From contig CM059432.1 of the NCBI GenBank assembly GCA_030390025.1, positions 43,154,001-43,218,000 of the forward strand: a stretch of DNA of 64,000 nt. The letters run 5' to 3'. This DNA comes from Squalus acanthias. Its lineage: Eukaryota. Below the pieces are notes generated by a model. The model was not told where the DNA came from and did not search any database. It saw only the letters and a list, made by a program, of their open reading frames with translations. Numbering within the stretch: the first letter of the stretch is position 1; every line of letters begins with the position of its first letter. This document shows, in pieces, positions 1 through 64,000 of this stretch. A program made the translations under genes and the position numbers.

Positions 1-2250
1 ATATTACCCCCAATCCCATGTGCTTTAATTTTGCACACTAACCTCTTATGTGGGACTTTATCAAAGGCCTTCTGAAAATCCAAATACACCACATCCACTG
101 GTTCTCCCTTATCTATTCTACCAGTTACATCCTCAAAAAACTCCAGTAGGTTTGTCAAACACGATTCCCCTTTCATAAATCCATGTTGACTTTGTCTATT
201 CCGTTGATATTTTCTAAGTTTCCTGTTATCATATACTGATGTAGTTCCCTGTTTTCTCTCTCCCTCCTTTTTTAAATAGTGAGGTTACATTTGCCACCCT
301 CCAATCTGCAGGAACTGTTTCGTAATCTATAGAATTTTGGAAGATGATAACCAATGCATCCACTATTTCCATGGCTACCTCATTTAGTACTCTGGGATGC
401 AGATTATCAGGCCCTGGGGATTTATCAGCTTTCAGTCCCATTAATTTCTCCAGCACTATTTTTTTACTAATATTAATTTCCTTTAATTCCTCCTTCTCAC
501 TGGACCCTTGGTTCCCTAGCATTTCTGGGAAGTTATTTGTGTCCTCTTCTGTGAAGACAGAACCAAAGTATTTGTTTAATTGCTCAGCCATTTCCTTGTT
601 CCCCATTATAAATTCTTCCGTTTCTGTAAGGGACCTACATTTGAATTCACTAATCTTTTTCTTTTTACATACTTGTAGAAGCTTTTACAATCCACTTTTA
701 TGTTCCTTGCAAGTTTACTCTCATACTCTATTTTTCCCCTCTTAATCAATCTCTTGGTCCTTTTTTGCTGAACTCTAAACTGTTCCCAATCCTCAGGCTT
801 GCTACTTTTTCTGGCAACTTTATATGACTCCTCTTTGGATCTAATACTATCCTTAATTTCTTTTGTTAGCCATGGTTGGGCAGCTTTTCCTTTTGTGTTT
901 TTGCGCCAGAATGGAATGGATAACTCTTGCAATTCATGCATTCGTTCCTTGAATGTTAGCCATTGCCTATCCACTGCATGCCTTTTAATGAAGCTCCCCA
1001 ATATATCATAGCCAACTCACTCCTCATACCTTCGTAGTTTCCTTTGTTTAGATTTAGGACCCTAGTTTCAGATTGGACTTCTTCACTTTCCATTTTAATG
1101 AAGAATTCTATCATGTTATGGTCACTCTTTCCTAAAGGACCCCGCACAACAAGATTATTAATTAACCCCTTCTCATTGCACAATACCCAATCTAGGATAT
1201 CCTGTTCCCTACGTACTGCTCTAATAAACCATCTCGTACACACTCCAGGAATTCATCCTCCACGGTATTATTGCTAATTTGGTTTGGATAGTCTATATGT
1301 AGATTAAAGTCACCCATGATTACTGTAGTACCCTTGTTACATGCATCTCTAATTTCCTGTTTGATGTCATCCCCTACATTACCACTACTGTTTGGAGGCC
1401 TATAGACAACTCCCACCAATGTTTTCTGCCCCTTGGTGCTTCTTAGCTCCACCCAGACTGATTCTACATCTTGATTTTCTGAGCCAATATCCTTTCTCAC
1501 TATTGCTCTGATTTCATCCTTTACTAACAAGGCCACCCCACCTCCTTTTCCTTTTCGCCTGTCCTTCCTAAATATCAAATATCCTTGGATATTCAGCTCC
1601 CAGCCTTGGTCACCCTGCAGCCATGTCCCCGTAATTGAAATTATATTGTATCCGTTTACATCTATTTGTGCTGTTAATTTGTCTACTTTATTATGAATGC
1701 TTCGTGCATTCAGATACAGTGCCTTTAGATTTGTCTTTTTAACATTTTTAGACAACTTATCATTTTTTTTACAATGGCCCTATTTGTCTTATTACCATTT
1801 TTTCTTACCCGGACCCTATTTGTTCGTGCACTCCTTTGTTTGTACGCTCTGTCCCTTCCTGACATAATCTGGTTATCCTTACCCCAATCACTCTCCTGCA
1901 CTGCTTCCTTGTCTTTTCTCTTTAGCATTCTAAATTTCTCTCCACCAGGACACTCCCCCTGCTTATTTAGTTTAAAGCCCTATCTACCTCCCTAGTTATT
2001 CGATTTGCTAGAACTCTGGTCCCAGCATGGTTCAGGTGTAGTCCGTCCCAACAGAACAGCTCTCTCTTTCCTCAGTACTGGTGCCAGTGCCCCACGAATC
2101 GAAACCCACTTCTCCCACACCAATCTTTGAGCCACGCATTCATCTCCCTGATCCTATTGACCCTATGCCAATTTGCTCGTGGTTCCAGTAATAATCCAGA
2201 GATTATGACCTTTGTGGTTCTGCTTTTTAATTTAGTCCCTAGCTGCTCAT
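1..2250 (-). mobile_element. CR1 LINE fragment (ORF1 C-terminus, APE endonuclease, start of RT), frameshifted; runs off the window
   Basis: ORF fragments: LYLNARSI...GVVYRPP...IMGDFN (APE, 1192-1755); KSPGPDNLHPRVL...WRVANVTSLFKKG (pre-RT, 229-606); ISGLL..PRANW...FVGHW (SGNH-type ORF1, 2072-2250). Confidence 0.92.
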
Positions 2251-2409
2251 GAAGACAAAAGGCTTGGATACTCCTTCTCTCCATTCTAGGTTTTGCTCAT
2301 TGATAGCAATGGTTGAGTGTTGTGCAATTTGATTCTTTAACAGAGCTGAAGAATGGGAGTAGCTACTGCTATCCTTCTTTGGCTCTGTATCCATTTTTGT
2401 CTGATTTTG

Positions 2410-2480
2410 CTCCTGTGAAGTGTCTTGAGATGTTTTACTATGTTAAAGGATCTATATAAATGCAAGTTGTTGTTGTTGTT
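2410..2480 (+). mobile_element. L2-type LINE 3' tail remnant
   Basis: gatgttttactatgttaaagg..ctatataaatgcaag(ttg)n; the reverse complement of the tail at 23179. Confidence 0.6.
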
Positions 2481-2547
2481 TTGTAGCCATCTTTGTTACT
2501 GTTTTCTCCAGCCTAGAACAGATGCTATTACCCAATCAAAGAGCTAA

Positions 2548-3393
2548 GGGCTGGAATTTGCCAATGGGGAGCTTTTGGAGGCGGGACTCCCACTCGTCGG
2601 GCTTCAGTCCCGCCTCCATCAACTTCTGGCCAACCCATGCTATTTTCCCTTGCTTGACCTTGTTAAGCCCGCCCAGCGGGCTTAGCAGGCCAATTAAGGG
2701 AAAGTTGGTTACAGAGAACGTCAACGTATGACGTTTCATCTGTCAAAAATTTTTGACAGATGAATTGTCATCGTTTGACAGCTCTGTGAAGCTGTCAAAC
2801 ACTGACATTCTCTGTAGTTTGATGAGTTCTTGAATTCAAGACCTCATCAAACCTCTTTCTTTTGCAGAAATTAGATGGTTGTTGCAGTGGAGAATGCAAC
2901 GGCCATCTGTCATCTCTACCGCAGAGGTGCGAGACTCTCCGCATACCCACCGACTGAAGCCTGCAGGAAGAAACAAAGGTGAGTACACTTTTTCTAAGAC
3001 TTTCCACTTACCTCAAATACTCACCTCTCCACACTTGCACCCATCACTTACCTCCACAGCACACTTTTGGACCCCTCCAACCCCCGCAGACCCACTACTC
3101 GCCTCAGTGACCCTGGTGGTGTTCGGAGCCTTCGGGAAGCCCGCACTTGTGTGGGCAAAAAGGGGATAATCCTATTTTCTGCCTGTTAACTACCTGTTAA
3201 CAGGCAGTTAAGTGGCTGTAATCCCTTCCTGCCTCAAAGGAGATGGGACCCGGCGTGGGACGGCTACCCGTCTCCTGGCAAGATGGAATGGAGGCGGGTT
3301 GGGGGCGGGTTGGGCACCCGCCCCCAAATTCTGGCATTTTCCCAGCAGTTCCGCCTCTAAACCCGCCTCCCCAAGGCTGGCAAAATCCACCCC
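2548..3393 (+). mobile_element. Harbinger-type MITE, family M1 (hairpin-array core)
   Basis: TIR GGGCTGGAATTTGCC / GGCAAAATCCACCCC; TAA TSD at 2545-2547 and 3394-3396; subterminal CCCGCCTCC repeats; homologous to 3410, 12369 and 39253. Confidence 0.88.
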
Positions 3394-3409
3394 TAAGTAT
3401 CTAACATAA

Positions 3410-4202
3410 GGGCTGGATTCTCTGAATGGAGACATGTTGGAGGTGGGACTGCTGCTTGCCGGGTCTCAGTCCCGCCTCCATCATCTTCTGGCCAACCAGC
3501 GGGATTTTCCCCTGATTGACCTTGTTAATCCCGCCCTGCGGGCTCAGCAGGCCAATTAGGGGGAAGTCACTGACAGAGCACGTCAACTTCTGACGAGCCA
3601 TCTGTCAAGATTTCTTGAAAGAAGAAATGTCAGCGTTTGACAGCTCTGTGAAGCTGTCAAACACTGACATTCTGTGTAGTTTGATGAGGCTTTGTGTTCA
3701 GGATTCATCAAACCTTTCTACTTTGTAGAAATCAGATGACTGTTGGTTCGGAGGATCCAACAGCCAGTCTGTGAAATCTACAATGAAGATGTCGGGACTC
3801 CGGATCCAGAGCGGCTGAAGGCTGGAGGCAGAAACAAAGGTCAGTGAACATTTTCTAACACTTTACATTCACCTCACATACTTACCACTCCACACTTGCA
3901 CCCATCACTCAACTCTACATTGTACTTTCAGACCCCGCAGACCCCCGCAGACCTCATACTCGACTCCTCCACCCCGACGGGGTTCTCCGAGGTCGGGAAG
4001 CCTGCACTTGAAAAGGTAAAATGGGACTAATCCTTTGTTCTGCCTGTTAACTACCTGATGGCAAACCCACCCCCATCCCACCTCCTGGCAAAAGGACACA
4101 GAGGCGGGATGGGGGCAGGTTTGCCACCCGCCCCCGATTTCTGCAACTTTACCGGCAGTCCCGCCTCCATACCCGCCTCTCGAGGCTGGCAAAATCCAGC
4201 CC
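3410..4202 (+). mobile_element. Harbinger-type MITE, family M1
   Basis: TIR GGGCTGGATT / AATCCAGCCC; TAA TSD at 3407-3409 and 4203-4205; colinear with 2548-3393. Confidence 0.88.
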
Positions 4203-4570
4203 TAAGTGTTTGCAGCCCTCTTTACATCTAAGGGGGAGAAATTCGGTATCGCCCCGTTTGGGGCGTTAATTTTTGAAATCGTGAAAAATTAGTGCCAGGC
4301 GCTAATGATTCTGAGCTTCCCCTAAATTTGCTGTTCGCGCTCCAGGAGAGAGCTGGAGCGCTAAATCAAGTGCTAATGACCTCATTAGGCCGCTACACGG
4401 GCACTACCAGCAGATTGATAATGAATTTCAGGTGCAATGCAATCGGGAATGATCCTTCACACTGGCTCCTTCCAGCTCTTAAAGGGAAGGTTGCATCATT
4501 GTGCAGATCCTCATTATCAGCAGTGCTGGCTATGAAGGTGACCTGCAAACAACTCAATCTGCTGATCGTG

Positions 4571-6453
4571 ATGGCTGATCCCACTCCCAGGGAGAGAGCT
4601 CGTCGTTTCACGTCCGAGGCATTGGAGGCATTGGTGGCTGGAGTGGAGCGAAGGAGGGCAGTGCTGTTCCTGGACACTGGAAGGAGGCCATTGCCACAGG
4701 TCTTCAGCGGAATGTGGAGGGAAGTGGCCCAGGAGGTCTTGGCCAGTAGTGTGGTCATACGCAGCCTGACACAGTGCCAGAAGAAATTCAACAACCTCAC
4801 TCGGGTGGTCAAGGTGAGTAAATGCTTCAACAGGTCATACATACCATCATCTGAACCTCAGTCTGTACACAGTGCACAAACCACCACACGCCCACCACTC
4901 ACCCACCAAGCATCTGCACCTACTTAAACTTACATCCACATCTCACGCCTTGCCTACAATCACAGCTATTCAACTACGGCAGGCATATCTCCCAAACACA
5001 TAGCTGGACTGTGACTCACACACATTCACTTCTCTTGCAGGCCAAGATGGCCCAAAATAGGAGGGACCAGCAGAGAACAGGCGGGGGTGATGCGCAGCTC
5101 CAGCAGCTTTCAGACCTGGAGGAGCGAGTGCTGCGACTCATTGGGCAGCAGATGGTGGGCGCCGTGGCCGTTGGCAACGTCGGTACCCCTGGAGGCAACA
5201 ACGGTATGTTCATCCCCTCTCCTTCTCTCATCCCACTTCCCCCTCACACCAGAAGCATTTCCCACTTTCCAGCTCCTGATACTGTCTGCATCCCTTGCTC
5301 ACTTCCTGCCCACCTGCTGTCACCTTAAAGCGAGTCTTGTGGCTTTATACTTTCAGAGAATCAGCAACCAGATGACCAGCCTGCCCCTCAGCCTCCCACT
5401 GAGAATGAGGAAGGAGAAGAAGAGGAGGAGCAGAGCACCGTGTCACTGCATCTCTCATCTGCAGGTGCCACCTCAGATACTGGCACTATGCGATCTTTAG
5501 AGGTAAGTTTAGTAGAGGAGTCTGCCCAGGGTGAGGCACCAGGGACAAGCGGGCTGCAGCAAGGTCAGGGGGAAAGGATAGCTCGGGAGCCAGCTCCCCG
5601 GAGGACGAGATCGCGCGTGAGTTCTGCTGCACTGGACTCAGATGAGGACCTTGATAAGGAGGCGTTCACAAGAAGGGTGAGGGGCATGCACCCCGAGATG
5701 ATAGGTGCAAGGGCAAGGGTGCCCGAGAGCCTGTCGGCAATGGTAAGGAGCGTGGAGGAGTTTGCCTCCAACATTGCACAGAGCTCTGTGCACACCATGG
5801 AGCCCATCATTGGCAGTCTGCCAAGGATGGTGGACTCCTTGAGAGACCGTGGAGACCCAAACCTCATGCCATGTGTCATGGGCGATGTGGCAGCAGCTAT
5901 TGCAGCACAGGCAGAAGCCACGCAACATCTTAGTTCTGTAATGCAGTCAATGGTTGCTGCCATCAAGTGTCAGGCTGCTCTCAGGCAGTCTCAGCTTGAT
6001 GCTACTAAAGCTCTGACTGCTGCCATCATCGCTGAGTCCACCTCAGTCCACCGGGGATCTCACAGTGTTGCAGCAGGCCAGCAATCTGTGCTGCAGCAGA
6101 TTGGTAGTGATGCTGAGGTGCTGCCCCGGGGGGAGTGGCAGTGGGTCAGTGTAGCAGGAACCTGCTGTCCTCTCTTAGGATGACAGCATTCCTGCTCCCA
6201 CCACTGCCACTCCGCCATTGCCCTTGCCGCTGCCTGTCATCTATTCAGCCCAGACTGCCGCCGCCCATCCTGAGGTGGCGCAGTGTAAAGCCGGGCCTTG
6301 CAGGCTCAGAGTTGGTTGAGGGCGTCCTACAAGGCCATCTGTAGTCTCTGGCATCGACGCTCAGCAGCCGTCCACCAGCCCTGCTGCAACCACTGGGGAT
6401 ACGCTACGTAGGAGCAGTAGATTAGGAAAAGGCACTGTAAAGAGGGCAAGTAA
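4571..6453 (+). pseudogene. Harbinger Myb/SANT-like DNA-binding protein gene, exons 4571-4813, 5041-5203, 5357-~6453; frameshift near 6130
   Basis: MADPTPRERARRFTSEALEALV...WREVAQEV...QCQKKFNNL is a Myb/SANT (trihelix-like) motif; GT-AG introns in phases 0 and 1 as in the intact copy at 27226; the C-terminal part is shifted relative to that copy. Confidence 0.85.
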
Positions 6454-7490
6454 GGGTTTGCACAAGGGTTATTAGTTAATATTGTTGTTGTATATATGTG
6501 GTTACTGATTTTGGATAAATTTAGAACATAAGAACATAAGAAATAGGAGCAGGAATAGGCCACTTGGCCCCTCGAACCTGCTCCACCATTCAATAAGATC
6601 ATGGCTGATCTTGGGCTCAAAGCCACTTTCCTGCCCACTCCCCATAACCCTTCACTCCTTTATCTTGCAAAAATCTGTCTATCTCCACCTTAAATGTATT
6701 TGATGACCCAGCCTCCATGGCTCTCTGGGGCAGAGAATTCCACAGATTTACGACCCTCTGAGAGAAGAAATTCCTCCTCATCTCAGTTCTAAAAGGGCGA
6801 CCCTTTATTCTGAAACTATGCCCCCGAGTTCTAGATTTCCCCACGAGGGGAAACATCCTCTCTGCACCTATCTTGGCGAGCCCCCTCAGTATCTTATATG
6901 TTTCAATAAGATCACCTCTCATTCTTCTAAGTTCCAATGAGTATAGGCCCAACCTGCTCAACCTTTCTTCATAACTCAAATCCTCATCTCTGGAATTAAC
7001 CTAGTGAATCGTCTCTGAACTGCCTCCAATGCAAGTATATCCTTCCTGAAATAAGGAGACCAAAACTGTATGCAGTTCTCAAGGTGTAGTCTCACCAATA
7101 CCCTGTACAGTTGTAGCAGAACTTCCCTGCTTTTATACTCCAACCCCCTTGCAATAAAGGTCAACATTCCATTTGCCTTTTTGATTACTTACTGTACCTG
7201 CATGCTAACTTTTTGTGTTTCATGCACAAGGACCCCCAGGTCCCTCTGAACTGTAGCATTTTGTAATCTCTCCATTTAAATAATAATTTGCTTTTTTATT
7301 TTCCCTGCCAAAGTGGATAACCTCGCACTTTACCACATTATACTCCATCTGCCAAATGTTTGCCCACTCACTTAGCCTGTCTATATCCCTTTGCGATTCT
7401 TTGAGTTCTCTGCGCAACTTGCTTTCCCACCCATCTTTGTATCATCCACAAACTTGGCTACATTACACTCGGTCCCTTCATTCAAGTCAT

Positions 7491-8825
7491 AGATTCATAG
7501 GGGGAGAAATTCAGTATCGCCCCATTTGGGGCGCAATTATCGGCCGGGCGCAAAGATTAGCGCCTGGCGCTAATTATCGCCACCGACTGCAAACTTGACT
7601 TTTATCGCCCCTGGAGGTGATTGCAGCGCTATATCAGGCGCTTCACACTTGTCTTAAGGCGCAAAGGCCGAGGAGCGAGGCGCTACCTCAGAGCGCTGGC
7701 GAAGCTCATGTAATGTCAGTCAGCAATGGAACACACACACAATGGCACGGGCCAGTTCTTAAAGGGGATGGTTAATCTTGCTTTCCATCCACATCCTGCT
7801 CATTGCAGCCTTGAATCTCGGCCTGGAGAGACCTGCACATCAAATGTGCTGGAAAGAACAATGGAGAGTACCAGGCAAAGAGCTCAGAGTGCAGCCCCCA
7901 CATTCTCTGCTAAATCGATACAAGGAATGGCAAATCAAAATGAACCTGCAAAGTGCTGCTCAGTACCCAAAACTCCTTCACACAACATTGAATCTCTCCA
8001 GAAGTCTCTCCCTCTCTCTCTCAGAATGCGTAGTTCAAAAATGGCACCAACAATAAAAGGCAGGAAGCGGTCACCTTTAAATAGCGCTCCCCCTTTCCCT
8101 TCATGACTGCAGAACGCTCCCCTCAACCTGTCGTTGCTAGCGTCAGGCGGTAAGGCAGGGGGCGCCACTCAATATCCGCTCCGGGGCGATACCGGGGCGT
8201 TGCGCACTCGAGTGACGTCATGATCTGCCGGTGCAGGAGATCGTGGCGGTAGTGTTTAGCGCCGCCGCAAAATGTCTAGTTAATTTCCCGAGCGGCGCAA
8301 ACTTCGCCGCGCCTAGGCGCTAGATGCTTTGCGCCCCATTAGCGCCCTCTTAAGGCGCTAACGGGAGGCGCAACCAACTGAATTTTTCCCCCATAGAGTT
8401 ATACAGCACAGAAAGAGGCCCTTCGGCCCATTGTGTCCGCACCGGCCATCAAGCCCTGTCTATTCTAATCCCATTTTCCAGCACTTGGTCCGTAGCCTTG
8501 TATGCTATGGTGTTTTAAGTGCTCATCTAAGTGCTTCTTGAATGTTGTGAGGGTTCCTACCTCTACCACCCTTTCAGACAGTGAGTTCCAGATTCCAACC
8601 ACCCTCTGGGTGAAAAAGTTTTTCCTCAAATCCCCTCTAAACCTCCTGCCCCTTACCTTGAAACTATGTCCCTTGCTTATTGACCCCTCTACTAAGGGGA
8701 AAAGTTCCTTTCTATCTACCCTATCTGTGCCCCTCATAATTTTGTACACCTCAATCAGGCCCCCTCTCAGCCTTCTCTGCTCTAAGGAAAACAACCCCAG
8801 CTTGTCCAGTCTCTCTTCATAGCTG
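7491..8825 (-). mobile_element. Short 5'-truncated CR1 inserted in the previous CR1; its tail carries a MITE
   Basis: 7-bp TSD AAGTCAT at 7484-7490 and 8826-8832; 3' end nearly identical to 31409-31840. Confidence 0.85.
7500..8392 (+). mobile_element. Harbinger MITE, family M2 (deletion derivative of the A/C lineage)
   Basis: TIR GGGGGAGAAATTCAGT / ACTGAATTTTTCCCCC; ATA TSD at 7497-7499 and 8393-8395; homologous to 16415 and 40142. Confidence 0.9.
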
Positions 8826-9995
8826 AAGTCATTAATGTAGATTGTAAATAGTTGAGGCCCCAGCACCGATCCCTGTGGCACCCCACTAGTTACCGTTTGC
8901 CCTCCGGAAAATGACTCGTTTATCCCGACTCTCTGCTTTCTGTTAGTTAGCCAATTCTCTATCCATGCTAATATATTACCCCCAACTCCGTGAGCTCTTA
9001 TCTTATGCAGTAACCTTTTATATGACACAAAGCTGGGTGGGCGTGTGTGCTGTGAGGAGGATGCAGAGAAACTCCAGTATGATTTGGACAGGTTGGGTGA
9101 TCGTGGCGCTAATGGTTACCACAGCCGCAAACCTCCACCTCAATTTTGCGGGCGTCGGTACTATCGCCATGCCCAGTCGCAAAGCTGGTAGCGCCCCGTT
9201 AACGGAAGGCGCTAAGGTACTGAATTTCTCCCCTTAAGTGTTTGAAATTCTTCAACTTAAGGAGAAGAAAAATGGTTAAATCAGTCTTGCCCTGCAGAAG
9301 TTCACTGTGTGTCAGATAATTATCATAAGGTAGTCTGTTGGATCAGGTCATTCATGTAATTACTGCTGACAGTGGGAAAACCACACATATCCTGTTGCTG
9401 CCATTCTCTCAAGGTAAAAGTGCATATTTTTTTTATTCGTTCCTGGGATGTGGGCATCGCCCATACCTAATTACCCTTGAGAAGGTGGTGGTGAGCCGCC
9501 TTCTTGAACCGCTGCAGTCCCTGTGGTGAAGGTACTCCCATCGTGCTATATATATATAGGGCACCACTGACAGTGCTGTGAAGGAATCTGTGTGCACTGA
9601 AGGAGAAAGGTATGATAGGTGGATTACAGCAATGAAGAATCTAAATGAGGAACCCAGGTTAACATGGTCATCAAGGAGATTAAAACTTACGCTGTAAGAC
9701 AATTACTTGAAATTTGCATGTAGTATTTTCTGTATTTATTAGGGGGGGATTTTAGCCACCTCCGTCCAGTAGAAAGTGAAAGACTCATGAATACATGTAA
9801 CTCATGGGCCTAGTAAAACTGAATTCAATGGGGATCAAGAGGAAAACTCTCCAGTGGCTGGAGTCATACCTGACACAAAGATAGTTGTGGTTGTTGGAGG
9901 CCATTCATCTCACAGATATTGCTGCAGGAGTTCCTCAGGGCAGCGTCCTAGGCCCAACTATCTTCAGCTGCTTCATCAATTACCTACGCTCGATC

Positions 9996-10427
9996 AACAC
10001 GGTGGCATAGTGGTTAGCACTGGTGCCTCACAGCGCCAGGGACCCGGGTTCGAATCTGGCCTCGGGTGACTGTCTGTGTGGAGTTTGCACATTCTCCCCG
10101 TGTCTGCGTGGGTTTCCTCCGGGTGCTCCGGTTTCCTCCCACTGTCCAAAAATGTGCGGGTTAGGTTGATTTGGCTATGATAAATTGACCCTTAGTATTA
10201 GGGGGGGATTAAATATGTGGGGTTATGGGGATAGGATGGGATATGTTAGGGGGAATTAAATACGTGGGGTTACGGGGGTCGGGTGGGATATGTGTACTGT
10301 GGGGATTAAAGCAGGGACAGGGTACTGGATTTGAATGATCAGCCATGATCGTATTGAATGGTGGTGCAGGCTCGACGGGCCGAATGGCCTACTCCTGCTC
10401 CTAGATTCTATGTTTCTATGTTTCTAT
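9996..10427 (+). mobile_element. tRNA-derived V-SINE (HE1-like) with CR1-derived 3' tail
   Basis: Pol III A box GGTGGCATAGTGG and B box GGTTCGAATCT; V-domain TGTCTGTGTGGAGTTTGCACATTCTCCCCGTGTCTGCGTGGGTTTCCTCCGGGTGCTCCGGTTTCCTCCCAC; tail GATCAGCCATGATC...GGCCTACTCCTGCTCCT..(TTTCTATG)n shared with CR1 ends in this window. Confidence 0.9.
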
Positions 10428-10649
10428 AAGGTCAGAAGTGAGGCTGTTCTCTGATGATTGCACCGTGTTCAGTTCCATATCACCATTTCTTAGATACTGA
10501 AGCAGTCTATGCCCACATGCAGCAAGACCTAGACAACATCCAGATTTGGGCTTATAAGTGCCAAGTAACATTTGTGCCACACAAGTGTCAGGCAATGACC
10601 ATTTCCAACAAGAGGGAGTCTAACCACCTCCACTTAACATTCAGCAGCA

Positions 10650-11089
10650 TGAGTCAGAAGGTTGTGGGTTCAAGTCCCACTCCAGGGACTTGAGCACAAA
10701 AATCTAGGCTGACACTCCAGTGCAGTGCTGAGGGAGTACTGCACTGTCAGAGGTGCTGTCTTTTGGATGAGACATTAAACCGAGGCCCCGTCTGCTCTCT
10801 CAGGTGGATGGAAAAGATCCCATGGCACTATTTTGAAGAGGAGCAGGTGTGTTATCCCCGGTGTCCTGGCCAATATTTATCCCTCAATCAACATAACATA
10901 AAACAAATTATCTGGTCATTATCACATTGCTGTTTGTGGGAGCTTGCTGTGCACAAATTGGTTGCTGCATTTCCTACATTACAACAGTGACTACACTTCA
11001 AAGGTACTTAATTGGCTGTAAAGCACTTTGGGACATCTGGTGGTCATGAAAGGCGCAATATAAATCCAAGTCTTTCTTTCTTTCTTTCT
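10650..11089 (+). mobile_element. Deu-domain SINE (AmnSINE1/SacSINE1-like) with L2-type tail
   Basis: B box GGGTTCAAGTCCC; Deu core GTCTTTTGGATGAGACATTAAACCGAGG...AAAGATCCCATGGCACT; tail aaggcgcaatataaatccaag(tctt)n. Confidence 0.8.
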
Positions 11090-11924
11090 TACCATCACTG
11101 AGTCTATCACTATCAACATCCTAGGGGTCACAATTGACCATAAACTCAGAAGTTGGGTATTCTGCAGCGATTGGCTCACCTTCTGACTCCCCATAGCCTT
11201 TCCACCGCCTACAAGGCACAAGTCAGGAGTGTAATGGAATACTCTCCACTTGTCTGGATGGATGCAGCTGCAACACTCGAAAAGCTTGACACCATCCAGG
11301 AAAAAGTAGTCCGCTGGATCGGCACCCCATCCACAAACTTAAACATCCACTCCCTCCACCACTGGCAAACTGTGAGAGAAGTGTGTGCTATCTACAGGAT
11401 GCACTGCAACAACGCACCAAGGATTCTTCAGCAGGACCTCCCAAACCCACGACCCCTACCACCTAGAAGGACAAGGGCAGCAAGTGCATGGGAACACATT
11501 AACTCCAAGTTCCCCTCCAAGTCACACCTTTCTGACTTTGACATATTTCACTGTCCCTTCATTGTTGCTGGGTCAAAATCCTTGAACTCCCTACCTAAGA
11601 GCATTGTGGGAAGTTCTTCACCACACGGATACAGCGGTTTAGGCAGAAGGCCCATCACCACCTTCTCAAGGGCAAATAATATTGGCAATAAAATGCCAGC
11701 CTAGTCAGCGATACATCCTGACAATTAATTTAAAAAAACTTAGAACCCCAAAGCTATTTTAACGCCCATTGGGCAGAGCGTCTGCCGCAGACCCTTCTCT
11801 CAGTAAAATCTGGTGGGCAAGATATGTTACGTGCAGAAGGTATTTTGTGGGGCCAGGAGGAGCAAAGAAAAGTTTAGGCACTAGAAGGCTAAACCCGTCC
11901 ACGTTCGTGAAACCCTCCTAAATC

Positions 11925-12070
11925 CGCTTTTTGTGGTATATATCAATGATTTAGACTTCAATGTAGGGGGAACGATTAAGAGGTTTGCAGATGATACAAA
12001 AATTGGCCGTGTGGTTGATAGAGAGGAAGAAAGCTGTAGGCGGGCAGAAAAGTGGTGAATGGAATTCAAT
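11925..12070 (+). mobile_element. CR1 RT fragment
   Basis: Encodes YINDLD..V.G.IKRFADDTKIG. Confidence 0.7.
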
Positions 12071-12368
12071 CCCGATGACTTACCTGACTACCAGCTGAGC
12101 GGCCTCTGGGCTACCTAATACTTGCTGGCCAGAACCCAACGAGTTGCCTCTGGAAGCCCATTTCAGGTGGGCATCTCGCCATGCCTATGTTAGTGAGGCC
12201 TGCTGTTAAAATGGTCAGGGCCTCTTACAGCACTTCCCAGGTGACAGGCCCTGGCTTTCTAATGACCGACCGCCTAGGAGTTAAATTCCCCCTCTTATAT
12301 TTCATAGCAAGTCTGTGTATGGACCATTCATTTTCAAAGATTTCTGTCAGTGTTAATGAAGATACTTT

Positions 12369-13204
12369 GGGCAGAATTTTCATTGACCCGTGGAGGCGGG
12401 TTTGGAGGCATGTGGGGTGGGAAAATAGCAGATTCGGGGGTCCCGAACCCACCCCGCCCCCAACCTGCCTCCATGCCAGTTTCACAGGAGGCGGGTACCC
12501 GACCTGTGCTGGGACCCGCCTCCCCAAGGCGGGAAGGGGATTAGTGCCAATAAACTGCCTGTTAACATGTAGTTAACAGGCAGTTTTTTGCCTAATCCCT
12601 ATTTTTGGCCCTGAAGTGTGGGCTTCCCGACAGGTCCGAACCACGCCGATTTAGCGAGGCGGACCGTCGGTCTGGAGGGCTTGGAGGGGTCGAGATGTCC
12701 GGTGTGCAGGTGAGTGATGGGTGCATGAGTGCAGAAGTAAGTGTGTTTGGTGTGTGTAAAGTGTTTTAAGAACTTGTACTTACCTTAACTTTGTCCTGCA
12801 GGCTAAGGTGTCGGGAGTCCCTCACATCCACGGCACAGAAAGCAGAATGGCCGCAGAGCTGTCAAAAGCTGCAGTCTCTGCTTTCTGTGCTGGATTGATT
12901 TCTAACTGAGTCTAAGTACAGGGACTCATGTTAGAAATCATATTGTCAGTGTTTGACAGCTTCACAGAGCTGTCAAACGCTGAAATTTCATCTGTCAAAA
13001 GCTCTTGACAGATGACATTTCAATGGCTGTCGTCACCTGTATCCAAGGGACCCTTGATTGGCCTGCTAAGCCCGCTGGGGGGGGCTTAACAAAGTCAATC
13101 AAGGGAAAATACAGTGGGTTGACCACAAGTCGATGGAGGCGGGACTACAACCCAAAAAGTGGGAGTCCCGCTTCCATCACGTCCCCATTGACAAAATCCA
13201 GCCC
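12369..13204 (-). mobile_element. Harbinger-type MITE, family M1 (inverted)
   Basis: TIR GGGCAGAATTTT / AAAATCCAGCCC; TTT TSD at 12366-12368 and 13205-13207; TGACAG palindromes at 12944-13017. Confidence 0.85.
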
Positions 13205-15245
13205 TTTGTGTCCCTTCATTACAATTTCTTGGAATCTACTTTTCACATATATGTGTGTGCTTGAAGATGGTTTAGAAACACCAGTTGAAATTATTGCCCC
13301 TTCGTGGTGTACAGTCCATGCCCAGCTGTGCCCAGGAAGTACTGCTTCAGATTACAAAAAGTATAAAGTACAAAGATATATGAACAATGTTATTACCACC
13401 ATCCTGTGATGGAGAAAACATAATTAAAATAAGATTATCATTTTCACAGACCAAATTTGGAAGCATTTTTTTTTGTTTTCAGCAACGAGTCTTCAAAATC
13501 CACTGAAGTGATGATCTAAAAAGGTTCCAATATCACAGTAACCCGATTGATACAAAAAATAAAACTGATACATATCTAGAATGTTTCAATTAGAATTGCT
13601 GATTTAGTGGCATACTTTTTACAATGCTAAATACAATGTTCCCACTAACAGTATGAGTTCTCAACATTTAATAGCACTGGGATTGCACACTTTCATAGTT
13701 GATCTTTGAAGCTTTCAGTGTTAGTCACGCATGACGAGATTTAAAATGACACTGCTGTTTGTTATTGCTAAAATAACGGCTCCTCGGTATTTTCATGTTT
13801 GTTTGTGCTTTTTGCGTTAAAAAAGAGATTTGAAAAAAGCAATCAAGAACCACAGAATGTAGACGTACTGTAAATACTCCTGAGTAACTAGAAATGTTGA
13901 AATAATTAAATACAGGATGCATGTCAGGATATGAAGAATAAATTATTGAACACCAAATGCATAATTGAGATAAAGACAGAAAATGCTGGATATATCTAGA
14001 CTGTCAACATCTGAAAAGAAAAATCATAGAGGTAAGGAACCTTCAACAATTCTGTCAGTCATTGTCACAAGGGGTTTATTTCTGGGATTCATGGCTACCC
14101 ACATAGCCACTCATCCCGGTCGCCTAGCTTTTCAGATACCATTAAAATTAATTCTGGTTTATTGTGCTTTTTCTCTAGTAGCATCCCGAAGTTGCAGATG
14201 GAAGGGGAAAGTTTGTTAATGTTGATGTTGTGGTCTGCCAGTGGGCAGTGACACTCGGGACTAAGTCTGCATTTACAGTCCCACAGCTCACATCAGGGAG
14301 TTCAATAAAATAGAAAATAAAATTGACAGCAGCAGGAAAGGAGGAGAAGTAGAATTAGTGAGAATAAGAGAGGTACAGACCCAAATTAGAACAAATACAT
14401 GCAGCTGGGGAGAAAGTATAGTTCCGATTTAAACTCAGGGCTGGGGTTCATGCGGACGGAGGTCGAGGCAAACAGCAAACCGTCCAGACCTCTAAAGCAA
14501 GAGACCTGGAATATTTTAACTCCTGGACCTCATCTGCATAGGACCCACCTGAACACGACGTAAACTGGCAACTTGCCGATGTACAGAAGTGGGATGTCGG
14601 ATGGCAGACCTGAAGGATCTGTGCCCAGTACTCAGTTAAGTGGTTTGGAAGGGGATTGTGAGGGCCTCATGGTCCAGGAAGGGGGAAGTCCAGGGGTTGG
14701 AGGGAGAGGCAGAGAGGGGGCATCAGAGGCCTAAACTTTCCTTGTGGGCCGCAGAGGAGCACTCCTGCACATCCATAAAACCTCTTCCTCCACTTTAACA
14801 GGCTGATACCTTTCCATGTCACTTGGCACACATTCCCCAACTGCCCCTCATTTACTCTTTCTTCTTGCAAGAGAAAGTGGAGTATAATTCCTGCCAGAGA
14901 TAGGCTGCCGGAGGGGATATTCCTACCCTTAAACTCTACTTTCTGCTTTTGCCCTCAAAGATGGCAAGGTCAGCGGCATATTACCAGTGCCAGGTTAGTG
15001 ATTGAACACCTACACTGTCTCCGTATGAAGAACCACATAGACACAACCTTCCACCCTCATCTTAATCTCAAGGGGGTAATACTTACCCATTCTTAGCTTC
15101 TACCCTCCTTATTGCAGATCCATCACAGCATCGTCATCTCCTTGTTCATCATTGTCCTCGTGATCATTATTGTTGATGAGGAGGTAGTTTAGTCTCTGTT
15201 TTTCCTCCTCCTCATCATCAGTATCATCATCCTCCTCCTGCTGTA

Positions 15246-15520
15246 GTGGGCACAGAAGCATCCACACTAATCTATAGGCATCATGTCAGCAAGGAGTCAG
15301 TTGAAGAGCTTTACCATCTGTTGGAAGGTCACCTGCAGCCAATCTGCAGCATAGGCATGGTACTGCCAGTGGCAAGCAAGGTCACCATCGCCCTTAACTT
15401 TGTGCTTCCGGCTCATTCCAGGCTAGCACTGCTGTACCTCCTAATATGTTGACCACACATGTAGCAAACAGGACTGATGCATGGCTAGCATGTTCATCTA
15501 ATTTTCTACTGAATAGTACC
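15246..15520 (+). pseudogene. Degenerate Harbinger transposase fragment
   Basis: SKESVEELYHLLEGHLQP...LPVASKVTIALNF aligns with FSKEVVTELCHLLQPDLQP...LSVAVKVTVALNF of the transposase at 29733-30893. Confidence 0.7.
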
Positions 15521-16414
15521 TGGGGTAGGATGTGGTAGGCCAATTTCACCACACTGCTAGATTTGAGAAAGTTCATGAAGTAACTAACATGGCCATCCAG
15601 CTAGAAGTTCCTTCTCCTTCTCAGTCACCACCGTTTGCTATTCCTCACCTGTGCACTGTAATTCACTCTGTGCTAACCCCTCACCTCCTCCAAGAGATTC
15701 AAGGACTTGAGATTCCGAGCACTTTCTCCAGTTTGGATATGGTCCTTGTATTATGTGTAATCTTGTTTTTCAAGCAGTGAAGTATTCTTGAGATATTGCA
15801 AGTTGAAAGGGAACATGTACAGTGACAAACCTGTGCCCAATCAACAGCCCATCCTGTATCCATAAAGTGACTATGTAGTAAGCAGCTAGATTGTATTATA
15901 GTGATTTTCTGTGTGAAATGTGAGTGTGCCAAGGTTTTCAATTGTAAGGTGCAGCTTGAATGTGGGCCCTACTGAAGTATAATATACTATGCAAGAGCTG
16001 TAAGTTTGTACAAGGGCTTAGCATGGGTGAACAGTAAATGTGAAATAGATTGATAGGCAATACTTTGCAGCATGTAATCTTGGGCCACCGACTTAATACA
16101 TGGTACAGTTGGGCAGACTTACCTTGCTAAATTCCTTAAATTATATCATCTTCTTCCACATCTGTTTCCACGTCCTGCAGGTAAAATACGTAGCATTGGG
16201 CTTGGGCACCACCACCCTATTCAGTCACTTACCTTTAAGTGGCCACAGCCCATAAAATTCTTCCAGCATCCAGAAAAGGCTCAGTTACATTGGATAATCC
16301 ATTCACAAATCAATCATGCTCCTCGTGTCTGGGTCAATGTGTGCAGGGAGCATATTGCATTTATTTAAATGAGCTGACCGTAAAATTTAAACAGGATCAG
16401 TTTTTATATTCTTG

Positions 16415-17307
16415 GGGGTAAAAATTCAGTTGGTTGCGCCTCCCGTTAGCGCCTTAAGAGGGCGCTAATGGGGCGCAAAGCCGCTAACGCCCGGGTGCAG
16501 CGATGTTTGCGCCGCTCGGGAACTTAACTAGAGATTGTGCGGCGGCGCTAAACTTTACCGCTGCGACCACCTGCGCGCGCAGATTGTGACGTCATTCCAT
16601 GGTGCAACGCCCTTGTGGCGCCCCGGAGCAGAAATTGAGTGGCGCCCCCTGCCTTATTGCCTGGCGCATCCAACGACCAGAAGACTGGAACGCTATCAAT
16701 CGCTGTGGGGCTGGGGGGGGCGTTATTTAAAGGGGGCCTCTTCCTGTCTTTTATTGTTGGTGGCATTTTTGAACTACGCATTCTGAGAGAGAGAGGGAGA
16801 GACTTCTGGAGAGATTCAACGTTGTGTGAAGGAGTTTTGGGTACTGAGCAGCACTTTGCAGGTTCATTTTGATTTGCCATTCCTTGTATCGATTTAGCAG
16901 AGACTGTGGGAGCTGCACTCTGAGCTCTTTGCCTGGTACTCTCCATTGTTCTTTCCAGCACATTTGATGTGCAAGTCTCTCCAGGCCGAGATTCAAGGCT
17001 GCAATGAACAGGATGTGGATGGAAAGCAAGATTAACCATCCCCTTTAAGAACTGGCCCGTGCCATAGTGTGTGTGTTCCATTGCTGACTGACATTACATG
17101 AGCTTCGCCAGCGCTCTGAGTTAGCGCCTCACTCCTTGGCCTTTGCGCCTTAAGACAGGTGTGCAGCGCCTGCTTTAGCGCTCCACTCACCTCCCGGGGC
17201 GGTAAAAGTGAAGTTTCCAGTCAGTGCCGATAATTAGCGCCAGGCGCTAATATTTGCGTCCAGACGATATTTGCGCCCCAAATGGGGCGCGACCTAATTT
17301 CTACCCC
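16415..17307 (-). mobile_element. Harbinger MITE, family M2 core with element-C-type arms
   Basis: Ends GGGGTAAAAATTCAGT / ACCTAATTTCTACCCC match the ends of element C; core matches 7690-8050; TSD ambiguous. Confidence 0.88.
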
Positions 17308-19397
17308 GTTGTGTTCTGTGCAGACTTTGCAATGTGACTTATTACAATTTTAACCTGGAATGCCTCAGCAATAACATTTTTAATATCAATAGTATAATTT
17401 GAAGCCATTTTCTAAGGCGACTGCCCTAAGCCACAGCAGCCACTTCATACATATGGCATACTTTTCCATGTGAAACAAAAAATATAATTTTTGCATACTT
17501 AGTTATTTGTAGAAAAAACAATAGGCAAGTTTCCACGTAAGTAGTGTAAAGTAAGTAGTGGTTGGGCCGAATAGTCTGTTTCTGTGTTGTAACTTCTATG
17601 GACATATGTATGAGTAAAACTGTTGTACTATTACCAACTTATCCCAATAAGTACTACTAAAACTATGGTGGAGTTTGGGTCAGTTAGGCAGGCAGTTCTT
17701 TGTTTTTTTGTTCAATGCTGAAATTGGTTCGGCTGCTGCCAGTGTTTGTAATTGATGCTAGAGCAAAGTCTGAAGCTACCTCCAGTGCCTCTAACTTTGG
17801 GAAACCCATCAAAAAATCAGGTTTTATTTTAAGTCACCTTGGAATTTATGCCATTTATAGTGGCAAACTGAAACCAAGTTATGCATTCATTTATCTCCTG
17901 TTAGCAGTTATAAATTGGTTACTAAATTTTATGCATTAACTCAGCTCCCTCACACTGTCAGATTCAATAACTACTCCAAGAAAGTGTCCCTCGTCAGTAT
18001 TAACTGTTTAAACAAAAAATATTCCAGAAAAGTGATGTCAATAATAATCTTTTGTAGCTGATTATTTTTAAAGAGGGCACTTGCCTTTCTAATAATATGC
18101 CATAATTTTCTTCAACATTAGAAATTGTAGGAAATATAAAGACATAGAAATAGTTAATTGATCAATATTTATTGCTGTCGACCTTAGCGATATGCACCAA
18201 TGCACGTCACAGATTAAGATCATCTGTTTTAATTCAGTAGCCAGATACAAGATGATAGCAATTAGAAACTCGCTGCAGTCTTTTCATCAGATTACTCTAA
18301 CCTTCATTGTCAGCTTGATTGATCAGAGTCTTGTAGAGAGTCATATACCATTTGACACAAGACCGATAATCTTATGTCTTTTTGAATGGTTGATAGCCTT
18401 ACCGTTGCACTATAAGAATCAGCATTCTCCATTCCTACTAAGCATTCAATCCATGTGAATTTTTTTAGAAAATAAACTGAGAAAGCTTTAAGAAGCAACA
18501 AGAAAATGCAAACCAGTGGAAGAAAAAAATCGCTGTGCCATGCGGCCAGGGCACCTCAAACACAGTTTACACAAATTTTCAAAAAAGATGATTATTTTTT
18601 CTCATGAGGCCTTTGGTCTTCCATATGACCTTCTTCACGCAGTGAAGACAAGTTATCCAGCCTTGAGAATTGTCTGCTACTGTTTGCACTACTATTGGGT
18701 GGTTCGCCAAGAGGAGGCATGGTCATTGAAGGGTAAGACAGTTAGTGTCCATTTTTATCTTCATTGAGATGAATAACTCTGCTTCCACAACATGCACCTG
18801 CTGGTTTCCTGGCTGAAAACTAGTGAAACATATTGCAACTACAGCAGATGGATCTGATTCATATCTATGATCAGGAATGTGCATCGGATGGGGTCGCAGG
18901 AAAAGACAGGCTCTTCAAAAAAAATTATGACATCCTGCAATCCTTCTAAAAAAAATTCTAAAATGCATAAAATGTATACGTTGTTCAGAATTATTTTAGA
19001 GAAGCATATTCTTATTGCCATTGTGGGGGAGGGAAACAAGAGAGGGGATTATGGCAATATAATTATGAATACTAATTCGGTACTTGGCTCTGAGGCATTT
19101 TTCGCTGAACCTTGCTACCTTCCTATCTTCCTTTGTACTGTACAATCATTATGTTTTACTAATGTTTTGGGTTTTAGCTTTTGCTAAGCACAAGGTTCAG
19201 TTATAGGACATTTATTATGCAAATTTGCTGTCTATAACAAGTCCCAGTGTTCCTTTTGCTTGAAAAAGTCAATAATGTGATTGTTTGAACAATACAACCC
19301 ATTAAATATGTTAGCGTGGTTTTTAACAATTCTTTGATGGCTTTATCTGATACAGTCTTGGCACCAGTCAAGTTACAGCACCATCCTGAGTCCCAGA

Positions 19398-19838
19398 GGC
19401 CCTGGGATTAATGGTTGCAGCTTTCTGTTGTAGTGAGCTGATACTGTTTTACAGAATGTATTCACACATCTGGCGTACCACAGTTCCCCACTTGGCACTA
19501 ATGCCAAGCTTTCACTATGCAGCAGTAGAATCTCTCACCAGTGCCTAGTTAACTGTTTCCATCAAGGGAACGAGATAGAGCTAGCTACGAACACTCACTG
19601 TGCCCGCTGGATGTCACTGTAGTCGTCCTTATTTTTGCTTCTCGGGGGTCTTCCCATTTTACATGGAAACATTACATTTAAGCAATAACTGTAAAATATG
19701 CGCAGTTCTTAAATAAGGAGCTATTTGCATAGGGTTTCTCATAACTACTTTAATTACACTTCTTGCTGTAATTTTACTTGGAAGCTGCAAACGTCACATA
19801 GTAAAACAAGCATAACAACAGTTCTGAAATTCTGGCCC
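19398..19838. mobile_element. Possible old Harbinger-type MITE
   Basis: GGCCCTGGGATT ... AAATTCTGGCCC flanked by AGA/AGA; the TIR match is weak. Confidence 0.35.
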
Positions 19839-22367
19839 AGATTAAGGGAGGAGAATGGAGAGATTGGCCGCCTGTAGCCGAAATTTGGGTCAGAACCTGG
19901 TTCCGTTTGGATTTCACCCAATTTTTTGCTTGCAGCCATTTTTCGGCAGGAATCTACTACCTGCAACCCCCACATCTAGGGGGCATGCGTCCTGCTGAGG
20001 CCAGTATAAAGCCCTCAAACCTTTAGCTGGGGAACAGTATTCGATCCTAGAAGGAATCAGTTATCTTTCTCAAGGAGCCTGCTTGCTCCATTAAGAACAA
20101 AAGTCTAGAAGAGGCCACTTCTCTTCAGGACCTTGCTGGTCTCCTCTCTGCTGTTGGAGTGCCATGGGACCGCTCCAACTTGCTGCTAGTGGTTTAGGGT
20201 GTGTGCCACTGATGTGCCCTCGCAGGCGGCCTGCCTTGGCCATGCAGATGATCCTCCCCTGGAGCTAGAGTGGGCAGGTGTTCCGCTCTACTGCATTTGC
20301 GCTAGTGGACCAGACACACAAGATTTTCAGCCCAATTATTTGGTGATCAATCCTGCCATATCAATATTTTAGGAACATAAGATGGAATGAGTCAAATTTG
20401 TGAATGTCAGATTGGATTTTAAAAGGCTTAGCCTATGGCCAACAATATTGCAGATGTTTTAAGGGATAACATTTAATATCAGATTAAATTTTGGGTTAGA
20501 CCACATTTCAGACTACTATTTATAATAAGAAACAAAGTATGCAAAATTATGATTTTTTTAAAAACTATAGAACATACACCATGAAAAACAATCCTATTGT
20601 TATTGTTACGGTAACTGGATCACTGAAATTGCTGTACTAGTGTGCTTTTCTGTTTTATATTTCTTAAAATTATCCAGATCACTACACTATTGCATGCATG
20701 GGTACCTCTAAACACTTTGCCAGACAAGCTGGGGCAAGCTTGTGATATCTTCTGAATAGTAAATTTCATGTCTTGCCTCCCAAATGCCTCATCCCATATG
20801 CGGTCTGGAACATTCGTTCCCATTTCCAATTAGTAAAATATCCATGTGGTTTATGATTGGGGTGATGGATCTGTCGGTGAGCAATGGAGGCGATTTCTCA
20901 ACTCCTCTGCATTCCCATAGGCATGCAGCATTTGACAGATTGGACATAAGTACCATGGAGGAGTCTGACACAGATGGTGTAATTAGAAAATGCGAAGTGA
21001 GGGTGTGAAATTTATCTTTGATCAGCACCTTCTTGCCAGATTGTCATCTATGTTAATATTAAGCAGTTTCTCAGATATATAAAAAAAAACAGCAACCTTG
21101 AGGAAGAATATATACTATTGTGATATGCTTTTGAGTCACAAAATGTCATTCATTTTGTCAGATTTGTGTTCTTCGTGACAGCTGATTATTTTAACGAGTC
21201 TAAAAAAAATTGTCTTATGTTTTATGGTAAATATTACTGAATGAATAATCAGAGAAGATGCAACGGAAAGTGTTTAATTGTTCTCGCTGTGAGTACATTT
21301 TAAACTAAATCCATAGCATATAAAACTGGAAATTTAAATAAATGTTTTTCCCAGAAATCTGTACCCCAGAAATGTTCTTTAGTTTGTACTTATAGACACC
21401 AGACAATCACATTTTAATGTTCATTATTTACTTGATCCAAATATTTAGTTTGCTTGAGAAAAATAGCATAATAAATTGTTGGTCACATTTTTAGATGTTC
21501 CAGTATGTAATTAACATTACAACATTCTGATGCAGCTCTTCTCTCTTGTAATTGCTTAAGGGTGCAGAAGATACATGAGGATGTTTTTCCCTCTGCTGTA
21601 CTGGGTAGAGAGCAGCTTTTTGTCAAAATAAGCCATTAGCTATAATGGCATGTAGGTGTAATGGAATGTGCTTTAAACATCTGTGCTGAGAGCAGGGGAG
21701 AAATTGCCGCATGCAGACCTGGGCCTTTGGGGAGCATGATTAAGGACTGCTTCAGAGAACTTGAGATCTGGCATGGGATGCAAAAAATGAAGAAAGAAAA
21801 TAGTGCTAATAGAATTATAGACGCTCTGCAGGGAGAACAAAAAATTTAACATTTTTGCTGTGTCTGTGCTGTTGTTTCTGCTACATCAAACCTTTTGTGA
21901 AATAGATGATCTTACTGACTGCGATACAATATGTTGAAGTTCATATGATGCTATACTGTGTTTAACAAAGAAAGCAATTTGATGGTTCTGTGATTCCTAT
22001 ATTCTTGATACCGATTTAGATGAGTGACTGCATTATCAGTATTTCATTATAAAATTTTATTATATAAACAATAAATAATTTATTCTTTGCTAAATACCAT
22101 AATCTGATGTGCAACTATCTCAGCAGATTTTCAAGACATCAGACTGAGCATTGATTAATATGTGTTTTCCGTACTGTAGAATGTGATGTGTCAACTGCTG
22201 TATGTATTCTTTAATGCTCAATCATTTTTCCCTTAATAGATTTGGAAAGCAGTGACCCAGTCAGTGGTAGCAATGAGATTTATAGGATTTTGCTTACTCA
22301 CAAAGGGAGGAAATAAATTGCCTAACAGGAATTTTTAATTATCTGATCTAAACACATCAATAGTTAC

Positions 22368-22392
22368 ATATATATATATATATATATATATA
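22368..22392. repeat. (TA)n microsatellite
   Basis: About 12 TA units. Confidence 0.95.
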
Positions 22393-23178
22393 GCACAGTT
22401 GTATACATCATTTAGTGGGTGTAGAGATAGCCATTTAATTAATGTCAGGTGCTTTACTATTGCTTTTGTTTTGTTGCCAAAATAGGAAAATGTACCAAGT
22501 AACAGTCAGAATTATTGCCAGAGAATTTATAAAATTGTTTTGTTGCAAAAGATAAAACTAGTGCATAGCAAATGTAATTCTGAGATCAAATCTACATGCC
22601 CATTTTAATTTATTTTTGGGTTCACCTGCATTTGATCTAGGCCTGTGAATTACTATACCATTGATTATTATGCAACACTGAAACAACGTCAAGCAATTAT
22701 AAAATAAATTTGTCTGACAAAAAGTAGTCGTGGTTATTAGATAAATCTGTGAAACTATTTTATGCATCAATATAAAATGTATGTCCCGTAGATAATCATT
22801 TCAGTTGCAACAATATATCCAGGTTGAGGAGGTGTATGGAGTTTCCATTGTTAAGATTTCACATTTTTCTTTCACCACCAACAGCAGTACGGGGAAAGGT
22901 AAAGCTTGAGTTTGTATGTATGCATATGTCCAAAACATAACGTGAAAATGCTTTGAGCTTATAGGATGCTGTACATGTAAAGAAACCATAAACTAATTTA
23001 AAAGGTGGAAATAGTAAGATACATAATTTTAACAGTAATATGATTGCTGTCCATTAGTTATTTCTTAATATTAAAAATGTAAGCAAAATTTGGATGCCAG
23101 TGAGTGAAGCTCTGCCCATGTGTGCAAGCAGAACACATGCACAGAAAACCTCCATTTTCCTCTCTGGCCAGAGAGCAG

Positions 23179-23669
23179 CAACAACAACTTGCATTTATAT
23201 AGCACCTTTAACGTAGTAAAACGTCCCAAGGCACTTCACAGGAACGCTGTCAAAGAAAATTTGACACCGAGCCACATAAGGAGATATTAGGGCAAATGAC
23301 CAAAAGCTTGGTCAAAGAGGTAGGTTTTAAGAAGCGTTGTAAAGGAGGAAAGAGAGGTAGAGAGGCGGCGGAGAGGTCTAGGGAGGGAATTCCAGAGCTT
23401 ATGTCCTCGGCAGCTAAAGGCACGGCCGCCAATGGTGGAGAGATTAAAATCGAGGATGCGTAAGAGGCCAGAATTGAAGGAGGGTTGCAGGGCTGGAGGA
23501 GATTACAAAGATAGGGACGGGTGAGACCATGGAGGCATTTGAAAACAAGGATGAGAATTTTAACAACGAGGCCTTGCTCAACCAGGAGCCAATGTAAGTC
23601 AGCACGCACAGGTGAATGGGACTTGGTGCAAGTTAGGATACAAACAGCAGAGTTTTAGATGAGCTTTTA
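23179..23669 (-). mobile_element. L2 LINE 3' fragment; resumes at 35622-35670 after a 12-kb nested insertion
   Basis: LHWLLV...KILILVFKCLHGLTRPYLCNLLQP is typical of the L2 ORF2 C-terminus; (caa)n tail; ...gatgagctttta joins tggagggtggaagat. Confidence 0.8.
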
Positions 23670-23675
23670 GTCATA

Positions 23676-26600
23676 GGGCTCGATTTTGCCAGGCCCGAGG
23701 AGGCAGGATTGGAGGCGTGTGAGTTGTTAAAATCGCCAAAAATGGCGTGCGGGCCCGATCCCACCTCCATCCCGCCTCCGAGCAATTTTCCCAAAAGCAT
23801 GTTTTCTGACCCCTTTTCCATCCCGCCTTAACAACCACTTAATAGCCTCTATAATCCCATTTTGAGAGGCCTTTCCGATTTTTAGTCATTCCCCCCATCC
23901 CTCACGCCTCCTCTGGAACACGCCAGGTAATGCTGGTGGCCTCACAAGTGGATTGCTTACGAACAGCTGCAGCTCCACCATTACAAAGGAGTTTTCACCA
24001 ATGATCATTTGCAGGTGGCAGAACTTTGTTGTTTCAGGTCTGGGGGAACTTTTAGCAGGCATACTCAGTGTTGTGGAAGTTTGGAGCCTGACACCCATCT
24101 CCAGTGTGACCTCCTAGGAAACCCCTCTCCCCACCTTGACTAAGCGCTTCCTCAACTGAGGCATATACCAGAAGCATGGCGACCATTTAATTCCTTTCCT
24201 CCTGGACATCAGATTCAGATGAAGACCAGCCGCGGCAGCAGCAGAACCATGAACAACAGCAGCACCAACAGCAGGAGCATCAACAGGAGTGCCAAGCTGC
24301 TAGTCACCCACCTGAAGATGCACAGGCCAGAAGTCGTCAGACCATATTGCTGCCCGGGATGCAAGGGACGCACTCATGTTGGTCACATTTGCTTAGCCTG
24401 AACAATCAAACACTTTTGCCTCGCACCTTCTTACCAGAGCATCAACAATGGACAAGAACCTGCAGATTCCTATCACTCTGACCACCATACTGACAATTGC
24501 AAGTCGCTCTAAGCCCTCAATGTGGAAGTCCCATTCCGAAATGACACAGCCCACAACTTCAACAGTTTGCCATCAGAATTTTTTATCACACAAGCAACTG
24601 GTGGCATTTCAAAAATAAACACAACGTAACACCCAAGTGACTACCCTTGTGACTACGTGTGCATTATCTTCCTCTTATGTGTGCTCCTACATGGTGTTTC
24701 CCCTGTGGCTTCAGCAGATGTGGAGGCCCCTTGCTCACTTTCTTGCTGCTCCGGTCTCGACACCTTTAGCAGCCGTCCTCTGGGGTTGCGAACCTGTGAG
24801 GGCTCGGCAACAGTCTGCTGCTCCTGCGGCTGTGCAGGGGATGAGACGCCCATCTCAGTTGGGTGAGGACTCTGGTGGGGCTCTGACCGAGGGCTTTGCA
24901 GTGGCATGGTCGTTTGAGCGCTTGGAGAGAAGCCCCCACTTCCTTGTTGTCTGCCACCAACATCCCTCTCATGGGTCAGCCCCACTTCAGAGCTAGCAAG
25001 TGGCTGGACAGCACCTTGCTGCACTTCAGGGGGGCCATGAGGACCCGTTTCTGAACTGGAAGTCCTACTCCAGAGGACTTCCATGAAGGTCTGGTTTCTA
25101 TGCTCAGTAGCTGACCATCACTCCTCAAGATACGCCAGTCTATTCTGAACAATGACCATGTTTTCTACACTCTGGCGACTTAGCTCTTCCATGGCCGGAG
25201 CCATCCTCTCCTCTACTGTAGCCATCCTTTCCACGGAGGTTGCCATCCTTTCCGTGGTGATGCGTTCATGCTCCAATGCCTCCACAAAGGCTCTGCTCAT
25301 GTTCGCGATGGACTCCTCCATTCGCTCGACACTCGCAGCGACCCTGGAGACAAAACCTGCCAGAGACTCCTGCACCTGTTCCTGGAGTTCCAGCACCGCT
25401 CTCGTTCTGGATGGACCCGGAGGCAGAGGGTCGACATGCAGCTGAGCCGAGCTGGCAGAGTCCTGCGCCCTCCGACGAGGACTCTCCACTGCTGTCCCTG
25501 TCTCCACCATCTGCTGATGCTCACTTGTGAGCTGTGATACACCAGGTGCCAACATTACTCTATCTCGCGAAGGTCCCACTGAGGTGTGAGTGTCTGCGCT
25601 GGTGCTGGGTGCGTTGAATTCTGCTGAGGCTGCGCCCTCAGAGGTTGCAGCTTCCTCTGAGGAGTCTGGAAGCTCAGGCTCTTCATCCTGGACAGTGGGG
25701 ATGGGGGCTTTCGATGGTCCTGTGGGGGAGTAAAGGAAAGAGTTAGAGATGTGAGGTCAAGGTTACATGAACATTGCATTGTGCTGATGATCATAAGTCA
25801 ATCTGTTAGAGCATCAGATTCATTATCAGTGACTCATGCCAAACTATTCTGTCACCAGCTTGCTGCGATACGCCCATCTGTCTGTCCCCCACTTGGGAAT
25901 CCTCCTCGATCCCGGTGATTTCCAGGGCCGCCTCCTCCCAGGCGGTGAGCTGGGCTACTGAGGGTGGCCCTCCTCCTGTCATGGCTCTTTCCCTCTTATT
26001 GTGGGCTCTCTTTTCCTGCAATGAGGGACACAAGTGGAGTTTGAGTGAGAATGAAGGAGTGAGTGTAGATAATCCATAACATAGATGCTTAGAAGGATAC
26101 AAAGGACCATCCCTGTGTGTTGAAAGTTGTTGTTGTCATGGCATCACAGTGATAGGGAGTGTGAGGGCTGCATGGTCGGATAGTTAAGTGATTGTGATGT
26201 TCGAGAGAGAGGGAATAGGTAAGGGTGTAGGCATGTAAGTGTCAAGTGGCATGTGGAGGAAGAGGTTGGCAAAGCAGAGTGCTGGTGAGGAGAGGCGATG
26301 GGGATCAGATTGAGGGTGATGGGAAAGTCATACTCACTTTTCCTGTGCGGAGAAGATCATGAAACCTCTTCCTGCATTGCAGCCAGGTTCTGCGGCTCAG
26401 CGAAATGGAGTTGACCTCCTGGGCCACTTGCAGCCACACAGCTTTTGTCTGCTGGAGTGGCTTTTTTCTCCCTGAGGAAGGGAACAGCACCTCCTTATTA
26501 CATTTGGCTCTCTCCACCAGAGCTTGGAGGGAGGGCTCATCAAACCGAGGTGCACACTTTTGCTTGATCGTGGACATTGTCGGGAAATCAACTCCTTCAT

Positions 26601-26857
26601 ACAATTTGCAGAGCCTTTGCAGTCTCCAGAGGAAGCAAGGCTGCTTGCAGGTCTTAAATCCAGCAGCATTGATGACATCATCGGAGGCGACTTTCTGTAT
26701 GAAAAGACTCATTGGGCCAGTGGTTCCCACACGCAGGAAATTAATTGCTCAATTAGGGGAAAATCCCACTTTTTCAGCACTTCACTTAGGAGTCGGGGTC
26801 CTGACACGATTTCCACCTGACACGCCTCAGCCCGCCCACACTGACAAAATTCAGCCC
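23676..26857. mobile_element. Harbinger element B: transposase internally deleted, Myb gene nearly intact
   Basis: TIR GGGCTCGATTTTG / CAAAATTCAGCCC; ATA TSD at 23673-23675 and 26858-26860; transposase 5' and 3' stubs fused near 24340. Confidence 0.9.
24653..26577 (-). pseudogene. Harbinger Myb/SANT-like gene, exons 26577-26338, 26015-25856, 25719-24653; one premature stop at 25118-25120
   Basis: MSTIKQKCAPRFDEPSLQALV...VWLQVAQEV...WLQCRKRFHDL; GT-AG introns; TGA where copy D has CGA. Confidence 0.85.
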
Positions 26858-27225
26858 ATAGAGTCATAGGGGTAGAAATTAGGTCGCGCCCCATTTGGGG
26901 CGCAAATATCGTCCGCGCGCAAATATTAGCGCCTGGCGCTAATTATCGGCACTGACAGGAAACTTCACTTTTACCGCCCCGGGAGGTGAGTGGAGCGCTA
27001 AATTAGGCGCTGCACACCTCTCTTAAGGCGCAAAGGCCTAGGAGTGAGGCGCTAACTCAGCGCACGAGCGCAGCGCAGCTGCTGCCAGTTAGCGCGGGAA
27101 CACAGACACACTGGCGCCGGACACTTCTTAAAGCGGGGGGGGCCACTTGCTCCCCAGCCACACCCTGCTCATTGCAGCCTTGAATCTCAGCCTGGAGAGA
27201 CCTGTAATCCATTTTGCTGCCAAGC

Positions 27226-29438
27226 ATGGAGAGGGTGAGAGAACGCGCTCATCGCTTCACCGAGCGGGCCTTGGATGCTCTGGTTGACGCAGTGGAGCGC
27301 AGACGATGCATGCTGTTCCCAGAGAGTGGCAGGAGGCCTTTGCCACGCGAGTTCAGAAGAGTGTGGAGGGAGGTGGCTCAGAGCGTCTCCTCCAGGAGCA
27401 TGGTGCCCAGGACCCATGTCCAGTGCCGCAAAAAGTTCAACGACCTCACTCGGGTCGTCAGGGTGAGTGGCTTTTTCTCAATACCTCTCCATCCCTCCAT
27501 CTCAACCTCACTCTATGGCCAGAGGGTCTTAAAACCCCAATGCACAACACTCATCCAACACCTATGGCCCTTTCATCAAACACACACACACATTCCACAC
27601 TTTGCATACAGTAAGGGCTATTCACCTATGGGAGGCACATCAGGCAAGACCATGGCTGCATACAGTAAGGGCTATTCACCTATGGGAGGCACATCAGGCA
27701 AGACCATGGCTGCATATTGTAAGGGCTATTCACCTATGGGAGGCACATCAGGCAAGACCATGGCTGCATATTGTAAGGGCTATTCACCTATGGGAGGCAC
27801 ATCAGGCAAGACCATGGCTGCATATTGTAAGGGCTATTCACCTATGGGAGGCACATCAGGCAAGACCATGGCTGCATATTGTAAGGGCTATTCACCTATG
27901 GGAGGCACATCAGGCAAGACCATGGCTGTATATTGACTCAGATGCTGTTCTTTTTCTTGCAGGCTAAGCTGGCTCATAATCGGAGACAGCAGCAACGGAC
28001 GGGTGGAGGGCGGCTTCAGCTGCAACCCCTCAGCGATCTGGAGGAGCGCGTCCACAGGATTGTGGCAAGCCGGGTGATCGGTCCCGTCGCCACTGGAGAC
28101 GCCGACCCCGTTGTGGACAGCAATGGTAAGGTCATCACCTTTTTGTCCTCTGTCCTTCCACTTGTCCCTCACAATACCAGCCTTTGACACTTTCAATCCA
28201 ACTTGCTAACTCGCTGCACTTATTCCTCCCTTACGGCCACCCTGTCCTCACGCTAAAGCCACTCTTGTACCTCCCTGCTTTCAGATGGTGATTCACCAGC
28301 TGAGGAGATGGTCCCTGAAGCTGCCACTGGGAGTGATGCTGCAGCTGAGGAGGAAGAGGAAGCCGGAGCATCAGTGCCACCCTCTCCCGAGGAAGCCCAT
28401 GGCCACACTGGGAACACGCCTTCCCCGGAGGGGAGCAGGGGGGAAGGGGCTGATGATGGTGAAGTTCCAGGACCCAGCGGGCTGCAGCAACGCCATGGGG
28501 GGGGGAGGGAAGAACGGGGGAGCAGGGGGGAAGGGGCTGATGATGGTGAAGTTCCAGGACCCAGCGGGCTGCAGCAACGCCATGGGGGGGGGAGGGAAGA
28601 ACGGGGGAGCAGGGGGGAAGGGGCTGATGATGGTGAAGTTCCAGGACCCAGCGGGCTGCAGCAACGCCATGGGGGGGGGAGGGAAGAACGGGAGCCTTCT
28701 CCCCAGAGGGAGAGTATGCCAGACACTCCTAATGCAATGGACGCAGAGGAGGAGCGGCTGATTGCAGAAATGAACAGCCAGGCGGTGGTCATGCACACTG
28801 AGCTCATGGGTGCAGTGGGAAGGGTGCCCGAATGCATTGAGGCACTGGCAAGGAGTGTGGAGCACTTCGCTGTAGCACAGGCGGATGCCACACTAAAGCT
28901 TACTGCTGCAATTCAGTCACTGGCTGCCAGGAACCCATCTGAGCCTGCTCTCATGCAGACTCAGATTGAGGCCACGCGAGCACTGACTGCTGCCATCCTC
29001 GATGGTTCGTGCACATGTCCCCGGGGCTGTCACCGCGCCGCAGCAGGCCAGCAATCTGTTCTCAGGCAAATTGCTCCGGATGCTGAAGTGCTGCCCCGTG
29101 GGAGTGCCAGTGTGTCGGGCGAGCAGGGAGTTGCTGTCCTCTCTCACGATGACAGCATTCCTGCTGCCAACACTGTCACTTCTCCACTGCACTTGCCACC
29201 GCCTGTAGGACAGACTGCTGCCGCCCATGCAGAGTTGGTGCAGTCTGCAGCCGGGCCCTCCAGGCCCAGAAGTGGTCGAGGCCGTCCTTCAGGGGCATCT
29301 GCAGTGTCAGGGTCTGACAAGCAGCAGCCTTCCACCAGCCTTGCTGCAGCCACTGAGGTCCCATTACGGAGGAGCAGTAGGGTTAGAAGGGGGGAAGTGC
29401 GCAAGGGAAGGAGATCACCCTCGAAGGGCAAAAAGTAG
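27226..29438 (+). CDS. Harbinger Myb/SANT-like DNA-binding protein, exons 27226-27462, 27963-28125, 28285-29438 (517 aa)
   Basis: MERVRERAHRFTERALDALV...WREVAQSV...QCRKKFNDL; GTGAGT and GTAAGG donors with pyrimidine-rich CAG acceptors; the spliced frame is open; the 163-nt exon 2 has the same length as in copy A; basic C-terminus. Confidence 0.88.
27604..27933 (+). repeat. 54-bp minisatellite, 6 copies, in Myb intron 1
   Basis: Unit gcata(ca/tt)gtaagggctattcacctatgggaggcacatcaggcaagaccatggct. Confidence 0.97.
28431..28691 (+). repeat. 87-bp in-frame tandem repeat, 3 copies, in Myb exon 3
   Basis: GSRGEGADDGEVPGPSGLQQRHGGGREER three times. Confidence 0.97.
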
Positions 29439-29732
29439 GAGGTGTGCCAAAATGCTGGTCATTTTTTTATTAAAGGCCGAGGTTCATGGCCCAACTTTTG
29501 TTTAGTGTTTTGGACATTATCTCCAGGTTGTGAGAACCAGTTATGTTATTGACTGTTTTTTTGTGTTTATTTCTATGAGTTTGTCATGAGGAATTGACAC
29601 ACACAGAGTTTGTACAATAAATAAGTTTCTGTATTCAAAATATACATGGCTGGTGGTTGGAATTATTGGTGCCTTGGCCGGCTTAGGGGTTGCGTGCTGG
29701 GTTGATTCGTGTTTGTAGCACTGGCAGGGGTC

Positions 29733-30893
29733 CTAGAAGCGGCTTGCTATTAGTCGTTGACGGACGGCCCTTGCAGTTTGACCATTGTGGGCCGCCCTCC
29801 TGCCTTGGTGCTGCTGCTGATCATCGTCCTCGGCCTGTTCCTCCTCTTCCTCCTCCTCCTCTTGTGGTGCTGCAAGGCCTGGTGGCATTGGCTGCGTCCT
29901 GAGGATTGCCATGTTGTGCAACATGCAGCACACCACTACGAATTTGGAAACTTGCTCAGGCGAGTACTGCAGGGCTCCTCCGGAATGGTCCAGACAGCGG
30001 AATCGTTGTTTGAGCACGCCGATTGTGCGCTCAATAATGTTCCTGGTTGCTTGTTGGCTTTCCTGGTACCGCAGCTCAGCAGGGGTGTTTGGCGCACGGA
30101 GCGGTGTCATCAGCCAGGTGCTCAATGCGTACCCCTTGTCCCCCAGAAGCCAACCAACTGGCTGATGCGGTGCCTCGAAAATTTCTGCCACAGTACTCTG
30201 GCGCAGGATGAAAGCATCGTGGCAGCTGCCCGGATAGTGGGCATTGACAGCGAGAATCACCTGTCTGTGGTCACAGACCAACTGCACATTCAAGGAATGG
30301 AACCCCTTTCTGTTCCGGAACTCCTCTGCATTCTCTCGCGGAGCACGCAAAGCCACATGCGTGCAGTCAATGGCGCCCTGCACCATGGGGAAGCCCGCTA
30401 CCCTCGCAAAGCCCATAGCACGGTCATGCTGCTTGTCTGGGGTCATAGGGAAGGAGATGAAGTCTCGTCTCCTTGTGAAGAGGGCATTGGTGACCTGCCG
30501 GATGCAGCGATGCACCGCAAACTGGGAGATATTGGCGAGGTCCCCAACAGCAGCTTGGAATGAGCCAGTGGCGTAGAAGTTCAAGGCCACTGTGACCTTC
30601 ACTGCCACCGACAGAGACGTCCTGGACCTCAGCTGAGGCTGCAGATCTGGCTGCAGCAGGTGGCAGAGCTCAGTGACCACCTCCTTGCTGAATCGCAGCC
30701 TTCGCAAACACAGCTCCTCGGACATGTGGATGTAGGAGAGCTGTTCACGATATACCCTGGGAGGGTAAGCTCTCCTGTACATGCGCCTGATGGGCCTCCT
30801 CCGTCTGGCCATCATTGCCACTCTCTGTCTGCGTCTCACTCTGCTCCGATTGAGCTGGAGCAGGACGACGCCCCCAATCATTGCAGCCCCCAT
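29733..30893 (-). CDS. Harbinger (HARBI1-like) DDE transposase, 386 aa
   Basis: [64 protein letters not shown]; uninterrupted ORF. Confidence 0.95.
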   Translation of the reverse strand: MGAAMIGGVVLLQLNRSRVRRRQRVAMMARRRRPIRRMYRRAYPPRVYREQLSYIHMSEELCLRRLRFSKEVVTELCHLLQPDLQPQLRSRTSLSVAVKVTVALNFYATGSFQAAVGDLANISQFAVHRCIRQVTNALFTRRRDFISFPMTPDKQHDRAMGFARVAGFPMVQGAIDCTHVALRAPRENAEEFRNRKGFHSLNVQLVCDHRQVILAVNAHYPGSCHDAFILRQSTVAEIFEAPHQPVGWLLGDKGYALSTWLMTPLRAPNTPAELRYQESQQATRNIIERTIGVLKQRFRCLDHSGGALQYSPEQVSKFVVVCCMLHNMAILRTQPMPPGLAAPQEEEEEEEEQAEDDDQQQHQGRRAAHNGQTARAVRQRLIASRF

Positions 30894-31408
30894 CTTCTCT
30901 TTGCCAGAAAAGTAATGAGGTACAGCAACGAAAGTAGCAGCAAAGTTAGGATGAACTAGGCAAAACTACCTCACAAAGCGTTGAGTCAATGTGGAAGTCT
31001 CTCTCTCTCTCTCTCCGAATCTCTCTCTCTCTCTCAGAACGAGTGGTGCATAAATGTCGACCACAGAAAAAGACAGGAAGAGGCCCCCTTTAAATAGCGC
31101 CCCCCCCAGCCCCAGACCGATTGATAACGTTCCAGTCTTCCGGTCGTTGGAAGCGCCAGGCGGTAAGGCAGGGGGCGCCACTCAATTTCCGCTCCAGGGC
31201 GCCCCAAGGGCGGTGCACCATGGACTGATGTCACAATCTGCACGCGCAGGTGGTCGCAGCGGTAAGTTTTAGCGCCGCCGCACAATCTCAAGTTAAGTTC
31301 TCGAGCGGCGCAAACAGCGCTGCGCCCGGGCGTTAGCGCCTTAACGCCCCATTAGCGCCCATTTAAGGCGCTAACGGGAGGCGCAACCAACTGAATTTTT
31401 ACCCCATA

Positions 31409-34400
31409 GAGTTATACAGCACAGAAAGAGGCCCTTCGGCCCATCATGTCTGCGCTGGCCATCAAGCCCTGTCTATTCTAATCCCATTTTCCAGCACTTG
31501 GTCCGTAGCCTTGTATGCTATGGCGTTTCAAGAGCTCATCTAAATGCTTCTTGAATGCTGTGAGGGTTCCTACCTCTACGACCCTTTCAGGCAGTGAGTT
31601 CCAGATTCCAACCACCCTCTGGGTGAAATAGTTTTTCCTCAAATCCCCTCTAAACCTCCTGCCCCTTACCTTGAAACTATGCCCCCTGGTTATTGACCCC
31701 TCTACTAAGGGGAAAAGTTCCTTTCTATCTACCCTATCTATGCCGCTCATAATTTTGTACACCTCAATCAGGTCCTTCCTCAGTCTTCTCTGCTCTAAGG
31801 AAAACAACCCCAGTCTGTCCAGTCTCTCTTCATAGCTGAAGCGCTCCAGCCCAGGTAACATCCTGGTGAATCTCCTCTGCACCCTCTCCAATGCAATCAC
31901 ATCCTTCCTATAGTGTGGCGACCAGAACTGCACACAGTATTCCTAACTAGCATTTTGTACAGCTCCATCATAACCTCCCTGCTCTTATATTCTATGCCTC
32001 GGCTAACGAAGGCAAGTATCCCATATGCCTTTTTAACCACCTTATCTACCTGTCTTGCTGCCTTCAGGGATCTATGTACATGCACACCAAGGACCCTCTG
32101 ATCCTCTGTCCTTCCTAGGGTCCTACCATTCATTGTGTATTCCCTTGCCTTGTTAGTCCTCCCAAAATGCATCACCTCACACTTTTCAGGGTTAAATTCC
32201 ATTTGCCACTGTTCTGCCCATGTAACCATCCCGTCTATATCGTCCTGTAGCCTGAGGCTTCCCTCCGCGCTATTTACCACTCCACCAATTTTTGTGTCAT
32301 CTGCGAACTTACTGATCATACCTCCTACATTCATATCTAAATCATTAATGTACACTACAAACAGCAAAGGACCCAGCACCAATCCCTGCGGTACACCACT
32401 GGACACAGGCTTCCAGTCACAAAAACAACCTTCGACCATCACCCTCTGCCTCCTGCCACTAATTTTGGATCCAATGTGCCAAACTGCCCTGGATCCCATA
32501 GGCTCTTACCTTCTTGACCAGTCTCCCATGTGGGACTTTGTCAAAAGCCTTACTGAAGTCCATGTAGACTACATCAACTGCACTACCCTCATCCACACAC
32601 CTAGTCACCCCCTCGAAAAATTCAATCAAATTGGTCGCACATGATCTCCCCCTGACAAAGCCATGCTGACTATCCCTGATTAATCCCTGCCTCTCCAAGT
32701 GGAGACTAATTCTGTCCCTCAGAATGTTTTCCAATAATTTCCCTACCACTGATGTTAGGCTCACCGGCCTGTAATTCCCTGGTTTATTCCTACTACCCTT
32801 CTTGAACAATGGTACTACGTTATCTGTCCTCCAGTCCTCTGGCACCTCCCCTGTGGCCAGAGAGGTTCTGAAAATTTGTGTCAGACCCCCTGCAATCTCC
32901 TCCCTTGCCTCACACAGCAGCCTGGGATACATCCCATCAAGGCCTGGGGATTTATCCACTTTTAAGCCCGCTAAAACCGCTAGTACCTCCTCCCTCTCAA
33001 TACTAATTTGTTCAAGTATATCACAATCCCCCTGCCTGATTTCTATGCCTACATCGTCCTTCTCCATAGTGAACACAGATGCAAAATATTCATTTAAAAC
33101 CTCACCCACATCTTCCGGCTCTACACACAGATTGCCACTTTGGTCCCTAATGGGCCCTACTCTTTCCCTGGTTATCCTCTTGCCCTTAATATACTTATAA
33201 AACACCTTGGGATTTTCCTTTATTTTGCCTGCCAGTGTTTTTTCATGCCCCCTCTTCGCTCTCCTAATTTCTTTTTTATGTACCCCCCTGCACTTTCTAT
33301 ACTCCTCTAGGGCTTCCATTGTTTTTAGTCCTTTGTATCTGCCAAAAGCCTCTCTTTTTTTCCTAATCCATTCTTGTATATCCCTTGACATCCAGGGTTC
33401 CCTGGGCGTGTTGGTCCCACCCTTGACCTTTACGGGAACATGTTGGCGTTGTACTCTCTCTATTTCCTTTCAAAAAGACTCCTACTGCTATGATGTGGAT
33501 TTTCCTACAAGTAGCTGATCCCAGTCAACTTTGGTCAGATCCTGCCTTATCATATTAAAATCGGCCTTTCCCCCAATTTAGAACCTTTATTTCCGGTCCA
33601 TCTTTGTCCTTTTCCATGACTACCTTAAATCTCACCAAATTATGGTCACTGTCACCAAAATGCTCTCCTACTGACACTTCTACCACTTGCCCGGCTACAT
33701 TCCTTAGAATTAGGTCCAGTACCGCCCCCTCTCTTGTAGGACTTTCTACATGCTGGCTCAAAAAGCTCTCCTGGATGCACTTTAAGAATTCCGCACCCTC
33801 TAAGCCTTTCACACTCTGATTATCCCAGTTAATATTGGAGAAGTTGAAATCCCCTACTATTATTACCCTATTATTTCTACACTTCTCTGAGATTTGCCTA
33901 CATATCTGTTCCTCTATCTCCCCCTGACTGTTTGGGGGCCTATAGTACACTCCCAGCAAAGTGCTTGCCCCCTTTTTGTTTTTAAGTTCTACCCATATGG
34001 CCTCATTAGAGGAACCTGCTAAGATATCATCCCTCCTTACAGCAATAATTGAGTCCTTGATTAATATTGTGACACCCCTCCTCTTTTACACCCCCCTCTG
34101 TCTCACCTGAAGATTCTATACCCCTGAATATTGAGCTGCCAGTCCTGCCCCTCCCTCAACCATGTCTCTGTGATAGCAACAATATCATACTCCCATGTGT
34201 TCATCAACACCTTCAATTCATCTGCCTTACTTGCAAGACTCCTTGCATTAAAATAAATGCCATCCAGCCTTGCCATACTCCTTTGTGCCGTTACATATTT
34301 GCTCTGCCTTCCAGGCTGACTTGTTTTTTCCTCTATATTTGGCTGTGCATCACCCCCTACTATAGCTCCACTCCGTATCCCATCCCCCTGCCAAGTTAGT

Positions 34401-35621
34401 TTAAACCCCCCTCAACAGTACTAGCAAACCTCCCCGCAAGGATGTTGGTCCCGTTCCGGTTCAGATGCAACCCGTCCGACTTGTACAGGTCCCACCTTCC
34501 CCAGAAGCAGACCCAGTGATCCAGGAAACTAAAGCCCTCCCTCCTGCACCAACTCTTTAGCCACGCATTCATCTGCTCTATCCTCCTATTTCTATACTCA
34601 TTAGCACATGGCTCCGGGAGTAATCCAGAGATTACAACCTTTGAGGTCCTGCTTTTAATCTGCTACCTAGCTCCCTAAATTCTTGTTGCAGGACCTCATC
34701 CCTCTTTCTACCCATGTCGTTGGTACCAATGTGAACCAAGACCTCTGACTGTTCGCCCTCCCCCTTCAGAATGTCCTGCAGCCATTCAGTGACATCCTTG
34801 ACCCTGGCACCAGGGAGGCAACATACCATCCTGGAGTCACATCTGCGGCCACAGAAACATCTATCTGTTCCCCTTACGATAGAATCCCCTATCACTATTG
34901 CTCTCCCACTCTTTTTCCTCCCCTCCTGGGCAGCTGAGCCACTCGTAGTGCCACGGACTTGGCTCTTGCTGCATTCCCCTGAGAAACCATCTCCCCCATC
35001 AGTATCCAAAACAGAAAATCTGTTGGAGAGGGAGATGGACCCAGGGGACTCCTGCACTACCTTCCTAGTTCTTTTACTCTGTCTGGCGGTCACCCATTTC
35101 CTGTCTGCCTGTGCACTCTTTACCTGCGGTGTGACCACCTCGTTAAACGTGCTATCTACGAAGATCTCAGCTTCACGGATGCGCCACAGTGACTCCAGCC
35201 ACAGCTCCAGCTCCAGATCGTGGATTTCGAGTAGCTGCAGCTGGAGACACTTCCTGCACATGTGTTCGCCCTGGACACCTAAAGTGTCCCTGACTTCCCA
35301 CATAGCACAGGAGGAGCACTCCACGCAGCCGAGCTGCCCTGCCATGTCCTACCCTTAATTTACTCCCTTTACTTCCTTTAAATTAAAGAATATTAAATAC
35401 TCTAGGGACCTTACTTCCCTTTAAACACTACTTACTCTAAACTAAAGACCTTACTTTGACTTTAACGACTGGACTGGATAAATAGTCACCAGGTCCTACT
35501 TACCAATCAGCTCCTTCCCTGGTTGTGACGTCACTTTAGCGGTTTTGCAGTTGTTGTTCTTTGACTGCTCCTGCTCTCGGACTCTTTCCCAACTCGCAGC
35601 ACTCTGTTTAAACCGCACTCC
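31409..35621 (-). mobile_element. Full-length CR1 LINE (5' UTR, ORF1, ORF2), frameshifted; its 3' tail extends to ~23670 across elements B and C
   Basis: ORF1 at 34632-35345 (CxxC..CxxC, leucine zipper, GDSIVR esterase); ORF2 pieces at 33555-33959, 32459-33391, 31897-32499 (FADDTK) and 31478-31933; 5' end GGAGTGC..AGAGTGCT..GCGAGTT as at 55668. Confidence 0.92.
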
Positions 35622-35679
35622 ATGGAGGGTGGAAGATAGGAGTCCGACCAAGAGTGCGTTGAAATAGTTAGGACCATGC

Positions 35680-35795
35680 TATGTGCAACATGGCTGCCGC
35701 CTTACCTACATTAGAACAATGATTACACTTTAAAAGTACTTTGGGGCATCCTGAGGTCATGAAAGGCACAATATAAACACAAGTTCTTTCTTTAG
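35680..35795 (+). mobile_element. Deu-SINE 3' fragment
   Basis: Matches 10950-11089. Confidence 0.65.
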
Positions 35796-35944
35796 TGCAT
35801 ATGTAAAGATTTCCTAATGCATTTTTTGTATTTTCAAAACACATTTATTTATTTTTATATTTCATGCATTCAGTAATTATTTACTGAGGTAACAAAGGCC
35901 CAGATGAGGGTTTCTTAGCAATGTGGAACAGACAATTAAATGTG

Positions 35945-36750
35945 AACTAAAACCAGAAAATGCTGGAAATATTTAGCAGGTCGTGCTCTGTGGAGAGAGA
36001 AACAGAGTTAACGTGTCAGGTTAATGACCTTTCATCAGAACTGGAAAATGTTACAGATGTAATAGGTTTTAAGTAAGTACAAAGGCAGGTAAATGGGGGA
36101 TGGGAGAAAAGAACAAAAGGGAAGGTCTGTGATAGGGTGGAAGTCAGGAGAGATTGAATGACAAAAGGGATGATGGTGCAAGGCAAAGGGGGATGGTAAT
36201 GGAACAAGTAAAGAAATAAAAGATGGGTCTAGAAGAGGTGTAACTGGGAATAGCAGAATTGTCACCAGCTGCCATCTGAAAAGATGAGGGCAGAGGTTAT
36301 GGTCTGAAATTATTGAACTCAGTCTTGAGTCCGGAAGGCTGCAAAGTGCCTAATTGAAAGATGAGGTGCTGTTCCTCGAGCTTATGTGAGCTTCATTGGA
36401 ACAGAGTAGGAGGCCAAGGATGGAGAGGTCAGAGTGAGAGTGGAGAGGAGAATTAAAGTGACAGGCGGTCAGAAGCTCAGGGTCACGCTTGCGGACTGAA
36501 CGGAGGTGTTCCGCAAAGCGGTCACCCAATCTGCGTTTGGTCTCCCTAATGTAGAGGAGCAGCGAATACAGTATACTAAATTGCAAGAAGTACAAGTAAA
36601 TCGCTGTTTCACCTGTTTGGGGCCCTGGATGGTGGGAAAGGAGGAGTTAAAAGGTCAGGTGTGGCACCTCCTGCTCTTGCACGAGAAGGTGCCGTGGGAA
36701 GGGGAGGGGGTGTTGGGGTGATTGTGGAGTGGACCAGGGTGTCGCAGTCA
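35945..36750 (-). mobile_element. Penelope-like retroelement fragment (GIY-YIG endonuclease plus pLTR)
   Basis: LLYIRETKRRLGDRFAEHLRSV...HFNSPLHSHSDLSILGL (36350-36595) is a PLE GIY-YIG signature; the pLTR carries a hammerhead-like core. Confidence 0.85.
36006..36042 (-). ncRNA. Degenerate minimal type I hammerhead ribozyme
   Basis: Minus strand AGTT-CTGATGA-A-AGGT-CATTA-ACCT-GACA-CGTT-AACT; stems I and II form; the GAAA box reads GACA. Confidence 0.55.
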
Positions 36751-37752
36751 CTTCAGAATGCTAGTGACTGATAGTTTTAATGCCAGTTCTCTTCTCTTCC
36801 AGTTAAATGTGAGTTTGTTGGTTCCCTGAGACACTGGTCTCAAATTTGAATCTGCAATATAACACGTCCTTAAATATTGATAAGCAATCTTTGTGCATGG
36901 CTGGTTTTGTTATGCAAAATGAACAGAATGTAGAAAGGATTCACAACAATAACATGATCAGTATTTGATCATAATAAATGTCAGGTTTTTTTTGTTCGTT
37001 CCTGGGATGTGGGCGTCGCTGCCATTTATTGCCCATCCCTAATTGCCCTTGAGAAGATAGTGAACCGCTGCAATCCATGTGGTGAAGGTACTCCCACAGT
37101 GCTGTTAGGGAGGGAGTTCCAGGATTTTGACCTAACGACAATGAATGAACTACGATATATTTCCAAGTTAGGACGGTATGTGACTTGGAGGGGAACTTGA
37201 AGGTGAACTTGGAGGAGGTGGTGTTCCCATGTGCCTGCTGCCTAGTCTTTCAAAGCGGTTGAGGTCATGGGTTTGGGAGGTGCTTTCGAAGAAGCCTTTG
37301 CAAGTTGCTGCAGTGCATCTTGTAGATGGTTCACACTGCAGCCACGGTGTACCGGTTGTGGAGGGAGTGAATGTTTAAGGTGGTGGATGGGGTGCCAATC
37401 AAGCGGGCTGCTTTGTCCTGGATGGTGGCGAGCTTCTTCAGTGTTGTTGGAGCTGCACTCATCCAGGCAAGTGGAGAGTATTCCATCACACTCCTGACTT
37501 GTGCCTTGTAGATGGTGGAAAGGCTTTGGGGAGTTAGTGGGTGAGACACTCACCACAGAATACCCAGCCTCTGACCTGCTCTTGTAACCACAGTATTTAT
37601 GTGGCTGGTCCAGTTAAGTTTCTGGTCAATGGTGATCCCCAGGATGTTGGTGGTGGGGGATTCAGCGATGGTAATGCCATTGAATGTCAAGGGCGGTGGT
37701 TAGACTCTCTCTTGTTGGAGATAGTCATTGCCTGGCTCTTATGTGGTGCAAA

Positions 37753-39252
37753 GCGGAAGGGCTTGCCATAATTTTCCAATCTTCCCTAGATGCGGGGGAG
37801 GCACCTGAGGATTGGAAAGTGGCACATGTGACACCATTGTTCAAGAAAGGGTGTAAGGACAATCCTAATAACTACAGGCCGGTCAGATTAACATCAGTGG
37901 TGGGTAAAGTTTTAGAAACAATAATCAAGGAAAAAATTAACGGGCACTTGGAGAGGTTTAAGCTAATGAAGGAGAGCCAACACGGATTTGTAAAAGGCAG
38001 ATCGTGTTTGACTAATCTAATTGAATTTTTTGATGAAGTAACAGAAAGGATTGATGAAGGGAATGCAATGGATGTTGTCTACATGGATTTTAGGAAGGTG
38101 TTTGACAAAGTAGCCACATAGAAGGCTGGTTAACAAAATTGAGGCTCATGGAATAGGTGGGTCAGTGGCAGCTTGGATAAGAATTGGCTTAAGGACAGAA
38201 AACAGCGAGTTGTGGTAAATGGCTGTTTTTCAGACTGGAGGATGGTAGACAGTGGTGTTCCCCAAGGGTCAGTGCTAGGGCCACTGCTTTTTTTGATATA
38301 TATAAATGACCTGGATATTGGAATACAGAGTAGAATTTCTAAATTTGCCGATTACACCAAACTTGGGAGTGTGGCAAACAGTGAGCATGATACCAATCGA
38401 CTGCAGCAGGACATAGAAAGGCTAGCAGAATGGGCAGATGGAATTTAATACAGAGAAGTGTGAGGTGATGCATTTTGGCAGAAGAAACTGGGAGAGGCAA
38501 TATACACTTAATGGCACAGTTTTAAAGAGTGTGCAGGGACAGAGGGACCTGGGAGTTAATGCGCATAGGTCCCTGAAGGTGACAGGACATATTGAGAGAG
38601 TGGTTAACAAAGCATATGGGATGTTGGGCTTCATAAATAGAGGTATTGAGTACAAAAATAGAGAAGTTATGCTGAACCTTTATAAAGCGCTGGTTAGGCC
38701 ACAACTGGCGTATTGCGTCCAGTTCTGGTCACCACACTTTAGGAAGGATGTGAAGACCCTGAGAGGGTGCAGAGGAGATTTACCAGAATGGTTCCGGGAT
38801 GGGGAATCTTAGCTACAAGGACAGGTTGGAGAAGCTGGATTTGTTTTCATTACAGCAAAGGAGGTTGAGAGGTGATTTGATAGAGGTGTACAAGATTATG
38901 ATGGGTTTGGAGAGGCTAGACGGGAAAAGGCTGTTTCCACTAGTTAATGGTACAAGGAGTAGGGGACACAAATTTAAGGTTTTGGGCAAGAGATACAGGG
39001 TGGAAGTGAGGAAAAACCTTTTTACACAGCGAGTGGTGATGACCTGGAACTCGCTGCCGATGGAAGTGGTGGAAGCGGAAACACTCAATATTTTCAACTG
39101 GAGACTGGATAGGGAATAGAGGGAAATAAACTTGCAGGGCTATGGGGATAGAGCAGGGGAATGGGACTGACTGGATTGCTCTACAGAGAGCCAGCATGGA
39201 CTCAATGTGCCGAATGGCCTCTTTCTGTGCCGTTATGACTCTATGATTCTAT
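37753..39252 (+). mobile_element. 5'-truncated CR1 (RT), frameshifted; tail continues at 40131-40141
   Basis: NYRPVRLTSVVGK, SGVPQGSVLGP, FADYTK; tail gactctatgattctat. Confidence 0.9.
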
Positions 39253-40130
39253 GGGCTGGATTTTACCTGCCGAGAGGAGTTGGGGGCGGGACTGCTGCCT
39301 TCTGGGTTCTAGTCCTGCCCCCAGCGACGTCCGACACACAGACGCTATTTTCCCCTGATTGGCCTTGTTAAGCCCACCCTGTGGGCTTGCTAGCCAATTA
39401 AGGGAAAGCCGGTGTCAGATGACATCAGTTGATGATGCTTCATCTGCCGATTTTCTTGGAGGGACAGGAACCATTTATTTTTGACAGATGATTTGACAGT
39501 GTTTGACAGCATTGAGGTGCTGTCAAACACTGACAATCACTGTACAAAGGTGAGCCCTTGCTCCCAGGCTCTCCAATGACTCTCTCCTTAGGATAAAACA
39601 GATGGCTGCTGCAGGTAAGGGTACAGAAGCGATCTGTCACTTCTCCCAATGAGGTGAGGGCACACAAACACTTCAAAGCTTGTCACCTACAGAAATATCT
39701 AAACACATTTAAAATGACTTTCCCAACATTTCCTTACCTCTGATACTCACCAGTGTCCCATTGCATCCTTCACACCACTTCTGCAGCTGTCATCTATACA
39801 CAAACATTATAACAGACCCACAGCACGCCTCACTTACTCTAGCGGTGTTCCCCAACGTCAGGAAGCCCGCAGCAGAAGTCTCAAAATGGGAAAAAGTCTC
39901 TTAACAGCTGTTAACTACCTGTTAACAGGCAGTTAAGTGGCTATAATCCTCTTTCCGCTGCTAGGAGTCGGGTCCCTGCACAAATCAGGTACCTGACTCC
40001 CGGGAAAATTAGTTGGAGGCGGGTTGGGAGCGGGTTTGGGACCTGCTCCCATTCTTTTTGATTTTCCCAGCAGTCCCACCTCCAGTCCCACCTCCAGACC
40101 CGCCTCCTCAGGGCTGGTAAAATCCAGCCC
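39253..40130 (+). mobile_element. Harbinger-type MITE, family M1 (diverged)
   Basis: TIR GGGCTGGATTTTACC / GGTAAAATCCAGCCC; TAT TSD at 39250-39252 and 40131-40133. Confidence 0.9.
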
Positions 40131-40141
40131 TATGACTCTAA

Positions 40142-40958
40142 GGGGGAGAAATTTGTTATCGCCCCATTTGGGGCGCAAATATCGGCCGGGCGCAAAGTTT
40201 AGCGCCTGGCATTAATTATCGCTTCTGACTGCAAACTTGGCTTCTATCGCCCCTGGAGGTGATTGGAGTGCTAAATCAGGCGCTACACACCTCTCTTAAG
40301 GCACTAAGGCCGAGGAGCAAGGCACTACTTCAGAGCGCTGGCGAAGCTCATGTGATGTCAGTCAGCAATGGAACACAGACACACTGGCGCCGGCCAGTTC
40401 TTAAAGGGGAGGGTTGATCTTGCTCTCCATCCACACCCTGCTCATTGCAGCCTTGAATCTTGGCCTGGAGAGACCTGTACATCAAATCTGCTGGAAAGAA
40501 CAATGGAGAGGCCCAGGGAAAGAGCTCAGAGTGCAGCCCCCAAGTCTCTTCTAAATCGATGCAAGGAAGGTCAAATCAAAATGAACCTGCAAAGTGCTGC
40601 TCAGTACCCAAAACTCCTTCACACAGCGTTGAATCTCTCCAGAAGCCTCTTTCTCTCTGCGTGGTGCAAAAATGTCGCCGACAAAAAAAGGCAGGAAGCG
40701 GTCACCTTTAAATAGCGCTCCCCCAGTCCCTTCCCGACTGCAAAATGCTCCCCTCAACCTGTCGTTGCTAGCGGCAGGCGGTAAGGCAGGGGGCGCCACT
40801 CAATATCCGGTCTGGGGCGCTACCGGGGCATTGCACGCTCGACTGTCGTCATGATCTGCGGGCGCAGGAGATTGTGGCCGTAGTGTTTAGCGCCGCCGCA
40901 AAATGTCTGGTCAATTAGGGCGCTAACAGGAGGCGCAAAGCAACCGAATTTTTCCCCC
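40142..40958 (+). mobile_element. Harbinger MITE, family M2
   Basis: TIR GGGGGAGAAATT / AATTTTTCCCCC; TAA TSD at 40139-40141 and 40959-40961; colinear with 7500-8392. Confidence 0.9.
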
Positions 40959-41269
40959 TAAATGTTACTTGCCACTTATCAACCCAAGCCTGAATGTTGT
41001 CCAGGTCTTGCTGCATGCGGGCATGGACTGCTTCATTATCTGAGGATTTGCAAATGGAACTAAACACTGTGCAATGATCAGCAAATATCCTCACTTCTGA
41101 TCCTATGATGGAGGGAAGTTATTGATGAAGCAGTGATGTCCTGGGGCTGAGATGATTGGCCTCCAACAAACACAACCATCTTCCTTTGTGCTAGGTATGA
41201 CTCCAGCTTTCCCCCAATTCCCAAATTTACAAAAATTGTCTTTATAACTTACAGAATGCTTGTATTGGC

Positions 41270-41400
41270 AACGGAAAATGCTGGAAACACTCAGCACGTC
41301 AGGCAGCATCTCTCCACAGATGGTGCCTAACCTGCTGAGTGTTTCCAGCCTTTTCAGTTGTTATTTCAGATTTCCAGCATCGACAGTATTTTGCTATTGT
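41270..41400. mobile_element. Penelope pLTR remnant (inverted repeat)
   Basis: gaaaatgctggaaacactcagca...tgctgagtgtttccagccttttc; matches 35955-35982. Confidence 0.65.
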
Positions 41401-41512
41401 ACAGAATGCTTGTGTTTGATTATGGGAGCTAACCTATAATGTGATGATAAAGTATGAAAAAGGGTTTCCTATGATGGCTCTTACATCAATTTTTTGTCCA
41501 AGTAAACACTAA

Positions 41513-42211
41513 GGGGGGATAATTCGGTGACGCCCCCTTTGGGGCGCTAACGTCGCCTAGGCACTAATTTTAGCGCCCCAAAAAAGTTAGCGCCACTGCG
41601 CCGTAAATTCAGTAGTAGTGCTCCATGCAGGAGACGGGGCACTACTGGAAGCGCTCCCCCTCCTTCTTGGGGCGCAACCAGTGAATTTCGCGGCACTATG
41701 TGCAACAGTGCCACGCGCGTCGGCACGTAGCGCCATGTCATTGCAGGCCTCCCTCCCCTGATTAAATGGGAGGGGCTGGGTGCTGCGCGCACCAGGACCC
41801 TGCTGGACCACCAGGGAGCGGGGTGCTGGGAAAAGAACCCGGCACGCAAGAGGAGTGCCGGGCTGAGAGATCGCGGCCGGCACCCTGATGAAAAAAGGGG
41901 AAGGGAGCAGGTGCTGGCAGTCAGCCAAAAAAAAATGGCCGCCTGACACCTGACCTTCAAGTAGCGCCACCGCCGCTGCAAAAACACCACCCTGACCCTT
42001 TCGGACATATCGTCCGGTGATAGGTCAGGGGGCGCAACCCAAGTTTGCGGCCAGGGCGCAAGCGGGACGCTGTGCACGGCGATGACGTCATCGCTGGCAG
42101 CGAAGCGCCACGGGGCGCTACCGGCTACCGCTGAATTTCGCGGGAGGCGTTAGCGGCGCCGTGCCCCTGGGGGCGCTAACGGGAGGCGCAAAGCAACCCA
42201 ATTTTTCCCCC
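41513..42211 (+). mobile_element. Harbinger MITE, family M3
   Basis: GGGGGGATAATT / AATTTTTCCCCC; flanks TAA/TAT; GGCGCTAA repeats; colinear with 61996-62695. Confidence 0.85.
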
Positions 42212-42489
42212 TATCCACTGAAGCTAGGAATATCAATGGGAAAGCATCAAAAATGAGTGTTATAGAACTCTTGCTGTTGCTTGTGTATTATAAGTAACAG
42301 TTGCATGGACAGTTGGATTTCTGAGTCAGTTTACAGTTACATCCAAATAATGGTGACAGATAGTTTTACTGCCAACAGCCAAACCAAATACTGTAAAATA
42401 ATTACGGAATGCATGAAATTTAAAAATAAATAAATGTGTTTTGAAAATACAGAAAATGCATTAGGAAATCTTTACACGTGCACTAAGGG

Positions 42490-42685
42490 AAGAAAGAACT
42501 TGTATTTATAATGCGACGTTCATGACCTCAGGACACCCCGAAGTACTTTTAAAGTGTAATCACTGTTCTAGTGTAGGTAAGACAGGCAGCCATGTTGCGC
42601 ACAGCAAAGTCCCACAAACAGCAATGTGATAATGACCAGATAATCTGTTTTAGTAATGGTGGTTGAGGGATAAACATTGGCCAAC
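42490..42685 (-). mobile_element. Deu-SINE 3' fragment
   Basis: Reverse complement of 10865-11089. Confidence 0.7.
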
Positions 42686-43374
42686 CACTGAGCCACAGCT
42701 GACATACATTTCAAATATTATGAATACGTCACTGATGTAGTCAGCTGAGGTTTAGGTTGTTGGGGAGAATACTTAAGAGATTATGAGATTAACATTAATT
42801 TTTAAATATTATATAAAGAAGTAAATTGTATGAAAACTCTTATTAAATACCGCAGGAGCAGTCACAAGATATTGATGTGCTCCTGGTCAAACACCATGGT
42901 TGGCTACTAAAACCTTTGTCTTGTGACATGCAATTCTGTGTTTTATGCCAGTCCTGTAACACTGTAGAGCAGACTCAATGCACAGAATGTAAGAAAGACA
43001 TTTTTATAAAAAATCATTATAAGCATGTTAGAAGGTCTTTTCTTGTATGTCATCTAGTTTATACAAGTTATGAATTCCTCAGTCACTGTCAAATTCAGAA
43101 GTTTAGGGTTAGTTTTAAAAGGAAAACCATTTTTTTTAATGCTCTTCATTTCTTTTCTCAGTTAGGTAAGAAATGTGATTGAGAAAGGTATGGTTTTTTT
43201 TATAAATTAGTTTCTGTAGTTGAGCGATTATTATTAGTTCAGAATTATGAAAAAATGCAGTCACATCAAATGTTATTCATAATTATTTGTTCCAAAAATA
43301 TTTCTTGGTACAAGCTAGTGTCAGAAGCTGTTGCATGAAAATCTACTCTCTGAGCCATATAGGATAAAGACTTG

Positions 43375-44805
43375 GGGGGCCATTTTCTGACGTCGGAGGA
43401 GGCGGGTTTGGAGGCGGGAAAGGCGGGAAAATCAAAATCGAAGAGGTCGGGTTCAGAACCCGCCTCCAACCCACTTCCGCGGGATTTTGCCAGTGCCGGT
43501 TTTGGAGGTCGGGAAATGCTCCCGCCTCCAGGGGCCATTGCGCCATTAAAGATCCTTAAATGCTCATTACGGGCCTCTCTAAGCCTATTTTGAGAGGCCC
43601 TCGTGATTTTTCCAGCTTTTCGGTGTGATCCACGCACCTCCTAAACCACGCCAGGTAAACCTGGCGGGTTGACTCGTGGGTGGCCTCCTCACTGCTGCAG
43701 GTCTAACAAGACATCGTTTATTGCAGCAAGGGTTACTTGCAGGTGCCAGACCTTGGTTTTAAAAGGTCTTTGATCAGTTTTAGAAGGCCTTCCAAAGTCG
43801 GAGGTGCTGCAGCTTGACTCCATCAACTGTGGGACCTCTTTGGAAGGCCCGCTCCCCGCTTGCAATGAGCGCTTCCCCAAATGAGGCATCTACAAGCAGC
43901 ATGGAAACCATTCGTTTTCTTTTTGCATGGACCTCAGATGAGGATGAGGAGGAGGAGGAGAAGGATCTGGAGGAGGAGGAGGAGGAGGAGGAGGAGGTCA
44001 GAGCGCCAGTGTATCGACCAGCGGCAGCGGCAGCATGCGAGCACATGGCTGCCCGGGATGCAAGGGATGAACTTATCATGACCAGATTTACATAGGTTGC
44101 CCAAGTTGGCACATGTCCTTGGCTCCATCCTAGGACATCATTGACAATGGACATGACTCTCTGGCCTCCATTCACTCAGGCCACCAACCTGACAACGCAA
44201 GTGTGGCGGTGCCCGCAATGTGGAGCTGCCTAAGGCGAAAGAACAGATGGCATAACGCCAACATTTTGGCTTCAAATCATTTTAATGCTTTCCAACAGGG
44301 ATGGCATTTAATCAATACACAGAAACAGTCTCCCAATCTGCACACAAATCTGGAGGTTATATCCCTTGCCAGCTGTACCCACACAGCCTTGGTTTCTTTG
44401 GCAGGCCTCTTCCTCCGAGATGAGTGGAAGAGCACCTCCATGCTAGCTGTCACCCCATCAAACAACATTTGCAGCGCCTCATCCAAGAGCCTCGGGTAGG
44501 CCCTTGCCTTGGAATTGGACATAGTGGTTTCTCAAAGATGTTGGAGGTGGTGCAGGAGACGCAGAAATGCTGTGGAATGAGCCAAGGGAGCAAGAAGCCA
44601 TAAAATCAGACTGGAAAAGTGCTGTCAAAAGAGGCGAGTTTCAGTCCCAAAACACTAATTGAGCAAGGGCATCCCACACCTCTGAAATCAAGTGGCCAAT
44701 CATGGGAAAATTGCAAATATTTGAAACCTATCAGTGGAGGCGAGTTTCAAACCCACCCAAACTGAAACCCGCCTCCATCTCGCCTCCAGTGGGAAAATCG
44801 CCCCC
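43375..44805. mobile_element. Harbinger element E (both genes internally deleted)
   Basis: TIR GGGGGCCATTTTC / GAAAATCGCCCCC; TTG TSD at 43372-43374 and 44806-44808; fused transposase stubs at 43901-44095 (+); Myb exon 1 remnant at 44337-44522 (-). Confidence 0.88.
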
Positions 44806-45525
44806 TTGGAGCTGCTATTGATGCTGATTCTTGGGGGGCGAATTTCCCAGCCCCGAGGAGGCGGGTTTGGAGGCGGGACAGTTGGCAAAATGGCAAAAAC
44901 TGAGGGTGGTTTCGGAACCCGACTCCAACCCGCCTCCACGCAATTTTGCCAGAGGCGGGTTTGATGAGCGCGATTCGGTCCTGCCTCCATCAGTCGGGCG
45001 AGGTAGTTAAGACCCTTAAATAGTAGTTAAGGGCCTCTATAATCCTATTTTGATAGGCCTTTGTTATTTTACCACATTTTCAGCATGTTGCACAGACCTC
45101 CTAAACCACGCCAGCTAATCCTGGCAGCTTGACAAGTGGGTGGCCTCCTCACAGCTGCAGCTCCACCATTAAAACCGAGCTTTCATCAGGGAGCAGTTGC
45201 AGGTGGCAGAACTTTTGTTTCACAGGTCTTTCAGCACTTTTAGCAGGCTTACCGAAGTCGGAGGTGCTGCAGTGGGGGCGTGTCAGGTGGTTTTCGTGTC
45301 AGGAACCCGACTCCGATGTGAAGTGGGAAAAAAGTGCAATTTTCCCCTAATTGGGCACTTGATTTCCAGCGTGTGGGAACCCCTGGCCCAATTAGTCTTT
45401 CTATCCTGAAAGTCGCCTCCGATGACGTCATCAGTGCTGCTGGATTTAAGGCCTGCAAGCTGCCTTGCTTCTTCTGGAGACTGCAAACTTTATGGCCATT
45501 GTTGTGATCGCTTCATTCAGCAAAT

Positions 45526-48500
45526 ATGTCCAGCAGTAGACCAAAGTGTGCTCCACGGTTTGATGAGGCCGCCCTGCAAGCTCTGGTGGAGGAGCAAGAT
45601 CAAATAAGGAGGTGTTCTTCCCTTCCTCAGGGAGGAAGAAGCCTCCCCAGCAGACTAAAGCTGTGTGGATGCAAGTGGCCCAGGAGGTCAACTCAATGTC
45701 TATGTGCCGCAGAACTTGGCTGCAGTGCAGGAAGAGGTTTCATGAACTTCTCCGCACAGGAAAAGTGAGTATGACTTTCCCATCACCCTCAATCTGATCC
45801 CCATTGCCTCTCCTCACCAGCACACAGCTTTGCCAACCACTTCCTTCACATCCCACTTGACCCTTACATCCCTGCACCCTTAGCCATTCCCTCTCTTTGT
45901 ATGTTCACATTCACTTAACTATTCGACGATGCAGCCCTCACACTCCCTATCGCTGTGATGCTATGACAACAACTTTCAACACACAGGGAGGGCCCTTGGT
46001 CTTGGCACCTCACTCTATCTTTGTGTCCTTCTAAGCATCTATGCTATGGATTCTCTACACTCATACATAGATACATACATAGAAGATAGGAGCAGGAGTA
46101 GGCCATCCGGCCCTTCGAGCCTGCTCCGCCATTTAATGAGATCATGGCTGATCCTTCAATTCAGTATCCCGTCCCCGCCTTCTCTCCGTAACCCTTAACC
46201 CCTTTTGCCTGTAGAAATATATCTAATTCCCTCTTAAATATATTTAATGAGCTGGCGTACACTGCCCTCTGTGGCAATGAGTTCCACAGGTTCACCACTC
46301 TCTGAGTGAAGAAATTCCCCCTCATTTCTGTCCTAAATGGTTTAGCCCTTATCCTTAAATTATGTCCTCTAGTTCTGTTCTCACCCGCCAAGGGAAACAT
46401 TCCTTCTGCATCTAATCTGTCTAGACCTGTCAGAATTTTATACACTTCTATGAGGTCCCCTCTCAATCTTCTAAACTCCAGTGTGTACATCCCTAAACTA
46501 CATAGTCTCTCCTCATAGGTCAATCCCGCCATTCCTGGTATCAGCCTGGTGAATCGCCGCTGCACCCCCTCCATGGCAAGAACATCTTTCCTCAGATGAG
46601 GCGACCAAAACTGTACACAGTACTCGAGGTGTGGTCTCACCAGTGCCCTGTACAGCTGCAGCAAGGTATCCCTGTTCCTGTATTCCAACCCTTTTGCTAT
46701 GAAGGCCAGCATACCGTTTGCCTTCTTGACCGCCTGTTGCACCTGCATGCTCGCCTTCAGTGACTGGTGTACAAGAACACCCAGGTCTCTCTGTACTTCC
46801 CCCTCTCCCAATTTATTGCCATTTAAATAATAATTTGCCCTCCCGTTCCTGCACCCAAGGTGGATAACTTCGCACTTGTCCACATTATAGTGCATCTGCC
46901 ATTTATCCGCCCAATCACCCAGTCTGTCCAAATCGCTCTGGAGCTTCCTGGTCTCCTCCTCTGAGCCCACCCCCCCTCCTAGTTTAGTGTCGTCTGCAAA
47001 TTTGGAAATGCTGCATTCGACTCCCTGATCCAGGTCATTAATATAAATTGTGAACAGCTGGGGACCCAGGACAGATCCCTGTGGTACCCCACTTGTTACT
47101 GCCTGCCATTCAGAAAATGAGCCGTTTATTCCAACTCTCTGTTTTCTATCTGACAGCCAGTTCTCTATCCACGTCAATACTTTCCCCTTTATCCCATGAG
47201 CTTCAATTTTCCATGCTAATCTTTTATGTGGGACCTTATCGAAGGCCTTTTGGAAGTCCAGGTACACCACATCTACTGGCTCTCCCCCATCTATTTTACC
47301 AGTTACTCCCTCAAAAAATTCCAATAGATTAGTCAAGCACGATTTACCCTTTGTAAATCCATGTTGACTCTGTCCTATCCTGTCCCCATTTGCTAAGTGC
47401 TCGGCTATTTCATCCTTAATGATGGACTCCAGCATTTTGCCCACAACTGATGTAAGGCTTACAGGTCTGTAATTACCTGCTTTTTCCCTACCCCCCTTTT
47501 TGAATAGTGGGGTAACGTTAGCTACCCTCCAATCCATGGGCACTGTTCCCGAGTCTAATGAATTCTGAAAAATCATGCTTAGTGCATCCGCTATCTCTAG
47601 GGCCACCTCCTTCAGTACCCTAGGATGCATGTTATCAGGCCCTGGGGATTTGTCCGCCTTCAATCCCTTTAGCTTCCTTAACACCATATCCTTAGAGATA
47701 TTGATTTGCGTCAGTTCCTCCTTTGCCAATGTCCCTATTTTTCCCGATATCCCAGGGAGGTTTTTTGTGTCTTCCTTCGTAAAGACTGACCCAAAGTATG
47801 CATTTAGTTGGTCTGCCATTTCCTTATTTCCCATTATATATTCCCCCGTATCTGACTGCAATGGACCAACTTTGGTTTTCACCAGTCTTTTCCTCTTGAT
47901 ATACTTATAAAAGCTTTTGGAGTTAGTTTTTATATTTTCCGCCAGCTTGCTTTCGTAAGCTATTTTGCCCTTCTTGATTAAGCCCTTTGCCCTCCTTTGC
48001 TCTATCTTAAACTGTTCCCAATCTTCCGCTCTGGCGTGTTTTTTGGCTATTTTATACGCCCTATCTTTGGATTTTATGCTGTCTCTAATTTCCCCTGTTA
48101 TCCACGGTTGAGTCACCTTTTTAGATTTCCTTTTATGCCAGATTGGTATAAACAATTTTTGCAATTTTGTCATTCTATCTTTAAATGCTTGCCATTGTTT
48201 ATCTACCTCCAGTCCTCCCAGGAACGTTGTCCAATCAGACCTACTCAGTTCCCGTCTAATGGCATCATAATTCCCCTTGTTTAAATTCAGGACCTGAGTC
48301 TCTGAGTCAATTTCTTCGCTCTCCATTTCGAGTGAGAAATCGATCATGTTATGATCGCTCTGACCCAAGGGTCCCCGTACAACAAGATTACTAATTAGTC
48401 CCTTCTCATTGCACAGTACCCAGTCCAATATAGCCTGTTCCCGAGTTGGTTCCTCGACATATTGATCCAGATAACCATCCCTTAAACACTCACTCCTTCA

Positions 48501-49917
48501 TTTTCACTCAAACTCAACTTGTGTCCCTCATTGCAGGAAAAGAGAGCCCACAATAAGAGGGAGAGGGCGAGGACAGGAGGAGGGCCACCCTCAGTAGCCC
48601 AGCTCACCACTGCGGAGGAGGCGGCCCTGGAGATTGTGGGAATGGAGGAGGATGCGCAAGTGGGGGACGGACAGACGGGAGCATCACAGCAAGCTGGTGA
48701 CAGAATAGTTTTGCATCTCTCTCATTGACATTGCATGAGTAACTGATAATGATTCTGAAGGTCTAACAGATTGACTTATGATCATCTGTACAATTCAATG
48801 TGCATGCAAACTTTACCTCACATCTCCAACTCTTTCCTTTACTCCCACACAGAACCATCAACAGCCCCCGTCCCCACTGTCAAAGAGGAAGAGCCTGAGC
48901 TTCAAGACTCCTCAGAGGAAGCTACAACCTTTGAAGGCGTAGTGTCAGCAGAATTCAGCGCACCCAGCACCAGCGCAGACACTCACACCTCGGTGGGAAC
49001 TGTGCGAGATAGTGTAGTGTTGTCACCTAGTGTATCACAGCTCACAAGTGAGCATCAGCAGATGGTGGAGACAGGGACAGCAGTGGAGAGTCCTCATCGG
49101 AGGGCGCGGGACTCTGCCAGCTTGACTCGGCTGCATGTCGACCCTGTGCCTCCGTGTCCATCCAGAAGAAGAGCGGTGCTGGAACTCCAGGAACAGGTGC
49201 AGGAGTCTCTGGCAGGTTTTGTCTCCAGGGTCGCTGTGAGTGTGGAGCGAATGGAGGAGTCCATCGCTAACATGAACAGAGCCTTTGTGGAGGTGTTGGT
49301 GCATGAACACATCACCACGGAAAGGATGGCAACCTCCGTGGAAAGGATGGCTACCGTAGAGGAGAGGATGGCTACTGCCATGGAGGAGCTTAGTCGCCAG
49401 GGTCGTGAAAACATGGTCATTGTTCAGAATAGACTGACATCTCTTGAGGTGCGATGGTCAGCTATTGAGCAGAGAAACCAGACCTTCATGGAAGTCCTCT
49501 GGAGTAGGACTTCCAGTGCAGAAACGGGTCCTCTTGGCCCCCCTGAAGTGCAGCAAGGTGCTGTCCAGCCACTTGCTAGGTCTGAGGTGGGGCTGACCCA
49601 TGAGAGGGATGTAGGTGGCAGACAACAAGGAAGTGAGGGCTCCTCTCCAAGTGCTCAGACGACCATGCCACTGCAGAGCCCTCGGTCAGAGCCCCACCAG
49701 AGTCCCCACCCAACTGAGACTGGCATCTCAACCCCACACAGCCGCAGGAGCAGCAGACTGTTGCCGAGCCCTCACAGGCTCACAACTCCAGAGGACGCCC
49801 GCCAAAGGTGTTGAGGCAGGAGCAGCAAGAAAGTGAGCAAGGGGCCTCCACATCTATGAAGCCACAGGGGAAGCACCACGTAGGAGCATGCATAAGAGGA
49901 AGATAATGCACAAGTAG
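45526..49917 (+). pseudogene. Myb/SANT-like gene of D, exons 45526-45764, 48537-48696, 48853-49917; frameshifts near 45595 and 49730
   Basis: MSSSRPKCAPRFDEAALQALV...WLQCRKRFHELL; same splice sites as B. Confidence 0.85.
46064..48485 (-). mobile_element. 5'-truncated young CR1 in Myb intron 1; ORF2 open from 48428 to 46161 (755 aa)
   Basis: Uninterrupted RT (FADDTK); ACACTCA duplicated at 46057-46063 and 48486-48492. Confidence 0.93.
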
Positions 49918-51018
49918 TCACAAGGGTAGTCACTTGGGTGTCATGTTGTGTTTATTTTTGAAATGCCATCAGTTGCTTGTTGTGATAAAAAATGCTGATG
50001 TCAAACTGTTGAAGTTGTGGCGTGTGTCATTTCGCAAATGGGACTTCCACATTGAGGGCTTAGGGTGACTTGCAGTTGTCAGTATGGTGGTCATAGTGAT
50101 TGGAATCCGCAGGTTCTTGGCCATTGTCGATGGTCTGGTAAGAAGCTGCGAGGCAAAGGTGCTTGATTGTCTAGGCTAAGCAAATCTGGCCAAGATGAGT
50201 GCGTCCCTTGCATCCCGGGCAGCAATGTGCTCGCATGCTGCTGCCGCTGGTTGATGCGCCTCTGCAAGCTGTTGGTTGTCGCTCTCCTCCTCCTCCTCCT
50301 CCTCATCTGAGGAGGCTATGTGATGAGCCACTTGTTCCTCAGGCATCTGCAAGCCACGATGCTGTGCCATGTTGTGAAGTGCACAGCAGACCATGACCAG
50401 TCTGGAGACCCTGGCTGCTGAGTACTGCAGGGCTCCACCTGATCTATCAAGGCATCTTAAGCGCATCTTCAGCAAGCCGATGGTTTGTTCGATTATGGAT
50501 CTGGTAGAAATGTGGCTCGAGTTGTAGCGCTCCTCAGCTTCATTGGATGGGCTCCTCAACGGCGTCATTAGCCATGTCTTCAGGGGATAGCCCTTGTCTC
50601 CAAGTAGCCATCCAAAAAGTTGGTCTGGCGGACTGAAGAGCGGAGGCACACTAGACTGGCGCAGGATGAAGGAGTCATGGCAACTGCCAGGGTACTCGGC
50701 GCAAACATGTAAAATTTCCTTATTGTGGTCACACACCAGCTGTACATTGAGGGAGTGGAAGCCCTTGCGGTTGACAAAAATATCTGGATTGTGATGGGGT
50801 GCCTTAAGGGCCACATGTGTGCAGTCAACGACGCCCTGCACCCTTGGAAAGCCTGCCAGATTGTCAAACACAACCGCACGCGCAGTTACACTGGCTTGAT
50901 CCTTGGAGAAATTGATGTAATTATGAGCGATGGCAAAGAGGGCATCGGTTACCTGCATGATGCAAGTGTGTGTGGCAGCCTGGGAGACGCCGCTGATGTC
51001 TGCTGCTGATCCCTGGAA

Positions 51019-54000
51019 TACATAAGAACATAAGAACATAAGAAATAGGAGCAGGAGTAGGCCAACTGGCCCCTCGAGCCTGCTCCGCCATTCAATAAGA
51101 TCATGGCTGATCTGATCCTAACCGCCAATCTACTATCACAGAACCATTTCCTGAACCTAACAGAATTGGACACAAGAAATAGGAGCAGCATCAGGCTACA
51201 CGGCCCCTGGGCCCGCTACGCTACCCACAGGGCCATGACCGATCCGAACCTAGACTCATGTCCAAATTCCTGCCCGCTCCCCGTAACCCTTAATTCCCTT
51301 TACTTCTAGGAAACTGTCTATTTCTGTTTTAAATTTATGTAATGATTTAGCTTCTACAGCTTTTTGGGGCAGCATATTCCATGGACCTACCACCCTCTGA
51401 GTGAAGTAGTTCCTTCTCATCTCAGTTTTGAAAGAGCAGCCCCTTATTCTAAGACTATGCCCCTTAGTTCTAGTTTCACCCATCATCGGGAACATCCTCC
51501 CCGCATCCACCCGATCCAACCCCTTCACAATCTTATATGTTTCAATAAGATCGCCTCTCATTCTTCTGAACTCCAATGAGTAGAGTCCCAATCTACCCAA
51601 CCTCTCCTCATATGTCCATCCCCTCATCCCCGGGATTAACCGAGTGAACCTTCTTTGTACTGACTCGAGAGCAAGTATGTCTTTTCTTAAGTATGGACAC
51701 CAAAACTGTATGCAGTATTCCAGGTGCAGTCTCACCAATACCCTGTACAACTGAAGCAATACCTCCCTATTTTTATATTCTATCCCCTTAGCAATGAAAG
51801 CCAACATTCCATTGGCCTTCTTAATCACTTGCTGCACCTGCATACTAACCTTTTGAGTTTCGTGCACCAGGACCCCCAGATCCCTTTGTACTTCAGTACT
51901 TTCCAGTTTCTTGCCATTTAGATAATAACTTGCTCGACTATTTTTCCTGCCAAAGTGCATAACCCCACACTTTCCAGTATTGTATTTCATCTGCCAAATC
52001 TCTGCCCACTTACTTAGCCTGTCTATGTCCCCTTGCAGATGTTTTATGTCCTCCTCACTCACTACTTTCCCTCCCATCTTAGTATCATCTGCAAACTTTG
52101 ATATGTTACACTCGGTCCCCTCCTCCAAATCGTTAATATAGATTGTAAAGAGTTGGGGACCCAGCACTGACCCCTGCGGAACACCACTAGTTACAGATTG
52201 CCAGGCTGAGAATGAACCATTTATCCCAACTCTCTGCCTTCTGTTAGATAGCCAATCCTCTATCCATGCCAGAATATTACCCCCAATCCCGTGATTTTTT
52301 ATCTTAAGCAATAATCTTTTGTGTGGCACCTTGTCAAATGCCTTTTGGAAGTCTAAATACACCACATCCACTGGTTCCCCTTTATCCACCCTGTGTGTTA
52401 CTTCCTCAAAGAACTCCAGCAAATTCGTCAAACATGACTTCCCCTTCATAAAACCATGCTGACTTTGTCCTATTTAAATTATGATTATCCAAATGTCCCG
52501 TTACTGTCTCCTTAATAATGGACTCCAAAATTTTACCTACCACAGATGTTAGGCTAACCGGTCTATAGTTTCCAGTCTGCTGCCCTTTTTAAATAAGGGT
52601 GTTACATTAGCAGTTTTCCAGTCTGCCGGGATCTTTGCTGAGTCCAGGGAGTTTTGGAAAATGATTACCAATGCATCCACAATACCTACCGCCACTTCCT
52701 TCAAGACCCTAGGATGTAAGCCATCAGGTCCAGGTGATTTATCCGCCTTGAGTCCCATTATTTTACCGAGTACCACTTCCTTAGTGATTTTGATCGTGTT
52801 TAGCTCCTCCCCCCCTATAGCCCCCTGTTTGTCCAGTGTTGGGATATTCTTAGTATCCTCTACTGTAAAGACTGATACAAAATATTCATTCAGTGTATTT
52901 GCCATCTCCATATTTCCCACCATTAATTTCCCGGTCTCATCCTCCAAGGGACCAACATTTACTTTAGCCACCCTTTTTCTTTTTATATAACTATAAAAAC
53001 TCTTACTATCTGTTTTTATATTTTTTGCTAATTTACTTTCATAATCTATCTTCCCTTTCTTAATCAATCTTTTTGTTATTTTTTGCTGTCTTTTAAAGTT
53101 TTCCCAATCCTCTATCCTCCCATTAGATTTGGCTACCTTATAAGCCCTTGTTTTTAGTCGAATATTATCCTTAATTTCTTTACTTAGCCACGGATGACTG
53201 TCTTTTCTTTCACACCCTTTTCTTCTCAGTGGAATATATATTTTTTGGAAGTTGTAAAATATCTCCTTAAATGTACACCACTGATCATGTATCGTCTTAC
53301 CCTTTAATCTATTTTCCCAATCCACTCTACTCAATTCTGCTCTCATACCTTCATAGTCTCCTTTATTCAAGCTTAGCACGCTTGTTTGAGATCCAACCTT
53401 CTCACCCTCTAATTGAATATGGAATTCAACCATGTTATGGTCACTCATTCCAAGGGGATCCTTTACTAGGACATTTTTAATTAATCCTGTCTCGTTACAC
53501 AGGACCAAATCTAAGGTTGCTTGCCCCCTGGTCGGTTCAGTTACATACTGCTCAAGAAACCCATCCCTAATACACTCAATGAACTCATCCTCAAGGCAGC
53601 CCTGCCCAATTTGATTTGTCCAATTAATATGATAGTTAAAATCCCCCATAATTAAAGATGTTCCCTTATTACAAGCCTCAACTATTTCCCGATTGATACT
53701 CCGTCCAACAGAGTTGCAACTGTTCGGAGGCCTATAGACTATGCCCACTAGTGTTTTTTTCCCCTTATTATTCCTTATCTCCACCCAAACTGTTTCATTA
53801 TCCTGATCTTTTGACCCAATATCATTTCTCTGTATTACAGTGATTCCTTCCTTTATTAACATAGCCACCCCACCACCCCTTCCTTCCTGCCTGTCCTTCC
53901 TGATCGTTAAATAACCTGGTATGTTTAATTCCCAGGCATCGTCACCCTGCAGCCATGTTTCTGTAATGGCCACAAGATCATACCCATATGTAGTTATTTG

Positions 54001-55668
54001 TGCCATTAACTCATCTATTTTGTTACGAATGCTACGTGCATTCAGATAGAGAACTTTCAAATATGTTTTGTGACACTTAGTTCCTGCTTTTGCCCTTTTT
54101 ATTACTTTACCTTTTACTCCGTACCTTCTGCCCCTTCCTGACACACTCTGGTTTTTAATTTCCCCACTGCTACCTAAGTCTATGACCTTCTCTGTTGTCA
54201 TTTTTATTATTTGCTCTCTAGGAACCTCCCCCCCACTAGTTAGTTTAAAGCCCTCTCTACAGCCCTAGTTATATGATCCGCCAGGACTCTAGTCCCAGCA
54301 CTGGCTAAGTGAAGCCCGTCCCAACGGAACAGCTCCCTCCTGCCCCAGTACTGGTGCCAGTGTCCCAGGAAGCAAAACCCATTTCTCCCACACCAGTCTT
54401 TGAGCCACTCATTTAACTCTCTAATTTTATTTGTCCTAGCCAAATTCGCTCGTGGCTCAGGTAATAATCCAGAGATTAATACCCTTGAGGTTCTGTTTTT
54501 TAATTTGACCCCTAGCTGCTCATACTCCTTTAACAGAACCTGCTTCCTTGTCCTATCTACGTCGTTTGTACCAACATGGACCACGACAACTGAATCCACC
54601 CCATCCCACTGCAAGTTTCTTTCCAGCCCAGAGGAGATGTCCTTAACCCTGGCACCGGACAGGCAACACAGCCTACGGGACTCTCGCTCTCGGCTGCAGA
54701 GAACTCTATCTATCCCCCTAATAATACTATCCCCTACCACTACAACATTTCTATTTACTCCCCCCTCTTGAATGGCCCCCCGTTCCACGGTGCTGTGGCC
54801 AGGTTGCTCATCCTCCCTGCAGTCCCTGCTCCCGTCCCCACAGGGAGTAAGAACCTCGAACCTGTTGGACAAGAGCAAGGGCTGCGGCTCCTCCAACACT
54901 ACCTCCTGGATCCCCGTACCTGCCTCACTCGTAGTCACACCGTCCTGTCCCTGACCATGGGCTACATCTGAATTAATTAACTTCATAGGTGTGACCACCT
55001 CCTGAAACACAAAGTCCAGGTACTTCTCCCCCACCCTGATGTGTCGCAGTGTCTGAAGCTCAGACTCCAGCTCATCAATACGGAGCTGGAGTTCCTGTAG
55101 CAGCAGACACTTGTCACAGATGTAATCACCGTGAGCCTCAATGGGGTCCACCGGCTCCCACATCTCGCAACAGTAACACATCACCTGCTCCATTCTATGT
55201 AATTAATTAAAAAAGAATTATTGTTAGTTATGGACACTCTCTGCCCGATTATAGATGCTAGTATCCCCTCTAATTAATTGGATTTAAATTAAATCAATCC
55301 CTCTAAATTACACCAGTTAAATGGTTTACCAACAGTCACTCTGCACCAGAAAGGCCTTATTAACTATAACCCACAGAGTTTAAGTTTAAAAAGAGAGAAA
55401 TACTCACCAACCAATTACTTACCTGCTTTCTGGTGACGTCACACCTCGATTATTTTTACCTCTCTCCCTCCCTCCGAGTTCGGAGACTGGTCCCGCCTTA
55501 CCTGGTCTCTGGAGCCTTTTAAACCCTTTGCCGCCGCCTCGCCTCACACAGGTCCGCCGCCGCACCAGGAACCTCACAAAGATGGAAAAAGGAAGGCACA
55601 CCTCCCTCCCCGAACTCCCTCACTCACCAAACTCGCAGCTTAGCACTCTATTCCAAATCTGCACTCCG
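51019..55668 (-). mobile_element. Full-length CR1 LINE (4650 bp); ORF1 intact, ORF2 frameshifted around 52470-52580
   Basis: ORF2 halves at 52549-54201 (APE) and 51256-52449 (RT); (TTCTTATG)n tail; 5' end homologous to 35621. Confidence 0.95.
54240..55193 (-). CDS. CR1 ORF1p (Zn finger/leucine zipper plus SGNH esterase), 317 aa
   Basis: CYCC...CDKC, LQELQLRIDELESELQTL, VGDSIIR, HVGTND, DGLHL. Confidence 0.9.
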   Translation of the reverse strand: MEQVMCYCCEMWEPVDPIEAHGDYICDKCLLLQELQLRIDELESELQTLRHIRVGEKYLDFVFQEVVTPMKLINSDVAHGQGQDGVTTSEAGTGIQEVVLEEPQPLLLSNRFEVLTPCGDGSRDCREDEQPGHSTVERGAIQEGGVNRNVVVVGDSIIRGIDRVLCSRERESRRLCCLSGARVKDISSGLERNLQWDGVDSVVVVHVGTNDVDRTRKQVLLKEYEQLGVKLKNRTSRVLISGLLPEPRANLARTNKIRELNEWLKDWCGRNGFCFLGHWHQYWGRRELFRWDGLHLASAGTRVLADHITRAVERALN

Positions 55669-56681
55669 TGAGCCTGAAGCAAAAAAGTTGAGTGCGGTGG
55701 TGACTTTGACGGCCACTGGTAAGGAGTGTCCACCTGCTCCTCTGGGCTCCAGCTCTTGCTGCAGCATTGCGCAGATGTCGCCCACTACCTCTCGTGAAAG
55801 TCGGAGCCTCCTTTGGCACTGCTGCTCAGTCATGTTGAGGTAGCTGATACTCTGTCTGTAGACCCTGTTTTGGGGGTATCTCCTGCACCGACAGGCTTCC
55901 ATGCGCTGGCGCCTTCTGGCCTGTGCAGCTTCAGGTGGGTGAGCAGCAGCTTGGAGCTCCTGCTGTTGCTCCTGCAGTTGGTGCTGCTGTTGTTCAGGGT
56001 TCTGCTGCTGCCGCGGCTGGTCTTCATCCGAATCTGATGTCCAGGAGGAAAGGAAATAAATGGTTCCCATTCTTCTGGTAGATACCTCAGTTGAGGAAGT
56101 GCTCATTCAAGGTGGGGAGAGGGGTTTCCCAGGAGGTCACACTGGAGATGGGTGTTAGGCTCCAAACTTCCACAACAATGAGTAGGCCTGCTAAAAGTTC
56201 CCCCAGACCTGAGACAACAAAGTTCTGCCACCTGCAAATGATGATTGCTGAAAACTCCTTTTTAATGATGGCGCTGTAGCGGTTAGTAAGAAGTCCACTT
56301 GTGATGCCGCCAGGATTCACTGGCGTGTTCCAGTGGAGACGTGCAGCACGTGGGAAGTGTTAAAATCAGAAAGGCCTCTCAAAATGGGATTATAGAGGCA
56401 ATTAAGTGGTTGTTAAGGGCCTTAAGGGCCTATCCGCCTCTTGGAGGCGGGATGGAAACGGGGTCAGAAAACAGGCATGTGGGAAAATTGCTCGGAGGCG
56501 GGATGGAGGCGGGATCGGGCCCGCCTGCCTTTTTTTGTGATTTTACCACCTCACACGCCTCCAATCCCGCCTCCTCGGGCCTGGCAAAATCGAGCCCTAT
56601 CTCTCAACTGTGGGACCTTCTTGGAAGACCCTCTCCCAGCTTGGACTGTGAGCTTCCCCAACGGAGGTATCTGCCAGCAGC

Positions 56682-56910
56682 ATGGGAACCATTTATTTCC
56701 TTTCACCATGGAGCTCAGATTCGGATGAGGAGCAGCCACGGCAGCAGCAGAACCAGGCAGCTCAGCAGCAACAGCAGCAGGAGCCCCAACCTCCTGCTCA
56801 CCCACCTGATGCTGCACAGGGCAGAAGGTGCCAGCGCATGGAAGCACGTCGCCGCAGGAGATACCCCCCTCTCAGGGTTTACAGACAGAGCATGAGCTAC
56901 CTCAACATGA
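56682..56910 (+). pseudogene. 5' stub of the element F transposase
   Basis: [17 protein letters not shown]...RVYRQSMSYLNMT matches the D N-terminus, then jumps to 3' non-coding sequence. Confidence 0.8.
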
Positions 56911-57082
56911 CTCTCTGGCCTCCTTTCACTCTGGCCACCAACCTGACCACGCAAGTGTCGCGGAGCCTGCAATGTGGAGCTGCCTAAGGTGAAATAACAG
57001 ATGCCATCACGCCAACAGTTTGCCATCACCTCATTTTTATACATTCAAACAGAAACAATCACCCAAGAGCCTACCCCTGTGA

Positions 57083-59012
57083 CTAATGGTGCATTATTTT
57101 TCTCTTACGCGTGCTCCTACGTGGTGCTCCCCCTGTGGCTTCTGCAGAAGTGGAGGCTCCTTGCTCACTTTGATGCTGCTCCTGCTTCGACACCTTTGGC
57201 GGGCGTTCTCTGGGTTTACGAGCCTGTGAGGGCTCGCCAAACGTCTGCTCATCCTGCGGCAGTGCAGGGGCTGAGACATCCATCTCAGTTGGGTGCGGAC
57301 TCTGGTGGGGCTCTGACCGAGGGCTACGCAGTGTCATGGAAGTGTGAGTGCTTGGAGAGGAGCCCCCACTTCCTTGTTCTCTGCCACCAACTTCCCTCTC
57401 ATGGGTCAGGTCCACCTCAGCACTTGCAAGTGGCTTGAGAACACCTTGCTGCACATCAGGGGGGCCATGGGGACCCGTATCTGCACTGGCAGTCCTACTC
57501 AAAAGGACTTCCATGAAGCTCTGGATTCTCTGCTCCATAGCTGCCCATCGCTCCTCCAGAGATGTCATTCTATTCTGAACATTCACCATGTTTTCCTGAC
57601 ACTGGCAACTTATTTCCTCCATGGCCGTAGCCAGCCTTTCCACGGAGGTTGCCATCCTTTCCGTGGTGCTGCGTATATGCGCCATTGCCTCCCCAACGGC
57701 ACTGCTCATGCTAGAGTTGGACTCCTCCATCCTCTCCACACTCGCAGTGAACCTGGAGACAAGACCTGTCAGAGACTCCTGCAGCTGTTTCTGGAGTTCC
57801 AGCACTGCTCTCCTTCTGGATGGACCCAGAGGCACAGGGTCCACATGCAGCGGAGCAGAGCTAGGAGTGTCCTGCGACCTCCGCCGAGGACTCTCCACTG
57901 CTGTCCCTGTCTCCACCACCTGCTGATGCTCACCTGACAATACTACTCTATGTCCCGAAGGTCCCACCAAGGTGTGCGTATCTGCGCTGGTGCTGGGTGC
58001 GCTTACATCTGCTGATGCTGCGTCCTCAGAGGTTGCAGGTTCCCCTGAGGAATCTTCCTGCTCAGCCTCTTCCTTGTCAACAGTGGGGGGGGGGGGGGCT
58101 CTGTGGATGGTCCTGTGGGGGAGTAAAGGCATGGGTTAAACATTTGACGGAAGTGTGGCATGCACATGCAATAATGCAGATGCTCAAGTGGCATTTTAAT
58201 AATGTACACCAGCAGCCATTTCAGTCACTCAAGCAGTGTAAATGAGAGAGACGTAAAACTATTCTGTCACCAGCTTGCTCTGCATTGCCCGTCTGTCCGT
58301 CCCCCACTTCCACTTCCACCTCTGCGCCAGCGATGTCAGGGCCGCCTCTTCAGCCTGGGTGAGATGGGCGAGGGAAGGTGGCCCTCCTCCTGTCTTCACC
58401 CTTTCCCTTCTATTGTGGGCTCTCTTTTCCTGCAGTGAGGGAGACAAGTGGAGTTGGAGTGAGAATGATGGAGTGAGTGTAGAGCGCCCAGAGCATAGAT
58501 ACTTAGAAGGAGACAAAGATGGAGTGAGGTTCCATATCCAAGGGCCCTCCCTGTGCGTTGTTAGTCGTTGTCATTGCATAACATCGAAAGGGAGTGTGAG
58601 GGCAGCATAGTCGAATAGTGAAGTGATTGGGTTCATAGAGTGAGAGGGAATGGTGAAGGGTGCAAGGGTTGTAAGGGTAAAGTGGGATGTGGAGGAGGAG
58701 GTTGACAATGCAGAGTGCTGGTGATGAGAGGAGAAGGGGAGCAGAAGGAGGGTCAAGCTGAAAGTATACTCACTTTGCCTGATCTTACAAGGTCATTGAA
58801 CCTTTTATGGCACTGCAGCAATGTCCTGCTGCACACTGATCTGGAGGTTATATCCCTTGCCAGCTGGACCCACACAGCCTTGGTTTCTTTGGGAGGCTCT
58901 TCCTCCCAGATGAGGGGATGAGCACCTCCCTGCTGGCTCTCACCCCCTCAACCAGCATACCCAGCACCTCATCGGAGAACCTCGGGGAGGCCCTTGCCTT
59001 GGAGTTGGCCAT
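57083..59012 (-). pseudogene. Myb/SANT-like gene of F, exons 59012-58774, 58429-58271, 58112-57083; frameshifts in exons 1 and 2, exon 3 open
   Basis: Homologous to the B/D Myb genes (EKRAHNRRERVKTGGGPP; TERMATSVERLA). Confidence 0.83.
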
Positions 59013-59028
59013 TCTTGAAGGAAATAAT

Positions 59029-59791
59029 GGCCCGAAACATTAGACCTAATACGGGAGATTACGCACTGTGTACTCTCACGTATTAGGTCTCGAAGTGCCG
59101 GTTTCCTGCATGCACTGCGCATGCGCGGGAAACTGGCACTTCAGGTATTGCGAAGGGGACGGTTCCTAAGTGAACCGCGTGCGTGCTACAGGTTGCGCGC
59201 ACGCAGCGCACTTCGTTTTTTTTTCAGGTTTGAACGCGCAGGTAAGTGTTGAAGATTTTACACATGAAGAAAGCAGGCGTAAGACCCCCTTTTAACAAGG
59301 TAAGTAGTTAATTAAGTATTTTAAATTTTTTTCAACAGGTTTATCTTTTTTAGAGACTTTAAATAAAGGTAAGTTTATTTTTATAACTTTTAAAAAGAAT
59401 TTAAATGTTTTCAAAAATTTAAATTTTTGTTTAAAGTGGTTAATTTATTTAACTATAGTTATTTTATTAATGTGATGGCTTTTTTTAAAATTTAATTGAG
59501 GTTTAGCTGTTCTTTTGGGGGCTTGTTGTATTCATAGTTTTGACAGCTCTTGCTGTCAAAACTATGAATGAAAGATGGTGTGCTGCCATTGGCTCTAACT
59601 GGCCCACGTGATCCCAGAGGTCGCATCAAATTAACTGCGCCTCTGGGACACGCACACACTGCGCGCCGGCACCAGGGAGAGGCCCAGGAACTGAAGTTCG
59701 TGTGGGCCAAAACCATAAAGGCAGGCGCGGAGTGCGATATCGCGGGGGATCCTTACCCCCGCGGCAACCATCGAAGTCCAATTTCTGGGCC
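59029..59791 (+). mobile_element. Harbinger-type MITE, family M4, with hairpin cluster and splice signals
   Basis: GGCCCGAAACATTAGAC / GTCCAATTTCTGGGCC; AAT TSD at 59026-59028 and 59792-59794; interrupts the Myb 5' region of F. Confidence 0.8.
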
Positions 59792-61031
59792 AATAGCTTG
59801 GAGGTGGTGCAGCATCGACCAAAAACCAGTGGAATGAGCCAAGGCAGCAAGCAGCCCTTAAGTGAAGCTGGATAAGTGACGTCAGCAGAGGCGAGTTTCA
59901 GTCCCAAAAGACTAATTGGCCCAGGGGAACCCACACCTCTGAAATCAACTAGCCAATTAGGGGAAAATCGCAAATGTTTCCCACCTCTCAGTGGAGGCGG
60001 GTTTGGAACCCACCCAAACCGAAACCCGCCTCTAACCCACCTCCATTGGGAAAACTGCGCCCTAGATTCCTGGTTTGGAGCAAAATATTTAAAAATTCAG
60101 TTCAGAACCAACTCAAAGAAATCCAATTTAAAATTGTCAGGTACCCCTCCAAGACTCAACTTGATATCTGCAAACTATAATTCTTACGACAGACTTGAAA
60201 TCAACCCTTTCTCAAGTTCTGATCATGTTCCGAGATTGGCCTGCTCTAAAATTGAATTACGTTGCCAACATTGAACTGAATGTTAATGCTAAGAGGCATC
60301 CAGGGACTTTTATCTGCTTGGCATTCGAGGAGAAAACCTATCAGACAGTGGCATAGAGTACCACCTCGTTGATCATCATTTTTTTCCCAGAGAAGAAAGT
60401 GATTTTATTAAAATTGAACTCTCTAAATCCACTCCTAATTCTGATATAGCTAAACATTTTGCTGGAATGTCACACCTTGAAGATATTTCTGGATTATTTG
60501 GTCTTCATTTGAAATTTCTTTTACAAAAAGGATAACATTACTGAATAATAATGTAGATTAGATGGCTCTCTACGTTCTGCATGACCTTTATGTGTGATTC
60601 TCTAACATTCTTTACACCTTCACTGATTTATAATTTTACTTGTCATTTTGAATGAGGTGTATAGAGTATTTGATTTGTTTTCTCTTTTGCAGTCGGAGAC
60701 CATAGGTTAATTGTCTGAGTACATACAGGCAATAAGGAACCTTACCCTCCACTAGTGCTTATAGGAAAATCATGGGCACTCTGCCTGCAGTTTCCAGATG
60801 TGCGCTGGCAGGAGGCAAGGTTTCTCAGTGCCAGTGCATACTCAGAAAATTTAGCCTTATGAAATGTATAAAGGAAGTATTTGATTTGTTTAGTCTTTAT
60901 GACCAGGACACAAAAAAATAAAAATAGCAAATGGTGGATAGTCAGAATAGGACCTCAGAAATGAAACATTGTTTAGTCTGGTTTCTGAATTAGTTCTGTC
61001 AGTTCTGTGAAAGATTTGCAATCAAATCTAT

Positions 61032-61385
61032 GGCCCCGAAATTCCTTGGGTCACAACCCTGGCAGTTATGCTAGATCATTCCTGCTATTACCCTCCAGCG
61101 CTGGCCTTGCCGAAAGTTGCGGGGTCATTGAGAGGTCACTTCATTTGCATAGGATAAGCAAGCACAAGTGCGGAGGGGAAATTCAGGACATAGGTAGTCC
61201 TAGCTCCGGCCACCATTTGCTTCATAAGAGGCAGACGGAGGTTCCACCCCTCATAAGGCAAACAGGAAACACCCAGAAACAGTGGGAACCCGGTGCAACT
61301 GGATTGCCACACTTTCCAGGAATTCTGCCAGTATTGCCCAGAGTTACAGCAGGAGAGCGGATCAATCCCAAGGAAATTTGGGCCC
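61032..61385. mobile_element. Short Harbinger-type MITE
   Basis: GGCCCCGAAATTCCTTGGG / CCCAAGGAAATTTGGGCCC; flanks TAT/TAG. Confidence 0.7.
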
Positions 61386-61995
61386 TAGGTCTCAAATATG
61401 TCATCATTTATATCAGATGAAATAACATGGAATGATATAACAAATTATTATTTATGCAATTAGTCATTTGCTTGATCAACAACATAGTGCATACTTCAGT
61501 ATTGAATAAAGTACTGCAGAAATTAATAGAAAAGCATTTCAGCAGTTCCCCTCCTCAGAAAAAATGTCCAAGCGAGCAAGTTAGTTCCCATCAAAAACAA
61601 TGGAAACTCATGAAATTTCCAGGTACCTGTCAGTCGAAAAATAAGGTACTATAGCTAGCCAGTGTGAAACTGTGCTTCAAGTGCCATATCGGATTACCAA
61701 GAAAGATAAGTGGAAAGAAGAATATAGAAGAATATAGCTTTCAAATTTTAATCAGTAATCATTCATTAATAATGAAGCACTGAGTTATATTGGGAAGTAA
61801 TTAATACAAGGAATTTAGCAAACTAGTGTATAGCCTGGAATCAATTATTTGAAAGTTATAGGTTCTTCTAAGAAAACCACTGTAATTAGAACAACTTGTG
61901 GGATAAAGACTTTTCTTCATGTTGTTGTTAATAGTTTGTGTCAAATATTGTGACTGAAAATTGGTTTTCTGGTAGATCAAATTAGATTCCAGCTG

Positions 61996-62695
61996 GGGGG
62001 GAAAATTGGCTCGCGCCCCCTTCGGGGCGATAACTACTTTTAGCGCCTCAAAAATGTTAGCAACCCCGTGCCTGAAATTCAATGGTAGTGCCCCAAGCAG
62101 GAGGCAGGGCGCTACTGGAGGCGCTCCCCCTCCCTCTTGGGGTGCTCCCATTGAATATCGCAGCGCTACGTGCAGCAGCGCGACACGTGTCGGCACGTAG
62201 CGGGCGGTACTACAGGCCTCCCTCCTCTGATTAAAGGAGAGGGACACCAGGGCCCTGCTGGACCACTGGGGAATGGGGTGCCGGCAAAAGAGCCCGGCAC
62301 TCGAGAGGAGTGCCGGGCTGACAGATCGTGGCCGGCACCCCACAAGAGGAGGCCAGAGGGGGCAGGTGCTGGCAGGCAGCCCAAAGATAAAATGGCCGCC
62401 CGAAACCTGCCCATTAGTCATCGCCGCCCCGGCTGCAAAAACGCCCCCCCGACCTTGTCGGACGTGGTGTCTGGCGGTAGGTCAGGGGGTGCGAGCCAAG
62501 TTTGCGGCCGGGGCACGAGCAGGGCGCTGCGTACGGCGATGACGTCATCGCCAGAGGTGCAGATACCGCCACCGCTAACCTCCTGCTGAATTTCACGGGA
62601 GGCGTTAGCAGCGTCGTGCCCGAGCGCTAGTTGCTTTGCGCCCCGTTAGCACCCCCTCACTAATGGGAGACGCAAAGCAACTGAATTTTTCCCCC
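61996..62695 (+). mobile_element. Harbinger MITE, family M3
   Basis: GGGGGGAAAATT / AATTTTTCCCCC; flanks CTG/CAG; colinear with 41513-42211. Confidence 0.85.
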
Positions 62696-62799
62696 CAGGT
62701 GTCCCATTGATGAACAAATAACGTTTAACATTTTGGCACCTGAGATGTATGCACATGCACATTTCTCTTTTTATGCAATGCAACCATAGATCACGAAAC

Positions 62800-64000
62800 G
62801 TTAGTACAAAGTCACACTCAACCTCATCCTGCTGTGCCTCTCATCACATCCCCATCACTCTACCTTCCCTACACTACTCCTGCACATTCTTACTCACACC
62901 AACTTACCTTGCACCTCCACCCATCCCTCTCTATCTACATTATCACTTCCCCATCTCACTAGCCATCCCTCACACTCACCCTCATCCTAGTCCAATCATA
63001 CCAACTAACAACACACAAGGGTAGGCACTTGGGTGTTTTAGCCAATGTTCATATGAAGTTTCTGTTAATGTGCTGTCAAACATTGAAATCTTTATTTTCA
63101 ACACTTTGCATTCTTAGACAGATTTGTGTGCACCTTTGGAAGTGGCTTAGTTAGTTGCAGTGAATGGTGAGACATAACAATACCTCCCGCAATGCTGATG
63201 AGTGTGTAAGGAATGGCTTGGGCATTGTAGGGATGCTTTATGGTGTTGGTGTGGGGTGGTGCCAACCTGGTGCATCATGTGGCAGCCAGGGTGTACAGCA
63301 TCAAGTGAAGTAAATCTGGCCATGGTGAGGCCATCCCTGGCGTCCCGGGCAGCAATGTGGTCGGGTACTGATGCCCTCTGTCCTGTGCAGCATCAGTTGA
63401 TTGCGGAGAAGTTTGGTGTTGTTATTGGTGCTGCTGGTGTGCCTGGTGCTGCTGGTGTTGGGGATGATCGTGGTGGGATTCTGAGCACCAAGGTGAGAGA
63501 GTATAAAGGGCACCCATGCTGATGGAATAGATGGCAGGTGAAGTTGAGATGACAGAAGCGACCTGTCAATGGTGAGAGAGGTTGTTCCAATGAGGTGACA
63601 CTGGATACAGAGCCTGCTGCCAAACACCTGCAAGCTGCATAAAGCTCAATCTGTCTTCCAAATGCAGTAAGCAACAGCTTCTAACCTTGTAAAGTGAACA
63701 ACTGTGAAATGGGAGCTTTTATAGACCATTTGCAGCTGTCAAGTTAAGAAATCATCCTATGCTGAAACAACTCCCGACCTGCTTACCTGACGTGATCCAC
63801 GAGCAGCGGTGAACTCTAAAAATCTAAAGGTGAGCTTAAAATAGTTTTTAAGTGCCTGTTAACAAGCTCTTAATAATCTAAATTGCCTCCCCCGCCGCTT
63901 GGTGTCAGGTCTGCTCAGCGATGACAGACCCCACATCTGGGAAACTAGCGTGGAGACGGGTTGAAAATGTTTTTTCCCACCCGACCCGCCTCCAAACGTG
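62800..64000 (-). mobile_element. Degenerate B-lineage non-autonomous Harbinger, runs off the window
   Basis: Minus strand carries the fused transposase stubs (cacaggacagaggg...cacattgctgcccgggacgccaggg) as in B; CCCGCCTCC subterminal motif at the window end. Confidence 0.6.

Follow-up and report, generated by a model that had tools for sequence, protein, structure and literature searches.

A transcribed family of non-autonomous Harbinger elements with a central hairpin array in Squalus acanthias

The 64,000-nucleotide stretch of Squalus acanthias DNA analyzed here (the window) contains four copies of a non-autonomous PIF/Harbinger element, M1, which has an array of inverted repeats at its center. 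We consider it slightly better than an even bet that M1 is a promoter-bearing deletion derivative of a two-gene element, in which stems 1 and 2 of the array are DNA sites of a two-way initiation zone and the pairing of stems 3 and 4 is kept by copying between arms. This reading builds on the observed class of the element, the homology of its right part to a transposase leader, the two patterns of conservation within the array, and the strand pattern of the RNA reads.

Copies, ends, and class of M1

The copies are as follows.

2548..3393, plus strand: M1, non-autonomous PIF/Harbinger element, 846 bp; TAA target duplication at 2545-2547 and 3394-3396
3410..4202, plus strand: second M1 copy; TAA duplication; 73% identical
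12369..13204, minus strand: third M1 copy; AAA duplication; 72% identical; arms of stems 3 and 4 differ
39253..40130, plus strand: fourth M1 copy; TAT duplication; 66% identical; plus-strand donor lost; 24-nt insert in the stem 1 loop
2576..2618, no strand assigned: subterminal inverted pair of the 9-bp motif GGAGGCGGG

All four copies have 3-bp target duplications and terminal inverted repeats (TIRs) that begin with GGG (about 12 bp long at 2548..3393), as expected of the DNA transposon proposed by the first-pass annotation, and both M1 ends match elements carrying Myb or transposase pieces (E 6e-10 to 6e-30). By its 3-bp duplications, its short TIRs shared with coding relatives, and its own lack of the transposase and Myb genes that those relatives encode, the three Harbinger features tested here, M1 is a non-autonomous Harbinger element. 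Whole-element identity among the copies is 68%, and all M1 alignments are of these four related sequences. The GGAGGCGGG 9-mer has six or seven copies per M1 element, distributed over both ends (allowing up to 1 mismatch), and is a subterminal motif common to families B and C of related elements in the window; it is a candidate site for M1's Myb-like protein, or else a GC box. A motif scan for additional M1 copies gave none in metagenome contigs and none in viral contigs. We found no account of the M1 family or its palindrome array in the open literature searched, and the family may already be catalogued in Dfam or Repbase.

Harbinger relatives in the window

DDE_Tnp_4 transposase and Myb/SANT domains were matched by Pfam in five of the six open reading frames scanned, in elements with ends related to those of M1. 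The family A Harbinger at 26870-31405 has transposase and Myb genes that face inward from its two ends; its transposase frame is open for 410 codons, and the first intron of its Myb gene contains a 54-bp tandem repeat. The family C element is as follows.

63312..63997, minus strand: family C, related internally deleted Harbinger; leader 63997-63526, transposase start 63517, C-terminal piece 63374-63312

The reading frame from 63517 (minus strand) is the start of a transposase (E 2.5e-10 to the family B N terminus). Over 62700-64000, this family C element has a decayed Myb piece, an intergenic region, and an internal deletion that fuses N- and C-terminal transposase pieces; its right end continues past the end of the window, and no intact family C element is found within the 64 kb.

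Harbinger elements are packed a few bases apart at 2548-4232, 39253-40142, and 44804-44835, and the 39253 copy of M1, together with the element at 40142, lies within an 8-base repeat resembling a CR1 tail. The 24-nt insert in the stem 1 loop of this copy (39450-39480) overlaps a 14-mer identical to the start of the family B transposase genes (56685 and 56054); this 14-mer runs opposite to the transposase leader of M1 itself. In the second M1 copy, a deletion joins two subterminal arms into a 26-bp stem at 4055-4129, which several miRNA models match at sub-threshold scores (39.9 bits at best, with a cut-off of 74). Outside the Harbinger elements, a hairpin with 43-bp arms lies at 41269-41360, and a CR1-like reverse transcriptase frame (class assigned by eye) is open for 778 codons at 46161-48497.

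Origin of the core

Two putative relics of control regions meet in the core.

2641..2735, plus strand: putative relic of a Myb-gene promoter; CCAAT-type boxes, then a CRE-like site
2873..3393, minus strand: putative relic of a transposase promoter and 5' leader; profile match to 63526-63997; includes the palindrome at 3176-3221

A profile of the four copies (model positions 330-821) is collinear with 63526-63997 (E 4.7e-14), and the stem 4 part of this profile matches the family C leader by itself (E 2.1e-5). Because the match is collinear with the leader that precedes the transposase start at 63517, we assign M1 from stem 4 rightwards, splice donor included, to a transposase promoter and leader; stem 4 is homologous to the 5' leader just upstream of the related transposase ATG (minus strand). 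Profile matches (E 6e-10, 2e-9, and 6e-4) pair the left end of M1 with the end of family B that has the Myb promoter; the single profile match that extends to the CRE-like site has an E of 0.13. Pairwise identity among copies in the CCAAT region is 87%. The first stem (2717-2735) falls on the TGACGTCA-type, CRE-like site of the relatives' Myb promoter, and a common subfamily in the reads has plain TGACGTCA in place of this stem (892 loose-end reads in RNA run X18). The names GC box, CCAAT box, and CRE-like site are those which we take to apply to these motifs.

The core had been described as cargo that could not be aligned to the transposase or Myb genes. No coding match was indeed found (five query peptides against the four copies, 0 tblastn matches), and a coding relic is rejected as the source of the core. 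The cargo label, however, no longer holds for stem 4 rightwards, which is transposase leader and promoter, or for the first stem, which lines up with the Myb CRE-like site; it may still fit approximately 2735-2866, where no source was found among the relatives in the window (core profile against family C, E 0.14 to 0.19). An origin of stems 2 and 3 in the family C inter-gene region is kept as a lead. A match of 11 to 13 bases links the M1 core to sequence next to the poly(A) signal of family C and is no more than suggestive. The four M1 cores outscore all 219 background tiles against this inter-gene region; the flanks of the shared 11-mer are marginal when taken alone (1.5 to 41% of background placements score equally well), and the family C intergenic profile has no match to M1.

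The hairpin array

The stems numbered here are those that follow the first stem.

2735..2764, no strand assigned: stem 1, two TTTGACAG motifs placed tail to tail; arm identity among copies 86-91%
2766..2807, no strand assigned: stem 2, two TTTGACAGC motifs placed head to head; arm identity among copies 95-97%
2817..2852, no strand assigned: stem 3; 51% identity among copies; outer arms a different sequence in the 12369 copy
2873..2908, no strand assigned: stem 4; 65% identity; paired in all four copies with compensatory changes

Five inverted repeats had been reported at 2717-2735, 2735-2764, 2773-2800, 2817-2852, and 2873-2908, and all five are present there, the last with two G.T pairs. The region 2700-2990 folds with z-scores of -9.5 on the plus strand and -11.2 on the minus strand (0 of 200 shuffles fold as well on either), and each of the four copies folds beyond chance (z -5.7 to -14.4, and -5.7 to -13.2 for the three besides the 2548 copy). 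The minus strand folds as well as the plus strand or better in three of the four, and the consensus fold has -56 kcal/mol on the plus strand and -69 kcal/mol on the minus strand. Across the window, 32 stems score at least 10, compared with 0 to 3 in five shuffles; 14 of them lie within the four M1 copies and six are AT runs. The homologous family C leader is unstructured (z -1.2 and -2.0), and the structure is therefore specific to M1. At gathering score, Rfam has no matches in the 64 kb; below threshold there are 38 matches in 2540-4210, the best in the core reaching 24.3 bits against a cut-off of 65. A scaRNA-like match over stems 3 and 4 (24.3 bits, E 0.086) was rejected, as the hinge is absent from the 12369 copy and the stems are without pockets (judged by eye). 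Eulor/UCON-type repeats were also considered, and the accessible portion of PMC5753468 provides no link from them to M1.

Stems 1 and 2 are conserved in sequence. Nineteen of their 28 pairs never vary and one changes on both sides (13 of 17 never vary in stem 2), and their arms are 86 to 97% identical, on a par with the CCAAT region, compared with 68% for the whole element. The perfect 30-bp palindrome reported at 2735-2764 exists in the 2548 copy, but the other three copies do not have the gap-free form. Where 3.6 occurrences of TTTGACAG are expected, the window has 22, of which 14 lie within the four M1 copies and one in each of two longer relatives (44622 and 63073). The stem 1-2 motif pair also forms a perfect 18-bp stem at 59530-59569, in an unrelated element with other flanks and another loop, just downstream of a CCAAT box. 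As the sequence is fixed while the spacing varies, stems 1 and 2 suggest DNA binding sites. The core had been proposed to be either a structured noncoding RNA or a protein-binding platform, and the latter suits the near-invariant sequence of stems 1 and 2, for which the RNA reading is less favored. The TGACAG core of both stems is a candidate site for TALE homeodomain proteins (MEIS/PKNOX/TGIF); M1 resembles such sites in its inverted TGACAG-core pairs, the spacing of which differs between stems and between elements.

The unrelated element that carries the 59530-59569 stem is 763 bp long (59029-59791, minus strand), has GGCCC ends and an ATT duplication, and lies within the 5' portion of a Myb gene of family B. 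Its sequence is not clearly homologous to that of M1, and its opposite strand contains three perfect 5' splice sites.

In stems 3 and 4, the sequence is kept no better than in the spacer, though the pairing stays. Stem 4 with its extensions has 12, 27, 22, and 22 Watson-Crick pairs in the four copies, and stem 3 has 17, 9, 17, and 7; persistence of the stems among copies, as claimed earlier, thus stands for stem 4 throughout, and stem 3 is paired too, except that the 7 pairs of the last copy are at chance level. Five of the 24 pairs in these two stems covary, and some covariation had been anticipated: the full structure has 57 pairs, 7 of which differ on both sides, and none of 500 shuffles attains that number, a test that yields no probability given four related sequences, a structure drawn from one of them, and an alignment off register in stem 3. 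The compensatory swap described in the 39253 copy is confirmed as T-A to A-T. In its family form, with T at 2887 in about 99% of the depth in contigs, stem 4 is capped by a GGAG loop, which is kept in the 3410 copy with its closing pair swapped and is missing from two of the four copies. In the 12369 copy, whole blocks are exchanged in the arms of stems 3 and 4, among them one that extends stem 4 by a perfect 14 bp. Such block replacement is a pattern known for template switching, which homogenizes arms block by block with no need for selection, according to PMC8604942 and bioRxiv 10.1101/2023.04.19.537475. The first-pass annotation had named equal numbers of G.T and A.C mismatches as evidence against structure on an RNA strand, and this is how the count came out: 5 G.T, 7 A.C, and 19 other mismatches in 16 stems (p 0.77, with low power), so that no strand is favored.

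Transcription and splice signals

Two RNA runs from one study (X17 and X18) and two contig runs were mapped to 2500-3405 at 86% likeness, a level that gathers reads of the whole family rather than those of one copy. With 12,833 (X18) and 4,002 (X17) mapped RNA reads, 116 and 15 of them at 99% likeness or more, the M1 family is transcribed. Fifteen variant frequencies in the RNA are intermediate and mostly close to the DNA contig values, indicating that many loci contribute RNA. The mapped share is 0.09% and 0.02% of the RNA runs compared with 0.15% of the contig run, a low share that does not suggest abundant RNA, though the measures differ and are not strictly comparable. Neither RNA run has a pile of read starts or ends within the core.

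The direction of the reads changes with position. In X18 the first mate is mostly plus at 2531-2716 (up to 4.4:1), balanced at 2748-2809, and mostly minus at 2810-3088 (up to 15:1), with a second switch from plus at 3089-3181 to minus at 3182-3398 (up to 7.6:1). X17 has the same sign at 2624-2809, 2965-3088, and 3089-3150, at ratios of no more than 2:1, and also at 2934-3088; it has the opposite sign at 2531-2592 and 3244-3305. The library chemistry is unrecorded, and RNA direction is assigned here by the usual convention. Assuming the usual chemistry, RNA leaves the stem 1-2 zone in both directions, and the palindrome at 3176-3221 lies close to another, weaker zone of this two-way kind. The converse assignment, with the first mate as the sense strand, would require RNA entering from both flanks, and we regard it as doubtful. 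The 3176-3221 sequence and its homologs are overlapping palindromes of TTAAC units and are among the deepest parts of M1 in the DNA contigs.

Splice signals are present on both strands.

2976..2984, plus strand: 5' splice-site consensus AAG/GTGAGT, intron G at 2979; candidate acceptor end at 3089
2961..3051, minus strand: overlapping intron-like signals; donors at 3051, 3024, and 3011; branch-like site under the plus-strand donor; pyrimidine tract; acceptor at 2961

The donor reported after the last stem is in place, with a G at 2981 that is private to the 2548 copy. Approximately 99% of the RNA reads and of the DNA contig depth have A at this position (359/360 and 634/635 reads in X17, 126/126 and 1850/1866 in X18), and the family donor is therefore GTAAGT. 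The plus-strand donor is found in three of the four copies (once as GTCAGT) and is lost from the other, and the acceptor ending at 3089 is found in all four. On the minus strand, the acceptor signal at 2961 is present in three copies at our threshold and the fourth retains TAG, with one to three donors upstream in every copy. No use of the donor appears among the rows listed: none of the 15 joints listed, of 142, has canonical ends on either strand, no loose-end pile at 2978 is among the six listed per RNA run (the smallest of which have 283 and 75 reads, with 1,445 rows beyond those listed), and depth does not fall behind the plus-strand donor. Minor splicing may occur. Eleven of these 15 listed joints (of 142; reads and contigs) are deletions or replacements within 2678-2931.

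Proposed history of M1 and alternatives

The explanation that we favor would begin with a two-gene Harbinger, its genes facing inward, which lost both reading frames by internal deletion. What M1 retained would be the Myb promoter at its left and, at its right, the promoter and leader of the transposase; these two control regions would adjoin in the core. Stems 1 and 2, as inverted TGACAG-core pairs, may be double-stranded protein-binding sites at the center of a two-way initiation zone that would lie downstream of the CCAAT and CRE-like sites. Many copies would be weakly transcribed away from this zone in both directions through putative promoter activity, and the rightward RNA, carrying stems 3 and 4 and the U1-type site, would be mostly unspliced. 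The pairing of stems 3 and 4 could be held by occasional arm-to-arm copying (template switching) in master copies, and the element may gain mobility from open chromatin. What speaks against the DNA-site reading is the covariation of stems 3 and 4 and their place in the RNA that is more abundant, both of which a role as RNA would predict as well.

We consider it unlikely, though it is the best of the alternatives, that the rightward transcript (approximately 2780-3088) is a selected structured noncoding RNA in which stems 3 and 4 act as RNA and the U1-type site stabilizes it. The strand bias over 2810-3088 in X18, with the same sign at 2934-3088 in X17, is consistent with such a transcript, as are the kept pairing in poorly kept sequence, the 7 of 57 pairs changed on both sides (0 of 500 shuffles), the GGAG loop with its swapped closing pair in the 3410 copy, and a structure that the related leader (z -1.2 and -2.0) does not have. 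However, G.T and A.C mismatches stand at 5 and 7, the minus strand folds equally well or better in three of four copies, Rfam offers sub-threshold matches and none at gathering score, the core has no start or end pile, and two of four copies have no GGAG loop; the covariation itself comes from four related sequences and a structure taken from one, and the shuffle result is not a probability. A fuller version, which we judge a shade less probable again, has an abundant Harbinger MITE making its own structured RNA: the palindromic two-way promoter of stems 1 and 2 would drive a transcript of about 300 nt with a near-invariant U1 site, stems 3 and 4 would be selected through turnover, the RNA would aid escape from silencing or movement, and a second, unrelated MITE in the window would have arrived independently at this motif pair and at clustered 5' splice sites.

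The array could also be a by-product, if gap repair or replication gave rise, by fold-back copying, to inverted repeats at a deletion junction and perfected them time and again, leaving functionless stems and an RNA that is background from relic promoters. The position of the array at the junction of two leaders, the 14-mer identical to a related transposase start in the loop of the 39253 copy, the 11 deletions or replacements at 2678-2931 among the 15 joints listed of 142, and the low RNA share are all compatible with this, but the arms of stem 2 are 95 to 97% identical where the copies as a whole reach 68%, and an unrelated element has the motif pair too. These last two observations point to selection on the sequence. 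We hold the by-product account improbable. Least probable of all is that the TTTGACAG pairs or the stem cruciforms are internal sites for M1's own Myb-like protein or transposase and raise mobility directly, for which one may cite internal regions of mPing that raise or lower transposition (PMC9921582), the 9-bp motif bound by the Myb-like protein of Harbinger3_DR (PMC9710019, citing Sinzelle 2008), and the single TTTGACAG in each of two longer relatives (44622 and 63073), whereas the known motif is subterminal, M1 has six or seven copies of a different 9-mer at its ends, and mPing and mPong were found to share no internal sequence (PMC9921582).

Relation to known systems

M1 resembles non-autonomous PIF/Harbinger elements such as the Tourist-like MITEs, including rice mPing, and zebrafish Harbinger3_DR in its 3-bp duplication, short TIRs, and noncoding sequence, and in sharing its ends with elements encoding a DDE_Tnp_4 transposase and a Myb/SANT protein. 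It also has a repeated 9-bp subterminal motif, like Harbinger3_DR (PMC9710019). Internal sequences tune the mobility of mPing, according to PMC9921582 and PMC12595863, and the internal sequence of M1 may tune mobility likewise. Unlike mPing and Harbinger3_DR, M1 is approximately 850 bp long, keeps both promoter regions, has AAA and TAT among its duplications, shows overlapping intron signals on both strands and a position-dependent strand bias in its RNA, and bears at its center an array in which two inverted repeats are invariant and two vary.

The switch of RNA direction over a short, motif-rich zone is shared with divergent promoters and enhancers, including those derived from transposable elements, as are the GC-box, CCAAT, and CRE-like motifs, and divergent initiation is reported to be widespread (PMC6203779, PMC8887488). 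M1 differs from these in being a multi-copy DNA transposon with two such putative zones. Its block-homogenized arms and its perfect stems in single lineages resemble the hairpins of template switching (quasi-palindrome correction and de novo miRNA stems; PMC8604942 and bioRxiv 10.1101/2023.04.19.537475), although most M1 stems have 9 to 22 bp, compared with approximately 35 bp in the miRNA precursors described in the latter, and no loop inversion was noticed in stem 2.

Should stems 3 and 4 be selected as RNA, M1 would be a case of a eukaryotic cut-and-paste MITE carrying an RNA gene; no RNA gene in a Harbinger MITE was found in the open literature searched. If the likely reading holds, M1 is a dense family, with four copies in 64 kb, that spreads a compact two-way promoter and splice signals on both strands through a large vertebrate genome. 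It would then be raw material for new promoters and long noncoding RNAs, and would offer a way to test why certain internal sequences are retained by a MITE.

Follow-up and report, generated by a model that had tools for sequence, protein, structure and literature searches.

Does a Harbinger-type DNA transposon that has kept both of its genes open in a shark genome still work, or has it only stayed intact? We examined this question for an element at 26869–31405 of a 64,000-nucleotide stretch of Squalus acanthias DNA (the window; assembly GCA_030390025.1, contig CM059432.1, positions 43,154,001 to 43,218,000 of the forward strand), which an original prediction had proposed as a natively active vertebrate element. 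We have good grounds to assign it, as a full-length copy, to a young subfamily of a large Harbinger-type (PHIS) family in sharks, and on its sequence features it appears a reasonable candidate for a laboratory activity assay.

Ends, arms and insertion site

The full-length element spans 4,537 bp (no strand assigned) and carries two genes; the other coding Harbingers within the window were broken. Its terminal inverted repeats (TIRs) were short, with the left repeat GGGGTAGAAATT (26869–26880, plus strand) and the right repeat (31394–31405, read on the minus strand as GGGGTAAAAATT) matching at 11 of 12 positions and losing similarity beyond ~12 bp. An ATA target site duplication (TSD) flanked it on both sides (26866–26868 and 31406–31408, plus strand). 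Inverted pairs matching at 11/12 next to a 3-bp direct repeat occurred 15 times in the window and 4–8 times per shuffle (3 shuffles), and since shuffled sequence yields such pairs too, a TIR-plus-TSD pattern was not by itself accepted as proof of an element. The element's limits are nonetheless marked by BLAST matches to three separate MITEs, which start or stop precisely at 26869 and 31405. In public contigs, element-free CR1 tails read ...GAGTC ATA GAGTT... (131 loose ends, run X3), which fits a 3-bp duplication at the site GAGTC|ATA|GAGTT. The TIRs and the perfect TSD that had been predicted were thus borne out.

Two CpG-rich arms lie between the TIRs and the genes. The left arm (26881–27225, plus strand) contains a TATA-like box at 27127 and recurrent (T)AGCGCC/GGCGC(A/T)A motifs, which are possible binding sites for the Myb protein; the right arm (30894–31393, minus strand) contains a TATA-like box at 31089 and a (CT)n tract, and both boxes may act in promoters. 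The spacer between the convergent genes (29439–29732, no strand assigned) holds polyadenylation-like hexamers on the plus (29469 and 29616) and minus strands (29466 and 29566). CpG decay in the arms was slight, as predicted (the outer arms had observed/expected ratios of 1.13 and 1.05, the whole window 0.43), but this was not peculiar to the copy, as a MITE at 7500–8392 equalled it (1.02 and 1.13). More diverged MITEs also keep CpG-rich arms, so we rejected CpG retention as a sign of the element's youth.

The insertion site is the 3′ octamer tail of an older LINE (31409–35350, minus strand) with reverse transcriptase and endonuclease in broken frames, which we take to be CR1 from its tail and ORF layout together with Pfam matches to both domains. 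Five of the 13 Harbinger-type elements of the window sit in CR1 octamer tails. Eight base pairs (one octamer unit) to the left of our element, in the common CR1 tail, lies a second, defective Harbinger of another family (23676–26857, minus strand, ATA TSD), with stops in its Myb gene and most of its transposase gone. The related MITE at 7500–8392 (893 bp, plus strand, ATA TSD) sits in the same register within the tail of another CR1, 94% identical to the first, and a further MITE (40142–40958, 817 bp, plus strand, TAA TSD) lies in a third CR1 tail beside a further Harbinger-type element (39253–40130, TAT TSD). Each octamer unit of the tail spells the proposed target site once, so that such tails gather Harbingers from several families.

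Perfect 3-bp TSDs flanked 9 of 12 paired elements, and 16 of the 18 half-sites had C at position −1. Outside CR1 tails, three of eight half-sites were within one mismatch of zebrafish half-sites, against a background of 2.7% (PMC3016246, in part). We infer a target rule, RANWC|NWN|GWNTY, a consensus derived post hoc from sites that were chosen by hand and are in part not independent. Insertion into the CR1 tail agrees with a target preference resembling the one known for zebrafish Harbinger3_DR, and the target selectivity that had been proposed is supported.

A MITE at 16415–17307 (893 bp, minus strand) had been predicted to be cognate. It is indeed related to the element (85–89% identical, with the first 45 bp identical and two mismatches in the last 45 bp), but it is a mosaic, with an interior like that of the MITE at 7500, and not a deletion derivative of this copy, and its TSD is imperfect (TTG/GTT). 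The element family may have mobilised these related MITEs. The original prediction did not mention the CR1-tail site, the neighbouring Harbinger 8 bp to the left, the two other related MITEs or the Q277 and Q280 departures of the transposase described below.

Coding capacity

The transposase gene (29733–30893, minus strand) is a single stop-free exon of 386 aa with a DDE_Tnp_4 domain (PF13359, E 5e-38, Pfam) and all three residues of the D-D-E triad, D176 (30368), D252 (30140) and E288 (30032), in agreement with the uninterrupted transposase originally described. It kept 132 of 138 conserved columns and ranked second among ~110 scored sequences; the triad was retained in only 52 of 109 annotated homologs. 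Two of its six departures from conserved columns, Q277 (30065) and Q280 (30056), lie three residues apart on the same helix as E288. Position 277 is N in 104/115 homologs and Q in 0/115, and position 280 is H in 96/117 and Q in 4/117. The codon at 277 is CAG, and N to Q amounts to two base changes.

The predicted structure of the transposase (pLDDT 88.9) places D176 on a strand and E288 on a helix, and its best structural matches were DDE transposases (piggyBac: Z 9.9, rmsd 5.3, 235 aligned; Tn5: Z 8.9, rmsd 6.0, 243 aligned). Solved structures gave no match at E 0.01 by sequence or at E 0.001 with Foldseek, and no PIF/Harbinger entry appeared among the 50 VIA-align matches listed, which does not exclude one. 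None of four forms of the protein was present in a protein collection by exact look-up, and a metagenome scan returned 595 pattern matches, of which 0 were confirmed. The closest proteins among the matches listed came from sharks and rays and were at most 66% identical (Pristiophorus japonicus P0001 and P0003, 65–66%), and none of the 120 relatives listed was near-identical. These relatives carry the database label ‘putative nuclease HARBI1’.

Convergent with the transposase gene is a Myb/SANT gene of three exons and 517 aa. Exon 1 (27226–27462, plus strand, as for the whole gene) encodes 79 aa with PF13873/PF13837 matches, and its ATG has A at −3 and G at +4. Intron 1 (27463–27962, 500 nt, phase 0, GT-AG) contains a 54-bp minisatellite (27603–27935, 6.2 copies), and is followed by exon 2 (27963–28125), intron 2 (28126–28284, 159 nt, phase 1, GT-AG) and exon 3 including the stop (28285–29438), which carries an 87-bp in-frame repeat in three copies (28430–28692, 100% identical) and encodes a basic C-terminus. 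Myb_DNA-bind_5 was the top-scoring Myb domain (PF13873, E 1e-9). The GT-AG sites and paralog intron positions suggest how the gene is spliced: the intron 1 donor had an identical codon and phase, and the intron 2 donor lay 159–163 nt inside exon 2, in 5/5 Myb-type genes examined. Two relatives (P0006 and P0121, BLASTP) span junction 1, and a search with the exon 1 protein gave one longer relative among 158 candidates. Residues 150–393 of the exon 3 frame had no relative among 8,000 scored, and junction 2 therefore rests on paralogs inside the window. Across the predicted junctions the frame is open, as had been claimed for the spliced 517-aa gene, and together with the ends, the TSD, the triad and the Pfam domains this upholds the description of a complete two-gene Harbinger.

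The joint action of a Myb/SANT protein and a DDE transposase is known from zebrafish Harbinger3_DR and rice Ping/Pong, and Myb-transposase contact is known for the Harbinger family. By analogy, the Myb/SANT protein would bind the element ends and carry the transposase into the nucleus and to the TIRs; the pair would then excise the element and insert it at a roughly palindromic RANWC|NWN|GWNTY site, with duplication of the middle 3 bp. Both proteins are required for Harbinger transposition, and excision is precise (PMC2836001, in part).

Copies, age and rival explanations

Contigs of a public sequencing run (X1) cover 28663–31097 and, microsatellite gaps aside, differ by four substitutions over the 2,279 bases compared. 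The same run contains a right end of the element type (one mismatch over 119 bases, vs nine for the MITE type) that continues into a different flank, and the X1 copy most likely represents another insertion site, its internal part being tied to this end by the pattern of mismatches and by depth (9.5 and 9.8) and not by one bridging contig. No X1 contig covered 31416–31600; a hole of this kind proves nothing, and the positive loose end was used. The original prediction had called for a search for near-identical copies, and the one found, at 99.8% identity and most likely with another flank, argues against a fixed single copy and indicates a subfamily that is young and multi-copy.

Of the 24 runs listed, 16 (nine studies plus one unnamed, seven organism labels) contained half or more of the sampled words, and one of these may be the window's own source; of the 20 runs with matching words, 16 were counted by word share alone. 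No run was on record as RNA, which is no evidence on expression. Run X3 had 34,258 contigs on 28700–31600 (CR1 flank included), 6,925 of them at ≥99%, a figure that is not a copy number, and summed contig depths were likewise not taken as such. Run X17, guessed to be RNA but possibly containing DNA, had contigs in 30/30 bins; these carry no strand or level and were left out of the evidence, and the stretch compared (28700–31600) contained no intron. Among the 40 of 121 difference rows listed, the window and X1 agreed against the majority of X3, X9 and X17 at many letters, and the subfamily therefore moved after those changes arose. At a rate of 7e-10 per base per generation, measured in another shark (PMC10587355), 4/2,279 (0.18%) corresponds to about 1.25 million generations (0.34–3.2 million, Poisson 95%). 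The element would thus be young on a shark time scale, of order 10^5–10^6 generations from its closest relative seen.

Is this subfamily transposing now, with our copy as a working source? Both genes, the splice sites, the TATA-like and polyadenylation-like signals and the ends are all intact, the near-identical copy probably lies elsewhere, six of ten listed transposase changes of the window/X1 type are silent, the subfamily's movement postdates the shared changes, and the MITE at 16415 pairs near-identical element ends with the interior of another MITE type. These points are offset by the age estimate, by the lack of an identical copy among the run contigs compared, by the CpG-rich arms of more diverged MITEs and by Q277/Q280 beside the catalytic glutamate. 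At 0.1–0.2% decay, moreover, both frames stay open with a probability of about 0.6–0.9 without selection, so that intact frames are expected in a young copy within a slowly mutating genome (PMC10587355). The step from intact to natively active is therefore not supported; we consider a working source unlikely, and from these data a family that moves today would be no more probable. DNA transposons are also mobilised in trans, so the presence of Q277/Q280 in the X1 copy does not prove function. The frames may thus be open and the transposase impaired, the subfamily having last been copied by a sister family's enzyme; the two departures in the E288 helix and the many related ends speak for this account, which we also hold improbable, because the two base changes from N to Q look more like lineage change than fresh decay and the remaining protein is unusually near consensus. 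That the encoded proteins still work is a proposition we judge slightly on the doubtful side of even.

Two other accounts deny the element an insertion or a transposon life of its own, and we rejected both. It could have arrived with the CR1, by duplication or 3′ transduction of a joint unit, as a like end-to-CR1 junction occurs at 8392 and in a run X9 contig (31371–31592). However, the two CR1 flanks share 94.3% identity across 436 bp whereas the adjoining Harbinger ends differ at 18/119 and represent distinct element types, the left flanks show no relationship, the tail repeat runs on both sides of the element with a TSD, and element-free tails exist, which makes such an origin very improbable. 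Even less credible is a domesticated host gene pair (HARBI1/NAIF1-like) under selection: the label of its relatives and the two open frames would suit one, but the TIRs, the TSD, the MITEs with identical-type ends, the near-identical copy with another flank, the very many variant contigs and a locus inside a LINE tail do not. We thus retain the reading as a full-length copy of a young subfamily. A bolder proposal, which we advance tentatively as doubtful, is that the transposase and Myb protein encoded by this copy, unrepaired as it is, work together, that their relaxed target, RANWC|NWN|GWNTY, leads the element into CR1 tails, and that the helix variant at Q277/Q280 is functional. If true, CR1 tails would offer harmless places to insert, in a supply that renews itself, and the element could be the first native vertebrate Harbinger seen moving in cells.

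Comparison with known Harbinger systems

Should the native pair work, vertebrates would have another Harbinger system in addition to the zebrafish reconstruction, with a related, looser target and with ready-made MITE substrates and natural sister families at hand. One could then test directly how the ends are recognised and which of the two proteins reads the target, and the system might give a target-selective integration tool. Should it not, the locus would be a single well-preserved member of an abundant family, and would teach that where genomes mutate slowly, open frames and 99.8% identity say little about present activity. The element adds to the record of young Harbingers in elasmobranchs. 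A 2022 survey reported no Harbinger in elephant shark and called for checking other cartilaginous fish (PMC9179366); a 2025 shark genome paper mentions the Harbinger type in passing only (PMC12498223), and PMC4255032 does not mention Harbinger. Among open-licence papers and bioRxiv, our searches showed neither a cell assay in which a vertebrate Harbinger was used unreconstructed nor an elasmobranch Harbinger study.

DDE_Tnp_4 with D-D-E, a separate Myb/SANT gene and short TIRs starting with G place the element in PHIS as Harbinger-type, as does a 3-bp TSD within an extended target preference (ATA/ATA here, the nine perfect pairs, the element-free tails and the non-CR1 half-sites). By its TSD it departs from the narrow PIF/Harbinger group with TWA (Han et al. 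2015), with ATA here and TAA in only 3/9 perfect TSDs, and from NuwaI with CWG (0/9 perfect TSDs; one imperfect pair, CTG/CAG). The NuwaII group shares C/G around a 3-bp TSD, TIRs beginning GG, a length of about 4.7 kb and two ORFs (PMC4482050, in part). Its target is C|TNA|G and the site here C|ATA|G, with the flanking C and G present (16 of 18 half-sites), but the core here differs from TNA by one base and ATA/TAT do not fit it, and its Myb domains are listed as mostly Myb_DNA-bind_4, whereas Myb_DNA-bind_5 is best here. Twenty-two NuwaII families were counted as potentially active with both ORFs intact, and the NuwaII table holds no cartilaginous fish (PMC4482050, Table S7, in part).

Shark and ray proteins of the HARBI1 label are closest in sequence, yet 57/109 lack the full triad. 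Coelacanth and Pleurodeles Harbingers are likewise abundant and young in large or slowly evolving genomes, with suspected continuing activity; expression was reported there (PMC5381603, PMC9179366 and PMC5741667, in part), whereas the shark element is known from sequence. Harbinger3_DR (NuwaI-2_DRer in Han et al. 2015; PMC4482050, in part) resembles it in its DDE_Tnp_4 and Myb_DNA-bind_5 genes, 12-bp TIRs, length of about 4.2–4.5 kb and 3-bp TSD inside a palindromic target, AAACAC|CWG|GTCTTT, which has the C|NWN|G core and the A at −4 of the shark sites (PMC3016246, in part). The TSD here is ATA (TAA, TAT, TTT and TTG in neighbours) and not CWG, and the Myb protein has 517 aa compared with 221. 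Harbinger3_DR was, as originally stated, rebuilt from a consensus and moved in human cells (PMC2836001 and PMC3016246, in part), whereas the shark copy is unrepaired. The implied rarity of intact natural vertebrate Harbingers did not hold up, as intact copies are in print (PMC8437027 and PMC4482050, both in part): Harbinger-Snek of sea kraits, a recent vertebrate expansion, has 269 intact two-gene copies in L. colubrina and one in L. laticaudata, with solo-ORF variants and short non-autonomous forms, and for Harbinger-Snek both a horizontal transfer and RNA reads that cover the two coding regions are reported (PMC8437027, in part). The element at 26869–31405 adds one new element to this already known Harbinger-type kind.

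Boundaries and genes of the element

The Harbinger-type (PHIS) transposon at 26869-31405 (4,537 bp) carries 12-bp inverted repeats (11/12 matching) with ATA on both flanks. Since pairs of TIR-like ends with a short direct repeat also turn up in shuffled sequence (4-8 per shuffle over 3 shuffles, against 15 in the window), we rejected this pattern by itself as proof of ends. The alignments of three separate MITEs to the element begin or stop at exactly its terminal bases, bearing out the TIRs and ATA TSD of the original prediction. Consensus matches place a TATA-like box in each arm, favourable start contexts and polyadenylation-like hexamers in the spacer, an arrangement that would fit two convergent transcripts.

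The transposase gene (30893-29733, minus strand) is an uninterrupted 386-aa frame (PF13359, E 5e-38) with the DDE residues D176, D252 and E288, as had been claimed. Using the best 120 of 356 homologs at E 1e-30, we found that the top homologs are shark and ray proteins (up to 65-66% identity), pointing to a cartilaginous fish as probable host, that the transposase matches 132/138 conserved columns, and that the triad is retained in 52/109 homologs; by conserved-column score it ranks second among about 110 sequences scored. A smaller 20-row alignment has E at the E288 column in just 5 rows, which we attribute to a subset effect. The AlphaFold model (pLDDT 88.9) is structurally similar to DDE transposases (piggyBac: Z 9.9, rmsd 5.3, 235 aligned). 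Positions 277 and 280, both in the helix bearing E288, are Q; in the same best 120 of 356 homologs, position 277 is N in 104/115 and Q in 0, and position 280 is H in 96/117 and Q in 4. These two residues would count against an otherwise consensus-like transposase.

The Myb/SANT gene (plus strand; exons 27226-27462, 27963-28125 and 28285-29438; GT-AG introns) is likewise open for 517 aa by predicted splicing, with an N-terminal Myb/SANT domain in the product. Both donors recur in 5/5 Myb-type genes examined within the window, the first at identical codon and phase and the second at 159-163 nt from the start of exon 2, and alignments of two database proteins span junction 1. Exon 3 contains three 100%-identical, in-frame 87-bp units (28430-28692; a 29-aa repeat), and intron 1 contains a 54-bp minisatellite (27603-27935; 6.2 copies, 98%) and zero CpG across 500 bp.

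Insertion sites and neighbouring elements

The element is inserted into a LINE older than itself, within the octamer tail; this LINE keeps RT and endonuclease remnants, and by its layout we take it to be CR1. One octamer unit to the left lies a defective Harbinger from a different family (23676-26857, ATA TSD). In two cases, different Harbinger-type elements occupy adjacent octamer units of a single CR1 tail, 8 bp apart: 23676-26857 with the element (region 23676-26868), and 39253-40130 with 40142-40958 (region 39237-40961). Our target set comprised 12 paired Harbinger-type elements, hand-picked from a scan for TIR-like ends, and the Harbinger at 4232-9234, added later; 5 of these 13 lie in CR1-type octamer tails (3 tails). 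TSDs are perfect in 9/12 paired elements (ATA x3, TAA x3, TAT, TTT, TTG). RANWC, a post hoc pattern from partly dependent sites, fits 13/18 half-sites of perfect-TSD elements (background 1.4%). The zebrafish target, reported as AAACACCWGGTCTTT (PMC3016246), allows a fairer test: outside CR1 tails, 3/8 half-sites fall within one mismatch of the zebrafish halves (p about 0.001 against a 2.7% background). The recurrence of the element-LINE junction at 8392 is an independent insertion, because its element ends (85% identical to the element's) are less alike than the LINE flanks (94.3%) and the left flanks are unrelated.

Harbinger-derived DNA makes up about 42% of the window (rough sum of segments), and the remaining coding Harbingers are all broken: two other Myb genes have stops when spliced, further ones are frameshifted or LINE-split, and no other transposase piece is complete. 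The Myb-bearing sister-family Harbinger at 4232-9234 (TAA TSD), in which no transposase match was found, is interrupted by LINE pieces and by the MITE at 7500-8392, itself nested in a CR1 tail. It begins 29 bp past a tandem of two related Harbinger-type MITEs, each ~800 bp long (2548-4202; 16 bp apart, TAA TSDs on both), a cluster outside any recognised CR1 tail. In the Harbinger at 45277-51117, a LINE whose RT frame is open for 778 aa (46161-48497) interrupts intron 1 of the Myb gene, and another LINE truncates the transposase (50176-51117) N-terminally. A near full-length CR1-type LINE (51256-55202) has a broken ORF2 and an ORF1 with a GDSL/SGNH esterase domain (54243-55202, E 9e-11). The AT-rich stretch 17400-23100 (37% GC), lacking a self-match within the window, is probably host intron or intergenic DNA.

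The MITE at 16415-17307 had been proposed as cognate to the element. Its first 190 bp show 8 differences from the element and 25 from the 7500-8392 MITE, whereas positions 190-510 show 6 from that MITE and positions 190-360 show 42 from the element. It is a mosaic: the ends fit the element's subfamily, but the interior is nearly identical to the other MITE and the TSD is imperfect (TTG/GTT flanks). Its mobilisation by the element is plausible.

Copies in public runs and age

Among 24 public runs listed for the query 28700-31405, 20 contained the stretch; at least half of the sampled words were present in 16 (9 studies and one unnamed row, 7 organism labels), one of which may be the window's own source. 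Runs X1, X3, X9 and X17 were compared over 28700-31600, from contigs only and with 40 of 121 difference rows seen. X1 looks like a single clone, given its small size (0.14 Mb) and a loose end that we take to be a cloning-vector promoter. It provides a near-identical copy of the kind that the original prediction called for, covering 28663-31097 with 4 substitutions among 2,279 compared bases. Its long contig ends 30 bases into the 87-bp repeat; this break at the repeat start would be expected if the X1 copy also carries the repeat, which may therefore be a subfamily trait. X1 has two right ends, one with 9 mismatches/119 to the element (equal to the count for the 16415 MITE) and one with 1 mismatch/119 that runs into flank unlike the window's. 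None of the X1 contigs bridges the internal copy and the 1-mismatch end, which we assigned to that copy from its mismatch count and the similar depths (9.8 and 9.5).

X3 gave 34,258 contigs on 28700-31600, CR1 flank included; of these, 6,925 matched at ≥99% and 15,497 at 90-95%. The X9 pieces were long and close to 99%. At the positions seen, the window and X1 share letters that differ from the X3/X9/X17 majority, and these shared changes are silent in 6/10 (transposase) and 2/7 (Myb exon 3). The element therefore sits on a young branch, whereas the family as a whole is large, mostly older and common to several organisms. On 29063-31405, single low-depth X3 contigs join across internal gaps (e.g. 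29063-30364, 29240-31405), the pattern that internally deleted family members would leave.

At the mutation rate reported for the epaulette shark, 7e-10 per base per generation (PMC10587355), the 0.18% between the window and X1 copies corresponds to ~1.25 million generations (0.34-3.2 million), a figure that borrows its rate from another species and compares a run that may not be of the window's species. After 0.1-0.2% decay, and with an assumed indel rate, both frames would be open with probability about 0.6-0.9 under no selection. The claim of little CpG decay in the arms held as an observation (1.13 and 1.05 vs 0.43 for the window), but arm CpG is equally high in the 7500-8392 MITE, though its ends are ~14-15% different from the element. 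Intactness therefore speaks for youth on a slow clock and not for present activity, and the step to a natively active element does not follow. The element is real, intact, young, multi-copy and target-selective, and is a candidate for activity only.

Mechanism and known relatives

In this family, both proteins are reported to be required for transposition: the Myb protein binds the TIRs, and it also binds the transposase and carries it to the nucleus. Excision is mostly precise, and target preference reaches past the TSD (PMC2836001). By analogy, the element would use the same two-protein mechanism, with TIR binding and nuclear import of the transposase by the Myb protein, and precise excision. 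It would thus work like Harbinger3_DR, the zebrafish element reconstructed from a consensus. It shows those features of Harbinger-type PHIS elements that were tested and, by TSD, is an exact fit to none of the narrow groups described by Han et al. (PMC4482050).

A literature search of open-licence papers and bioRxiv found no report of a native vertebrate Harbinger being assayed; Spy, a native insect PHIS element, is reported as already assayed (PMC11304231). Intact two-gene elements are common in the survey of Han et al., which counts 88 families of PIF/Harbinger and 22 of NuwaII as potentially active (PMC4482050). Harbinger-Snek has 269 fully intact copies in one sea krait (PMC8437027), and Harbingers that are young or expressed have been reported in coelacanth, newt and teleosts (PMC5381603, PMC5741667, PMC9179366). 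The element adds another member to this known Harbinger kind, of which intact vertebrate copies are already known.

Follow-up and report, generated by a model that had tools for sequence, protein, structure and literature searches.

The element M4, which lies at 59029-59791, raises the question whether a short transposon carries a structured RNA, a usable set of splice sites, or only the traces of a longer ancestor. The original prediction had described a chain of hairpins, a T-run and several splice sites inside this element, and had seen in them either a transposon-borne structured non-coding RNA or a device by which the element is spliced out of host transcripts or traps them. All coordinates refer to the window, i.e. 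the whole stretch of 64,000 nucleotides that was analysed.

Identity, neighbours and abundance of M4

M4 is a non-coding Harbinger-type (PHIS) cut-and-paste element of 763 bp with a 3-bp target duplication. Both ends read GGCCC...GAAA. Comparison of the two ends placed a short, imperfect terminal inverted repeat (TIR) at 59029-59041 on the + strand and its counterpart at 59779-59791 on the - strand; they match at 8 of 14 ungapped positions and start with G, PHIS repeats starting with G or A. The target-site duplication (TSD) AAT was identified on the left (59026-59028) by flank comparison and an empty-site joint and on the right (59792-59794) by flank comparison, in agreement with the 3-bp TSD of PHIS elements. 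The empty site was found in public contigs as a joint 59027>59795 with one letter between (three contigs of run X5, one of X13), and a paralog without the insertion, at 44338-44806, runs collinear with the flanks of M4. Other copies meet new flanks at the same terminus (loose ends at 59039), and their consensus flanks end in AAT or ATT. According to the available text of Han et al. 2015 (PMC4482050), the TSD ANT marks the Pangu group and TWA the PIF/Harbinger group. As AAT fits ANT and not the strict TWA rule, the subgroup was left unassigned and M4 is filed, on sequence grounds, under PHIS; the other elements of the window have the TSDs TAA, TAT, TTT and ATA. The consensus flanks of the other copies are A-rich before an AWT duplication, like 59015-59028 here, which may point to a target preference extending beyond 3 bp.

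The longest ATG frame of M4 encodes 74 amino acids, tblastn gave no match inside the element, and no coding partner sharing its ends was found within the 64-kb window, whose coding Harbingers have similar GG..GAAATT ends. M4 is thus short, non-coding and present in high copy number as PHIS-type MITEs are, an ordinary element class with an instructive anatomy. The short derivatives of Harbinger-1M_cIno (bioRxiv 10.64898/2026.05.26.728016) and the groups of Han et al. 2015 (PMC4482050) are, in the available text of both sources, likewise short and non-coding with TIRs starting with G; these non-autonomous PHIS elements share with M4 the 3-bp TSD, the high copy number and the presence of DDE_Tnp_4 and Myb/SANT elements alongside. 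M4 differs from them in its very short, imperfect TIRs, and a palindrome chain and a cluster of splice signals are absent from those descriptions as far as the available text extends. A further Harbinger-rich vertebrate genome with expressed elements is that of Pleurodeles waltl, for which the accessible parts of two reports (PMC5741667, PMC11872487) describe expression of Myb- and Harbi-domain groups and circRNAs linked to hAT, LTR and nMITE pairs; those parts mention neither a splice cassette nor a structured RNA within MITEs of the Harbinger type. A literature search, with most subscription journals, Repbase and Dfam outside its range, found no paper that, as listed, dealt with a Harbinger element of such anatomy. 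The elephant shark is listed as being without Harbingers in the available text of PMC9179366, which proposes other cartilaginous fish for examination.

The insertion of M4 took place about 16 nt upstream of the start codon (ATG at about 59012) of a decayed, frameshifted Harbinger Myb/SANT gene, which occupies 56905-59025 on the - strand and is antisense to the M4 donors. The host element resumes with its leader and end at 59795-60063 (-), where it is collinear with the empty paralog (44338-44806). Between 26869 and 31405 lies a full-length Harbinger with a Myb_DNA-bind_5 frame and a DDE_Tnp_4 frame; the first 64 of the 120 relatives listed for its transposase came from sharks and rays, which points to an elasmobranch as the source of the DNA. 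This Harbinger has the TSD ATA, an open transposase frame of 410 codons and a three-exon Myb gene with a 54-bp tandem repeat in the first intron. Elsewhere (55648-56912), a Harbinger end at 56600 is framed by two oppositely oriented copies of the transposase 5' part, at 55828-56142 and 56610-56912, which are 80% alike.

M4 is also abundant. Of the 22 listed runs, 18 contain between 35 and 82% of its words, and at least six coded organisms are represented among these 18. One DNA run contributed 12,234 contigs to a 1,061-base stretch comprising M4 and its flanks, a number which is not a copy count. By this evidence from sequence words M4 is a large family common to several organisms. Two runs recorded as RNA contain 0.09 and 0.06 of the M4 words. 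Pattern scans of viral contigs found 0 and 0 loci. Matches in metagenomes (0 and 2 loci) and prokaryote genomes (8 loci) were treated as chance, all ten spanning 18-25 bases only.

Splice-like signals on the plus strand

The splice-like signals described in the original prediction are indeed present, non-random as a battery and confined to one strand. The T-run at 59216-59224 (T9) is followed by CAG and forms the acceptor-like site A1 (59216-59227, +). The three donors conform to AGGTAAGT, which starts at 59240, 59298 and 59367 (GT at 59242, 59300 and 59369). The first, D1 (CAG|GTAAGT, 59239-59247, +), lies 14 nt after A1. A further acceptor-like tract, A2 (59308-59338, +), combines a branch-like TTAAT (59308), a T7 tract and a CAG ending at 59338; D1 and A2 would delimit an intron of 97 nt. 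D2 (AAG|GTAAGT, 59297-59305, +) is located only 39 nt before A2 and D3 (AAG|GTAAGT, 59366-59374, +) 30 nt after it, and no T-run-CAG acceptor follows D3 inside M4. The first + donor is 213 nt inside the left end, and the last T-run acceptor is 453 nt from the right end.

With patterns chosen after the sequence had been seen, shuffled sequences contained AGGTAAGT with a mean of 0.014-0.022, and three occurrences were reached in 0 of 3000 whole-element and 0 of 3000 110-nt-block dinucleotide shuffles; the two T-run-CAG|G acceptors, tested under the same reservation, gave a P of about 0.0003 or less. The + strand of the rest of the 64-kb window holds one AGGTAAGT, and no GTRAGT was found on the - strand of M4. 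The signals lie in a middle part with a GC content of 0.24, compared with 0.54 and 0.56 in the arms, and the left arm shows a CpG observed/expected ratio of 1.34 versus 0.43 for the window. AATAAA is not enriched on either strand of M4, and the + strand AATAAA at 59362 is absent from 99% of the family depth. Comparison of the M4 battery with six Myb intron-type stretches revealed no likeness (z -1.4 to 1.4).

Other copies of the family allowed a view of how these motifs vary. In a divergent subfamily, represented by 60 contigs of X5 and 8 of X12 with a loose end at 59231, GTAAGT still stands 14 nt after A1 despite changes in 6 of the 10 letters before D1. Variable places, expressed as per-position shares of family depth, were displayed for 40 of 183, with 29 of these inside M4; none of the 29 fell into the 35 motif positions, a result with P 0.26 that leaves 143 further places not displayed. 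The length of the T-run is variable across the family, and one subfamily is without it (loose ends at 59229 in X9, X13 and X12).

A parallel in layout with a second element family, M1, had been suggested, and it held for all four M1 copies (2548-3393, 3410-4202, 12369-13204 and 39253-40130; TSDs TAA, TAA, TTT and TAT, respectively), in which hairpins, donor cluster, acceptor and TGACAG hairpin recur. Like M4, M1 has 3-bp W-rich TSDs and hairpin-rich arms, but beyond the TGACAG core the two families share no sequence, and M1 has one conserved GT-rich intron of 64-65 nt where M4 has the AT-rich series A1-D1-D2-A2-D3. The GTRAGT..YAG pair of M1 spans 64, 64, 65 and 64 nt in the four copies, in a region where 55 of 154 ungapped columns are invariant; its variation falls on the degenerate letters, R in the donor and Y in the acceptor. 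Three M1 copies contain a branch-like CTNAC whose only variable letter is N; in two of them this motif can also be read as a donor from the opposite strand. Scored as an antisense Myb intron, the M1 battery gave mixed values (z 0 to 5.3) which are partly compositional.

Origin of the splice-like signals

We hold, by a slight balance of probability, that the palindromes of M4 are strand-neutral and that its splice signals are what has been kept of a coding parent's spliced 5' leader, namely promoter, short exons and mini-intron. M4 would then be a deletion-type derivative that kept the promoter and spliced leader of this parent and could depend for its mobilisation in trans on a DDE transposase acting with a Myb/SANT protein, like those in the window. 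The CpG-rich left arm would act as promoter, D1-A2 would be the 97-nt leader intron, and D3 would once have been spliced to the coding exon of the parent and now be orphaned. The palindromes may act as DNA, either as protein-binding arms or as cruciforms, and may be kept by selection or by arm-to-arm conversion. A CpG-rich arm followed by donors and an AT-rich tract is the usual appearance of a vertebrate promoter, first exon and intron.

The model draws on the promoter-like left arm of M4, on a donor (AG|GTGAGT) in the leader of the Harbinger at 26869-31405, which is placed 118 nt inside its left end and ahead of the Myb ATG, on GTRAG sites in the leader of a CR1-like LINE and on the GTRAGT..YAG pair kept by M1. 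As the window yielded no coding parent for M4, the leader origin rests on analogy. The LINE leader (55200-55650, -) contains six GTRAG donor-like sites, then an AT-rich tract before ORF1, and has the same promoter-donor look as M4. Against the model, the position of A1 upstream of D1 and the short distance from D2 to A2 are unaccounted for, and the transposase-bearing element that ends at 56600 and shares the end of M1 is without a strong donor in its leader. The missing likeness of the M4 battery to the Myb intron-type stretches and the lack of internal joints in the putative RNA runs count against it as well. Moreover, the conservation of D1 in the divergent subfamily, together with that of the M1 intron at 76% identity, suggests selection after the loss of coding capacity, which goes beyond a passive relic.

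It is unlikely, if clearly conceivable, that the signals are a splice cassette under selection in the non-coding element itself, where splicing or U1 binding would stabilise or shield transcripts containing the element, or where D3 and A1 would donate to or trap exons of the host, to the benefit of the element's persistence. The non-random, one-strand motifs, the 14-nt spacing of D1 in its altered context, the absence of the 29 displayed variable places from the motifs and the mini-intron kept in all four copies of the unrelated M1 agree with such selection. The needs of the parent account for the same pattern, however, the absence of variable places has the P value and the undisplayed remainder given above, and one subfamily manages without the T-run acceptor. 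Furthermore, no internal M4 joint was found in three runs whose RNA label is guessed and whose contigs drop rare forms, show presence and not absence, and reveal neither strand nor start nor end (X9, X13 and X12 with 471, 518 and 757 contigs; 1,746 in total), and among the 24 loose ends displayed out of 523, none lay at a donor or acceptor boundary as in a splice to a host exon. If the cassette were used, elasmobranch genomes would have in this very abundant repeat a source of ready-made promoter-exon-donor modules, and the question why non-coding DNA transposons keep splice signals would become directly testable. In its widest and somewhat less probable form, the idea would imply that unrelated Harbinger MITE families of sharks and rays each kept or evolved, after coding loss, a selected one-strand cassette of U1 sites and a minimal intron, serving as a spliceosome-recruiting shield or promoter-donor module for the protection or export of element RNA and for a rewiring of host transcripts at thousands of loci.

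We give little credence to a role of the GGTAAGT word and the TGACAG palindromes in DNA binding by the Myb/SANT protein of the element or a host factor, with an incidental likeness to splice sites. The full-length Harbinger does have GGTRAGT about 120-145 nt from each of its ends, and the TGACAG arms are invariant in all four M1 copies. The M4 word, however, is found 213-340 nt inside the element, on one strand and in the full MAG|GTAAGT context, and it alternates with two T-run-CAG|G sites; a DNA site predicts no acceptors, and the TGACAG arms are separated by a spacer of 4 nt in M4 versus 8 nt in M1. Across both families (2740-2800, 3602-3661, 12952-13011, 39482-39530 and, in M4, 59530-59569), the TGACAG/CTGTCA hairpins combine invariant arms with different loops, and one M1 copy shows a T-A to A-T change beside the loop. 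As a word, TGACAG corresponds to a TALE-homeodomain site.

Palindromes and the least probable readings

The hairpins named in the original prediction were recovered. Hairpin 1 (59042-59090) has a perfect 12-bp outer arm with 12 of 12 positions paired, the arms of hairpin 2 (59092-59142) match at 14 of 15 positions, and the TGACAG hairpin (59530-59569) is perfect, with 18 of 18 pairs and a 4-nt loop. The inner stem of hairpin 2 and the predicted three-way junction (59150-59216, +; inner stems 59160-59177 and 59177-59204) appear in the minimum free energy and centroid structures of the + strand, but are absent both from the - strand fold and from a local fold with a span of 80 nt. In addition, an AT-rich imperfect palindrome is located at 59386-59437, and the right arm (59607-59764) contains hairpins at 59607-59652, 59741-59763 and other places. 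The single GCGCATGCGC of the window, an NRF1-type motif, is located within hairpin 2 at 59117.

The first 201 nt of M4 fold on the + strand with -102.9 kcal/mol (z -8.1; 0 of 200 shuffles as good), the reverse complement of this end reaches z -9.3, and the right third has a comparably strong fold (z -9.2/-9.4). Five control stretches gave strand values of -1.3 to +1.4 in nine of ten cases and -3.7 in one. The ends of M1 fold with z -2.8 to -9.8, and its right-arm stems do so on both strands (-102.4 and -105.6 kcal/mol). A one-strand structural signal, i.e. a G-U bias or a stronger fold, was not found in M4; as modelled, its hairpins are real, strand-neutral palindromes at both ends and not a one-strand domain at one end. 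In M1, two-sided changes affect 5 of 71 pairs among the four copies (5 of 500 shuffles as high), and since all of them lead from Watson-Crick to Watson-Crick pairs they are strand-neutral. As judged from the copies, pairing in M1 seems to be maintained without a strand signature, which fits DNA hairpins or arm-to-arm conversion; these changes would also fit an RNA structure.

The G-U compatibility of the stems had been noted in the original prediction with the reservation that CpG decay can mimic it. At 59134 the other letter, C, makes up 90% of the X5 depth and converts the G-T pair 59100/59134 of hairpin 2 to G-C; at 59184 it makes up 83% and converts the inner-stem G-T pair 59184/59197 to C-G. 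In the copy studied here both are CpG-to-TpG changes, so that the two checkable inner pairs reflect private CpG decay and are Watson-Crick in 83-90% of the depth; this check covers these two pairs, with G-T at 59063/59069, 59107/59127 and 59150/59216, at stem ends or beside loops, outside it. The majority letters at 59159 and 59407 also restore Watson-Crick pairs. Variants at 59090 (83%) and 59538 (25%) would produce G-U on the - strand unless their partners, which were not displayed, change too. Finally, one outer-stem pair of the three-way junction is lost through a C>A change at 59214, which makes up 39% of the depth in X5 and 66-95% in the putative RNA runs; this outer stem and the T-run vary between subfamilies.

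It is very improbable that the left 190 nt of M4 are a structured non-coding RNA ending at the T-run, as the original prediction had proposed. The strong + strand fold with its three-way junction, the presence of M4 words in seven runs guessed to be RNA and the two-sided stem changes of the sister family M1 speak for it; the equal folding of the - strand and the right end, the CpG decay, the broken outer stem and the variable or missing T-run speak against it. A scan of the 64 kb with Rfam gave no match at gathering score and seven generic hairpins below threshold, a tRNA scan found none, and no Pol III A or B box was found on the + strand of M4. The ratio of X9 to X5 depth showed no excess over the 5' hairpins, depth figures of this kind being unable to rank the parts of the element. 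The lesson is that CpG decay in a single copy mimics G-U pairs of the RNA type, and that MITE palindromes mimic structured RNA.

In Drosha-type precursors the stem comprises about 33-35 bp and includes a lower stem. With 22 pairs in hairpin 2 and 18-19 in the TGACAG hairpin, and without a regular lower stem, neither was accepted as a microRNA precursor. On both strands hairpin 2 starts with G followed by AAGTGC (59092-59099 and 59135-59142), a sequence described in the available text of PMC5741667 as a stem-cell microRNA seed. This likeness is probably due to chance, because hairpin 2 has neither a Drosha lower stem nor an Rfam match.

Scarcely probable as well is a Pack-type origin, in which the AT-rich middle would be a piece captured from a host gene and would include two tiny exons: the drop in GC content relative to the arms and the alternation of acceptors and donors would fit, yet there is no long frame, and the cassette of M1 is built in parallel but unrelated in sequence. 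Shark genes would also not usually combine exons as short as 14 and 30 nt with introns of 39-97 nt.

It is extremely improbable and, for the + strand, close to refuted that M4 is a device of the Introner kind, removed from host mRNAs by splicing: M4 has canonical donors and acceptors and, on the - strand, a GGTAAG 35 nt inside the right end, but excision between the + donor and acceptor, 213 and 453 nt from the respective ends, would leave hundreds of bases behind, and the battery is antisense to the host gene at this locus. The clean removal of M4 from transcripts envisaged in the original prediction is excluded on these two grounds. Introners are, like M4, non-autonomous DNA transposons with splice sites, which according to the available text (bioRxiv 10.1101/2022.06.06.494994, PMC12130899) are carried or co-opted at the boundaries, so that mRNA length is kept or changed by few codons; the sites of M4 lie hundreds of bases inside. 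SOS splicing could likewise remove a DNA transposon with inverted ends from mRNA; in the available text of PMC12779559 its trigger is the pairing of the terminal repeats with one another, and it is apparently spliceosome-independent, which leaves no role for internal GT-AG motifs; compared with its substrates, M4 has a TIR match of only 8 of 14. Among the 13 joints listed for the contigs, seven skip the whole of M4 without GT..AG ends and look like empty paralogs, and the six internal ones all occur in a run guessed to be DNA. One X5 contig skips 59192-59338 with GT..AG ends and lands on A2; it was read as a deletion, being a single contig of depth 12 with a 6-letter microhomology.
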